From positions 1-42,273 of the forward strand of contig CANRLP010000002.1 of NCBI GenBank assembly GCA_947631515.1: DNA of 42,273 nt. The letters are read 5' to 3'. The notes below the pieces were generated by a model, which had not been told where the DNA came from, made no database searches, and saw only the letters and a list, made by a program, of their open reading frames with translations. Source of the DNA: an uncultured Bacilli bacterium (GTDB taxonomy: Bacteria; Bacillota_I; Bacilli_A; RF39; UBA660). Below are positions 1 through 42,273 of this stretch, one piece after another. Numbering within the stretch: position 1 is the stretch's first letter; each line of letters begins with the position of its first letter. The translations under genes were made by a program, and so were the position numbers.

Positions 1-1
1 A

Positions 2-1249
2 GACCTAGAGTTAGAAAGATTTACTAAGAACAAAAAAAGAAAAACATTTATAATCGGAGCAATAATAGGTATATGTGCCACAATTGGTGGGATATTTTTA
101 TACAAGAGCTATGCTTATTATGAGAATGAAAAAGAATATAATGTAATAAAAGGTATAATACCTGATTTTTCGTATGATGTTAAGTTTGCCATAACCGTGG
201 ATGATGAAACAAAAGAATCAATCCCAACAGAGCCAAAAGATGCTAGCAAATCAAATTATTATAAAGTTACAGCTACTTGTGACAATGGAATAAAAGCAGA
301 ATGGGATTATAATGCTTGGAACTTGAAAGTAGAGAATATAAATAAAGGAACAAAATGTAAATTAGCATTTAATAGTACCTTAACCGAAGCAGATTATCAA
401 AATTATATTGACGCAGGAGTAGCATATAGAAGAAACACATATAGAGGAAAAGATATAACAAGTAAACTAAAAGATGGTACATTATTTAGTGAAATAAGTA
501 GTGGCCATTTTGACGATATATTTGTTGGAGATTACATAACAAGTCCAAGTGATCAAAAAGATGCAAATGGAAATACAGTAGTATGGTTGATAGCTGATTT
601 AGATAATTATTTAAATACTGGAAATCCATATTTAACAAAGCATCATGCTACCATCATACCTGCAGTACATTTAAAGGATGCCACAATGAATACGACAGCT
701 ACAACCAAAGGTGGCTACTGTGGAAGTGAAATGGTAGGAGGTACTGTTTCGATTGTATCTGATACTGAGAAAGCCGATTGTAATAATGCGATAACAAGTG
801 GAACATTAGGTCAAGTATTAACTACATATATAGAGCCTGATTTTGGAACTAGTAATGATAGTAATGATAAAACAAATCACATAATAGAATATCGAAGTCA
901 ATTATCTGATATTATGGATTCTACACGTTCTAGTCAATATACTGAAGGGGGAGCTTCTTCAAGTTGGACATGGTATTGGAGGAAATTAGATTTAATGAGT
1001 GAAATAAATGTGTATGGTTCGATAGTAGCATCTTCTTCAATAATTGATACAGGAATAGATAATCGCCAATTTGCCATATTTAAATTAAAACCTGAATTCA
1101 TTAATAGTTATGGTACTTCTAAATTTGGTTATTGGTTAAAAGATGTATCGAATTCGCGTTCCTTTGCTCGTGTCGACCCTTACGGTTTTTCCACCGCCAA
1201 CTACGCTACCGTCCAAAGTGGCGTTCGCCCAAGATTCTTAATCGACTAA
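2..1249 (+). CDS. Membrane-anchored exported protein, 5'-truncated at the window edge
   Basis: The frame of the 197..1249 ORF stays open back to nt 2, with no stop and no ATG/GTG/TTG. The extension encodes KNKKRK plus the hydrophobic helix TFIIGAIIGICATIGGIFLY (a signal-anchor). The GTG at 197 is therefore an ORF-calling artefact and the true start lies upstream of the window. The C-terminal FGYWLKDVSNS...SGVRPRFLI resembles the WWLRS...GVRP signature of a Firmicute surface-protein domain family (DUF6273-like, by eye only). Confidence 0.6.
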   Translation, partial: DLELERFTKNKKRKTFIIGAIIGICATIGGIFLYKSYAYYENEKEYNVIKGIIPDFSYDVKFAITVDDETKESIPTEPKDASKSNYYKVTATCDNGIKAEWDYNAWNLKVENINKGTKCKLAFNSTLTEADYQNYIDAGVAYRRNTYRGKDITSKLKDGTLFSEISSGHFDDIFVGDYITSPSDQKDANGNTVVWLIADLDNYLNTGNPYLTKHHATIIPAVHLKDATMNTTATTKGGYCGSEMVGGTVSIVSDTEKADCNNAITSGTLGQVLTTYIEPDFGTSNDSNDKTNHIIEYRSQLSDIMDSTRSSQYTEGGASSSWTWYWRKLDLMSEINVYGSIVASSSIIDTGIDNRQFAIFKLKPEFINSYGTSKFGYWLKDVSNSRSFARVDPYGFSTANYATVQSGVRPRFLID

Positions 1250-1302
1250 CATTGTCAAAATAAAAAAATATTCATACCTTAATTATGAGAGGAGAATATT
1301 TT

Positions 1303-1527
1303 ATGTATCAAAATTATTATAGTAATTTTTATCCTCAAAATGGAGACCGTCAATTCTTTTTTCCATTTTTGACAGGAGCCTTAGTTGGGGGTGCGGCAGT
1401 TGGTTTAACTAGACCAAGACCAATATATAATGTCGCCCCATATCAAAATTATCGTCCTTATCCACCATATGCTGGAGGACCATATGGCTATTCATCTTAT
1501 AGTTATTACTATCCTTATGGACGTTAA
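1303..1527 (+). CDS. Small Tyr/Pro/Gly-rich protein (74 aa), possible spore-coat component
   Basis: The ORF track starts at ATG 1285, but GAGAGGAG (1287-1294) lies 8 nt upstream of the in-frame ATG 1303, so 1303 is the likelier start. By my count 16 of 74 residues are Tyr (YQNYYSNFYP...PYGYSSYSYYYPYGR), with a short central hydrophobic stretch. A hairpin terminator follows. Confidence 0.5.
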   Translation: MYQNYYSNFYPQNGDRQFFFPFLTGALVGGAAVGLTRPRPIYNVAPYQNYRPYPPYAGGPYGYSSYSYYYPYGR

Positions 1528-2645
1528 GCAACTATGTTGCTTTTTTTTATACAATTTTCAATTATTCCTAAACATATAAAATAAATAAACATATTAGATC
1601 CTCCATAAGACAAAAAGGGTAGAGGAATACCCATAATAGGAAATAAACCAATATTCATTAAAATATTTTGCATTTGTTGAAAAACAAATAGAAATAAAAA
1701 CCCATTAATAAATAAACGATAGGCATATTGCTTAATATTAAATAAATGATGAATAAAATAACAATTTAAAATAAAATAACATATTAACAAAATTATTGCT
1801 CCTAAAAATCCAAAAATACTAATAGCTAAAGTAAAAACAAAATCAGTAGGAAATTCGGGGACATATAATAATTCTTTTTGAATACCATGACCCAAAAAAG
1901 AAGCATTTCCAATAGTAGTTAAGGCATTATTAAGCTGTAAACCATTACCATCTTTAAAATTTAACAGACGATCTACCCGATAAAAAAAACTAGTACCAAT
2001 CCATTTAATTAATAAATCTTGATGATAAAAATATAAATAGAAAAAAGTAAGAAGTAGGAAAAATAATAAAGAAAAAGCGATAATAAACCATCGTTTATGG
2101 ATGCCTGAAAATAATAAAACAGCGAATAATAATAACAAATAAATAATAATTGCCCCAGTATCTGGTTCTAAAAATACTAATAAAGAAGGAATGAAAGTAG
2201 CTAAAAAACATGCTCCAATAAATTCTATTTCTTTAAGCTTTTTTTTCTGGAATAGTTCACTTAAATGTATTAAATATAATAGCAAACTAATTTTCATAAA
2301 TTCACTTGGTTGAAAATTAAAAATCTTTAAATTGAACCAAGCTTTAGCTCCATTAATTTCTTTGCCTAAAAATAATACTAAAATTAAAAGAATAATTCCT
2401 CCCATATATAAAAATAAACTATAATCAAAAATTTTCCGAACTTTAATTCTTTGTAAAATAAATAACATAATAAAACCAATGACGTACCAAAGAATTTGTT
2501 TGACTAAATGCATATTATATATACTTTTGATAAACTTAGCTTGGTACATGCAAAAAAAACTAAAAATCATAATAATTAATAGAGGTAAATAAAGTAATAA
2601 ATTATTTTTATCAAAAATCTTTTTCATATTTTTAGTATGCAACAT
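1524..2645 (-). CDS. FtsW/RodA/SpoVE (SEDS) family peptidoglycan glycosyltransferase
   Basis: Polytopic membrane protein of 373 aa with the family-typical C-terminal motif FPIMGIPLPFLSYGGSNM and the GLQLNNAL...GHG loop. RodA, FtsW and SpoVE cannot be told apart from sequence alone. Confidence 0.85.
   Translation of the reverse strand: MLHTKNMKKIFDKNNLLLYLPLLIIMIFSFFCMYQAKFIKSIYNMHLVKQILWYVIGFIMLFILQRIKVRKIFDYSLFLYMGGIILLILVLFLGKEINGAKAWFNLKIFNFQPSEFMKISLLLYLIHLSELFQKKKLKEIEFIGACFLATFIPSLLVFLEPDTGAIIIYLLLLFAVLLFSGIHKRWFIIAFSLLFFLLLTFFYLYFYHQDLLIKWIGTSFFYRVDRLLNFKDGNGLQLNNALTTIGNASFLGHGIQKELLYVPEFPTDFVFTLAISIFGFLGAIILLICYFILNCYFIHHLFNIKQYAYRLFINGFLFLFVFQQMQNILMNIGLFPIMGIPLPFLSYGGSNMFIYFICLGIIENCIKKSNIVA
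1526..1548 (+). terminator. Rho-independent terminator after the Tyr-rich gene
   Basis: AAGCAAC (1526-1532), loop TAT, GTTGCTT (1536-1542), running into a T tract that ends at 1548. It overlaps the last codons of the convergent SEDS gene. Confidence 0.6.
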
Positions 2646-2682
2646 AATTGGGATTTAATCATAAAATATAACGAGGTGTATT

Positions 2683-2982
2683 ATGATGAATAAAGATTTA
2701 CCAAAAGTATTTGCTGTTCCGATAAATAAATCATTAAAAAATAACAAAGATATTTTTATTAGTGACGAAGAAGAACGTAATGAAGAAAGAAGTGGTGTTG
2801 ATATAATTGATATTAATAAAATATTTAATTCTAAAAATCATGTTTATAAAACTAGAGTAGTAATTAAAACTAGCAAATTTACCAAAGAAGTGGATGTAGT
2901 TGGAATGCAAAATAATTCTTTATTAACTTTAAATGGCGAAGTAATTCCTATATCAGAAATTAAAGAAATAAAAAAAATGTAG
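2683..2982 (+). CDS. Hypothetical small acidic/basic protein (99 aa)
   Basis: GAGGTG RBS 4 nt upstream of ATG. No TM segment. The C-terminal half (YKTRVVIKTSKFTKEVDVVGMQNNSLLTLNGEVIPISEIKEI) vaguely recalls the C-termini of CotO-type coat proteins. That is memory-based only and not a firm call. Confidence 0.45.
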   Translation: MMNKDLPKVFAVPINKSLKNNKDIFISDEEERNEERSGVDIIDINKIFNSKNHVYKTRVVIKTSKFTKEVDVVGMQNNSLLTLNGEVIPISEIKEIKKM

Positions 2983-2994
2983 ATTTGTTCTACA

Positions 2995-3312
2995 TTAAAG
3001 AATTTCATCAATATATTTTTTTAATTGTCTGGCATCTTTACCAAAAATAATTTTAAGTTGATTATCTATTTCTACTATACCTTTAGCACCCAGTTTTTGA
3101 ATTGCATCTTTATCAACTATAGATATATCTTTTAAGATAACTTTAAAACGAGACATATTACATTCAGCATTAATAATATTATCTTTTCCACCCAAATAAT
3201 TGATTAACTTATTAGCTTCGACATTAAAGTCTCTTTTCATTAATTTAATAACAACTAATGATATTAAAAGAAGTACTGCGAGGATAATTATATATTGAAT
3301 GATTGTATTCAT
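2995..3312 (-). CDS. Membrane-anchored PTS EIIB-like domain protein
   Basis: The track start (GTG 3321) lies inside the RBS AGGTGA. The ATG at 3312 follows that RBS by 5 nt, giving MNTIIQYIIILAVLLLISLVVI (TM). The soluble part, NYLGGKDNIINAECNMSRFKVIL...GAKGIV, matches the PTS EIIB (glucose-class) fold signature, with a degenerate CxTRLR site. Confidence 0.5.
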   Translation of the reverse strand: MNTIIQYIIILAVLLLISLVVIKLMKRDFNVEANKLINYLGGKDNIINAECNMSRFKVILKDISIVDKDAIQKLGAKGIVEIDNQLKIIFGKDARQLKKYIDEIL

Positions 3313-3375
3313 TTTTATCACCTAACCAAATTATACAACAAAAACAAAATTTTTAAAACATTTTTGAATTTGTGA

Positions 3376-3402
3376 ACTATTTTAAAATATTCACATAAAT
3401 TA
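3376..3402 (+). promoter_or_regulatory. Putative sigma-K-type (late mother-cell) promoter for the CotY/CotZ-like gene
   Basis: AC (3376-3377), N16, CATAAATTA (3394-3402) fits the B. subtilis sigma-K consensus AC-N16/17-CATAnnnTA. It lies about 30 nt upstream of the coat-gene start. Confidence 0.4.
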
Positions 3403-3432
3403 ATAATGAGAATACATGAAAGGGTGAATGAT

Positions 3433-3870
3433 ATGTGTAATAATAATAATGAAGAACAAACAAGCTGTATTGCTGAAATTCTAAACGTAATTTTAGTCCT
3501 TCAACAAAATGCTTGCCCAGAAAATTGTTTAGATTCTTGTGATAGACCAATGCTTGGTGGAGGACCCAATTGTCTTATTTGTAACACTAGACCAATAATG
3601 CTTTATACCTGCTGCGGAAATGGAACTCCTTGGAGTATGCCAACTACTAAAGATTCAACAGCAACTTGCGTAGAAGGTTCAACTGATTGCTCAAGCGTAT
3701 TTAGAGTAGAAAAAGTTGATGGAAATTGTTGTACATGCCGAGTACTTGCTGATAATCCAGATACAACAAGTTTAAATCCTTATATAGCTACAAATTCTTT
3801 CTTTACTATCAGTCTAGATTGTGTTTGTGCTATTCGTTGTTTAACTGATACATTTGTAGAATGCGTATAA
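3433..3870 (+). CDS. CotY/CotZ/ExsY-family Cys-rich spore coat (crust/exosporium) protein
   Basis: Likely start is ATG 3433, 5 nt after GGGTGA. Collinear with B. subtilis CotZ/CotY as I recall them: N-terminal SCIAEIL...LQQ, central FRVEKVDGNCCTCRVL, and C-terminal ISLDCVCAIRCL. About 16 Cys. Confidence 0.8.
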   Translation: MCNNNNEEQTSCIAEILNVILVLQQNACPENCLDSCDRPMLGGGPNCLICNTRPIMLYTCCGNGTPWSMPTTKDSTATCVEGSTDCSSVFRVEKVDGNCCTCRVLADNPDTTSLNPYIATNSFFTISLDCVCAIRCLTDTFVECV

Positions 3871-3891
3871 AGACCAACTGGTCTTTTTTTT
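3871..3891 (+). terminator. Rho-independent terminator between convergent genes
   Basis: AGACC (3871-3875), loop AACT, GGTCT (3880-3884), then T7 (3885-3891). Confidence 0.65.
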
Positions 3892-4765
3892 ATTGGTTAT
3901 ATAATCGATATAAAGTAATACTTGGGAAATTTAAAAAACGAATAGGGTATTTATAAGTTCCTAACCCATTAGAAATATACATACTCATTTTTTTACGATG
4001 ATAATAATTATCGGTGTACTTATCAACACCATCTTGAGTTAACAAACTTCCATAAAAAGGAATTTTAACTAAACCACTTAAAGTATGACCAGTAAGAATA
4101 ACATTTGGCCTTAACTCTGTTTCTAAAAGAGTATCAAAGATAATAGGTTCATGATGCAACCAAACTTTAAAAAAAGTAAGATCATTATTATCAATTTGGG
4201 TAGCTTTTTCAATATCCATTTCTTGCTCTAAACTAGAAGATGTTCCAATAAATTGAATTGGCATATTTCCTTTATAATATAGTAAATCATTTTCATTTTG
4301 TAAAACTTTAAATTGCGCTTTTTCCATAATTTCTATATATTTATCTTTATTAATGTAATCAGAATTGCCAATAACAGCATATTTTTTTAAAGTTGCTTTT
4401 AAATCGCTTAAAATTGTTGCTATTTGTTCATAATTTTCTTCTTTCATATTTATAGAATCATCTAATAAATCTCCTGTATAAACAATAACATCTGGTTTTA
4501 ATTCATTAATCATATTGACAATTTTTTTAAGTTCCTGATTATTTATAGTACTACCATAATGAATATCTGAGAATTGAACAATTTTAAAACCATTAAACTC
4601 TAAAGGCAGTTCACTATCAACAATTGCTTCTTCGTGAGTAATAAATAATTTCGGCTCGATAATATGAATATAAATGATGAAAGCTCCAATTAAAAATAAT
4701 CCTATAATTAAAAATATTTTCCACTTTTTTTTTGGTTTTGGTAAATCTTGTAATTCTTCATTCAT
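3890..4765 (-). CDS. Membrane-anchored metallophosphoesterase (YkuE/calcineurin-like)
   Basis: The ATG at 4765 lies 5 nt after GGGTGA; the track GTG at 4774 sits inside that RBS. Motifs in order: N-terminal TM, FSDIHYG, YTGDLLD, IGNSDY, LHHEP, LTGHT. Confidence 0.8.
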   Translation of the reverse strand: MNEELQDLPKPKKKWKIFLIIGLFLIGAFIIYIHIIEPKLFITHEEAIVDSELPLEFNGFKIVQFSDIHYGSTINNQELKKIVNMINELKPDVIVYTGDLLDDSINMKEENYEQIATILSDLKATLKKYAVIGNSDYINKDKYIEIMEKAQFKVLQNENDLLYYKGNMPIQFIGTSSSLEQEMDIEKATQIDNNDLTFFKVWLHHEPIIFDTLLETELRPNVILTGHTLSGLVKIPFYGSLLTQDGVDKYTDNYYHRKKMSMYISNGLGTYKYPIRFLNFPSITLYRLYNQ

Positions 4766-4770
4766 AAATA

Positions 4771-5493
4771 TCACCCAACTAAGAAATGTGTTAAAACAAT
4801 TAAAATAACTGAAATGGAATTATGAAGCATGTGAGGTATTATTGAAGCAAAAATATTATTAGTTTCATAATAAGCTTTCGCAAAGAAAAATCCTAGAGAA
4901 CCATAAGGTACAATAAATAAGAATTCTTTTGCATGAGCTAAAATATTTTCGAAAGTAAAAGGATCAAAGGCTGTAAAAACATGAAGTAATCCAAAAACTA
5001 AATCACTAAATAATGCATAAGGAATTTCTTTTTTAAAAGAATAGCGAAAACAAAAACGGAAAACTAATTCTTCTAAAAAAGGACCAATGAAAATAATAGT
5101 AGGGATAGCATATAAAGTAGCACTTAAAATAGTATCACGAGTTGTTTGTTCATTAACAGCAATATTTCCGACAATCGAACTTACTAATAAATTAGAAATA
5201 ATCATGACAATTATGCCATAGCCCCAATAACTAAATCCTACGTTTAATATCTTTTTAGGTTGATGAATAAATTCCTTAAATTGCTTAATAATTTCTTTAT
5301 GAACAATTAAAAAGATTATTAAAAAAGTACCAACATAAACACCCAATTGTGATAAGTTTAAAATCCAAAAATTAGAACTATGTAATCCTTTTTCTAATAA
5401 TAGAGAAAAAAGAAGAGGCCCAATTAAGTAATAAATTAAAAAAATACCAGCTCCGAAAAGAATTCCTTTACTACAATTTTTAATCTTTGTCAT
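4771..5493 (-). CDS. CPBP (CAAX/Abi) family intramembrane metalloprotease
   Basis: Polytopic protein with the three family motifs in order: EELVFRF, FGLLH and HMLHN. Confidence 0.8.
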   Translation of the reverse strand: MTKIKNCSKGILFGAGIFLIYYLIGPLLFSLLLEKGLHSSNFWILNLSQLGVYVGTFLIIFLIVHKEIIKQFKEFIHQPKKILNVGFSYWGYGIIVMIISNLLVSSIVGNIAVNEQTTRDTILSATLYAIPTIIFIGPFLEELVFRFCFRYSFKKEIPYALFSDLVFGLLHVFTAFDPFTFENILAHAKEFLFIVPYGSLGFFFAKAYYETNNIFASIIPHMLHNSISVILIVLTHFLVG

Positions 5494-5494
5494 A

Positions 5495-5935
5495 TTAATC
5501 TATAAATCCTAATGATCTTAATCTTTCTTCAATCTTTTTTTGCGAAGCATAACCAATAATTCTATTTAAAGTTGTTTGTTCTTCTCCTTTATTATAAAAA
5601 ACAGTAGTTGGTGTTCCACTAAAATTTACATATTGCGCTAATCTTTTACTATCTTCGGTACTTAAACCTGTAACATTTAATTCATAAGCAGTTATATTAT
5701 TTTCAGATAATGTCCGATTTAATTCAGGAAGATATTGTTCACAATGGCTACAACCAGTTTGCGTAATAACTAAAATAAAAGTATTTTTAGCTTTAATTTT
5801 ATTCTCATATTCAGAAATTGAAATTGTTTGAAGACTAGCATTATTATCAGCAAAAGCTAATTTATATACTAAAAAAACACCTATAGCTATTACAACTGCT
5901 ATTATTAAATATAATTTCCAATTCTTACTTTTCAT
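5495..5935 (-). CDS. Membrane-anchored thioredoxin-fold thiol-disulfide oxidoreductase
   Basis: N-terminal TM (LYLIIAVVIAIGVFLVY), CxxC active site (TGCSHCEQ) and cis-Pro loop (GTPTTVFY). Divergently transcribed from the pilus/T4SS locus. Confidence 0.8.
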   Translation of the reverse strand: MKSKNWKLYLIIAVVIAIGVFLVYKLAFADNNASLQTISISEYENKIKAKNTFILVITQTGCSHCEQYLPELNRTLSENNITAYELNVTGLSTEDSKRLAQYVNFSGTPTTVFYNKGEEQTTLNRIIGYASQKKIEERLRSLGFID

Positions 5936-5996
5936 ATAATCACCATTTAAAATATATCATACTTTTTTAATCAAAAAAAGCATTTTATTTCTTATC

Positions 5997-6025
5997 TTGA
6001 ATTTGCTAGATGACTATGTTATAAT
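5997..6025 (+). promoter_or_regulatory. Near-consensus sigma-A promoter with extended -10, heading the pilus module
   Basis: TTGAAT (5997-6002), 17-nt spacer, TGt-TATAAT (6017-6025), about 30 nt upstream of the first gene. A 6-bp inverted repeat, CTAGAT (6006-6011) / ATCTAG (6024-6029), straddles the -10. Confidence 0.6.
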
Positions 6026-6056
6026 CTAGGCATGAGATTTTAGGTTGGTGAGTGAA

Positions 6057-6797
6057 ATGAGAACGCGTTTAGTGGGCGTGATATTAGCTAGTGTGTTTCT
6101 GCTCATTCCAAATACAGTAAGAGCAGAAAGTGCTTGCAGTTATAGTGAGCAAGCAAAATTTAATGATATTGCTTCAAATGTAAAAGCAACTTATGATGTT
6201 GTAGATATATATTTAGGAAAAGGCATTGACGTTGATGAGGAGGGTGCTCCGGAAGTAGATATTAATGTTAAAGGCTTAAAAGTAAATATATTGAATGTTA
6301 CGGAAGATATTTATATTAACTTGATAAATAATAGTACCAAAGAAGAGAAAAAATATACTTATAGTGATACAAATAATGGTTTAATTACTTTTGAATTAAG
6401 AGATGTCTCAAGTGTAGTTAATTATACTATTGAAATATATGCCGCAACTAGTACTTGTGCAGGAGAATTAATTCGCAAAACTGAATTTTTAACACCACAA
6501 TATAATGAATATTCAGAATTGGATGTATGTGGTGAATATCCAGACTTCTATTATTGCCAAGAGTTTTTATTAGGAGATAATATTTCTCGAGAAGCTTTTA
6601 TGGAAAGAATAGAAGAATATAAGAAGAATAATGAACCAAAAGAACAAACCGAGGTTGATAAAAATATTTGGGATTCTATAAAAGAATTTTACCAAAAACA
6701 TCAAATGCCAATTAATATTATTGGATCAGTTATAATAATAGGTGGGGTTATTGGAGTAGTGATACTCGTAAAAAAAAGAAGGAGTAGAGTGTTATGA
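6057..6797 (+). CDS. Exported protein with C-terminal membrane anchor (246 aa)
   Basis: The ATG at 6057 follows GGTGAG; the track TTG at 6045 lies inside the RBS. Signal peptide MRTRLVGVILASVFLLIPNTVRA/ES. C-terminal TM plus basic tail (IIGSVIIIGGVIGVVILVKKRRSRVL) with no LPXTG. 4 Cys in the ectodomain. No family recognised. Confidence 0.6.
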   Translation: MRTRLVGVILASVFLLIPNTVRAESACSYSEQAKFNDIASNVKATYDVVDIYLGKGIDVDEEGAPEVDINVKGLKVNILNVTEDIYINLINNSTKEEKKYTYSDTNNGLITFELRDVSSVVNYTIEIYAATSTCAGELIRKTEFLTPQYNEYSELDVCGEYPDFYYCQEFLLGDNISREAFMERIEEYKKNNEPKEQTEVDKNIWDSIKEFYQKHQMPINIIGSVIIIGGVIGVVILVKKRRSRVL

Positions 6798-9697
6798 TAA
6801 AAGAAATGAGAAAGGTTATAATATTAATTTTAATTGTTACAATTGGTTTTAATTGTAAAAATGTAAATGCTGCTAGTGCTTACGGAAGATATATTCCCGG
6901 CGCAGCAATCCCAGTAGATATCAAATATAGTAATGGGAAAAGTTATCAAGATAACAAATTCCAAATAAGATTTGATTATAATGCAGGAGGAACAAATAAA
7001 AGCTTAGAATTAGATGCGTACTGTATCGACGTTGGTTATACCATGATGTCTGCTTACACACCTTTACAATGTACTCATGTAAAAGACAACGCTGCTTTAC
7101 AATATGCTATTACTCACTTAACAACAAATCATACTGTTAATCAATTAGTTTTACGTTTAGTAGCTATTGCTACCGGAGAAGCTAAATCATTAACTGAAAA
7201 AGGTGGTTATTTAAAAGCTTATATAGATAGTGGTGGAGGTTTAGTTGGAGACCAAACGATATTAGCTCAAGTAAAACAAAAATATGAAGAAGCTATGCGT
7301 GCCACTAATGCTTCAGTTTCAACAGGAAACAAATTACAATTTACGCAAACAGGGGGATCTAGTACTGCTAATAGTTATACAGCTACTTATAATGTTAGTA
7401 CAATTGATGGTAGCAGAATAAATTCCGTATCTTTTGCTTGTGAAAATTGCAATATGATTAGCCAAAGTTGGAATGGAACAAATGGTAGTGTTACCATTCA
7501 AGTTACTAATCAAGAATGTAATTACAATATAAATGCTTATTATAATTCAGGAGATAATTCTAACAATGGTAATAGTAATGGCAATGGAGAATTATATTTA
7601 TGTACAGCTAGCGGATTACAACAATTAGTTGTTAATGTTAGTAGTGCCGACGCTGCTCAAATTGGCGATAGTATAGGGGGAGGAAGTAATACACCAACTC
7701 AAAGCTATACGGGAACTGTTCCAGCATCAACAGGTGGAGAATATTACGCAAAATATTGTCAAAATAAATGTAATACACCAACTGAAATAAATATGCCTGC
7801 TTATTGTGATGATTCAGGTGAAGAAAATATCTCAATAAAAGGTCCTTCAAATATAAAAGCTTGTGTATTAAAAGGAAAAGATGAAGCGGGAAACAGTTAT
7901 CAAGATAGTACTTCCGTACCAGCTTCAAATCCATATTGTGCTGTTTATTGTAAAGAAGATTATGATATGTCACTTCCAGGGGCTCAATATACAACTAGTG
8001 GTAAGTATTTCCAATTAAAAAATACGACTGTAACAGGGAAACGCTCATGCTACGTAACAAGTGAAGTTGGTGGAAATACTGATGGAATTGATCTTTCAAA
8101 ATATAAAAAAGAAATGGTAGCTGCTCAACAACAATTAATCAATGCTTATAACGAATATAGTAAAGCAAAAGCTTTGTATGATAATAAAGGTAATGCGGCA
8201 ACTACTATAACAAGAGATTGCGAAGGTAAGGAAGCTGTTGAATATAATTTAACTGTAAATTATACATATTATAGAGCAAATTGTAGTGAATCAACTGGAC
8301 AATGTACGATAAGCTCTGGTACAGCAAGTGCTAGTGCTAAATGGGGAGCAGTAGCTCTATGTGGTGTTTCTACTGATACTATTAACTCTTCTACTGGAAA
8401 TGTAGGCAATGGTTATAATTGCCATAAAAATGGTTCAAAAAGTTATGTATGTACTAAAGAAGTTAGAACTTCGGCAACTATACCAGTAGATGGAGCTAAC
8501 GAACCAATGGCACCAAGTTTTGATTCAGTTTCAGCAGCTATGAATACAATTAAATCTAAAATTAGTAGTTTACAACAATGTTATAATTGGACAAATAACT
8601 TCTGTTTTAATCCAGATGTAGATTTTGATTATAATGAAGAATATAATTCTGATATTAATTATGAAAAAGTATCTGAGGATGGTGGAACTACAGAAACATC
8701 AATAGGTACATCTATTGATAATGCTTATAATCCAAATGGGGTAGGAAGCATTAATGAAACTATAAATTATATTGGATGTACCGAAAATTCATGTACCAAT
8801 AATGGTAATATAGGTACTAATATATCTTCTAACGTTACATATGTTAGAAAATCCGTAACTAAGTCAGCTTCTTTTAACAATCGTCAACAATTTCAAACCA
8901 ATTATCCACATGGAACTATTAACACAGTAACTGATCAAAGTGCTGTACGACAAAATTATTCTTATTTAGGAGCTGTATTCCCAGTAGCCTTAAAAACTGA
9001 TACAGGTGTATATAATTGGACTTTAAATTTCAAAAATATTGGTCAATATAATACCGAAAGTTGTAAATTAGGTAGATTAAATCAAGTTGCTACTGCGACT
9101 GGTAAAGTCTTAGAAGATAATATTGGATACGTTTGTGTATATGTAGTCGATTGTGATGATTGTGATTATGGATGTAATTGCCCAACTAATTTACCAGATG
9201 GTTATACATGCGTTAAACGAAGTCAATTTGTCTGTGAAATTATTGAAACAGATGAAAAATGTGACAATTGTGATGTATATTGTGTAAATTGTATATTTGA
9301 TGGAGACGATACTTATTCTTATCGTACTATTTCTCTATCTGATATAAATCCAAATAATCGAACTTTAGGAGCCAATTGGTCAAGTGCCAAAGGTCAAGCA
9401 ACAGAAAGTGAAATAGAAAAAAATAATGAATCAATCTACATAGAACCAGATTATTCATACACAATTACAGCTACACAAATGAAAAATATTAGAGATTATA
9501 ATAAACAAAAAGGTACTTATATCGCCGATGATTTAACTTATCATAAATTAAATAATTTTAATAATATTTATGGTACAAGTTCATTCTTAGATGAAGGTCA
9601 AAGTAAAGGCTTCTTTACAGAAAATAAAAGAAATACTTCATGGACTTTATGGACTGGTGAAGTAAATACCAATGGAATTGGTCCATCATGGAAATAG
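6794..9697 (+). CDS. 967-aa exported Cys-rich protein (candidate adhesin or pilus-associated component)
   Basis: The ATG overlaps the upstream stop (ATGA), with AAGGAG about 10 nt upstream. Signal peptide ends ...GFNCKNVNA/AS and there is no further TM. About 35 Cys in the mature part by my count, including 11 Cys within 53 residues at 9134-9292. Asn/Thr/Ser/Gly-rich. No family recognised. Confidence 0.7.
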   Translation: MIKEMRKVIILILIVTIGFNCKNVNAASAYGRYIPGAAIPVDIKYSNGKSYQDNKFQIRFDYNAGGTNKSLELDAYCIDVGYTMMSAYTPLQCTHVKDNAALQYAITHLTTNHTVNQLVLRLVAIATGEAKSLTEKGGYLKAYIDSGGGLVGDQTILAQVKQKYEEAMRATNASVSTGNKLQFTQTGGSSTANSYTATYNVSTIDGSRINSVSFACENCNMISQSWNGTNGSVTIQVTNQECNYNINAYYNSGDNSNNGNSNGNGELYLCTASGLQQLVVNVSSADAAQIGDSIGGGSNTPTQSYTGTVPASTGGEYYAKYCQNKCNTPTEINMPAYCDDSGEENISIKGPSNIKACVLKGKDEAGNSYQDSTSVPASNPYCAVYCKEDYDMSLPGAQYTTSGKYFQLKNTTVTGKRSCYVTSEVGGNTDGIDLSKYKKEMVAAQQQLINAYNEYSKAKALYDNKGNAATTITRDCEGKEAVEYNLTVNYTYYRANCSESTGQCTISSGTASASAKWGAVALCGVSTDTINSSTGNVGNGYNCHKNGSKSYVCTKEVRTSATIPVDGANEPMAPSFDSVSAAMNTIKSKISSLQQCYNWTNNFCFNPDVDFDYNEEYNSDINYEKVSEDGGTTETSIGTSIDNAYNPNGVGSINETINYIGCTENSCTNNGNIGTNISSNVTYVRKSVTKSASFNNRQQFQTNYPHGTINTVTDQSAVRQNYSYLGAVFPVALKTDTGVYNWTLNFKNIGQYNTESCKLGRLNQVATATGKVLEDNIGYVCVYVVDCDDCDYGCNCPTNLPDGYTCVKRSQFVCEIIETDEKCDNCDVYCVNCIFDGDDTYSYRTISLSDINPNNRTLGANWSSAKGQATESEIEKNNESIYIEPDYSYTITATQMKNIRDYNKQKGTYIADDLTYHKLNNFNNIYGTSSFLDEGQSKGFFTENKRNTSWTLWTGEVNTNGIGPSWK

Positions 9698-9713
9698 AAG
9701 GGTGGAGTAAATA

Positions 9714-10124
9714 GTGAAAGAATCCTATTGGGGTTATTGGTTGATTACGTTAGGTGTATTTATAATAATTATTATGATGCTAATATCAAATGTAACCACT
9801 AAAAATACTCAAGATTATTATTTAATCAAAGAAGTAACAGAAGCTTCGATGGTGGATGCCGTAAATTATGGTTATTATCGTGAGTATGGTGAATTAAAAA
9901 TTGACCGTGAAAAATTTATTGAATCATTCTTTCGAAGATTTTCCGAAAATGTCAGTTTAAATACATATAAAATTGAATTCTATGGTCTATATGAAGCACC
10001 ACCTAAAGTTAGTGTTAAAGTAACAAGTAATAGTGGTAGCTTTATAGTAGCAGGGGATCAAACAACGTTTGATATTGTAAATAAAGTAGATGCTATATTA
10101 GAGCTTTCTGGAACAAATGAATAA
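9714..10124 (+). CDS. Bitopic minor-pilin-like protein (136 aa)
   Basis: GTG start 6 nt after GGGTGGAG. The N-terminus MKESYWGYWLITLGVFIIIIMMLI shares an M-[KR]-E-x-x-x-G-x-W-[LI] leader plus hydrophobic helix with the ORFs at 14521 and 15000. Confidence 0.5.
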   Translation: MKESYWGYWLITLGVFIIIIMMLISNVTTKNTQDYYLIKEVTEASMVDAVNYGYYREYGELKIDREKFIESFFRRFSENVSLNTYKIEFYGLYEAPPKVSVKVTSNSGSFIVAGDQTTFDIVNKVDAILELSGTNE

Positions 10125-10141
10125 AAATGGAGGATTAAAAT

Positions 10142-10978
10142 ATGGGAAATATCGTAACAACAATTAAAAGATTTTTAGGGAATAAAAACACCGTAACTAT
10201 TATCGGAGTAATTCTAGGGATTTTGGTTTTATATATAGGTTATAACTACCGAGTTAATCAAGCAACAACACCTGTCACTGTGCCTTATGCTAAAGAAGAA
10301 ATTTCATCACGTACTTTAATTACCAGTGATATGATTGGGTATATGGAAGTATCTAGTAGTGTGGTAAATAGTAGTCCAAATTTAATTACTAATGCTAGCC
10401 AATTAATTAATAATTATGTAGCATTTGGAACTACTATTCCAGCTAATAGTTTATTCTATAACTCTCAAATTTTAACATCAGACGAAATGCCAGATAGTGC
10501 ATTTGCTAATATTCCTGATGGTTATACTATTTATAGTTTAGGAGTTAATCTTCATACTACTTATGGTAACTCAATTTATCCAGGAAATTATATTGATTTA
10601 TACTTCAAAGGTATTGATGATACTCAAAAGATTATGTTTGGAAAATTAATTGAAAGTATTGAAGTTCTAGCCGTAAAAGATAGTAACGGAAATCACGTAT
10701 TTGAAACAACTGTAGAATCTCGGACACCTGCCGAATTACTATTTGCTGTACCAAATGATATGTATGATTTATTAATGAAAGCGGGTTATATTAGCGGTTC
10801 ATCAATCGAAATTATCCCTGTACCTCGTAATGCATCTTATAGTGCTAATCCAGGTGATACAGTAGTATCAAGTGATCAAATTAGAGACTTTATCTTATCT
10901 AAGAGTGCAACAATAGCTCAAAATACTACAACTACAACACCAAATAATCAAACAAATAATACTACTACAACTAACTAA
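10142..10978 (+). CDS. CpaB/RcpC-like pilus assembly protein (TM + SAF-like domain)
   Basis: GGAGG RBS. N-terminal TM (VTIIGVILGILVLYIGY), then the SAF-like stretch VPYAKEEISSRTLITSDMIGYMEV and a later ...IYPGNYIDLYF... segment, as in CpaB/RcpC. Thr/Asn-rich low-complexity tail. Confidence 0.6.
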   Translation: MGNIVTTIKRFLGNKNTVTIIGVILGILVLYIGYNYRVNQATTPVTVPYAKEEISSRTLITSDMIGYMEVSSSVVNSSPNLITNASQLINNYVAFGTTIPANSLFYNSQILTSDEMPDSAFANIPDGYTIYSLGVNLHTTYGNSIYPGNYIDLYFKGIDDTQKIMFGKLIESIEVLAVKDSNGNHVFETTVESRTPAELLFAVPNDMYDLLMKAGYISGSSIEIIPVPRNASYSANPGDTVVSSDQIRDFILSKSATIAQNTTTTTPNNQTNNTTTTN

Positions 10979-11009
10979 TAAAAAAAGAATAAAAAGGGAA
11001 GGTGACTAA

Positions 11010-12227
11010 ATGACCAATGATGCTATATTTTCTCAATTAGATTTTGGACCCCTTGACGAATTTTTAAAACAAGATGACGTAACCGATATTTCTTATAGTA
11101 ATGGTGGCCAAATTTGGTTAAAGACTCTTTCCCGTGGTGTTTTTCAAGTAGAAAGACCCCAAATTAATAATGCTTTAATGGAAAAACTAGCTTTCCAATG
11201 TTCCAATGTTATGGGTAAAACATTCAATATGGCTCATCCCTTTTTGGATGCTGAATCAACTGAATTACGTTTAAACTTTGTCCATGAATCGATTGCTACT
11301 AATGGTATAGCTTGCTTAATTCGGAAGACACCTGCTAAAATTAGATTAAATCGTGAAAAACTTATTAACGAAAAATATGTTCGCGAAGATTTATTAGATT
11401 TCTTACTAGCCTGCGTTCAAGGTCATGCTAATATCATTGTTAGTGGTGAAACTGGTTCAGGTAAAACCGAGCTTGTTAAATACTTAGCTAGTACAACCAA
11501 AGAAAATGAAAAAATTATAACAATCGAAGATACTTTGGAATTACATTTAGATAGAATATTTCCTCATCGAGATATTGTCGCTATGAAAACCAATAACATT
11601 GCCTCATATACTGATGTTTTGGTTACTTGTATGCGTCAAAATCCTATTTGGATTTTACTATCCGAAGTTCGTAGTGCTGAAGCAGTTTTAGCCGTTCGTA
11701 ACTCTATATCATCTGGACACCATATAATTTCGACGATCCATGCAGATAAAGCAGCTAGTATTCCGATGCGTATGTATAGCTTACTAGAATCTAATCTAGA
11801 TGTTGAACAATTTTTATCAACTATTCATCGCTATGTCCAAATTGGAATATATGTTAAAGGTTATTTAAGTAAAGAACTAGGAAGATTTCAACGGGAAATT
11901 ATGGAAATTTGCGAATTCTATGTTGATGAAGACAACAAACCAAAAGCTAATACCATATTTCAAAAAACGATGGATGGTCAATTTACCTTAAATAATCCTA
12001 CGAAAAACTTAAGAGATTATTTAGCAATCCAAGGAGTAATTTTACCAGATGACATTTTTAGAACTACAGAAAGTCCTAAGCCAAATCTTAATCCTAGTCC
12101 AAATGTTACTCCTGTTACTCCTAATTTAAATCAAAATGTAACACCAAACATAAATACATCAAATATGCCAAATCCGAGTCAAGTATCACCCAATATTAAT
12201 ATGATAAACAATCAACAAGCGATATAA
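11010..12227 (+). CDS. TadA/CpaF-type (VirB11/GspE superfamily) secretion ATPase
   Basis: Walker A SGETGSGKTE, Asp box ITIEDTLEL, Walker B-like IWILLSEVR, His box SGHHIISTIHA. The C-terminal ~55 aa are a Pro/Asn-rich low-complexity tail. Followed by two T2SSF-like membrane proteins. Confidence 0.8.
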   Translation: MTNDAIFSQLDFGPLDEFLKQDDVTDISYSNGGQIWLKTLSRGVFQVERPQINNALMEKLAFQCSNVMGKTFNMAHPFLDAESTELRLNFVHESIATNGIACLIRKTPAKIRLNREKLINEKYVREDLLDFLLACVQGHANIIVSGETGSGKTELVKYLASTTKENEKIITIEDTLELHLDRIFPHRDIVAMKTNNIASYTDVLVTCMRQNPIWILLSEVRSAEAVLAVRNSISSGHHIISTIHADKAASIPMRMYSLLESNLDVEQFLSTIHRYVQIGIYVKGYLSKELGRFQREIMEICEFYVDEDNKPKANTIFQKTMDGQFTLNNPTKNLRDYLAIQGVILPDDIFRTTESPKPNLNPSPNVTPVTPNLNQNVTPNINTSNMPNPSQVSPNINMINNQQAI

Positions 12228-12254
12228 TATATATAAAAGAGAGTAGGTGCAAAA

Positions 12255-13148
12255 GTGGAATTAATTATATTATTAATAATTGCTATTTACGTTATATCTT
12301 ATCGTCAAAATAATGGCCAAAATGTTTATAAATTCTTCATCTCACAAGTTAGTGAAGTATATGATAAATATGCGCCATATAGCTATAAAGAAGTAAGAGA
12401 AAAAGTTAAAGCTTTAGGACAAGATTTTACAACTCGAGAATACATTTCTCAAGTTGCAATATTTGGAATTGTTGCTGGTGGTATATCTTACTTATATTTT
12501 TATAATATTATCATCGCCCTTATCTATGCTGGAGTAGCAATAGCTTTTATTCCTTATTTAACTTATTTAAGATATCAAAAAATATATAGTGAATTTATCT
12601 TTGAACAAATTCAAATATATACAACAAATGTTATTATGGAATTTACTACAACGCAAAGTTTTGTTAAATCACTAGAAGGAGTTAGAGATTCTGGTATTTT
12701 AGAAGATCCAGTATTACAAGATGTTAAAACTATGATCGAAATGTCATATCAAAATGGTACTATCGATGAATCTATTGAATTCTTTAATGAAAAATATCCA
12801 TTTTATATGGTTAAAAATATGAATCAATTATTCCTTCAAATTACAAAAGAAGGTGCTAAAGATTCTGGAGAAGCCTTAGAAAATATGAGTCAAGACATCG
12901 ATGCTTTAGTTGAAGGAGTATATCGTGATCAAGTTGACCGTAAAAACTTCCATAAACGTTTCATAACTTTCGGACTAGCTTTATTCTTACTAGTTATGGC
13001 CATGCAATTTTTACTAGGAACCGATAGTTATATTGAACTATTAGATATTTGGTATGTTCAAATTATTTTACATTTAATATTAATAATAAATAGTTATTTC
13101 TTAATTAGTGGTGAGAAATACTATAACGAAGACTTGGGGGTAGAATAG
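12255..13148 (+). CDS. TadB-like (T2SSF-type) pilus platform membrane protein
   Basis: GTG start 5 nt after TAGGTG. Topology is N-terminal TM helices, a ~130-aa cytoplasmic helical domain and C-terminal TM helices, as in TadB/GspF-type platform proteins. The call rests on topology and its position next to the ATPase. Confidence 0.5.
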   Translation: MELIILLIIAIYVISYRQNNGQNVYKFFISQVSEVYDKYAPYSYKEVREKVKALGQDFTTREYISQVAIFGIVAGGISYLYFYNIIIALIYAGVAIAFIPYLTYLRYQKIYSEFIFEQIQIYTTNVIMEFTTTQSFVKSLEGVRDSGILEDPVLQDVKTMIEMSYQNGTIDESIEFFNEKYPFYMVKNMNQLFLQITKEGAKDSGEALENMSQDIDALVEGVYRDQVDRKNFHKRFITFGLALFLLVMAMQFLLGTDSYIELLDIWYVQIILHLILIINSYFLISGEKYYNEDLGVE

Positions 13149-13149
13149 T

Positions 13150-13938
13150 ATGGCCATTGAAATATTGTTAATTGGGGGTATTATTCTATTCGTCATGAAT
13201 TATACAGGACGTATTAGTGCTAATAAATTTATTGCTGATAATGAAGTTTACTTTAAAAAATTAAAAGAAGATGATTGGGACTTTTTCGTTAAAGCTAAAT
13301 ATGGTGATGGAGTAAACGCCGATGTTTTATTTAATAAAAGAATTCGTAATGGTTTAATTATTATAGTAGTTTTAATATTTTGCTTCATCTCTAAATTAAA
13401 TTATGTAACTATTTTATTTTCGATTTTAGGAGGATTCTTAGTATTTAAATTAGATTATTTAAATATTAAAAAATATTACAAAGCTCATTTACATGAAATC
13501 GATGCTATGCTACCTCATTACTTAAAAAGTTTAGAAATATTAATTCAACACTATACTGTGCCTGTAGCTATAGGTAAATCAATTGATGATGCTCCAGCTA
13601 TATTTAAAGAAGGTTTACAAGAATTAATTAATGAAATAAATTCTGGTAATGATAAAATCGATCCATATGTTAACTTTGCTAAAGAGTATCCCGTTAGAGA
13701 TTCCATGCGAATGATGCGTTTATTATATCGGTTAAGTTTAGGACGTCAAGAACATAAACAAGAACAATTACTTGCTTTTTCCAAAACTATCTCTAACTTA
13801 CAACAAAAAGCACGTGACATTAAATATAAAGAACGTCTAGAAAAAATGGAATCAAAAACAATGAGTATGTTGATAACTACTGGCCTAGGAGTTATGATTC
13901 TCTTAATCTTCTCTGTATTAATGTTAATGGGTACATAA
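13150..13938 (+). CDS. TadC-like (T2SSF-type) pilus platform membrane protein
   Basis: Starts 2 nt after the previous stop. Similar architecture: N-terminal TMs, cytoplasmic helical domain, C-terminal TM MLITTGLGVMILLIFSVLMLM. The call rests on topology and context. Confidence 0.5.
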   Translation: MAIEILLIGGIILFVMNYTGRISANKFIADNEVYFKKLKEDDWDFFVKAKYGDGVNADVLFNKRIRNGLIIIVVLIFCFISKLNYVTILFSILGGFLVFKLDYLNIKKYYKAHLHEIDAMLPHYLKSLEILIQHYTVPVAIGKSIDDAPAIFKEGLQELINEINSGNDKIDPYVNFAKEYPVRDSMRMMRLLYRLSLGRQEHKQEQLLAFSKTISNLQQKARDIKYKERLEKMESKTMSMLITTGLGVMILLIFSVLMLMGT

Positions 13939-13944
13939 AAAATA

Positions 13945-13973
13945 TTGATATTATAATAAAAAAAAGATATAAT
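13945..13973 (+). promoter_or_regulatory. Internal sigma-A-type promoter ahead of the pilin genes
   Basis: TTGATA (13945-13950), 17-nt spacer, TATAAT (13968-13973), followed by a strong RBS AGAGGAGG before ATG 14001. Confidence 0.5.
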
Positions 13974-14000
13974 AAAAAATAGAATAGAGGAGGAAGAAAA

Positions 14001-14246
14001 ATGAAGGAAGCCACTGGAGAATTAAATATGACTGTTGTAACAGTAGTAGCAATTGCCGCTGTAGCAGCATTCTTCTATGCCTTTGTATGGCCATCTATAA
14101 AAAATAGTATTACTAGAAATACAAATTGTGCCAACGCTAGTTGTCCTGCTGGATGTACAACAGCTACTTGTGCTTGTACTTATATAGATGATAAAGGTGC
14201 AACTCAATCTGTTACATGTCCAAACCCAGATACAACTAAAAAATAA
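14001..14246 (+). CDS. Flp-sized pilin candidate 1 (81 aa) with Cys-rich C-terminal head
   Basis: AGGAGG RBS 8 nt upstream. Short polar leader MKEATG, then ELNMTVVTVVAIAAVAAFFYAFVW (hydrophobic helix), then a 6-Cys tail CANASCPAGCTTATCACTY...TC. Tandem paralog of the 14265 gene. Confidence 0.6.
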   Translation: MKEATGELNMTVVTVVAIAAVAAFFYAFVWPSIKNSITRNTNCANASCPAGCTTATCACTYIDDKGATQSVTCPNPDTTKK

Positions 14247-14264
14247 TATAAAAGGAGTTTATAA

Positions 14265-14504
14265 ATGAAACAAGCCACTGGAGAATTAAATATGACTGTT
14301 GTAGTAGTTATAGCGGTAGGAGTCCTAGCGGCTTTTTTCTATACAACTTTATGGCCCCAATTAAAAGGAAGTTATATTGCATCTAGTAAATGTAATGATG
14401 CCGTATGTGATCCTAAAACTTTAAGAGATGGTAAAGTTACATGCAATTATTATAAAAATGGTGAAATCCAAGGTAAAAGCTTTGAATGTGTTTGGAAAGG
14501 TTAA
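14265..14504 (+). CDS. Flp-sized pilin candidate 2 (79 aa)
   Basis: AAGGAG RBS. Leader MKQATG, then ELNMTVVVVIAVGVLAAFFYTTLW, then a 4-Cys tail. Nt 14272-14303 are identical to 14008-14039 of the first pilin gene. Confidence 0.6.
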   Translation: MKQATGELNMTVVVVIAVGVLAAFFYTTLWPQLKGSYIASSKCNDAVCDPKTLRDGKVTCNYYKNGEIQGKSFECVWKG

Positions 14505-14520
14505 TTGAGGAAGTGATAAT

Positions 14521-14973
14521 ATGAGGGAAGCAATAGGTGGAACATGGTTATTTCAAATAGTAATTATTTTCGTCTTATTATTTACAGGATTCATGTGTTT
14601 AACAATTAACCATTCCAAAGCATTTAATGTTAAAAATACTATTATAAAAGCCATTGAAAGAGAAGAAGGCGCCGATTTAAATAATCCTAACCAAGATCCA
14701 GCAATTCGGAGAATTGTTTCTTATTTAAGAGAAGCATCTTATCGAACAACAGGTAATTGTCCGAATGGTTATATTGGCTATAACAGAGATGGTCTTATTG
14801 ATAGTCGAAATTCTGCTTTTTGTATTCAAAAAACAGTAACTAAAAATTCTAATGATTTACCAGATATGAGTTATTATCGAGTTGTGGTATTTTATCAACT
14901 TGATTTGCCGATATTTAATGAAGTATTTAATTTTACTGTAACTGGAGATACCAGATTAATTAATAAAAGTTAA
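14521..14973 (+). CDS. Minor-pilin/TadE-like protein (150 aa)
   Basis: N-terminus MREAIGGTWLFQIVIIFVLLFTGFMCL, then a globular part with a Cys pair (GNCPNG...AFCIQK). Paralog of the 15000 gene. Confidence 0.5.
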   Translation: MREAIGGTWLFQIVIIFVLLFTGFMCLTINHSKAFNVKNTIIKAIEREEGADLNNPNQDPAIRRIVSYLREASYRTTGNCPNGYIGYNRDGLIDSRNSAFCIQKTVTKNSNDLPDMSYYRVVVFYQLDLPIFNEVFNFTVTGDTRLINKS

Positions 14974-14999
14974 AACTATACAGAGAAGTAGGTGATAAA

Positions 15000-15488
15000 A
15001 TGAGAGAAGCAATAGGTGGAACATGGATTATGCAATTAGTAATCGTTTTTATGTTGATTTTCGTTGCTTTTTTAGCTTTGTCACTAAATTATAGTAAAGC
15101 TTTTCAAATGAAAAATGAAGTAATGACTATAATTGAAAAAAGAGAAGGCTTAACTACCGGACCAAATGGTAGTATAGCTTTAATTAATAGTTATTTGTCT
15201 AATAATGGGTATCGTGTAAGAAGAGGGTGTCCAGTTGGTAGTTATGGCGTATCAGATTTAACAAATTCCACCATTGAAAAAGTTGCCACAACCGGTAAAC
15301 AATATTATTATTGTGTTCAAAAAGTTAAATCGGGAACTAAAAATGAACCTCAAAAAGCATATTATAAAATTAATATTTTCTTTTATTTTAACTTGCCAGT
15401 AGTGGGAGACATTTTCAAATTTAATATTAATGGAGCAACTAATGATATTCTTATTCCTGCCGATAATTTACAAGCAATAACAGAATAG
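15000..15488 (+). CDS. Minor-pilin/TadE-like protein (162 aa)
   Basis: N-terminus MREAIGGTWIMQLVIVFMLIFVAFLAL, with a Cys pair (RGCPVG...YYCVQK). Nt 15006-15026 are identical to 14527-14547. Confidence 0.5.
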   Translation: MREAIGGTWIMQLVIVFMLIFVAFLALSLNYSKAFQMKNEVMTIIEKREGLTTGPNGSIALINSYLSNNGYRVRRGCPVGSYGVSDLTNSTIEKVATTGKQYYYCVQKVKSGTKNEPQKAYYKINIFFYFNLPVVGDIFKFNINGATNDILIPADNLQAITE

Positions 15489-15501
15489 GTGATGAATTTA
15501 T

Positions 15502-16506
15502 ATGAATGTAATTGTATCAAATAAATATCAATCTTTATTAGCAACCTTAGATATTGATATTATAAAAAGTATCAATGGAGAATTTGAAGTAGAAGATTTA
15601 ATAAGTCAATTTACCAACTTTTACTTTAACAAAATGGTATTAGATATTACAGCTATCAAAAATTATCAAGATATTTCCACTTTACAAACTTTATCCGTAA
15701 ATATGGATGTAAGCAATATCATTTTATTATTGGATGACTCAGAAATAGTTAATTCTCCTCGTTACTTATCTGCTTTAGTTTCTATGGGAATTTATAATTT
15801 CACCCGCAATATAGATGCGATAAAATTTTTAATAAATAATCCTAACACCTATAAAGATGTTGCTCAATATCACCAATTAAATGCTGTTAATATGGTAAGT
15901 GATGATAATAATTCAAATTCAGGTACTATTAATAAATTAGGATTACGAGTAATAGGTATTAAAAATGTTACAGAACATTCTGGATCAACCACTTTAACTT
16001 ACTTACTAAAAAAACATTTAGAAAAAAAATACAGTTGTATAGCAGTTGAAGTAGATGAACATGATTTTATTTACTTAAATGATAAAGAACTAAAAGCAAC
16101 TTCCAGTTTAGATTTACCATCTTTTATTGCTACTCATAGTGATGCCGAAGTAATATTAGTTGACTTAAATGATCGTGGTAGTATCAGTAGTTGTACAGAA
16201 GTTATATATCTAATAGAGCCGGGATTAGTTAAATTAAATAAATTAATACGTAAAGACAAGAGAACATTTGAAAAATTAAAAGATAAAAAAATTGTATTAA
16301 ATCGGAGCGTATTAAGTGAAAAAGATATCAAAGATTTTGAATACGAATCTAGAAGCAAAGTATTTTTTAACATTCCTAATCTTGACGACAAAGTAGATCA
16401 ACACAAAATTATTTATGATTTTTTAATAAAATTGGGTTTTGTTAGATTTGAAGAAACTAGTGAAGAAACAAAAAGTAGTAAACTATTTAACATATTTAAG
16501 TCATAA
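15502..16506 (+). CDS. TadZ/CpaE-like protein (receiver-like N-domain + degenerate ParA/MinD-type domain)
   Basis: The N-terminal ~120 aa look like a pseudo-receiver (alternating beta/alpha pattern, MVLDITAI). Where CpaE/TadZ carry KGGxGxT, this protein has LRVIGIKNVTEHSGSTTLTYLL, a degenerate P-loop. The call rests on context and architecture. Confidence 0.45.
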   Translation: MNVIVSNKYQSLLATLDIDIIKSINGEFEVEDLISQFTNFYFNKMVLDITAIKNYQDISTLQTLSVNMDVSNIILLLDDSEIVNSPRYLSALVSMGIYNFTRNIDAIKFLINNPNTYKDVAQYHQLNAVNMVSDDNNSNSGTINKLGLRVIGIKNVTEHSGSTTLTYLLKKHLEKKYSCIAVEVDEHDFIYLNDKELKATSSLDLPSFIATHSDAEVILVDLNDRGSISSCTEVIYLIEPGLVKLNKLIRKDKRTFEKLKDKKIVLNRSVLSEKDIKDFEYESRSKVFFNIPNLDDKVDQHKIIYDFLIKLGFVRFEETSEETKSSKLFNIFKS

Positions 16507-16509
16507 AAC

Positions 16510-16538
16510 TTGACATTAGTGTAAATTAAATATACAAT
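16510..16538 (+). promoter_or_regulatory. Consensus-like sigma-A promoter heading the T4SS-like module
   Basis: TTGACA (16510-16515), 17-nt spacer, TACAAT (16533-16538). An 8-bp palindrome ACAATTGT (16534-16541) overlaps the -10. Confidence 0.6.
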
Positions 16539-16571
16539 TGTTATAGAAATTGAGAGAGAGGTTTATATAAA

Positions 16572-16943
16572 ATGAATTTATTTTTAACAGGAGCAATTGA
16601 TTTTTGTAAAGGAACTGCTAATATTTGGCAAATAGTTGGATATGTTTTATTAGTATTTAAAATTATTATTCCAATTCTTTTAATTGTATTTGGTATGCTT
16701 GATTTAGGAAAAGCAGTAACTGCTAGTAAACCAGATGAAATTAAAAAATCTGTAACTGGTTTAGCATATAGAGCAGTAGCAGGTGTGGTTATCTTTTTAA
16801 TTCCAACAATTGTAGGACTTATAATGGGATTTGTATCTGATTTTAGTACTTCTGGTGCTAAAGATGATTTTGAAATTTGTCGATCATGTATTACAAGACC
16901 AAATGGTGATTGTAGCGGATATGCTTCTGATGCATGGAAATAA
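16572..16943 (+). CDS. VirB2/TrbC-like two-TM hairpin protein, paralog 1 (123 aa)
   Basis: Two hydrophobic helices, IVGYVLLVFKIIIPILLIVFG and AVAGVVIFLIPTIVGLIMGF, joined by the polar loop MLDLGKAVTASKPDEIKK. Cys-containing tail (CRSC...C). Flanked by its own promoter and terminator. Confidence 0.55.
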   Translation: MNLFLTGAIDFCKGTANIWQIVGYVLLVFKIIIPILLIVFGMLDLGKAVTASKPDEIKKSVTGLAYRAVAGVVIFLIPTIVGLIMGFVSDFSTSGAKDDFEICRSCITRPNGDCSGYASDAWK

Positions 16944-16966
16944 AAGCAAGAAATTGCTTTTTTTTT
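16944..16966 (+). terminator. Rho-independent terminator/attenuator after VirB2-like gene 1
   Basis: AAGCAA (16944-16949), loop GAAA, TTGCTT (16954-16959), T tract to 16966. Confidence 0.6.
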
Positions 16967-16999
16967 GGCTCTATGTTATAGTAAAGATAGGTGAGAATC

Positions 17000-18118
17000 A
17001 TGAAACAAATCATAAATCTATCTAAAGAATTTTTAGGTAAATTTGATAAACAAAAACTATTTTTATTAGGAAGTATTATTGGAGTAATGGTTGTCATTAT
17101 TATTACAATATCAATTGTAGTTAAAATTGTTGGACTTCATATTTCTTACGAAGATTTAGAAGAAAAACTAGCTCGGGCAACTGAACAATATATGAATGAT
17201 TATCCAAATAATTTGCCTACGGAAAGTAATCCAACAGTTGTAGTTACTACTTCAACTTTAGTAGAAAATAAATATATTAAAGAAATAACTAAATATGTAA
17301 AAGATAATTCTTGTACTGCTAATATTAATGTTTATTACAATAATGGAAAATATAAATATCAACCATTTGTAATATGCAATGATTTTAAAACTGAACTATT
17401 TATAGATCGCTTAAAAACGGATAATGTAATCTCAGCTTTCGGTGAAGGATTATATGAATTAAATGGGGAACAAGTATATCGTGGTCAAAATCCTAATAAT
17501 TTTATGATGTTTGCCGATGAATTATGGCGGATTGTTAAAATTAATGCTAATGGTCAATTTATCATAATCAAAAATGATTTAGAATCCAAAAATTATGGTA
17601 ATTGGGATAATCGTTATAACACAGAAGCTCAAACTCAAAAAGGTAATAACACTTTTGCTTTAAGTCGAGCTCTAATAGCTATAACAGAAATTTATAGAGA
17701 AAAATATTTAGATTATGAAAAATATTTAAATACTTTTGAAGTTTGTGCTGGAAAAAGAGATAGTGGATCTTTTGATAAAAGTGGTGCAATAGAATGTAGT
17801 ACTAAATTAAGTAATCAATTTATTTCTTTATTACCATTATACGATTATATGAATGCTAGTTTAGATAATTCATGCGTAAATGCTAGTAGTAGAGAATGCC
17901 AAAATTATAATTATTTAGTCAATAAAAAAGATAAATGGTGGACAGTAACGGGAGATGCTAAAAATTCTTACAATGTATATTATATAAATACTTCTGGTCA
18001 AATTAATTCAGAAGAAGCAGCTATTAGTGCTAATTACCGGTATATTTTAGCATTAGATAAAAACGTATTGTATAAAGAAGGAACGGGTACAGAAGAAGAC
18101 CCATATATAATTCGTTAG
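17000..18118 (+). CDS. Bitopic exported protein (372 aa), T4SS-associated (VirB8/adhesin candidate)
   Basis: The ATG at 17000 lies 6 nt after AGGTGA; the track GTG at 16991 is inside the RBS. N-terminal TM LFLLGSIIGVMVVIIITISIVV, 6 Cys in the ectodomain, internal ELWRIVKINANGQFIIIKND and C-terminal KWWTVTGDAKNS... motifs, ending GTGTEEDPYIIR. Confidence 0.55.
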   Translation: MKQIINLSKEFLGKFDKQKLFLLGSIIGVMVVIIITISIVVKIVGLHISYEDLEEKLARATEQYMNDYPNNLPTESNPTVVVTTSTLVENKYIKEITKYVKDNSCTANINVYYNNGKYKYQPFVICNDFKTELFIDRLKTDNVISAFGEGLYELNGEQVYRGQNPNNFMMFADELWRIVKINANGQFIIIKNDLESKNYGNWDNRYNTEAQTQKGNNTFALSRALIAITEIYREKYLDYEKYLNTFEVCAGKRDSGSFDKSGAIECSTKLSNQFISLLPLYDYMNASLDNSCVNASSRECQNYNYLVNKKDKWWTVTGDAKNSYNVYYINTSGQINSEEAAISANYRYILALDKNVLYKEGTGTEEDPYIIR

Positions 18119-18150
18119 ATATTTTTAAAAACATCCAAATAGCAGATAAA

Positions 18151-18179
18151 TTTACAAACTATTTTTAACATGCTATAAT
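18151..18179 (+). promoter_or_regulatory. Sigma-A-type promoter with extended -10 ahead of VirB2-like gene 2
   Basis: TTTACA (18151-18156), 17-nt spacer, TGc-TATAAT (18171-18179). Confidence 0.5.
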
Positions 18180-18205
18180 GACTATAGAAAAATTAGGTGA
18201 GTAAT

Positions 18206-18559
18206 ATGGAAGACATTTTTTTAACTCTTTTGTCATCATCAAGTTTATGTAGCGAAAGTGGAGTATTAAAATCATTTCGTTTTATTGGCTATATTTTATT
18301 TATAATCAAAATTCTTATTCCTGTAATTTTAATTATTATGGGATCTATAAATTTTGGTAAGGCCGTTCTTGATTCAAATAATGATAGTGTAAAAAAAGCA
18401 GGAATTACTTTTGCTACACAAATAGTTTCGGCAGTGGTAATTTTTCTTATACCAACCATTGTTAATTTTGTATTTGGCTTGCTTCCACAAGAAAATGTAA
18501 GCTATGAAAATTGTGCTACTTGTTTATTTGATCCAACAAATTGTAAAATAAATGATTAG
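18206..18559 (+). CDS. VirB2/TrbC-like two-TM hairpin protein, paralog 2 (117 aa)
   Basis: The ATG at 18206 lies 5 nt after AGGTGA. Shares with paralog 1 the pattern IGYILFIIKILIPVILIIMGSINFGKAV...KK...AVVIFLIPTIVNFVFG. Cys tail CATCLFDPTNC. Confidence 0.55.
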   Translation: MEDIFLTLLSSSSLCSESGVLKSFRFIGYILFIIKILIPVILIIMGSINFGKAVLDSNNDSVKKAGITFATQIVSAVVIFLIPTIVNFVFGLLPQENVSYENCATCLFDPTNCKIND

Positions 18560-18586
18560 AAAGTATTATATTTTTAATACTTTTTT
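18560..18586 (+). terminator. AT-rich hairpin terminator after VirB2-like gene 2
   Basis: AAAGTATTA (18560-18568), 6-nt loop, TAATACTTT (18575-18583), T tract to 18586. The stem is all A/T apart from one G-C pair, so it is weak. Confidence 0.4.
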
Positions 18587-18603
18587 ATTTGCACATTTAA
18601 TAC

Positions 18604-18632
18604 TAGTATTGTTTAGAAAATGTTGGTATAAT
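18604..18632 (+). promoter_or_regulatory. Extended -10 promoter ahead of the 391-aa VirB2-domain fusion gene
   Basis: TGg-TATAAT (18624-18632). The -35 position reads TAGTAT, which is weak. Confidence 0.4.
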
Positions 18633-18666
18633 TATAAAGAGTAAGTGAAAAAAGTAGGGATATGTC

Positions 18667-19842
18667 ATGAAGAAAATTTGTCAAGTTATAATACTTTTTA
18701 TGGGAATGCTTTTTGGCATTTCTATTGTTAATGCTAAAAATACTTTGATGACATGTGAATATTATAAAGCTGAAGATCAATTAGAAGGTTCTCCCCAAGC
18801 TGGTATTCTCTGTAATATTTTTACAGATTATTCTCATCAATGCTATGTTGAAGTAGGGGCTGCTAAAGCTACTACTAGTTCAAATAAAGAAAAAATTCAA
18901 AACTGGAATTCAGCAGTAGGATTGTCATGGAAAGCTAAAGATTATGTTCAACAAAGTAATCAATGTCCGGAATATTTAGTTGTTCGTTTAAAAAATGGTG
19001 CTTGGTTTAATGCGGGTGGTTATGAATTACATGCTGCGGCATCTCAACAAGAAGCCTTAGATTTAAGCCTTAAATTAAGTGATCAAAGATATTTAGCTCA
19101 TAAAATTGGTGATGCTAGTGCTGCTGAAACTGCCAAAGCTGTTGCCGATGTTCAAAGTTTTATAGATAATATGAATGATACTAAAAATAATTATTCTTTA
19201 AATTCTTGTAAAAATGATAATGTTATTTCAACTCGATTACAAAAATGTAATGATATAATATCTGCTTTAGAAAGTCGGATGGCTAGTTATGATACTAACG
19301 TAACTAATATGATTAATGCCGGTTATTTAAATGAAGATGATGATATTATAAAATCATATCGAGAAACAGTTGAAAATACGGAAAATTTTATTAATCAAGC
19401 CGAATCAGAATTAAGTGTTGAAGAAGAAAAAATTAAACAAGAAATGGGTTTGGCTGATGAAGATATAGTTGCAAATCCTAATAATATGAGTTGCCGTGTG
19501 ATAGATAATAAATATTATGATATTAATGGTAATGAAGTTACTAAAGAAGAATATGCAACTTCTTGTAATGCTGATTGTGGTATTTTTAGTGGTCGATTAG
19601 GGGATTTTTTAAAAACAATTTTATCTTTTATTCGCTTTGCTGTACCTATAATCATTATAGGGTTAGGAATTATGGATTTTTTAAAAGCTACTGCTTCACA
19701 AGATAACAATGAAATCAAAAAAGCGGCAACTAAATTAGTAAAAAGAATGGTAATTGGTATAATAATATTTGTTTTACCAACATTAATTGAATTAATACTT
19801 CGCTTAGCGGATATTAAATATGGTACTTGTGGTATTAGATAG
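18667..19842 (+). CDS. Exported coiled-coil protein with C-terminal VirB2-like hairpin domain, paralog 3 (391 aa)
   Basis: Signal peptide MKKICQVIILFMGMLFGISIVNA/KN. A ~300-aa Cys-containing/helical ectodomain. The C-terminal LKTILSFIRFAVPIIIIGLGIMDFLKATASQDNNEIKKAATKLVKRMVIGIIIFVLPTLIELIL matches the hairpin of paralogs 1 and 2. Confidence 0.6.
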   Translation: MKKICQVIILFMGMLFGISIVNAKNTLMTCEYYKAEDQLEGSPQAGILCNIFTDYSHQCYVEVGAAKATTSSNKEKIQNWNSAVGLSWKAKDYVQQSNQCPEYLVVRLKNGAWFNAGGYELHAAASQQEALDLSLKLSDQRYLAHKIGDASAAETAKAVADVQSFIDNMNDTKNNYSLNSCKNDNVISTRLQKCNDIISALESRMASYDTNVTNMINAGYLNEDDDIIKSYRETVENTENFINQAESELSVEEEKIKQEMGLADEDIVANPNNMSCRVIDNKYYDINGNEVTKEEYATSCNADCGIFSGRLGDFLKTILSFIRFAVPIIIIGLGIMDFLKATASQDNNEIKKAATKLVKRMVIGIIIFVLPTLIELILRLADIKYGTCGIR

Positions 19843-19857
19843 AAAGGAGGCATCTAA

Positions 19858-21813
19858 ATGAAATGGTTAGCTAATGGTTTAATAGGAATTTTACTATATC
19901 TAGATGGAATAGTTTATTGGTTGATTAGCCTTCTATTTGATTTATATGAAAAATTAGCTGGAGCCGATATTTTTGCTAATAGTGGATTATACGAAGAAGT
20001 TTCTCAAAGATTTTTAGTAGTCATTGGCGTTTTTATGCTTTTTTACTTAGCTTATTCACTATTAAGAGCTTTAGTTAACCCTGATGAATTATCTAAAAAT
20101 ACTAGTAAAATAGTTATTAACATTGCTGTCTCGCTAATTTTATTAAATGTGGTTCCGGTAATATTTAACTATGCTTTTGAACTTCAAAATATTATAATTG
20201 AGGACAAAGTTATTAGTAAATTTGTTTTTGGCAATGGCGATACAACTATTGCTAGTGTCGGAAAAAGTACAGCTTTAACTTTTTTTGATGCTTTTATTGA
20301 AGTTAAAGGTACTCCGGAAATAAAGGGAGATCGTACTTACACCTGGGATACTTTAAAAATATGTATTGATGATAATACTTCACCCGGTTGTGTCGGAAAT
20401 GAAAGTTTTCGAAGTTTACATTTGTTATCTGATGCAGTTGTTGCTGGAGACATTGAGTACACATGGTTAATTAGTACTTTATGTGGTGCATTTTTAGTAT
20501 ATGTTATTGCTTCCTTTTGTATTGATTTAGGTATACGAGTTGTTAAACTGGGCTTTTATCAAATTATTTCCCCAATACCGATATTATTGCGAATAATTCC
20601 AGAGAAAAAAAGCGTTTTTGATAACTGGGTAAAAGCTACTTTGGCTACTTATTTAGAAGTATTTATTCGCTTATTTATAATGTATTTAATCACTTTTATA
20701 GCATCTAAGATTTTAGATTTAGATTTTTCAGGACTAGGTATATTTGGTAAAATTATTGTTTTAATGGGTATTTTTGCCTTTGGTCGTCAAGCCCCTAAAT
20801 TAGTAGGTGAAGTTATTGGTGTAAATTCTGGTAATATTAAACTTGGTATTCGTGATAAATTAACAACTGGAGGTGCTTTCGCTGCTGGAGCTGTACTTGG
20901 TGGAGCGGGAACAACAATTGCAAGAAATTTAACACATGGTTATAATAATTTTAAGCAAGCTGAAGGTGGATGGAATAAATTCAAAGCCTTTGGTAGAACT
21001 GTAGGAAGTACTTTGACTGGCGCTGCTAGTGGAGCAATAAGAAGTGGTTATCAAGCGAGAAATGCTAAAAACTTTACTGATATGCGTAATGCTACTAATA
21101 AAGGAATTCAAACAACTATAGATAATCGAAACAAAGGAGAGTCATATAGAGCTAGTCATGCGACTACGGGAGTCATGAGAGGTCATGCTACAGATTTCGC
21201 AAGGTCTGTTGGTGAATGGGCTGGTGTAACTGCTGGTGAAGAAGGATTAAAGAAGCAATTGGATATTTATACTAAAGGAGCAGATTTCAAAAAGCAATTA
21301 GAAGATTTAGCTTTAAAGAAAAGTACAAAAGCCAAATTATATGATCAACAAATAGATGCTTTAAATAAAGAAGCTATAGATCCTAATAGTTTTAAAGATG
21401 CCAATGGTGTATTAGATAATGCTTCTTATAGTGCTGCTATATCTGCTAGAGCTAGTCAAATCGATCAATTAAGAAGAGCTAAGAATTTTGAGGTTATGAA
21501 AGTTGTTAGTGAAAAACTAAATAATATAGATGATGCTAAAAATATTGAATTTAAACAAATTGTTAATTCTTTTGAAACTTATAAAAAACAAAATGCTAAC
21601 TTAGCCGGAATAAATGATTTACAAGATCTAACAACTACAAATTGGAATTCATCTTGGGATAATATAGATGCTATGAGTTTAACAAAGAATGATTTTGATA
21701 AAATTAAAAATCAAGTATCATATACATCTAATCATGAAACATTAAATGCCAAGAAGAATGAGACTGCTGCTAAATATGCTGAGCATATTCAAAAGACGCA
21801 AGAAAAGAAGTAG
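19858..21813 (+). CDS. VirB6/TrbL-like polytopic T4SS channel protein (651 aa)
   Basis: GGAGG RBS. The N-terminal ~330 aa carry multiple TM helices, followed by Gly/Ala-rich segments (TTGGAFAAGAVLGGAGTT) and a long hydrophilic coiled-coil tail. Size, topology and position upstream of VirB3/VirB4 fit Gram-positive VirB6 analogues. Confidence 0.55.
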   Translation: MKWLANGLIGILLYLDGIVYWLISLLFDLYEKLAGADIFANSGLYEEVSQRFLVVIGVFMLFYLAYSLLRALVNPDELSKNTSKIVINIAVSLILLNVVPVIFNYAFELQNIIIEDKVISKFVFGNGDTTIASVGKSTALTFFDAFIEVKGTPEIKGDRTYTWDTLKICIDDNTSPGCVGNESFRSLHLLSDAVVAGDIEYTWLISTLCGAFLVYVIASFCIDLGIRVVKLGFYQIISPIPILLRIIPEKKSVFDNWVKATLATYLEVFIRLFIMYLITFIASKILDLDFSGLGIFGKIIVLMGIFAFGRQAPKLVGEVIGVNSGNIKLGIRDKLTTGGAFAAGAVLGGAGTTIARNLTHGYNNFKQAEGGWNKFKAFGRTVGSTLTGAASGAIRSGYQARNAKNFTDMRNATNKGIQTTIDNRNKGESYRASHATTGVMRGHATDFARSVGEWAGVTAGEEGLKKQLDIYTKGADFKKQLEDLALKKSTKAKLYDQQIDALNKEAIDPNSFKDANGVLDNASYSAAISARASQIDQLRRAKNFEVMKVVSEKLNNIDDAKNIEFKQIVNSFETYKKQNANLAGINDLQDLTTTNWNSSWDNIDAMSLTKNDFDKIKNQVSYTSNHETLNAKKNETAAKYAEHIQKTQEKK

Positions 21814-22380
21814 GTGAATGAAGTGAGTTTTTTAGACATACTGAGAGACTGGCCTACTGGGAATTATCATGATTATACAATGGAAAATGATATTTATGAT
21901 CAGCTACTAAATTTAATCGATCAATTAGAGGAAAAATTGGAGATAATTGCTTTAAAAGGAACATTGAGTGATGCTTGGGCCACATTTGAATATTCAGATA
22001 CAATATATACCTTAATATTACTTAAAAGTTTGATTGAGTTAAGAATAAAACAAAATATAAGAAAAATAAATAAATCTATGTTAGTTGAATTAGAACATTT
22101 ACAAAACTTTTATAAAAAAATGGAAGAAATCGTAAAAAATAATATTATTAAAGTTTGTTCTTATGAAGAAGGCATGGAAGAAGTTTATTGGAATTTAATG
22201 GAAATAAAAAAATTACTTTTAAATAGTGCTAGTCTAAAAGCAATAAGAAGTCTAAATTTTGATTATCAAAATTTAGATTTAACTTATAATCAAATTCAGC
22301 AATTAAAACAAAGTATAACAATAAGGAAATGTGAAATTGTTCCATATATAGAAGATATGAATTATCAAAAAAAGAAATAA
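21814..22380 (+). CDS. Hypothetical cytoplasmic helical protein (about 185-188 aa)
   Basis: Begins immediately after the upstream TAG. The start is GTG 21814 or, more likely, in-frame GTG 21823, 5 nt after AGGTGA. No TM segment and no recognised motif. Confidence 0.45.
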   Translation: MNEVSFLDILRDWPTGNYHDYTMENDIYDQLLNLIDQLEEKLEIIALKGTLSDAWATFEYSDTIYTLILLKSLIELRIKQNIRKINKSMLVELEHLQNFYKKMEEIVKNNIIKVCSYEEGMEEVYWNLMEIKKLLLNSASLKAIRSLNFDYQNLDLTYNQIQQLKQSITIRKCEIVPYIEDMNYQKKK

Positions 22381-22395
22381 AAAGGAGAATAAGAA

Positions 22396-22707
22396 ATGAA
22401 TCATAATTACTTAATACCAGCCAATTCTAAAAAATCTATGTTGATACTAGGCTTTTTTACCCCTGTAGATTTAGCAATATTTGGAACGGGTTGTGCCTTT
22501 ACTTTAATAATGCTACTAGTTTTTAACTCGAAAGTAGGTTTAGGATCCGTCATGTTATTACTTGCTCCTGCTTTGATTGCTACATTCTTAGTAATGCCAG
22601 TCCCAAATTATCACAATATATTACAATTAATAACTAACATTTTTACATTTTTACTTGGAAGAAAAAGGTATTATTGGAAAGGCTGGTGTGTAAAAGATGA
22701 AAAATAA
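22396..22707 (+). CDS. PrgI/VirB3-like small membrane protein (103 aa)
   Basis: AAGGAG RBS. Two TM helices (MLILGFFTPVDLAIFGTGCAFTLIMLLVF; SVMLLLAPALIATFLVMPV). Lies immediately upstream of, and overlaps by 11 nt, the VirB4 N-domain gene, as PrgI-family genes do in Firmicute T4SSs. Confidence 0.6.
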   Translation: MNHNYLIPANSKKSMLILGFFTPVDLAIFGTGCAFTLIMLLVFNSKVGLGSVMLLLAPALIATFLVMPVPNYHNILQLITNIFTFLLGRKRYYWKGWCVKDEK

Positions 22708-23260
22708 TGAATCAAGTGTTTCAAGCAAATATACAGAAGATTGGATGCCAATAAAACAAATTTTAAATGGTATGATTCAACTTGATAATGGGGAATTTGT
22801 TACAGGTGTTAAAGTAACACCTCGGAACATATTTATCTTAGATCAAGGTACTCAAGATAATGTAATTTATAATCTACGTAATTTTTATAATACAATTGAT
22901 TATGAATTTTGGTTGATAGTTGCAGATCGACCTGTTGATATAAATATTTATTTATCCCAATTACAGGTTTTATATAATAATGCAACGACAGGAACAATGC
23001 GTAAATTAATAATGCAAGATATAAATAAAGCTAATATGTTTATGAGTGCTGAATACAATGTAGTCGATACTGAATATTTTATTATATTCAAAGAAAAGAA
23101 AATGGAAATTATTCAAAAAAGATTACATAATCTAATTGCTAATCTTTCTACTTGTGGATTAATTTCTACTCAAGTATCGAATAATGACTTGCGAATGTTA
23201 ATTGACAATTTCTTAAATGGGGGAAAACCATCAACATTAGGAACGGTGATGCCAGAATGA
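22697..23260 (+). CDS. VirB4 N-terminal domain encoded as a separate 187-aa protein
   Basis: EDWMPIKQILNGMIQLDNGEFVTGVKVTPRNIFILDQGTQDNVIYNLRNFYNTIDYEFWLIV... follows the pattern I recall for the first ~190 aa of single-chain Firmicute VirB4 ATPases. Its stop overlaps the next start (ATGA). Confidence 0.55.
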   Translation: MKNNESSVSSKYTEDWMPIKQILNGMIQLDNGEFVTGVKVTPRNIFILDQGTQDNVIYNLRNFYNTIDYEFWLIVADRPVDINIYLSQLQVLYNNATTGTMRKLIMQDINKANMFMSAEYNVVDTEYFIIFKEKKMEIIQKRLHNLIANLSTCGLISTQVSNNDLRMLIDNFLNGGKPSTLGTVMPE

Positions 23261-31489: not shown

Positions 31490-32566
31490 ATGGAATATCT
31501 AATCATTGGTTTATTAATTATAGCTATTATAATAGAAGTTATCTTATTATTAAAAAAGAAAGATTCTAGTGATATAACAGAACGTTTAGGGCGTTTTGAA
31601 ACTAATATCACTAAAGAAATAGGGGAATTCAAACTAGGTTTTACTAATCACTTACATGAAGATTTTAATAAATTAAATGAACAAATTGTTAATAGATTAA
31701 ATTATATAAATGATAAAGTTAATGCAAGACTTGAGGATAATTTTCAAAAATCTAATAAAACATTTAATAATATTTTAGAAAGATTATCAAAAATTGATGA
31801 AGCACAAAAGAAAATAGATGGCTTATCTACTGAAATAGTTTCTTTGCAAAGTGTTTTAACGGATAAAAAAACTAGAGGTATTTTTGGCGAAGTTAATTTA
31901 AATTATATATTAACTAGTATTTTTGGGGAAAATGCCAAAGGAATTTATGAAATTCAGCATAAACTTAGCAATGGTTTTATCGCTGATGCTATTTTGTATG
32001 CTCCATCACCTTTAGGAACAATTTGTATTGATTCTAAATTTCCCTTAGAAAATTATCAAAGAATGACCGATAAAACTTTATCTAAAGAAGAACGCGATTT
32101 AGCTTTAAAACAATTTAAATTAGATGTTAAAAAACATATTAATGCTATTAGTAGTAAGTATATTTTACCGGGCGAAACAGCCGGTGAAGCTATAATGTTT
32201 TTACCAGCCGAAGCTATTTTTGCAGAAATAAATGCCTATCACTCTGATTTAATAGAAGAAGCTTATAATAAGAAGGTGTGGATAACTAGTCCTACAACTT
32301 TAATGAGTACGTTAACCACGATTAGTATGATTTTGAAAAATATTGAAAGAGATAAATACGCCAAAGTTATTCATGATGAATTAAATAAATTATCTTTTGA
32401 ATTTGATCGTTATCGGGAACGTTGGGATAAATTATCACGCAGTATTGATACAGTTTCTAAAGATGTTCGAGATATTAATATAACTACAGAAAAAATTACC
32501 AAAAGATTTAATTCTATTAATAGTGTCGATATGAAAGAAATCGAAAATAAAGAGGAAAATGAGTAA
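31490..32566 (+). CDS. rmuC: DNA recombination protein RmuC
   Basis: AAAGGAG RBS. N-terminal TM, long coiled coil, then the RmuC nuclease-like core (KTRGIFGEVNLNYIL...ADAILYAP...ICIDSKFPLENY...MFLPAEAIF). Confidence 0.8.
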   Translation: MEYLIIGLLIIAIIIEVILLLKKKDSSDITERLGRFETNITKEIGEFKLGFTNHLHEDFNKLNEQIVNRLNYINDKVNARLEDNFQKSNKTFNNILERLSKIDEAQKKIDGLSTEIVSLQSVLTDKKTRGIFGEVNLNYILTSIFGENAKGIYEIQHKLSNGFIADAILYAPSPLGTICIDSKFPLENYQRMTDKTLSKEERDLALKQFKLDVKKHINAISSKYILPGETAGEAIMFLPAEAIFAEINAYHSDLIEEAYNKKVWITSPTTLMSTLTTISMILKNIERDKYAKVIHDELNKLSFEFDRYRERWDKLSRSIDTVSKDVRDINITTEKITKRFNSINSVDMKEIENKEENE

Positions 32567-32588
32567 ACAAATAAGTTACTCTTTTTTT
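32561..32588 (+). terminator. Rho-independent terminator after rmuC
   Basis: GAGTAA (32561-32566), 9-nt loop, TTACTC (32576-32581), T7 (32582-32588). Confidence 0.55.
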
Positions 32589-32597
32589 AAATTATTC

Positions 32598-32626
32598 TTG
32601 AGTTTTAGCGCTGTTTTATATATAAT
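32598..32626 (+). promoter_or_regulatory. Sigma-A-type promoter for ftsA-ftsZ
   Basis: TTGAGT (32598-32603), 17-nt spacer, TATAAT (32621-32626), 28 nt upstream of the ftsA ATG. Confidence 0.5.
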
Positions 32627-32654
32627 AATGATAGAAATAAAATAGGAGTGCTAT

Positions 32655-33899
32655 ATGAGAAAGATAATTGCCGGATTGGATATTGGATCCTGTTCTCTAA
32701 AATTAATCGTTGCTGAAATTATAAAGTCTAAAACTAATATTTTGGCTGTTGCTGAATCTTCTTCAAAAGGGATAAAAAATGGCTTAATTATTAATAAAGA
32801 AGAATTTTTTATAGCACTTAAAGAAGTTTTAAAAAAAGCCGAAGATATGTTAGGCTTAAAAATTCGGAAAATAAGTGTTACTGTGCCTAGTTATAATACG
32901 GAATTTATGATGGGGGAAGGCATAACAACGATTACCAATGAGGAAAAAATTATTCATGGGGTCGATATTGTTAGAGCTATGCAATCTTCGGTTTATAACC
33001 GTGTTCCTAAAGAAATGGAAATAGTTGGCATAACTCCTACTAGTTTTCGCATAGATGAAGAGGAACCTATTAAAAATCCTTTAAATTGTTCAGGAAATAA
33101 ACTATATGTTAAAACGGTTGTATCTTTAATACCTAAGAAAAATGTGCGAGTTTTATTAGATTGCTTAGAAAAAATAGGGGTGGAGGTAATTGATATTGCT
33201 CATACTGCAGTTGGAGATTATTATGCTCTAAAAAATGATAAAATAAGTAATTTAGTTGGGGCCATTATTAATATCGGAGAAGGTTCAACGACTATATCTA
33301 TCTTCAATAAAGGAGTATTAACTAATACAAAATCTTTGGAAATGGGTGGACAAAATATCGATAATGATATATCATTTATATATAAGGTAACAAGCGAGCA
33401 AGCCAAAGCTATAGTTGATGAAATTGGTTTAGCTCATAAAAAACTGGCTTCGCCTAGTTCTAAAAAAAATGTTACCAATAAGTTAGGAGAAAAAATTTCT
33501 ATAAATCAATATGAATTAAGTGAAATCATTATGAGTCGTTTAGAAGAAATCTTAAATCTTGCTAAAAAGCAGATTAATCTCTTAACAAAAAAAGAAATTC
33601 ATTATATAATAGTAACGGGTGGCATAAGCGAAATGCCCGATTTCGAATTAACTTTAGAAAGTGTCTTTGGTAAAAATGCCAGAATAGCAAGAATACATGA
33701 ATTAGGAGTAAGAAATAATAAATATAGTTCATGTTTAGGGTTAATTAAGTACTATAATAGTAAATTAATGCTTCGTAATAAAGATTTTTCAATCTTTAGT
33801 TTAGAAGAACAAGAAGAATTAAGTGGTAAACAAAGAAAGATAAATATATCGGATAATTCAATGTTAGGTAAATTATTTGGATATTTTTTTGATAATTAA
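32655..33899 (+). CDS. ftsA: Cell division protein FtsA
   Basis: Actin-fold N-terminus IAGLDIGSCSLKLIVAE, then later GGISEMP. Sits immediately upstream of ftsZ. Confidence 0.9.
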   Translation: MRKIIAGLDIGSCSLKLIVAEIIKSKTNILAVAESSSKGIKNGLIINKEEFFIALKEVLKKAEDMLGLKIRKISVTVPSYNTEFMMGEGITTITNEEKIIHGVDIVRAMQSSVYNRVPKEMEIVGITPTSFRIDEEEPIKNPLNCSGNKLYVKTVVSLIPKKNVRVLLDCLEKIGVEVIDIAHTAVGDYYALKNDKISNLVGAIINIGEGSTTISIFNKGVLTNTKSLEMGGQNIDNDISFIYKVTSEQAKAIVDEIGLAHKKLASPSSKKNVTNKLGEKISINQYELSEIIMSRLEEILNLAKKQINLLTKKEIHYIIVTGGISEMPDFELTLESVFGKNARIARIHELGVRNNKYSSCLGLIKYYNSKLMLRNKDFSIFSLEEQEELSGKQRKINISDNSMLGKLFGYFFDN

Positions 33900-33911
33900 G
33901 GAGAGTGTTTT

Positions 33912-34988
33912 ATGAACGGATTAAAATTAGATCCAATAGCTAAAATTAAAGTATTTGGTGCAGGTGGTGGCGGATGTAATGCTGTAAACCGAATGATTGA
34001 AGAAGGAGTTCAAGGCGTAGAGTTTTATGTAGTAAATACCGATTTACAAGTTTTAAATTCTTCAAAAGCTGAGAATAAGATTCAAATTGGGAAAAATATT
34101 ACAGGTGGCCGTGGAGCTGGTTCTAATCCCGAAGTAGGTAGAGAAGCAGCTTTAGAAAGTAAATCTGAAATCGAAGAAGCTGTTCAAGGTGCTGATATGG
34201 TTTTCATTGCTTGTGGACTTGGTGGTGGAACTGGTACAGGAGCTGCTCCTATTATTGCAGAAATAGCTCAAGAAGCTGGAGCTTTAACTGTAGGTATTGT
34301 AACTAAACCTTTCCGTTTTGAAGGAAAAAGAAGAATGGAACATGCTCTAGTTGGTTTAGAAGAATTAAAGAAACATGTTGATACTTTAATTATTATTCCA
34401 AATGATCGCTTAAGAGATATTATCGATAAAACAACTAGCTTCCAAGATGCTTTTAAAGAAGTAGATAATGTTCTTCATCGTGGAGTTCAATCAATATCTG
34501 ATTTAATTGCTGTAACCGGAGTTGTTAACTTAGACTTTGCTGATATTAAAACTGTTATGGAAAAAAGTGGAACAGCCTTAATAGGTATTGGTATGGGTGT
34601 TGGTGAGAATCGTGCTGTAGAAGCTGCTGAGCAAGCCGTATCAAGTGCTTTATTAGAAACGACAATTGAAGGAGCAACTGATGCTATTATTAATGTTACA
34701 GGTGGAGATTCCTTAACATTATGGGAAATTGAAGATGCAGTAGAAACTGTTAGAGAAGCAGCTAGTAGTGATATTAATATTATCTTTGGAGCTATTCAAA
34801 ATTCTAATTTAAATGACGAAGTTATTGTAACTGTAATTGCCACTGGTTTTGATGGTAAAGAAAATGAAGAACCAGAAAAAGAAATATATAACTCTGAAAA
34901 AACTTTACCAAAAAGAAGAATAGAGGAAGAAACTATCGACAATGAATATGATATTCCTCCTTTCTTAAGAAGCCATAACGATTATTAA
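33912..34988 (+). CDS. ftsZ: Cell division GTPase FtsZ
   Basis: Tubulin signature [11 protein letters not shown]-terminal [23 protein letters not shown], and the C-terminal peptide DIPPFLR. Confidence 0.97.
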
Positions 34989-35004
34989 AATTTAACTAAA
35001 AAAT

Positions 35005-35028
35005 GACATTTTATAATGTCTTTTTTTT
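35005..35028 (+). terminator. Hairpin terminator/attenuator between ftsZ and spoIIGA
   Basis: GACATT (35005-35010), loop TTAT, AATGTC (35015-35020), T8 (35021-35028). It lies inside the ORF-track N-terminal extension of spoIIGA. Confidence 0.55.
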
Positions 35029-35050
35029 ATATAATTTTTTTGGTGATAAA

Positions 35051-35836
35051 ATGAAAGTATATATAGATTTAATTTTTCTTTTAAACTATTACTTAGACTT
35101 TCTTTTGCTCTTAACCACTTCTATAACTTTAAAACGTCATGTTTCTTTAAAAAGAATTTCTTTAGGGGCATTTCTAGGTAGTTTTACCCTTATTTTCTTA
35201 TTTATTCCTTTTTCTAAATTTATGTTATTTCTGTTTAAAATTATAATCGCTTTAATAATGGTTATTGCAACCTTTAAATATATTGATATCAAATATACCA
35301 GTTCTAATTTACTATATTTTTTTATGATTAGTATTATTTTGGGAGGTTTTTTATACTACCTAAATATTGAATTTAGTTATACTCAAGTAGGTTTATTATT
35401 TGTAAAACATCACCTTAATATCAATGCTATTTTTTTAATATTAATATCTCCTATCATCTTATTAATTTATCTTAAACAACAAAAAAAAATCAAAAGTACT
35501 TATCAACTATCTTATCAAGTAAAAATTGTTTTGCAAAATCAAGAATATTTATTAAATGCTTTTTTAGATACTGGCAACCAATTAATTGATCCTATCACCA
35601 ATAAACCCATTATTTTACTAGAAAAAGGAATTTTACCAGAAGATAACTTACCATTTTACTATATTCCGTTTCATAGTTTAAATAATCAAAATTTACTTAA
35701 ATGTATAAAACCTCAATATATTGAAATTGAAAATAAAAAATTTAATTCATATTTAGTTGGTATAAGTGACAAAAAATTTAATTTTGAAGGTGTAACATGT
35801 ATTTTGAATAACAAATTATTGGAGGAATTATCATGA
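35051..35836 (+). CDS. spoIIGA: Sigma-E processing peptidase SpoIIGA
   Basis: The ATG at 35051 lies 4 nt after GGTGA, and the product begins MKVYIDLIFLLNYYLDFLLL as in SpoIIGA. Five TM helices and the catalytic aspartyl motif FLDTGNQLIDP. The stop overlaps the sigE start. Confidence 0.9.
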   Translation: MKVYIDLIFLLNYYLDFLLLLTTSITLKRHVSLKRISLGAFLGSFTLIFLFIPFSKFMLFLFKIIIALIMVIATFKYIDIKYTSSNLLYFFMISIILGGFLYYLNIEFSYTQVGLLFVKHHLNINAIFLILISPIILLIYLKQQKKIKSTYQLSYQVKIVLQNQEYLLNAFLDTGNQLIDPITNKPIILLEKGILPEDNLPFYYIPFHSLNNQNLLKCIKPQYIEIENKKFNSYLVGISDKKFNFEGVTCILNNKLLEELS

Positions 35837-36516
35837 TTAAAAAAATATTATTGTGGTTAAAGACTAAATATTCCCATTGTTTCTTTGTAGGTAGTACCGA
35901 TAAATTACCCCCACCTCTTAGTAAAGAAGAAGAACTTTCTTTGTTAATAAAATTTCAAAATGGGGATGAAAAAGCTCGCGATAAACTAATCGAACATAAT
36001 TTGCGGTTAGTGGTATTTTTAGCCAAAAAATATGAAAGTTCTGGTTATGATATTGAAGATTTAGTAAGTATTGGTTCTATTGGTTTAATAAAAGGGATAA
36101 ATACTTATAAAATAGATAAGAATATTAAATTAGCAACTTATGCTTCCCGGTGTATTGCTAATGAAATTTTGATGTTTTTGCGTAAAAATAAAAAAAGAAA
36201 GACGGAAATATCTTTTGAAGATGCTCTAAATTATGATGCTGAAGGTAATGAACTCCATCTAGAAGATATTTTAGGCACAGAAGAAGATATTGTTATTAAA
36301 GAATTTGAAAATTCGTTAGATAAAAAAATGTTAGCCGACGAAATCAATAAATTAGATCCGCGCGATAAACAAATTATGGTTTTAAGATATGGTTTAAATA
36401 ATACCGAAGAGTTTACCCAAAAAGAAGTAGCGGAAATTTTAGGAATTAGTCAGTCATATATTTCCCGAATTGAAAAAAAAGTAATTAAAAACTTAAAAAA
36501 CTTACTAAAAACTTAA
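35833..36516 (+). CDS. sigE: Sporulation sigma factor sigma-E (pro-sigma-E)
   Basis: GGAGG RBS. N-terminal pro-sequence followed by GSTDKLPPPLSKEEE. Region 2 LIEHNLRLVVFLAKKY and region 4 HTH EVAEILGISQSYISRIEKK. Position after spoIIGA. Confidence 0.92.
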   Translation: MIKKILLWLKTKYSHCFFVGSTDKLPPPLSKEEELSLLIKFQNGDEKARDKLIEHNLRLVVFLAKKYESSGYDIEDLVSIGSIGLIKGINTYKIDKNIKLATYASRCIANEILMFLRKNKKRKTEISFEDALNYDAEGNELHLEDILGTEEDIVIKEFENSLDKKMLADEINKLDPRDKQIMVLRYGLNNTEEFTQKEVAEILGISQSYISRIEKKVIKNLKNLLKT

Positions 36517-36525
36517 AATTTGTAT

Positions 36526-36571
36526 AAAAAAGCTCTTTTTAGAACAAAACAAGTTTGAAAGGAGCTTTTTT
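36526..36571 (+). promoter_or_regulatory. Inverted repeat able to sequester the sigG ribosome-binding site
   Basis: AAAAAAGCTC (36526-36535) pairs with GAGCTTTTTT (36562-36571) across a 26-nt loop. The right arm overlaps the sigG RBS AAAGGAG (36558-36564), and the ATG is at 36574. Confidence 0.45.
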
Positions 36572-36573
36572 TA

Positions 36574-37350
36574 ATGAGCAAATATAAAGTAGATATTACT
36601 AATTTAAATACTAATAATATAAAAGTTTTAAAACAAGAAGAAATGATTGAATTATTTAAAAGATACCAAAATGGGGATTTAAAAGCCAAAGATGAATTAA
36701 TTAATGGTAACTTAAAATTAGTTTTAAGTATTCTAAAACGGTTTAATAAAGATAAATATAATATGGATGATTTATTTCAAGTCGGAGTTATTGGTCTTAT
36801 AAAAGCTATTGATAATTTCGATTTGTCCTATAATTTAAAATTATCAACCTATGCTTGTCCTTTAATTATCGGCGAAGTAAAACGCTATATTCGCGATAAT
36901 AATTCTTTACGTGTCAGTCGAAGTATCAAAGATTTAGCTTATCAAATTTTAAAATATAAAGATGAATATCTAAAAACTAAAGGTTATGAACCTAAAAATG
37001 AAGAAGTTGCTGCCGCTTTAGGAATTGATGAATATCAAATTACTTTTGCTTTGGATAGTTTAAAAGAACCAATGAGTATATTTGAACCAATTTATAATGA
37101 TGGAGGAGATACCATTTATTTACTTGACCAAATTGCAGATAAAAAAGAATCTAATCAAGATAAAGATATGTTAATCTCTTTAAGAAAAGCTATGCAAAAA
37201 ATAAAAGAGAGAGAAAGAAATGTTTTAATTGAACGATTTATAATTGGTAAAACTCAAATGGAAATAGCAGATGCTTTAGGTATATCTCAAGCTCAAGTTT
37301 CGCGAATAGAAAAGAATGCTATTCAAAATGTTAAACGATTAATAAAGTAA
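36574..37350 (+). CDS. sigG: Sporulation sigma factor sigma-G
   Basis: Sigma-70 family, forespore type. LINGNLKLVLSILKRF, DDLFQVGVIGLIKAIDNFD, GEVKRYIRDN, and region 4 EIADALGISQAQVSRIEKNA. Canonical position after sigE. Confidence 0.9.
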   Translation: MSKYKVDITNLNTNNIKVLKQEEMIELFKRYQNGDLKAKDELINGNLKLVLSILKRFNKDKYNMDDLFQVGVIGLIKAIDNFDLSYNLKLSTYACPLIIGEVKRYIRDNNSLRVSRSIKDLAYQILKYKDEYLKTKGYEPKNEEVAAALGIDEYQITFALDSLKEPMSIFEPIYNDGGDTIYLLDQIADKKESNQDKDMLISLRKAMQKIKERERNVLIERFIIGKTQMEIADALGISQAQVSRIEKNAIQNVKRLIK

Positions 37351-37968
37351 AGTAATACGGCGATTTTCGGTTTTAATAAATCCTTCTTCGCGTAAGTTTT
37401 TTAATTCTCTACTCATAGCTGAGCGATCAACAGCTAAATAATCAGCTAATTCTGTATAAGTTAAAGTAAGATAAATAATTTTTGTTCCTGTTTTTTCTGA
37501 AATAATTTTAAAATATTCGAGTAATTTATCTCGGATTGTTTTTTTAGTTAAGATTTCAATATGATCATTTTTCTCAGCAATTTTTTGACTAGCAATTTCT
37601 AATAAGTTTTTAAAAAATTGATGAAAGTAAGGTAGTTTATGATATTCTTCTTCCATAATTTGATTATAATCAATAATTTTTATTTGGCTTTCTTCTTTAG
37701 TAATAACTTCATATTCTGTATTGTTTAAAGAAGAAAGGATTGTTCCAAAAACAGCATTTTCTCCTAACTCTTCAATAATCGTTGTATTGCCATTATAATC
37801 GGTTTGGATAATCTGCATATAGCCGTAGATGACATAACCAATAAAATTTTCATTTTTTATCGTATTTAAAACGCGGGTGTTTTTGGGTAGTGTAAAGGTA
37901 TGGGCTTCCAAAGTGTAAAGTAATTTGTCTTGATATTTTTTTTCGATATTGGTAAATAAAGGGTTCAT
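37339..37968 (-). CDS. Crp/Fnr-family transcriptional regulator (no cysteines)
   Basis: N-terminal cNMP-binding-like barrel and a C-terminal HTH (TYTELADYLAVDRSAMSRELKNLREEGFI). The 209-aa product contains no Cys, so it cannot be an Fe-S FNR. Its 3' end overlaps sigG convergently by 12 nt. Confidence 0.8.
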   Translation of the reverse strand: MNPLFTNIEKKYQDKLLYTLEAHTFTLPKNTRVLNTIKNENFIGYVIYGYMQIIQTDYNGNTTIIEELGENAVFGTILSSLNNTEYEVITKEESQIKIIDYNQIMEEEYHKLPYFHQFFKNLLEIASQKIAEKNDHIEILTKKTIRDKLLEYFKIISEKTGTKIIYLTLTYTELADYLAVDRSAMSRELKNLREEGFIKTENRRITLLY

Positions 37969-38007
37969 TTTACCACCTCTAAAATTATTTTAACAAAATT
38001 ATCAAAT

Positions 38008-38023
38008 TGTTGCAATTGCAACA
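38008..38023. promoter_or_regulatory. 16-bp perfect palindrome, candidate Crp/Fnr-family operator
   Basis: TGTTGCAATTGCAACA is its own reverse complement, with 5-N6-5 geometry like TGTGA-N6-TCACA. It lies in the divergent region between the Crp/Fnr gene and nrdD. A possible extended -10, TGcTAAGAT (38042-38050), would centre the site near -41.5. Confidence 0.5.
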
Positions 38024-38081
38024 TGAAGTCTAAAAAAAAGGTGCTAAGATTTTGCTAGAGTAAAGAAAGGTAGTAGAGTTT

Positions 38082-40247
38082 ATGAAGGTTATTAAAAGAG
38101 ACGGACATATGGTAGATTATTGTCCAGAAAAAATTGAATTAGCAATAGAAAAAGCTAATAAAGAAGTTGAGGAAGCTGATCAAGCAAGTAGTACTCAAAT
38201 TAAAAATATTATTAAATATATTGAAGGCTTAGGTAAAAAAAGAATTCTAGTAGAAGATATTCAAGATATCATTGAAATGAAATTAATGAGTATCGGTAAG
38301 TATGCTTTAGCTAAAAAATATATTACATATCGTTATACAAGAGAATTAGTACGTAAAAGTAATACAACTGACTTAGCTATTAAAGAATTAATTGATGGAG
38401 AAAGTGAATACTGGAATACTGAAAATTCTAATAAAAATGCTAAAATTATTACAGTTCAAAGAGACTATTTAGCCGGTATTACAAGTACAGATATTACCAG
38501 AAGATTTTTACTTCCTGAAGATATAGTTCAAGCTCATGATGATGGTATTATTCATTTCCATGATGCCGATTATTTTGCTCAAAATGCTATGCACAATTGT
38601 TGTTTAATGAATTTAGAGGATATGTTACAAAATGGTACTAATATTAATGGTATTATGATTGAAAAACCTCATAGATTTTTAACAGCAATGACAATAGCAA
38701 CTCAATTAATTACAGCAGTTAATTCTAGTCAATATGGCGGAGTAACAGTATCTCTTACCCATTTAGCTCCTTTTGTCAGATTAAGTTACAATCGTTTTTT
38801 AGATAAATATAAAAAAAGAAAATTTTCTAAAGAAGATTGTGAAAAATTTGCTAAAGAAGATTTAAAAAAGGAAATCACCGATGGTGTTCAAACATTCCAA
38901 TATCAAATTAATTCGATGACTACTACTAATGGTCAAGCTCCTTTCTTAAGTGTTTGTTTATATTTAGGAGAAACTGATGAATATAAAGAAGAACTTGCCA
39001 TGTTAATTGAAGAAGTCTTAAAACAAAGAATATTAGGAATGAAAAATGAAGCCGGTGTTTATATTACTCCAGCATTTCCAAAACTTTTATACGTATTAGA
39101 AGAAGACAATATTCGAAAAGGCAGTAAATATTGGTATTTAACAGAATTAGCTGCAGAATGTACAGCTAAACGTTTAGTGCCTGATTATATTTCTGAAAAA
39201 ATAATGAAACAATTAAAAATTGATAAAAACGGTGATGGTCAATGTTATCCATGTATGGGATGTCGTTCCTTTTTAACTCCTTATGTTGATGAAAATGGTA
39301 AACCTAAATATTATGGTAGATTTAATCAAGGAGTTGTAACTATCAATTTAGTAGATGTAGCTTTATCAAGTGATAAAGATATGGAAACTTTCTGGAATAT
39401 TATGGATGATAGATTAGAACTTTGCCATCGGGCTTTACAAATTCGTCATAAACGTTTAAGCAAAGCAACCAGTGATGTTGCCCCAATATTATGGCAATAT
39501 GGAGCACTTGCTCGTCTTAAAAAAGGTGAATCTATTCATGAATTACTACACCATGGTTATTCTACAATTTCTTTAGGATATGCTGGATTATATGAGTGTG
39601 TTAAATTTATGACTGGACACTCTCATACTGACAATGGTATAGGTAAAGAATTTGGTTTACAAGTTATGCAAAAATTAAATGATAAATGTAAAGAATGGAA
39701 AGAAGCCGAAGATATCGATTATTCTGTTTATGGAACACCTATTGAATCAACAACATATAAATTTGCTAAAGCCTTAAGAGAACGTTTTGGAGTTATTAAA
39801 GGAATTACAGATCGAGATTATATAACTAATTCTTATCATGTTCCCGTATTTGAAGAAATTGATGCTTTTACTAAATTAAAATTAGAAAGCGAATTTCAAA
39901 AACTTAGTCCTGGGGGAGCTATCTCTTATATTGAAACCCCTAATTTAACTAATAATATTGATGCTGTTATTGAAGTAATTCAATTTATTTATGATAATAT
40001 TATGTACGCTGAGTTAAATACTAAATCTGATTATTGCTTAGCTTGTGGTTATAATGGCGAAATTTTAGTAGATGAAAACTTAGAATGGTATTGTCCAAAT
40101 TGCGGCAACCGTGATCATGATAAATTAGATGTTACTCGTCGTACTTGTGGATATATTGGTAAAAATTTCTGGAATAAGGGAAGAACCCAAGAAATTAAAG
40201 AAAGAGTAATTCATATCGATAATAAAGACGATGAGGAAATGGCATGA
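38082..40247 (+). CDS. nrdD: Anaerobic (class III) ribonucleoside-triphosphate reductase NrdD
   Basis: N-terminal ATP-cone (MKVIKRDGHMVDY...), C-terminal Zn ribbon (CLACGYNGE...CPNCGN) and glycyl-radical motif RRTCGYIG. Confidence 0.95.
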   Translation: MKVIKRDGHMVDYCPEKIELAIEKANKEVEEADQASSTQIKNIIKYIEGLGKKRILVEDIQDIIEMKLMSIGKYALAKKYITYRYTRELVRKSNTTDLAIKELIDGESEYWNTENSNKNAKIITVQRDYLAGITSTDITRRFLLPEDIVQAHDDGIIHFHDADYFAQNAMHNCCLMNLEDMLQNGTNINGIMIEKPHRFLTAMTIATQLITAVNSSQYGGVTVSLTHLAPFVRLSYNRFLDKYKKRKFSKEDCEKFAKEDLKKEITDGVQTFQYQINSMTTTNGQAPFLSVCLYLGETDEYKEELAMLIEEVLKQRILGMKNEAGVYITPAFPKLLYVLEEDNIRKGSKYWYLTELAAECTAKRLVPDYISEKIMKQLKIDKNGDGQCYPCMGCRSFLTPYVDENGKPKYYGRFNQGVVTINLVDVALSSDKDMETFWNIMDDRLELCHRALQIRHKRLSKATSDVAPILWQYGALARLKKGESIHELLHHGYSTISLGYAGLYECVKFMTGHSHTDNGIGKEFGLQVMQKLNDKCKEWKEAEDIDYSVYGTPIESTTYKFAKALRERFGVIKGITDRDYITNSYHVPVFEEIDAFTKLKLESEFQKLSPGGAISYIETPNLTNNIDAVIEVIQFIYDNIMYAELNTKSDYCLACGYNGEILVDENLEWYCPNCGNRDHDKLDVTRRTCGYIGKNFWNKGRTQEIKERVIHIDNKDDEEMA

Positions 40248-40768
40248 GATACAACAAGATAAGAAAAATGGATATTTCTAATGGACCGGGGGTAAGAGTA
40301 TCCATTTTTATGCAAGGTTGTGCTTTTAATTGTAAAAATTGTTTTAATCCAGAGACTCATGACTTTTTAGGTGGTAAAGAGTTTACTGACGAAGTTATTG
40401 AACGAATTTTAAATTTATGTAGTTTAGATCATATTAAAGGTTTATCTATTTTAGGGGGCGAACCTATGCATCCCAAAAATATTGAAGCCACTACTAAATT
40501 AGCTAAAACTTTTAAAGATAAGTATCCCAATAAAACAATTTGGGTATGGTCAGGATATTTATTTGATGATTTAAAAAATAAGGAAGTTATGAATTATATA
40601 GATGTTTTAGTTGATGGTAGATTTGTTGATGAACTAAGAAATCCTAATTTGGCTTTCCGAGGAAGCAGTAATCAAAGAATTATTGATGTTGTGAGTAGTT
40701 TAAAAAATAAAAAAATAGTAGAATTAAATTTTGATAAAAAAATTCCAAAAGAGGTCGTAAAATGTTAA
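40244..40768 (+). CDS. nrdG: Anaerobic ribonucleotide reductase activating radical-SAM protein NrdG
   Basis: The ATG overlaps the nrdD stop (ATGA). Radical-SAM cluster motif CAFNCKNC within DISNGPGVRVSIFMQGC... Confidence 0.9.
   Translation: MRYNKIRKMDISNGPGVRVSIFMQGCAFNCKNCFNPETHDFLGGKEFTDEVIERILNLCSLDHIKGLSILGGEPMHPKNIEATTKLAKTFKDKYPNKTIWVWSGYLFDDLKNKEVMNYIDVLVDGRFVDELRNPNLAFRGSSNQRIIDVVSSLKNKKIVELNFDKKIPKEVVKC

Positions 40769-42273: not shown

Follow-up and report, generated by a model that had tools for sequence, protein, structure and literature searches.

The stretch of DNA analysed here (the window: 42,273 nt from an uncultured Bacilli bacterium) encodes four small membrane proteins at 14001-15488 that may be subunits of a pilus, and which we refer to as major and minor pilins. 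Their genes belong to a chromosomal Tad-like module that adjoins a type IV secretion (T4SS) module in which no relaxase was recognised (Table 1). Several species share the chromosomal flanks of this island.

Table 1. Features of the pilin locus and its surroundings; positions are those of the window.
Feature	Position	Strand	Basis and remarks
Membrane metallophosphoesterase, LpxG/YaeI-like	3890..4774	-	Pfam Metallophos, NCBIfam; co-transcribed with CPBP gene
CPBP/Rce1-like intramembrane glutamic protease	4771..5493	-	Pfam PF02517; divergent from pilus operon
Thioredoxin-fold protein, PedC/BrcD-like	5495..5935	-	Pfam Thioredoxin_2 and Thioredoxin; in 10 loci
Operon genes 1-2: 250-aa secreted protein, 967-aa Cys-rich surface protein	6045..9697	+	ORFs, sequence features
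DUF5411 protein, third minor-pilin-like	9714..10124	+	136 aa, GTG start; Pfam PF17424 E 9e-57
CpaB/RcpC-like protein	10142..10978	+	Pfam RcpC E 9e-06, under gathering score
Secretion ATPase, CpaF/TadA-VirB11-FlaI clade	11010..12227	+	Pfam T2SSE E 8e-27, above gathering score
Two polytopic membrane proteins, TadB/TadC position	12255..13938	+	297 and 262 aa; putative platform
Promoter-like site TTGATA-17-TATAAT	13945..13973	+	In 62-nt gap upstream of pilin 1
Putative major pilin 1	14001..14246	+	ORF, 81 aa; begins MKEATGELNMTVVTVV
32-nt block	14008..14039	+	Identical to 14272-14303 (pilins 1 and 2)
Putative major pilin 2	14265..14504	+	ORF, 79 aa; begins MKQATGELNMTVVVVI
Putative minor pilin A	14521..14973	+	ORF, 150 aa; leader MREAIG(G)
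21-nt block	14527..14547	+	Identical to 15006-15026 (minor pilins A and B)
Putative minor pilin B	15000..15488	+	162 aa; leader MREAIG(G); paralogue of A at 36% identity
Cytoplasmic protein	15502..16506	+	334 aa; always downstream of minor pilins; in 81 loci
Type IV secretion module	16572..30460	+	Pfam and NCBIfam; gene order repeated in many loci; VirB4 at 23257-25041 (Pfam P-loop_TraG and AAA_10), coupling protein at 28289-30460 (T4SS-DNA_transf)

The small pilins (79–81 aa) are encoded 1.8 kb downstream of the gene for a CpaF-type ATPase, whose best PDB matches are CpaF (4e-18) and VirB11 (8e-16) and which also matches the NCBIfam VirB11 and TadA families, both under their cut-offs. The CpaB/RcpC-like protein matches TIGR03177 (E 3e-07, under its cut-off). 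A platform role is assigned to the two polytopic proteins from position and topology, both of which are compatible; no T2SSF domain was found in them by Pfam, by PDB profile search or by hhalign against the canonical TadB/C of a related locus (L017), and the two platform-like families gave no signal when aligned to one another with hhalign. The 334-aa cytoplasmic protein matched nothing in Pfam, NCBIfam or a PDB profile search, and its position and degenerate P-loop suggest that it is TadZ/CpaE-like. At the start of the operon, where they are kept in 43–47 loci, are the genes for the 250-aa protein, which has a C-terminal membrane anchor, and the 967-aa Cys-rich surface protein—a candidate adhesin—neither of which has a family match. 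The thioredoxin-fold protein (TIGR01295 E 3e-10, under its cut-off) is a possible oxidase for the Cys-rich pilins and the adhesin. The site upstream of pilin 1 agrees with the promoter consensus at 11 of 12 positions, a consensus match only, in a region where promoter-like sites are not enriched.

Downstream, the secretion module comprises three T4SS-pilin-like proteins, VirB6-like, VirB3-like and TraC-like proteins, VirB4, a SpoIID-like hydrolase and a VirD4-type coupling protein. VirB4 and the coupling protein are those of conjugative T4SS of Firmicutes, but no ORF of the island matches a relaxase or integrase family in Pfam or NCBIfam, and the pilin has no match in plasmid and phage collections. 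The C39-like domain of a 713–799 aa protein was considered as a leader peptidase and rejected: it occupies the slot of the SpoIID-like T4SS cell-wall hydrolase and would act outside the membrane.

Pilin 1 is laid out as a leader, MKEATG, followed by ELNMTVV and a hydrophobic helix, and then a small, hypervariable, Cys-rich C-terminal hairpin. It has 1941 homologues, the best 120 of which begin MK[ED]ATGELNM (with E in 118) and continue with a near-invariant TV[VI]TVVAIAAVAAFFYAFVWP. Pilin 2, with leader MKQATG before ELNMTVV, falls in the same BLAST cluster and represents a paralogue type with a C-x-WKG end, orthologues of which were found in most loci. Minor pilins A and B likewise form one BLAST cluster and both begin MREAIGGTW[LI]; A has 447 homologues, and R2, E3, A4, I5, G6, G7 and Q12 are invariant in its family. 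The DUF5411 protein, found in 50 loci, begins MKESYWGYWL with leader MKESYWG, and its orthologues begin M[KR]E[AS][YF]WGYW. None of the four pilins matched Flp, TadE or any other pilin-type family at E <= 0.01 in full Pfam-A and NCBIfam, including Flp (PF04964) for the two small pilins; the proteins at 14521, 15000 and 9714 had no match to TadE (PF07811) in the full Pfam-A scan.

AF2 models of both pilin types consist of a long N-terminal helix and a small beta domain. In pilin 1 (pLDDT 79), a helix at 10–45 and a hairpin at 56–74 follow nine N-terminal residues without structure; in minor pilin A (pLDDT 81), an N-terminal helix at 5–47 and a second at 60–72 are joined by a 4–5-strand sheet, giving the "lollipop" shape of a pilin. 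Foldseek against the PDB returned nothing significant for either the major- or the minor-pilin model, as did profile searches of the pilins against solved structures. Across the family a highly conserved N-terminus is paired with a hypervariable, Ser/Thr/Gly-rich C-terminus with conserved Cys pairs, and the pairing of conserved N-terminus with hypervariable C-terminus looks typical of pilins.

A preliminary description of this DNA had characterized the leaders as short, polar, Gly-ended and class-III-like but non-canonical, with MK[EQ]ATGELNMTVV beginning both pilins, MREAIGGTW both minor pilins and MKESYWGYW the DUF5411 protein. That account is borne out: the starts are as given, canonical motifs and pilin-family matches are absent, and comparison with about 90 related loci finds the leader conserved and nearly invariant. 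The family was found on at least 379 stretches of sequence in the genomes that represent GTDB species, and it keeps MKEATGEL[NS] almost unchanged over at least 744 protein clusters at 50% identity. The major pilins read G/ELNMTV, placing Glu at +1, Thr at +5 and Val at +6, and the canonical G/xxxxEY, with Glu +5 and Tyr +6, is absent; by contrast, the canonical Flp of locus L091 reads MNKRG/QALVEY. Glu follows the Gly immediately in the small pilins, and no acidic residue stands there in the minor ones. Assessed as a bacterial class III signal, the leader falls short, with a net charge of about 0, no Glu+5 and no pilin-family profile match. Its charges (K2, E3 and E7, with K34 and R39 beyond the helix) are unusual for such signals and contrary to the positive-inside rule. 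What the major, minor and DUF5411 proteins have in common is the part before the Gly, while the part after it is class-specific, an arrangement that would fit a single recognition step.

Codon choice bears on where translation starts. In a sample of 139 genes from 84 loci, one per species, the synonymous codon entropy of the leader (Ala4 1.73, Thr5 1.28, Gly6 1.54 and Leu8 1.11 bits) is no lower than that of the same residues within the membrane helix. A leader peptide that is invariant while its synonymous sites are free indicates that the annotated ATG is the start and that selection acts on the peptide; a Shine-Dalgarno-like site lies upstream of that ATG in 130 of the 139 genes. The preliminary description had also raised an alternative internal start at Met10, preceded at 8 nt by GGAG. 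This arrangement is present in both pilin genes of the window but is not conserved in the family: among 159 genes, Met10 occurs in 109, GGAG in 80 and the two together in only 65. At residue 10 these genes encode any of M, L, A, S, T, I or G, and further members of the family have V. With the upstream peptide strictly selected, we rejected an internal start as a family feature, and translation starts at the annotated ATG.

The two identical nucleotide blocks exist as originally noted, and both exceed chance with the family itself as yardstick. Among 75 adjacent pilin pairs from other species, the longest identical run in the first 60 nt has a median of about 11, and runs of at least 32 nt occur in five adjacent pairs, the window's own counted; of 69 minor-pilin pairs, none has a longer run than the 21 nt of the window, the next being 15 and the median 7–8. 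Pilin paralogues of most species differ at 3–6 synonymous sites in the first 13 codons, and within the 32-nt block all nine of nine degenerate codons are identical. Comparison with about 90 related loci found the blocks specific to this genome. In six relatives the Leu8 codon is CTA in pilin 2 and TTA in pilin 1, whereas in the window it is TTA in both, and both window pilins have GCC-ACT...ACT-GTT-GTA. Gene conversion and nucleotide-level constraint had both been offered for the blocks; the codon swap and the rarity of such runs argue for the first, and the cross-species comparison of codon entropy ruled out the second. From this pattern, we read the 32-nt block as a probable conversion tract from pilin 1 into pilin 2, and both blocks would be recent tracts of this lineage without a function of their own. 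There is very little to recommend the view that the blocks work at the nucleotide level, whether as an RNA element or by providing an internal ribosome-binding site for a start at Met10 and hence a leaderless MTVV... protein. The GGAG-8 nt-ATG of both window genes and the uniform degenerate codons would suit such a function, but the block's synonymous sites vary freely among species and between the paralogues of most of them, Met10 and GGAG are not jointly kept, and strict protein-level selection and a Shine-Dalgarno-like site both lie upstream.

What, then, might these proteins build? The likeness to Tad/Flp (type IVc) pili extends to major subunits of about 80 aa accompanied by larger minor subunits with the same leader, a CpaF-like ATPase, a weak CpaB/RcpC match, two polytopic proteins between ATPase and pilins, and a protein in the TadZ position. 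In some genomes the cassette even lies beside a canonical Tad locus: in L051 and L091 it is 3–4 kb from one that carries Flp (MNKRG/QALVEY), TadE, CpaE, CpaF and T2SSF-type TadB/C. Unlike Tad/Flp systems, the present one has no G/xxxxEY (Glu stands at +1, not +5, and Tyr is missing from +6); no Pfam or NCBIfam match to the families of Flp, TadE or other pilins; no detectable T2SSF domain; no tadV in or near about 90 loci; major pilins with a Cys-rich hairpin; and a junction with a T4SS module. Its minor pilins differ from TadE and TadF in lacking both G/xxxxE[FY] and any acidic residue after the Gly. Of the marks of the type IV filament superfamily at large, an ATPase of the PilB/TadA/FlaI family was found, and a T2SSF platform and an A24 peptidase within about 10 kb were not. 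We propose that these four genes and the DUF5411 gene (9714) jointly encode the subunits of a Tad-like (type IV filament) pilus, two of them major and three minor, the minor ones lacking the acidic residue as do tip or priming subunits elsewhere.

The same neighborhood could also mean that the proteins are no filament subunits at all, but small membrane proteins, possibly N-out/C-in, that serve the adjacent T4SS with the ATPase as its VirB11. The charge distribution favors an N-out orientation by the positive-inside rule, the ATPase scores about equally against VirB11 and CpaF, T4SS genes lie downstream in many loci, and platform homology to T2SSF is undetected. We nevertheless consider this most unlikely. 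For instance, the cassette occurs also without VirB4 and VirB6 (L001), as well as beside the canonical Tad loci of L051 and L091, and the minor-pilin model is pilin-like in shape. An extracellular C-terminal domain is indicated, moreover, by the hypervariable C-termini, the YfhO and GT2 glycosylation genes that adjoin the pilins in some loci, and the linked thioredoxin-fold protein together with the conserved Cys pairs.

For subunits of a Tad-like pilus, the first 6–7 residues, M-[KR]-[EQ]-[AST]-x-(x)-G, would act as a short non-canonical signal of the class III kind common to all five proteins, and we infer that it is removed on the cytoplasmic side of the membrane by a cut immediately behind the conserved Gly. 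Cleavage there would put Glu at +1 of the major pilins instead of the usual +5. For A24 enzymes, Gly at -1 is the main determinant of cleavage, while Glu+5 is needed for assembly and not for cleavage; no characterised type IV filament system is known to rely on anything other than an A24 enzyme. As had been claimed, the window holds no A24 gene: Pfam gave no Peptidase_A24 match in the ORFs scanned (45 of 48 of at least 90 aa, the other three lying antisense inside larger genes). This absence generalises to about 90 related loci, in that Pfam on membrane-protein candidates, precomputed Pfam annotations and a GxGDx[KR] motif scan found no A24 gene within about 10 kb of the pilin genes in 97 loci (1.56 Mb). 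For 34 membrane-protein candidates from all loci, A24 was absent among the 25 most-matched of 47 families, and the motif scan, run in six frames over the 1.56 Mb, gave no multi-pass candidate.

A peptidase gene may lie further afield. At the canonical Tad locus of L051 or L091 no tadV is visible either, which makes unlinked peptidase genes plausible in these genomes. Moreover, comG operons have been reported as vertically inherited in Erysipelotrichales (PMC12786226), implying an A24 ComC in that order. Our preferred candidate is a shared prepilin peptidase of A24 type whose gene would lie in another part of the genome, for example ComC of a comG competence system; we place cleavage behind the conserved Gly by such an unlinked enzyme a shade below even odds. 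To the reading as a whole—subunits of a Tad-like pilus, a Gly-ended leader cut by an unlinked A24 enzyme, and blocks that are conversion tracts—we assign a probability of about 0.5. Against it stand the want of an A24 gene in 97 loci, in contrast to most Gram-positive tad loci, which include tadV (PMC3244431); the leader's lack of net positive charge; and the absence of detectable T2SSF homology and of structural neighbors for either pilin model.

It may also be that the N-terminus is never cut, and that signal-anchor or unprocessed subunits keep MKEATGELN, for example as a contact to the ATPase or platform. In its favor, Imam et al. (PMC3244431) report tad-like loci of Gram-positive bacteria in which no prepilin motif could be recognised. 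Here, the six residues that precede the Gly vary no more than those that follow, net positive charge is absent, the locus has no dedicated peptidase, and AF2 leaves residues 1–9 unstructured. Even so, retention seems improbable to us: the element common to the otherwise unrelated major, minor and DUF5411 proteins stops at the Gly (rarely Ser), as a cleavage signal would, and a filament would have to bury charged residues at the tip of its core helix. Nor do we know of a system in which unprocessed pilins assemble.

For a cleaved leader of this kind there is a parallel in archaeal type IV pilins and Epd pili (PibD, FlaK, EppA), which share the very short Gly-ended leader, the dispensability of Glu+5 and a polar residue at +1. 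Substrates of EppA carry Gln+1, which becomes pyroglutamate; by analogy, Glu+1 could in principle do likewise. The hosts here are bacterial, however, with no basic residues at -2/-3 and no A24 gene nearby, and no sequence similarity to archaeal type IV or Epd pilins was detected.

A different enzyme is suggested by the locus itself. The sole membrane protease that travels with the pilin genes is the CPBP protein, encoded directly upstream and divergently. It scores 49.3 bits against Pfam PF02517 (cut-off 22.4), and its motifs EExxxR, FxxxH and HxxxN are each at least 90% conserved among 27 homologues. It shares PF02517 and the three motifs with Rce1, MroQ and the myxosortase MrtX, members of a family that cuts short segments beside a membrane anchor. 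Of the 41 loci whose upstream region can be seen, 28 have its gene alongside: about 17 of the 21 contiguous loci, and about 11 of the 20 "split" ones, in which it abuts the pilin cassette. Gaps are about 60–150 nt where it abuts the first pilus gene, and the metallophosphoesterase gene comes after it in all loci examined. Consistently linked in most loci, the CPBP protein is a candidate non-A24 processing enzyme. In essence, the protease and its partner metallophosphoesterase would have taken over the prepilin-peptidase role from an A24 aspartic peptidase, recognising M-[KR]-E-[AS]-x-G and removing a short cytosolic tail beside a membrane anchor as Rce1 does on CAAX proteins, but at the N-terminus.

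This substitution strikes us as a real but distinctly minority prospect. Identity to the window's CPBP protein is 28–43% in most loci, yet adjacency and catalytic motifs are kept, and six of six distant homologues (34–44% identity), picked regardless of pilins, adjoin pilus genes; the search for A24 genes came up empty in every locus. There is a weak match to MroQ, a member of the CPBP family whose annotation is processing endopeptidase, and the CPBP-family myxosortases cut sorting signals beside membrane helices (PMC11980579; bioRxiv 10.1101/2023.06.07.544157). In L091, furthermore, canonical [KR]G/QALVE[YF] and non-canonical leader grammars lie within 6 kb, suggesting two recognition systems. 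On the other hand, the flanks past the CPBP gene are also syntenic (CotZ, PTS-EIIB and FtsW in one class of loci; LCP and PAP2 in the other), so that the linkage may partly be ordinary synteny, and the split arrangement could stem from one deletion. About 13 of the 41 loci lack an adjacent CPBP gene, and the protein might have other roles, such as processing the C-terminally anchored 250-aa protein, or an immunity-like one. Known CPBP substrates are either precursors of peptide pheromones or proteins cut close to their C-terminus, and we know of none that is a pilin or is linked to a type IV filament system; the use of A24 enzymes in characterised systems weighs on the same side. If true, CPBP maturation would be the first case of a type IV filament system whose subunits mature with no A24 aspartic peptidase involved.

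Literature searches turned up no account of these pilins as a family and none that connects CPBP proteases with pilins, although related loci have been reported. Miller et al. (2022; PMC9523054) described a predicted DUF5411-containing secretion/pilus operon in Roseburia, Ruminococcus and Eubacterium which, like the present locus, is uncharacterised and combines a CpaF-type ATPase, DUF5411 and large surface proteins with otherwise unrecognisable genes, no peptidase being mentioned. It differs in its recognisable PilC/GspF protein and its clostridial hosts, and its small pilins and leaders were left undescribed. The Gram-positive loci of Imam et al. (2011; PMC3244431) resemble ours in their sets of tadA, tadC, tadZ and rcpC and in pilins missed by a standard motif search; the difference from ours concerns L2-50 and Desulfitobacterium hafniense.

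This pilus family of gut Bacilli is large, very widespread and undescribed, its hosts being Erysipelotrichales and uncultured gut Bacilli, the source of most members. To recognise a type IV filament in a genome, one looks for a pilin leader motif, an A24 peptidase and a T2SSF platform. The family fails all three tests though widespread, and a major surface structure of common gut bacteria may thus be invisible to current annotation. Its Glu at +1 instead of +5 amounts to a natural test of what a pilin N-terminus requires, and the family makes one ask whether pilins can also be matured by proteases of a different family. We know of no conjugative pilus in monoderm bacteria; for these, the link to a relaxase-less chromosomal T4SS points to a function in cell contact or in transferring DNA or protein. 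A cultured carrier, Thomasclavelia spiroformis, appears to exist, going by the label of a metagenome-assembled genome, which should make these questions directly testable. The DNA sequencing runs are of rabbit and other gut metagenomes.

The N-termini of the pilins and minor pilins read in ORF translation exactly as the preliminary description gave them, and their non-canonical character holds up: Pfam and NCBIfam place none of the four proteins in Flp, TadE or any other pilin family. The leader, whose conservation in orthologs had been at issue, proves near-fixed as MKEATGELN across relatives. A word-seeded search returned 1941 relatives of pilin 1, the best 120 of which start MK[ED]ATGELNM (E3 in 118), continue with a near-invariant TV[VI]TVVAIAAVAAFFYAFVWP, and end in C-terminal halves that are hypervariable except for four to six cysteines. 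Exhaustive profile searching yielded at least 744 pilin clusters at 50% identity, with the consensus M-K-[ED]-A-[TS]-G-[ED]-L-[NS]-x-[TA]-[VLA]-[VI], while scanning a single genome for each species gave at least 599 pattern matches, at least 379 of them confirmed. Among the matches listed, the hosts are nearly all uncultured gut Bacilli, "Tenericutes" or Erysipelotrichaceae bins. One pilin protein is labeled [Clostridium] spiroforme, now Thomasclavelia spiroformis of the order Erysipelotrichales; this label, from an NCBI MAG record, sits on the pilin of the metagenome contigs carrying the related loci L001-L004. Many carrier contigs (L012, L015, L018, L019, L021, L023 and others) are titled "uncultured Muribaculaceae" (Bacteroidota), probably through binning or naming errors, because both gene content and flanks are Bacilli-like.

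Within the window, the identities reported between paralogs are exact, both the 32 nt shared by the pilin genes (14008-14039 and 14272-14303) and the 21 nt shared by the minor-pilin genes (14527-14547 and 15006-15026). Two origins had been proposed for these blocks, and a nucleotide-level constraint can be set aside: across 139 genes from 84 loci, synonymous codons vary at the fixed peptide MKEATGELN. Ala4 is encoded by GCA in 72 genes, GCG in 29, GCT in 25 and GCC in 13; Gly6 by GGA, GGT, GGC or GGG; and Leu8 by TTA, CTA, CTT or CTC, with leader codon entropies equal to those of the same residues within the membrane helix. Because the peptide is fixed while its codons vary, we judge the leader to be translated and selected at the protein level. 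The other origin, gene conversion, fits the comparison with relatives. Adjacent pilin paralogs elsewhere usually carry 3-6 synonymous differences in their first 13 codons and share a longest identical run of typically ~11 nt; runs of 32 nt or more occur in only 5 of 75 pilin pairs, the window's included. In six relatives Leu8 is CTA in pilin 2, a paralog-specific choice, and TTA in pilin 1. The window has TTA in both, with GCC-ACT...ACT-GTT-GTA also common to the two genes. These codons are most simply read as a short tract copied from pilin 1 to pilin 2 in the window's lineage; a like event probably took place between the minor pilins, whose 21-nt run is the longest of 69 minor-pilin pairs. 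An internal start at Met10, also raised earlier, fails as a family feature, since position 10 and the GGAG are both variable. Residue 10 varies among M, L, A, S, T, I and G across the locus genes, and V is seen elsewhere in the family; Met10 occurs in 109 of 159 genes, GGAG in 80, and the two together in only 65. A Shine-Dalgarno-like site lies 5' of the annotated ATG in 130 of 139 genes.

The other subunits follow a related grammar. Minor pilins start M-[KR]-[EQ]-[AST]-[IV]-G-[GTS]-x-W, with R2, E3, A4, I5, G6, G7 and Q12 invariant in 33 sequences, and DUF5411 proteins start M-[KR]-E-[AS]-[YF]-W-G-Y-W. The part before the glycine is common to all three classes and the part after it is class-specific; the glycine itself is seldom substituted, and then by serine. 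This pattern looks like that of substrates of one common leader peptidase, and a leader that stays uncleaved appears quite unlikely to us. The leader has no net positive charge, and basic residues come after the helix, an oddity that conflicts with the positive-inside rule. AF2 models are consistent with a pilin-like build: the major pilin (pLDDT 79) has a helix at 10-45 and a hairpin, residues 1-9 being unstructured, while the minor pilin (pLDDT 81) has helices at 5-47 and 60-72 and a sheet of 4-5 strands bearing a conserved cysteine pair. Foldseek found no significant neighbor for either model, so the resemblance to pilins is one of shape only; that these proteins are not pilus subunits at all seems very improbable.

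The Tad/Flp pilus is the closest system to this family, which differs from it in having neither the defining motif, the family profiles, a T2SSF domain nor a linked peptidase. The pilus genes form the first half of a single co-directional block (6045-30460), the second half being devoted to type IV secretion. By its matches (Pfam T2SSE, 8e-27; best PDB hits CpaF, 4e-18, and VirB11, 8e-16), the secretion ATPase belongs squarely to the CpaF/VirB11/FlaI group. For CpaB the match is weak. The two polytopic proteins are TadB/TadC-like in position and topology, with no T2SSF homology detectable by any sequence method tried, and the 334-aa protein is TadZ-like by position only.

Features of the pilus locus, its neighbors and related loci
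Feature	Position	Strand	Remarks
LpxG/YaeI-like membrane metallophosphoesterase	3890-4774	-	always 3' of CPBP gene; 4-nt overlap in window
CPBP/Rce1-like intramembrane protease	4771-5493	-	EExxxR, FxxxH, HxxxN intact
PedC/BrcD-like thioredoxin-fold protein	5495-5935	-	precedes CPBP gene in some genomes
250-aa secreted protein, C-terminal anchor	6045-6797	+	first in block
967-aa Cys-rich surface protein	6794-9697	+	second in block
DUF5411 protein	9714-10124	+	third in block
CpaB/RcpC-like protein		+	after DUF5411 gene; Pfam, NCBIfam
Secretion ATPase		+	after CpaB/RcpC-like gene
Two polytopic membrane proteins		+	between ATPase and pilin genes
Four pilin/minor-pilin genes	14001-15488	+	3' of polytopic pair
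334-aa cytoplasmic protein		+	directly after minor pilins; last of first half
Type IV secretion module	16572-30460	+	same strand as pilus genes
YfhO gene			before pilins in L017, L046, L050, L061, L066, L070, L081, L088, L092

Related loci fall into contiguous and split classes, the latter carrying the pilin cassette without ATPase and platform genes alongside. In two of them a canonical Tad locus lies 3-4 kb from the cassette (L051, 15085-19918; L091, 1-1703), separated from it by obg and a DUF192 gene. It encodes an Flp with MNKRG/QALVEY, two TadE-like proteins (TadE leader MMNKKG/QALVEF), a ParA-type CpaE, CpaF and T2SSF-positive TadB/C, such that both leader grammars stand side by side in one genome. 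These neighbors tie the pilin family to Tad systems. In L005 and L016 (10001-13955), the cassette, made up of two pilin genes, two minor-pilin genes and the TadZ-position gene, sits alone between rplT/cmpB and recA, with no ATPase gene in view nearby. The closest descriptions include Gram-positive tad-like loci "without an apparent prepilin motif" (PMC3244431) and a DUF5411-containing operon in Clostridia predicted by machine learning (PMC9523054); the present pilins, their leader and the link to the protease appear in neither, and no such description turned up in other literature searches. Since the literature searched holds none, we class the family among type IV filaments or Tad-like pili, as one that has a leader grammar of its own and was not described there before.

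To our knowledge, every characterized type IV filament uses an A24 enzyme, which gives an unlinked A24 peptidase the strongest prior as the enzyme that would cleave the leader. As the preliminary description noted, the window has no A24 gene: Peptidase_A24 matches none of 45 scanned ORFs of at least 90 aa, a set leaving out three that lie antisense within larger genes. The absence extends to within ~10 kb of the pilins in 97 of 97 loci (1.56 Mb). Precomputed Pfam annotations of the loci contain no A24, a Pfam scan of 34 multi-pass candidates placed none among the best 25 of 47 families matched, and a six-frame GxGDx[KR] motif scan of the 1.56 Mb gave no multi-pass candidate. Most Gram-positive tad loci, unlike these, have tadV (PMC3244431). 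An unlinked, shared A24 enzyme is plausible because the canonical Tad locus of L051/L091 also has no tadV visible in the stretch fetched, and because comG operons are reported to be vertically inherited in Erysipelotrichales (PMC12786226). We tentatively favor cleavage by an A24 enzyme encoded elsewhere in the genome, at a probability of roughly 0.45.

A less likely candidate for the leader peptidase, though a strikingly linked one, is the CPBP protease. In ~17 of 21 contiguous loci its gene and the first pilus gene are divergently transcribed, in ~11 of 20 split ones it lies immediately beside the pilin cassette, and this linkage holds at only 28-43% identity to the window protein in most loci. 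Conversely, when the protease alone was used as query, 6 of 6 distant homologs picked out (34-44% identity) adjoined pilus genes. However, the linkage may in part be plain synteny, since synteny within each class extends to the wider flanks (CotZ, PTS-EIIB and FtsW for one class; LCP and PAP2 for the second) and the split arrangement could come from one deletion. The protease could instead act on the first gene product of the block, which bears a signal peptide and, at its C-terminus, a hydrophobic segment with KKRRSRVL after it, a tripartite end resembling C-terminal sorting signals; yet in split loci the CPBP gene accompanies the pilin cassette rather than the first-gene homolog. A maturation enzyme of another protease family would be new in kind, if true, and we hold the prospect doubtful. 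A phosphoesterase (c108) different from the one 3' of the CPBP gene lies 5' of the cassette in L013 and L014.

A proposed assembly can be sketched as follows. The operon would be transcribed from a promoter 5' of 6045, the major pilins probably having their own at 13945-13973 (a consensus match only). Five subunits would enter the membrane via the N-terminal helix, lose a leader of 6-7 residues after the glycine and, in the case of the major pilins, be polymerized by the CpaF-like ATPase and the two polytopic proteins. GspK-type subunits prime or cap filaments, and the three Glu-less minor subunits may do likewise, perhaps presenting the Cys-rich 967-aa protein. More speculatively, Glu+1 might take over the charge-neutralizing role of Glu+5, or cyclize; Gln+1 cyclizes in archaeal Epd pilins.

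Pilin C-termini are hypervariable, Cys-rich and often Ser/Thr/Gly-tailed. Together with the linked thioredoxin-fold gene and the YfhO/GT2 genes of some loci, they point to an exposed, disulfide-stabilized, sometimes glycosylated surface. For an anaerobic Firmicute, the window's pilins (14001-14504) and its 967-aa protein contain unusually many cysteines, and the thioredoxin-fold protein could be a disulfide oxidase or isomerase dedicated to them. The YfhO-family protein, of ~820-840 aa and 11 helices, is encoded directly 5' of the pilins, in some loci alongside a GT2 glycosyltransferase, which suggests pilin glycosylation in YfhO-bearing lineages.

The secretion module comprises three T4SS-pilin-like proteins, VirB6-, VirB3- and TraC-like proteins, VirB4, a SpoIID-like hydrolase and a VirD4-type coupling protein; Pfam and NCBIfam revealed no relaxase or integrase in it. 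Several species share its chromosomal site, so the module appears to be resident rather than an integrative element. It is variably reduced among loci, since L001-L004, at the same locus with the same flanks (an Rce1-like gene at one end, rhodanese and RmuC at the other), are without VirB4, VirB6 and T4SS-pilin genes and keep the hydrolase, a 256-aa protein and the coupling protein. In each of the three paralogs (16572-16943, 18197-18559 and 18667-19842), a tail containing Cys accompanies the T4SS_pilin-like membrane hairpin; the third protein also has a 300-aa N-terminal extension. The window, from a rabbit gut metagenome, is a chromosomal piece of a low-GC (25-32%), spore-forming Firmicute, and its flanking genes include ftsW/rodA, cotZ, ftsA, ftsZ, spoIIGA, sigE, sigG and nrdDG. 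Its right end (40762-42172) carries a dUTPase gene and then a BRO-N domain gene, and a prophage or other mobile element may begin there.

Follow-up and report, generated by a model that had tools for sequence, protein, structure and literature searches.

The first-pass annotation of a 42,273-nucleotide stretch of DNA from an uncultured Bacilli bacterium (the window) described three small hairpin modules and likened them to VirB2/TrbC pilins. Does a Gram-positive T4SS here have pilin subunits? The question matters since T4SSs of this kind are said to have no pilin-like subunits. That absence, which the annotation repeated, is indeed the textbook view (PMC12857230, PMC12102498), but it holds only in part: TraB of pIP501/pRE25 is a genuine hairpin protein of the CagC family (58 bits), and arrays of VirB2-like pilins are already known in Patescibacteria, to which we propose a putative counterpart in an uncultured gut Firmicute.

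Gene context of the hairpin proteins

The hairpin genes (p1, p2 and p3) lie directly 5' of VirB6-, VirB3-, TrsD-, VirB4-, hydrolase- and VirD4-like genes, with a Tad-like pilus module further 5':

6045..16506, + strand, Tad-like pilus module, assigned from family matches; syntenic with p1 in about 30 loci
16572..16943, + strand, p1, free hairpin protein of 123 aa
16991..18118, + strand, g375, conserved bitopic membrane protein with an N-terminal TM and an exported domain, encoded after p1 and before the fused hairpin genes
18206..18559, + strand, p2, free hairpin protein of 117 aa with a CxxC...C tail (p2-type tail)
18667..19842, + strand, p3, 391 aa: signal peptide, ectodomain, C-terminal hairpin module
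19858..21813, + strand, polytopic VirB6/TrbL-like membrane protein, long C-terminal extension; next after the hairpin array in 46 loci
21814..22380, + strand, 188-aa protein, no family match; poorly conserved (5 loci)
22396..22707, + strand, VirB3/PrgI/TcpE-like small membrane protein (TcpE E 0.069); conserved in 46 loci
22697..23260, + strand, TrsD-like protein (N-terminal domain of VirB4 on its own polypeptide); NCBIfam VirB4_plasma positions 94-276, E 3e-13
23257..25041, + strand, VirB4 ATPase; P-loop_TraG, AAA_10 and CagE_TrbE_VirB matches; 90% identity across relatives
25056..27455, + strand, multi-domain, membrane-anchored cell-wall hydrolase (VirB1/PrgK-like role); SpoIID/LytB domain, E 1.6e-6
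27465..28241, + strand, 258-aa bitopic protein in a possible VirB8-like position, assigned by position alone; no family match
28289..30460, + strand, VirD4-type coupling protein; T4SS-DNA_transf 6e-54, also TrwB_AAD_bind and TraG-D_C

The three modules occupy the VirB2 position of a T4SS locus, before VirB6-VirB3-TrsD-VirB4. Of 64 related loci tabulated, 45-46 keep this order from the array onwards. This is a chromosomal locus, and the window lacks a relaxase, an integrase and a tRNA. Among the machine genes, the VirB6/TrbL-like gene has an ortholog with a weak TrbL match (locus L003), the VirB3-like protein has a second match, to the N-terminus of the VirB4 model from Mycoplasma ICEs, and orthologs of the TrsD-like protein (for the role of TrsD see PMC12102498) match Pfam TraC-like. 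The g375 gene, which 26 loci have 0.4-1.1 kb 3' of p1, had no family match. The Tad-like module comprises two Cys-rich exported proteins, DUF5411, RcpC/SAF, a T2SSE ATPase, two TadB/C-like proteins, small pilins (14001 and 14265), TadE-like proteins (14521 and 15000) and a 334-aa cytoplasmic protein, and it adjoins p1 in roughly half of related loci (about 30/64).

Paralogy and topology

The three modules are paralogs, as the first-pass annotation had proposed from a core aligned by eye, and the features it described are all in place. BLASTP joins p1 to p2 at 1e-22 (38% identity over 97 aa), p1 to p3 at 4e-14 and p2 to p3 at 3e-12, and local-alignment z-scores for the pairs are 30, 18 and 17 against 2000 shuffles. 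Because scores of 16 and 12 persist when TM1, loop and TM2 are each shuffled separately, the match is not due to composition. The by-eye motifs are equally real, P34, K47, K58-K59, P78-T79 and C103 being invariant across the trio. For p2, a ribosome-binding site (AGGTGAG, 18195-18201) precedes the ATG at 18206; the ORF lister places the start at GTG 18197.

In p1, an N-tail (aa 1-19) with an invariant FCxxTANIW motif is followed by TM1 (aa 20-43), a basic loop (aa 44-68), TM2 (aa 69-89) and a Cys-rich tail (aa 90-123); the AF2 model (pLDDT 77.5) has helices at 16-50 and 54-88. The loop is net basic (5 K/R vs 3 D/E in p1, 6 vs 2 in p3) and the flanks are acidic or neutral, in agreement with the two-TM hairpin originally described and with an N-out/C-out orientation in which the loop is cytoplasmic. 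For p1 there are 218 homologs; four of its Cys are invariant, and over 174 modules a Cys is 97-100% conserved on each outer flank. Conservation within p1 is 78-79% in the loop and TM1 and 36-48% in the outer tails. There is no Sec signal peptide on p1, and the orthologs of p2 in relatives bear a signal peptide and an ectodomain.

An exported domain joined to a hairpin, also part of the original description, is what p3 proves to be. Its signal peptide is typical (residues 1-23, nt 18667-18735, VNA/K), its ectodomain (aa 24-305) is confidently modelled by AF2 as a beta domain plus three long helices (pLDDT 83.6), and its hairpin module (aa 309-380, nt 19591-19806) ends in a short tail with a terminal Cys. 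Across 32 p3 homologs, identity is 56-68% in the hairpin, and divergence of the ectodomain is fast.

Promoters and terminators

Both free hairpin genes are flanked by the promoter and terminator elements claimed for them:

16510..16538, + strand, p1 promoter, sigma-70-type, TTGACA-17-TACAAT, 11/12 consensus positions
16942..16966, + strand, p1 intrinsic terminator: 8-bp AT-rich stem, GAAA loop, U-run; overlaps the stop codon
18151..18179, + strand, p2 promoter, TTTACA-17-TGcTATAAT (TG extension), 11/12 consensus positions
18558..18592, + strand, p2 weak terminator: AT-only hairpin, then a U-rich tract
18624..18632, + strand, extended -10 upstream of p3, TGgTATAAT, read from the sequence, without a good -35

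The p1 terminator (hairpin 16942-16961, U-run up to 16966, fold -6.8 kcal/mol) was missed by the scanner's rule, its AT content being too high; the hairpin 3' of p2 (18558-18585) folds at -8.4 kcal/mol, z -2.6. Promoter-like sites in 13800-23500 show no excess (69 vs 64 by chance), and only one other site there scores as high as those of p1 and p2. A promoter matching at least 10/12 positions within 75 nt 5' of p1 occurs in 81/82 related loci, compared with 3.4% of random windows and 7% of other ORFs, and a hairpin with a T-run of at least 6 follows the p1 stop in 71/82, vs 15% for other ORFs. Hence p1 is probably an independently transcribed, abundant unit, and since this strong monocistronic arrangement is conserved in more than 85% of loci, a large excess over the channel subunits is suggested.

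Arrays in related genomes

Uncultured gut Bacilli carry the hairpin family in 377 species-level genomes, and it forms 10,634 clusters at 50% identity. In the 47 loci of relatives with VirB6 downstream, arrays have 2-7 hairpin genes with a free p1 always first, and in all 47 the array is bracketed by p1 and VirB6, always in a single orientation. Most later members (130/157) consist of an N-terminal ectodomain plus the hairpin, and those having at least 40 aa ahead of the hairpin have a signal-peptide-like N-terminus in 141 of 147 cases. C-terminal ectodomain fusions exist as well, consistent with a hairpin that has both ends outside. The ectodomains of the wider family are diverse (esterase, GDSL lipase, C39-like and M15 peptidases), and one hairpin-esterase fusion, P0171, lies amid mur genes with no T4SS nearby. 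Identity to relatives falls from 90% for VirB4 to 62% for p1 and 31% for the p3 ectodomain, a gradient of evolutionary rates that fits exposure; the small pilins, at 55-60%, are similar to p1.

Similarity to known pilins

Judged by sequence, homology of the hairpin family to pilins is borderline. The Pfam T4SS_pilin family (PF18895) scores 22.6, 18.1 and 16.3 bits with p1, p2 and p3, all under the cutoff of 26.6, and comparable scores arise spuriously between TM hairpins: the family profile matches rhodopsin TM5-6 at 19.5 bits, and Frizzled was matched at up to 1e-4. However, the p1 match is direction-specific, with 29/33 orthologs (best 4e-7) and 0/33 reversed decoys. Among 148 diverse representatives, no Pfam family but PF18895 was matched more than once (19 matched it at E<=1e-4), and the p1, p2 and p3 module types align to mostly one span of the model (start 3-12, end 63-71 of 71). 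T4SS_CagC (PF16943) was matched by 2/33 p1 orthologs. The VirB2/TrbC label of the first-pass annotation keeps this PF18895 support but loses the rest: no member matches Pfam TrbC/VirB2 (PF04956), neither solved conjugative nor solved archaeal pilins gave a sequence match, Foldseek found no pilin similarity, and hhalign against the pIP501 TraB/CagC family was not significant (E 0.27-0.32).

Possible roles of the hairpin array

We give roughly even chances to the reading in which p1, p2 and p3 are putative VirB2-position subunits of a chromosomal Gram-positive T4SS, p1 being the major subunit and the fusions minor subunits that display ectodomains. The host system would be an MPF-FATA-type T4SS of the separate-TrsD subclass, apparently relaxase-less and genetically coupled to the Tad-like pilus module. 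Each hairpin would insert with its N and C ends outside and the conserved basic loop in the cytoplasm, and the Cys on the two outer flanks would probably clasp it through a disulfide. Made from its own strong promoter/terminator unit, p1 would be the abundant major subunit; later members (p2, p3 and up to six in relatives), which share its hairpin, could co-assemble with it at a VirB6/VirB3/VirB4 platform. Such co-assembly would display the fast-evolving ectodomains, elsewhere in the wider family predicted lipase, esterase and peptidoglycan-peptidase domains, outside the membrane, on a polymer that may be an extended pilus or merely a short wall-spanning conduit. This reading draws on the paralogy, the gene order, the array architecture, the conserved regulation of p1, the direction-specific PF18895 match and the Patescibacteria parallel. 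Counting against it are the sub-cutoff PF18895 scores and the similar scores of spurious TM hairpins, the missing matches to PF04956, solved pilins and TraB, a p1 without the Sec signal peptide that VirB2 and TraB have, four loci in which p1 comes straight after TadC, and the P0171 fusion away from any T4SS.

It is less probable, though a serious competitor, that the hairpins, like pIP501 TraB, are channel subunits embedded in the membrane which never leave it, the ectodomains being tethered adhesins or mating-channel wall hydrolases and no filament being formed. TraB has a signal peptide and two TM, is needed for transfer, binds channel components and oligomerises (PMC9083827); its topology is the same, and both genes sit in a T4SS operon 5' of VirB3 and VirB4 (PMC9083827), TraB immediately before VirB3 and the array here with VirB6 and the 188-aa gene intervening. 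Bacillus thuringiensis pBMB67 has a signal-peptide, two-TM protein at the same place, before TrbL-PrgI-VirB4, large N-terminal ectodomains seem difficult to pack in a VirB2-type helical lattice, and a Gram-positive T4SS pilus has not been observed so far (PMC12857230). Against this stand the non-significant profile-profile comparison with the TraB family, a p1 family that matches PF18895 and not PF16943, the excess over channel subunits suggested by the conserved p1 transcription unit, and arrays of up to seven variable paralogs, which are more like pilin arrays than a channel subunit.

The size of the family, the variety of its ectodomains and P0171 among mur genes would suit a lineage-specific general anchor of surface proteins, mechanistically unlinked to the T4SS and adjacent to it through clustering of surface-protein genes. 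We regard this as improbable, because all 47 loci with VirB6 downstream keep the array in one place and orientation, PF18895 is matched in a direction-specific way, and a mere anchor leaves unexplained why the most conserved, ever-present member is a free p1 without ectodomain. Still less probable is that p1 belongs to the Tad-like pilus machine (e.g. to its platform, assembly apparatus or filament), with the fused paralogs alone working for the T4SS. The position of p1 at the junction of the two modules invites this, as do four loci (L071, L077, L080 and L081) where p1 is immediately 3' of TadC and small pilin and TadE-like genes were undetected between them; in L080, the sole one of the four examined in full, p1 is followed by housekeeping genes (addB/addA-like), with no T4SS gene within 10 kb downstream. 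Yet a second large group of relatives, among them those named Candidatus Ventrenecus, has p1 at the head of the array next to the T4SS, and no Tad gene was detected in the available upstream flank. The hairpin of p1 also recurs in the array members. In L003 and L004 the gene immediately 5' of p1 encodes pyruvate kinase. A Tad/Flp pilin has a single TM and a class III leader, and p1 has no such leader.

Comparison with known systems

The VirB2/TrbC/TraA conjugative pilins of Gram-negative T4SSs (PF04956) share with our proteins a two-helix hairpin and a gene at the start of the mating-pair-formation genes. T-pilin and TrbC undergo head-to-tail cyclisation, for which the putative clasp by conserved Cys could stand in here. 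They differ in lacking sequence or Foldseek similarity to our proteins, in having a leader peptide, absent from p1, and in that the host here is monoderm; the reviews cited report no ectodomain fusions of VirB2-type pilins. TraB of pIP501/pRE25 (annotated among 'CagC family T4SS proteins', PF16943) is likewise a small two-TM hairpin with ends outside and loop cytoplasmic, encoded before VirB3-TrsD/TraD-VirB4 (PMC9083827). Unlike the p1 family (hhalign E 0.27-0.32), it has a Sec signal peptide but neither conserved cysteines nor ectodomain fusions, and is single-copy, plasmid-borne and beside a relaxase.

The closest plasmid VirB4, 28% identical, is that of pBMB67, which also has the order small two-TM protein, TrbL, PrgI and split VirB4. 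Its neighbouring genes (large surface protein, small protein, SAF/RcpC, T2SSE ATPase, TadB/C-like, small pilin and TadE-like, DUF4320) are ordered similarly to our Tad-like module as judged by annotation and gene sizes, not by sequence comparison. However, pBMB67 is conjugative, carries a MobP3 relaxase and has a single signal-peptide-bearing hairpin gene instead of an array, and tblastn of p1 against 72,556 plasmids found nothing. Tandem variable copies of surface subunits beside a conserved machine also occur in the VirB2/VirB5 arrays of the Bartonella Trw T4SS, where they are read as adhesion or host-range variation (PMC12857230); that system is Gram-negative, with canonical VirB2 and no domain fusions.

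Patescibacteria have arrays of 2-11 VirB2-like pilins adjoining a TrsD-VirB4 T4SS without relaxase (PMC12102498, PMC12857230). As in Southlakia epibionticum and Nanosynbacter lyticus TM7x, several divergent hairpin genes lie near a monoderm-type VirB4, a separate TrsD, VirB3 and VirB6 in a chromosomal locus that has no relaxase close by, and PF18895 is the sole recurrent Pfam match (PMC12102498, PMC12857230). In contrast, the host here belongs to a spore-forming, peptidoglycan-containing Bacillota lineage from animal guts, and scores are at or under the PF18895 cutoff. Most members here are fusions with signal-peptide-bearing ectodomains, not mentioned for Patescibacteria arrays in PMC12102498 and PMC12857230, the array is always led by a p1 without signal peptide under its own promoter and terminator, and a Tad-like module adjoins it in about 30/64 related loci.

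Genomic organization of the hairpin locus

The window is a chromosome segment of an uncultured organism with a G+C content of 28%, in which a 24-kb block of genes, all on the (+) strand, is bordered by genes for housekeeping, division and sporulation. The block is made up of a Tad-like pilus module and a type IV secretion system (T4SS) that opens with the three hairpin genes p1, p2 and p3:

Flank on one side of the block: ftsW, PTS EIIB, cotZ and a thioredoxin-like protein
6045-16506, (+), Tad-like pilus module, first part of the block: two Cys-rich exported proteins, DUF5411, RcpC/SAF, T2SSE ATPase, two TadB/C-like proteins, two small pilins, two TadE-like proteins and a 334-aa cytoplasmic protein (g334)
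16572-30460, (+), T4SS, second part of the block: three hairpin genes, VirB6-like, VirB3-like, TrsD-like, VirB4, a SpoIID-domain wall hydrolase, a 258-aa bitopic protein and VirD4
16572-16943, (+), p1, free hairpin protein of 123 aa
16991-18118, (+), g375, bitopic membrane protein
18206-18559, (+), p2, free hairpin protein of 117 aa
18667-19842, (+), p3, 391 aa, signal peptide, ectodomain and C-terminal hairpin
Flank on the other side of the block: rhodanese, DedA, rmuC, ftsA, ftsZ, spoIIGA, sigE, a second sigma factor, nrdD and nrdG

No relaxase or integrase family was matched in the 42-kb window by a Pfam scan covering the ORFs of at least 90 aa that are not nested antisense in a larger gene, plus the two small pilin ORFs, and neither a tRNA nor an Rfam family was found there. 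Within the window, the locus does not display the features by which a conjugative element is recognized (relaxase, integrase or recombinase, attachment-site features). Relatives of p1 were found neither in 72,556 plasmids (tblastn) nor in the IMG/VR viral contigs (scan), so that a phage or plasmid origin is unsupported. A BRO-N domain protein lies at the far end of the window (41333-42172), after nrdD, nrdG and a dUTPase; the BRO-N family is common in phages and mobile elements.

With separate TrsD and VirB3/PrgI-like genes ahead of VirB4, the locus falls into the TrsD-containing subclass of MPF-FATA, and it includes a VirD4 coupling protein (E 6e-54) and a SpoIID/LytB-domain cell-wall hydrolase; TraC-like Pfam matches fall on the TrsD orthologs. 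VirB4 is split into a TrsD-like protein of 187 aa (22697-23260) and an ATPase of 594 aa (23257-25041), whose genes overlap by the 4 nt ATGA. Because the split is kept in 45 related loci, and also on the B. thuringiensis plasmid pBMB67, it is not a frameshift.

In the Tad-like module, the T2SSE ATPase is matched at 8e-27 and RcpC at 26.0 bits against a cutoff of 28.8; the TadB/C, pilin and TadE-like proteins have no Pfam match. The module is opened by an exported Cys-rich protein of 967 aa (6794-9697), which is without family match and among the fastest-evolving of the block. Four consecutive small proteins (14001-15488), two of them Cys-rich pilins of 79-81 aa and two TadE-like proteins of 150-162 aa, have in common a leader M-K/R-E-A-x-G followed by a hydrophobic helix, which by its sequence resembles a class III (prepilin) signal, yet the window yielded no prepilin peptidase. 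Adjoining the block is a thioredoxin-like, membrane-anchored protein with a CSHC motif (5495-5935, (-) strand) and a weak match to F-plasmid TraF (E 0.006); it could oxidise the numerous conserved cysteines of exported proteins, namely those of the hairpin flanks, the pilins and the 250-aa and 967-aa proteins.

Three paralogous hairpin modules

The paralogy of p1, p2 and the C-terminus of p3, which had been recognized by eye in the first-pass annotation, is confirmed: the three are readily aligned, BLASTP yields E-values of 1e-22, 4e-14 and 3e-12, and shuffle tests give alignment z-scores of 17-30, or 12-16 with each helix and the loop shuffled separately. The AF2 model of p1 (pLDDT 77.5) is a hairpin of two helices of ~35 residues each (16-50 and 54-88), and that of p3 (pLDDT 83.6) consists of the signal peptide, a beta domain, three long helices and then the hairpin in common with p1. 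The hairpin loop is net basic and the flanks are acidic or neutral, a charge pattern that assigns the short loop between the two helices to the cytoplasm and the two termini to the outside. Domains are fused at either end of the hairpin, exported ones with signal peptides N-terminally and enzyme domains C-terminally. The N-out/C-out topology and the exported fusions speak against a holin or an immunity protein, and both identifications were rejected. Among 174 modules, one position ahead of TM1 and one to three behind TM2 hold a cysteine with 97-100% conservation, a pattern that suggests a disulfide clasp on the outer side.

The N-tails of p1 and of the window's p2 are short, uncharged and variable; a signal peptide is borne only by p3 and the other fusions, unlike p1 and p2. 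The starts of p1 (MNLFLT, 16572-16589) and p2 (MEDIFLT, 18206-18226) are similar, and a start M-D/N-x-F-L-T, which could be an insertion or processing signal, is seen in many p1 orthologs, the remaining N-tail being variable. The window's p2 is unusual in being without an ectodomain, whereas its counterparts in the closest relatives have ~260 residues ahead of the hairpin. That g375 and p2 together represent a split ectodomain-p2 fusion was rejected, since g375 has no similarity to that ectodomain and coexists with fused p2-type genes in relatives. An antisense ORF of 112 aa (19515-19853, (-) strand) overlaps the hairpin-coding region of p3, whose hydrophobic codons it mirrors, and is unlikely to be a gene; antisense ORFs of like kind overlap p1 and p2.

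Similarity to pilin families

These proteins had first been read as VirB2-like, with the topology of VirB2/TrbC pilins. Their two-helix topology agrees with that reading, but the expected HMM match and leader peptide are missing: PF04956 (TrbC/VirB2) is unmatched by p1, p2 and p3 (E<=1), by 33 p1 orthologs (E<=0.01) and by 148 representatives (E<=1e-4), and neither p1 nor the window's p2 has the leader or signal peptide of a TrbC/VirB2 pilin. PF16943 (T4SS_CagC) is matched by p1 at E 0.33 and by 2 of the 33 orthologs at E<0.01, and an NCBIfam search gave only noise for the hairpin proteins. No profile match to solved pilins (F TraA, T-pilus VirB2, R388 TrwL, archaeal CedA1/TedC) was obtained when PDB sequences were searched with p1-family and general hairpin profiles, and Foldseek of the p1 model against the PDB returned nothing below E 1.8, a bare helical hairpin carrying little signal in both searches. 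PDB matches to the Ebola nucleoprotein and to TM5-6 of rhodopsin are clearly spurious and served to calibrate the noise.

The model that defines the VirB2-like pilin arrays of Patescibacteria is PF18895, T4SS_pilin (PMC12102498). Both p1 and p2 have it as their best Pfam match, and the p3 hairpin has it among its weak top matches, all three aligning to a largely common span of the model; the scores are 22.6, 18.1 and 16.3 bits, respectively, against a cutoff of 26.6 and a noise level of ~19-20 bits reached by unrelated TM hairpins (rhodopsin). Because of this noise level, we scanned reversed-sequence decoys of the 33 orthologs, none of which matches PF18895 (best decoy match to any family, E 0.0012). 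The orthologs themselves match PF18895 in 29 of 33 cases (E<=0.01, best E 4e-7), several carry a precomputed match, and no other Pfam family is matched by two or more members of the set of 148 diverse representatives. On these sequence comparisons, we conclude that the hairpin family is either divergently related to T4SS_pilin or a member at its border, a conclusion that does not extend to a link with canonical VirB2.

Arrays and ectodomains in gut Bacillota

The close homologs of p1 number 218, all unnamed and from gut metagenomes, and relatives turned up in 377 genomes when each GTDB species was scanned through one genome. All of the relatives are metagenome-assembled. Among the loci listed, the best 80 are all from uncultured MAGs, mostly labelled Bacilli, 'Tenericutes' or 'Erysipelotrichaceae' and in four cases Muribaculaceae, with isolate names that point to rabbit, chicken, mouse, human and ruminant samples. 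A hairpin-only profile retrieves 10,634 clusters at 50% identity.

In the 47 loci with VirB6 downstream, the array comprises 2-7 hairpin genes (three in 24 loci, six or seven in 17), and its first gene is a free p1 without exception. Later members consist of an N-terminal ectodomain and a C-terminal hairpin in 130 of 157 cases and are free in 26, and 141 of the 147 members with at least 40 residues ahead of the hairpin have a signal-peptide-like start. No solved relative of the p3 ectodomain was found by Foldseek of the p3 model against the PDB (nothing below E 1). In further members of the family, a linker joins the hairpin to a downstream esterase, C39-like peptidase or M15 peptidoglycan peptidase; a GDSL lipase fusion and a tandem fusion of a p2-type and then a p3-type hairpin are also present (P0256, P0282 and P0153 are family proteins with a C39-like or M15 peptidase after the hairpin, or with tandem hairpins). 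In one locus, from a mouse-gut Bacilli MAG (L001, 11607-15752), a very acidic, apparently cytoplasmic protein of 1381 aa sits within the array, with g375 on one side and the fused hairpin genes on the other; it has no counterpart in the window.

As in the setting of PF18895-type pilins, the array lies near a monoderm-type VirB4 with TrsD, VirB3 and VirB6. The order Tad module-p1-g375-fused hairpins-VirB6-VirB3-TrsD-VirB4 is kept gene for gene in about half of the loci. In the relatives named Candidatus Ventrenecus and in others, p1 and the array directly follow pyruvate kinase and head the T4SS, with replication genes after VirB4; the differing neighbours among relatives indicate that the locus occupies different chromosomal neighbourhoods. 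No mobility gene was found among the Pfam-annotated neighbours in four related loci (L001-L004), nor among the ORFs downstream of p1 in a fifth (L080).

Conservation was compared over 17 full-length relatives. Identity is highest in the motor and platform (VirB4 90%, TadA-C 86%, TrsD 80%), intermediate in p1 (62%), which is similar in this respect to the small pilins (55-60%), and lowest in the exposed parts, namely p2 (45%), the 967-aa surface protein (38%) and the p3 ectodomain (31%). Conservation within p1 peaks in the loop and TM1 (78-79%) and is lowest in the outer tails (36-48%).

Transcription signals

Both promoters proposed in the first-pass annotation, ahead of p1 and p2, are present and are among three 11-of-12 consensus matches in 13800-23500, the third of which precedes the first small pilin gene. 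In AT-rich DNA such matches in the window alone are weak evidence, and the comparative result is much stronger: 81 of 82 loci have a promoter of at least 10/12 in the 75 nt ahead of p1, as do 3.4% of random windows and 7% of other ORFs in controls, and in 71 of 82 the p1 stop is followed by a hairpin with a T-run of at least 6, versus 15% of other ORFs. The promoter and terminator sequences themselves vary among loci. This conservation makes p1 a monocistronic unit kept across the loci, as would suit a subunit required in excess. Ahead of p2 is a putative TG-extended promoter and behind it an AT-only hairpin; p3 has a putative extended -10 element only. A terminator scanner called none in the region scanned, because its rule needs three G-C pairs and the stems here are AT-rich.

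Role of the hairpin proteins

With moderate confidence, we interpret the hairpins as VirB2-position subunits of a Gram-positive T4SS that has been domesticated and apparently has no relaxase, with p1 as the major subunit and the later array members as minor ones. The abundant component would be p1, which the later members would join through the common hairpin, presenting variable ectodomains; the assembly may extend from the cell as a pilus, form a short conduit across the wall or be a ring in the membrane.

A less likely alternative is that the hairpins are subunits of a membrane-only channel resembling TraB of pIP501, an essential two-TM protein judged unrelated to VirB2 pilins (PMC9083827). 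TraB of pIP501/pRE25 belongs firmly to the CagC family (58 bits) and matches TrbC weakly. When three hairpin profiles were aligned to the TraB family with hhalign, and one to a 126-aa protein of pBMB67, the alignments were colinear despite being non-significant (E 0.32, 0.28 and 0.27 for TraB). An improbable reading takes the hairpin for a general anchor of surface proteins. It draws on one hairpin-esterase gene (P0171; L087, 10001-11245), which encodes a signal peptide, hairpin, linker and esterase and lies among mur ligase genes, distant from any T4SS or Tad gene, so that the module is also used outside arrays. Less probable still, p1 could be a component of the Tad machine. In four loci (L071, L077, L080 and L081) it directly follows TadC, with small pilin genes, TadE-like genes and g334 undetected. 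In L080, the sole one of the four viewed in full (p1 at 10007-10360), addB/addA-like housekeeping genes follow p1 and there is no T4SS gene within 10 kb, so that p1 is there linked to no module but the Tad-like one.

Our preferred interpretation of the hairpins as T4SS subunits can be extended to a picture that we regard as possible but doubtful. A widespread, uncultured gut lineage of Bacillota would build a VirB2-type filament of p1 across the Gram-positive wall, decorated with interchangeable ectodomain subunits (adhesins, lipases, peptidoglycan peptidases) that engage or breach other cells, and the machine, cooperating with the Tad-like pilus, would be a domesticated, relaxase-less sibling or source of the essential T4SS of Patescibacteria.

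Comparison with known systems

VirB2 and VirB5 are considered absent from Gram-positive T4SSs, Patescibacteria being the sole exception (PMC12857230) with an essential T4SS that has pilin arrays (PMC12102498, PMC12857230). In a limited literature search, neither T4SS_pilin-like arrays of Bacillota nor hairpin subunits fused to ectodomains were found described, and the same held for T4SSs of this gut lineage. The locus shows that a T4SS_pilin-like family occurs in Bacillota as well, kept in hundreds of gut species, and its architecture, of which no earlier description was found, combines one free subunit, predicted to be strongly expressed, with a variable set of ectodomain-bearing paralogs. 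This bears on the question of how DNA or protein passes through a thick wall without a pilus or conduit, for which the locus offers a concrete candidate for a surface structure of a Gram-positive T4SS, and it gives a first pointer to the function of over 10,000 metagenome protein clusters that lack annotation.

The closest plasmid system is that of pBMB67, whose VirB4 is 28% identical and which also possesses a Tad-like module, with an 851-aa protein at the position of the window's 967-aa protein. Unlike the window, pBMB67 has a relaxase and a single protein with a signal peptide and two TM helices before TrbL. The locus may represent an evolutionary bridge between the conjugation machines of Firmicutes and the essential system of Patescibacteria.
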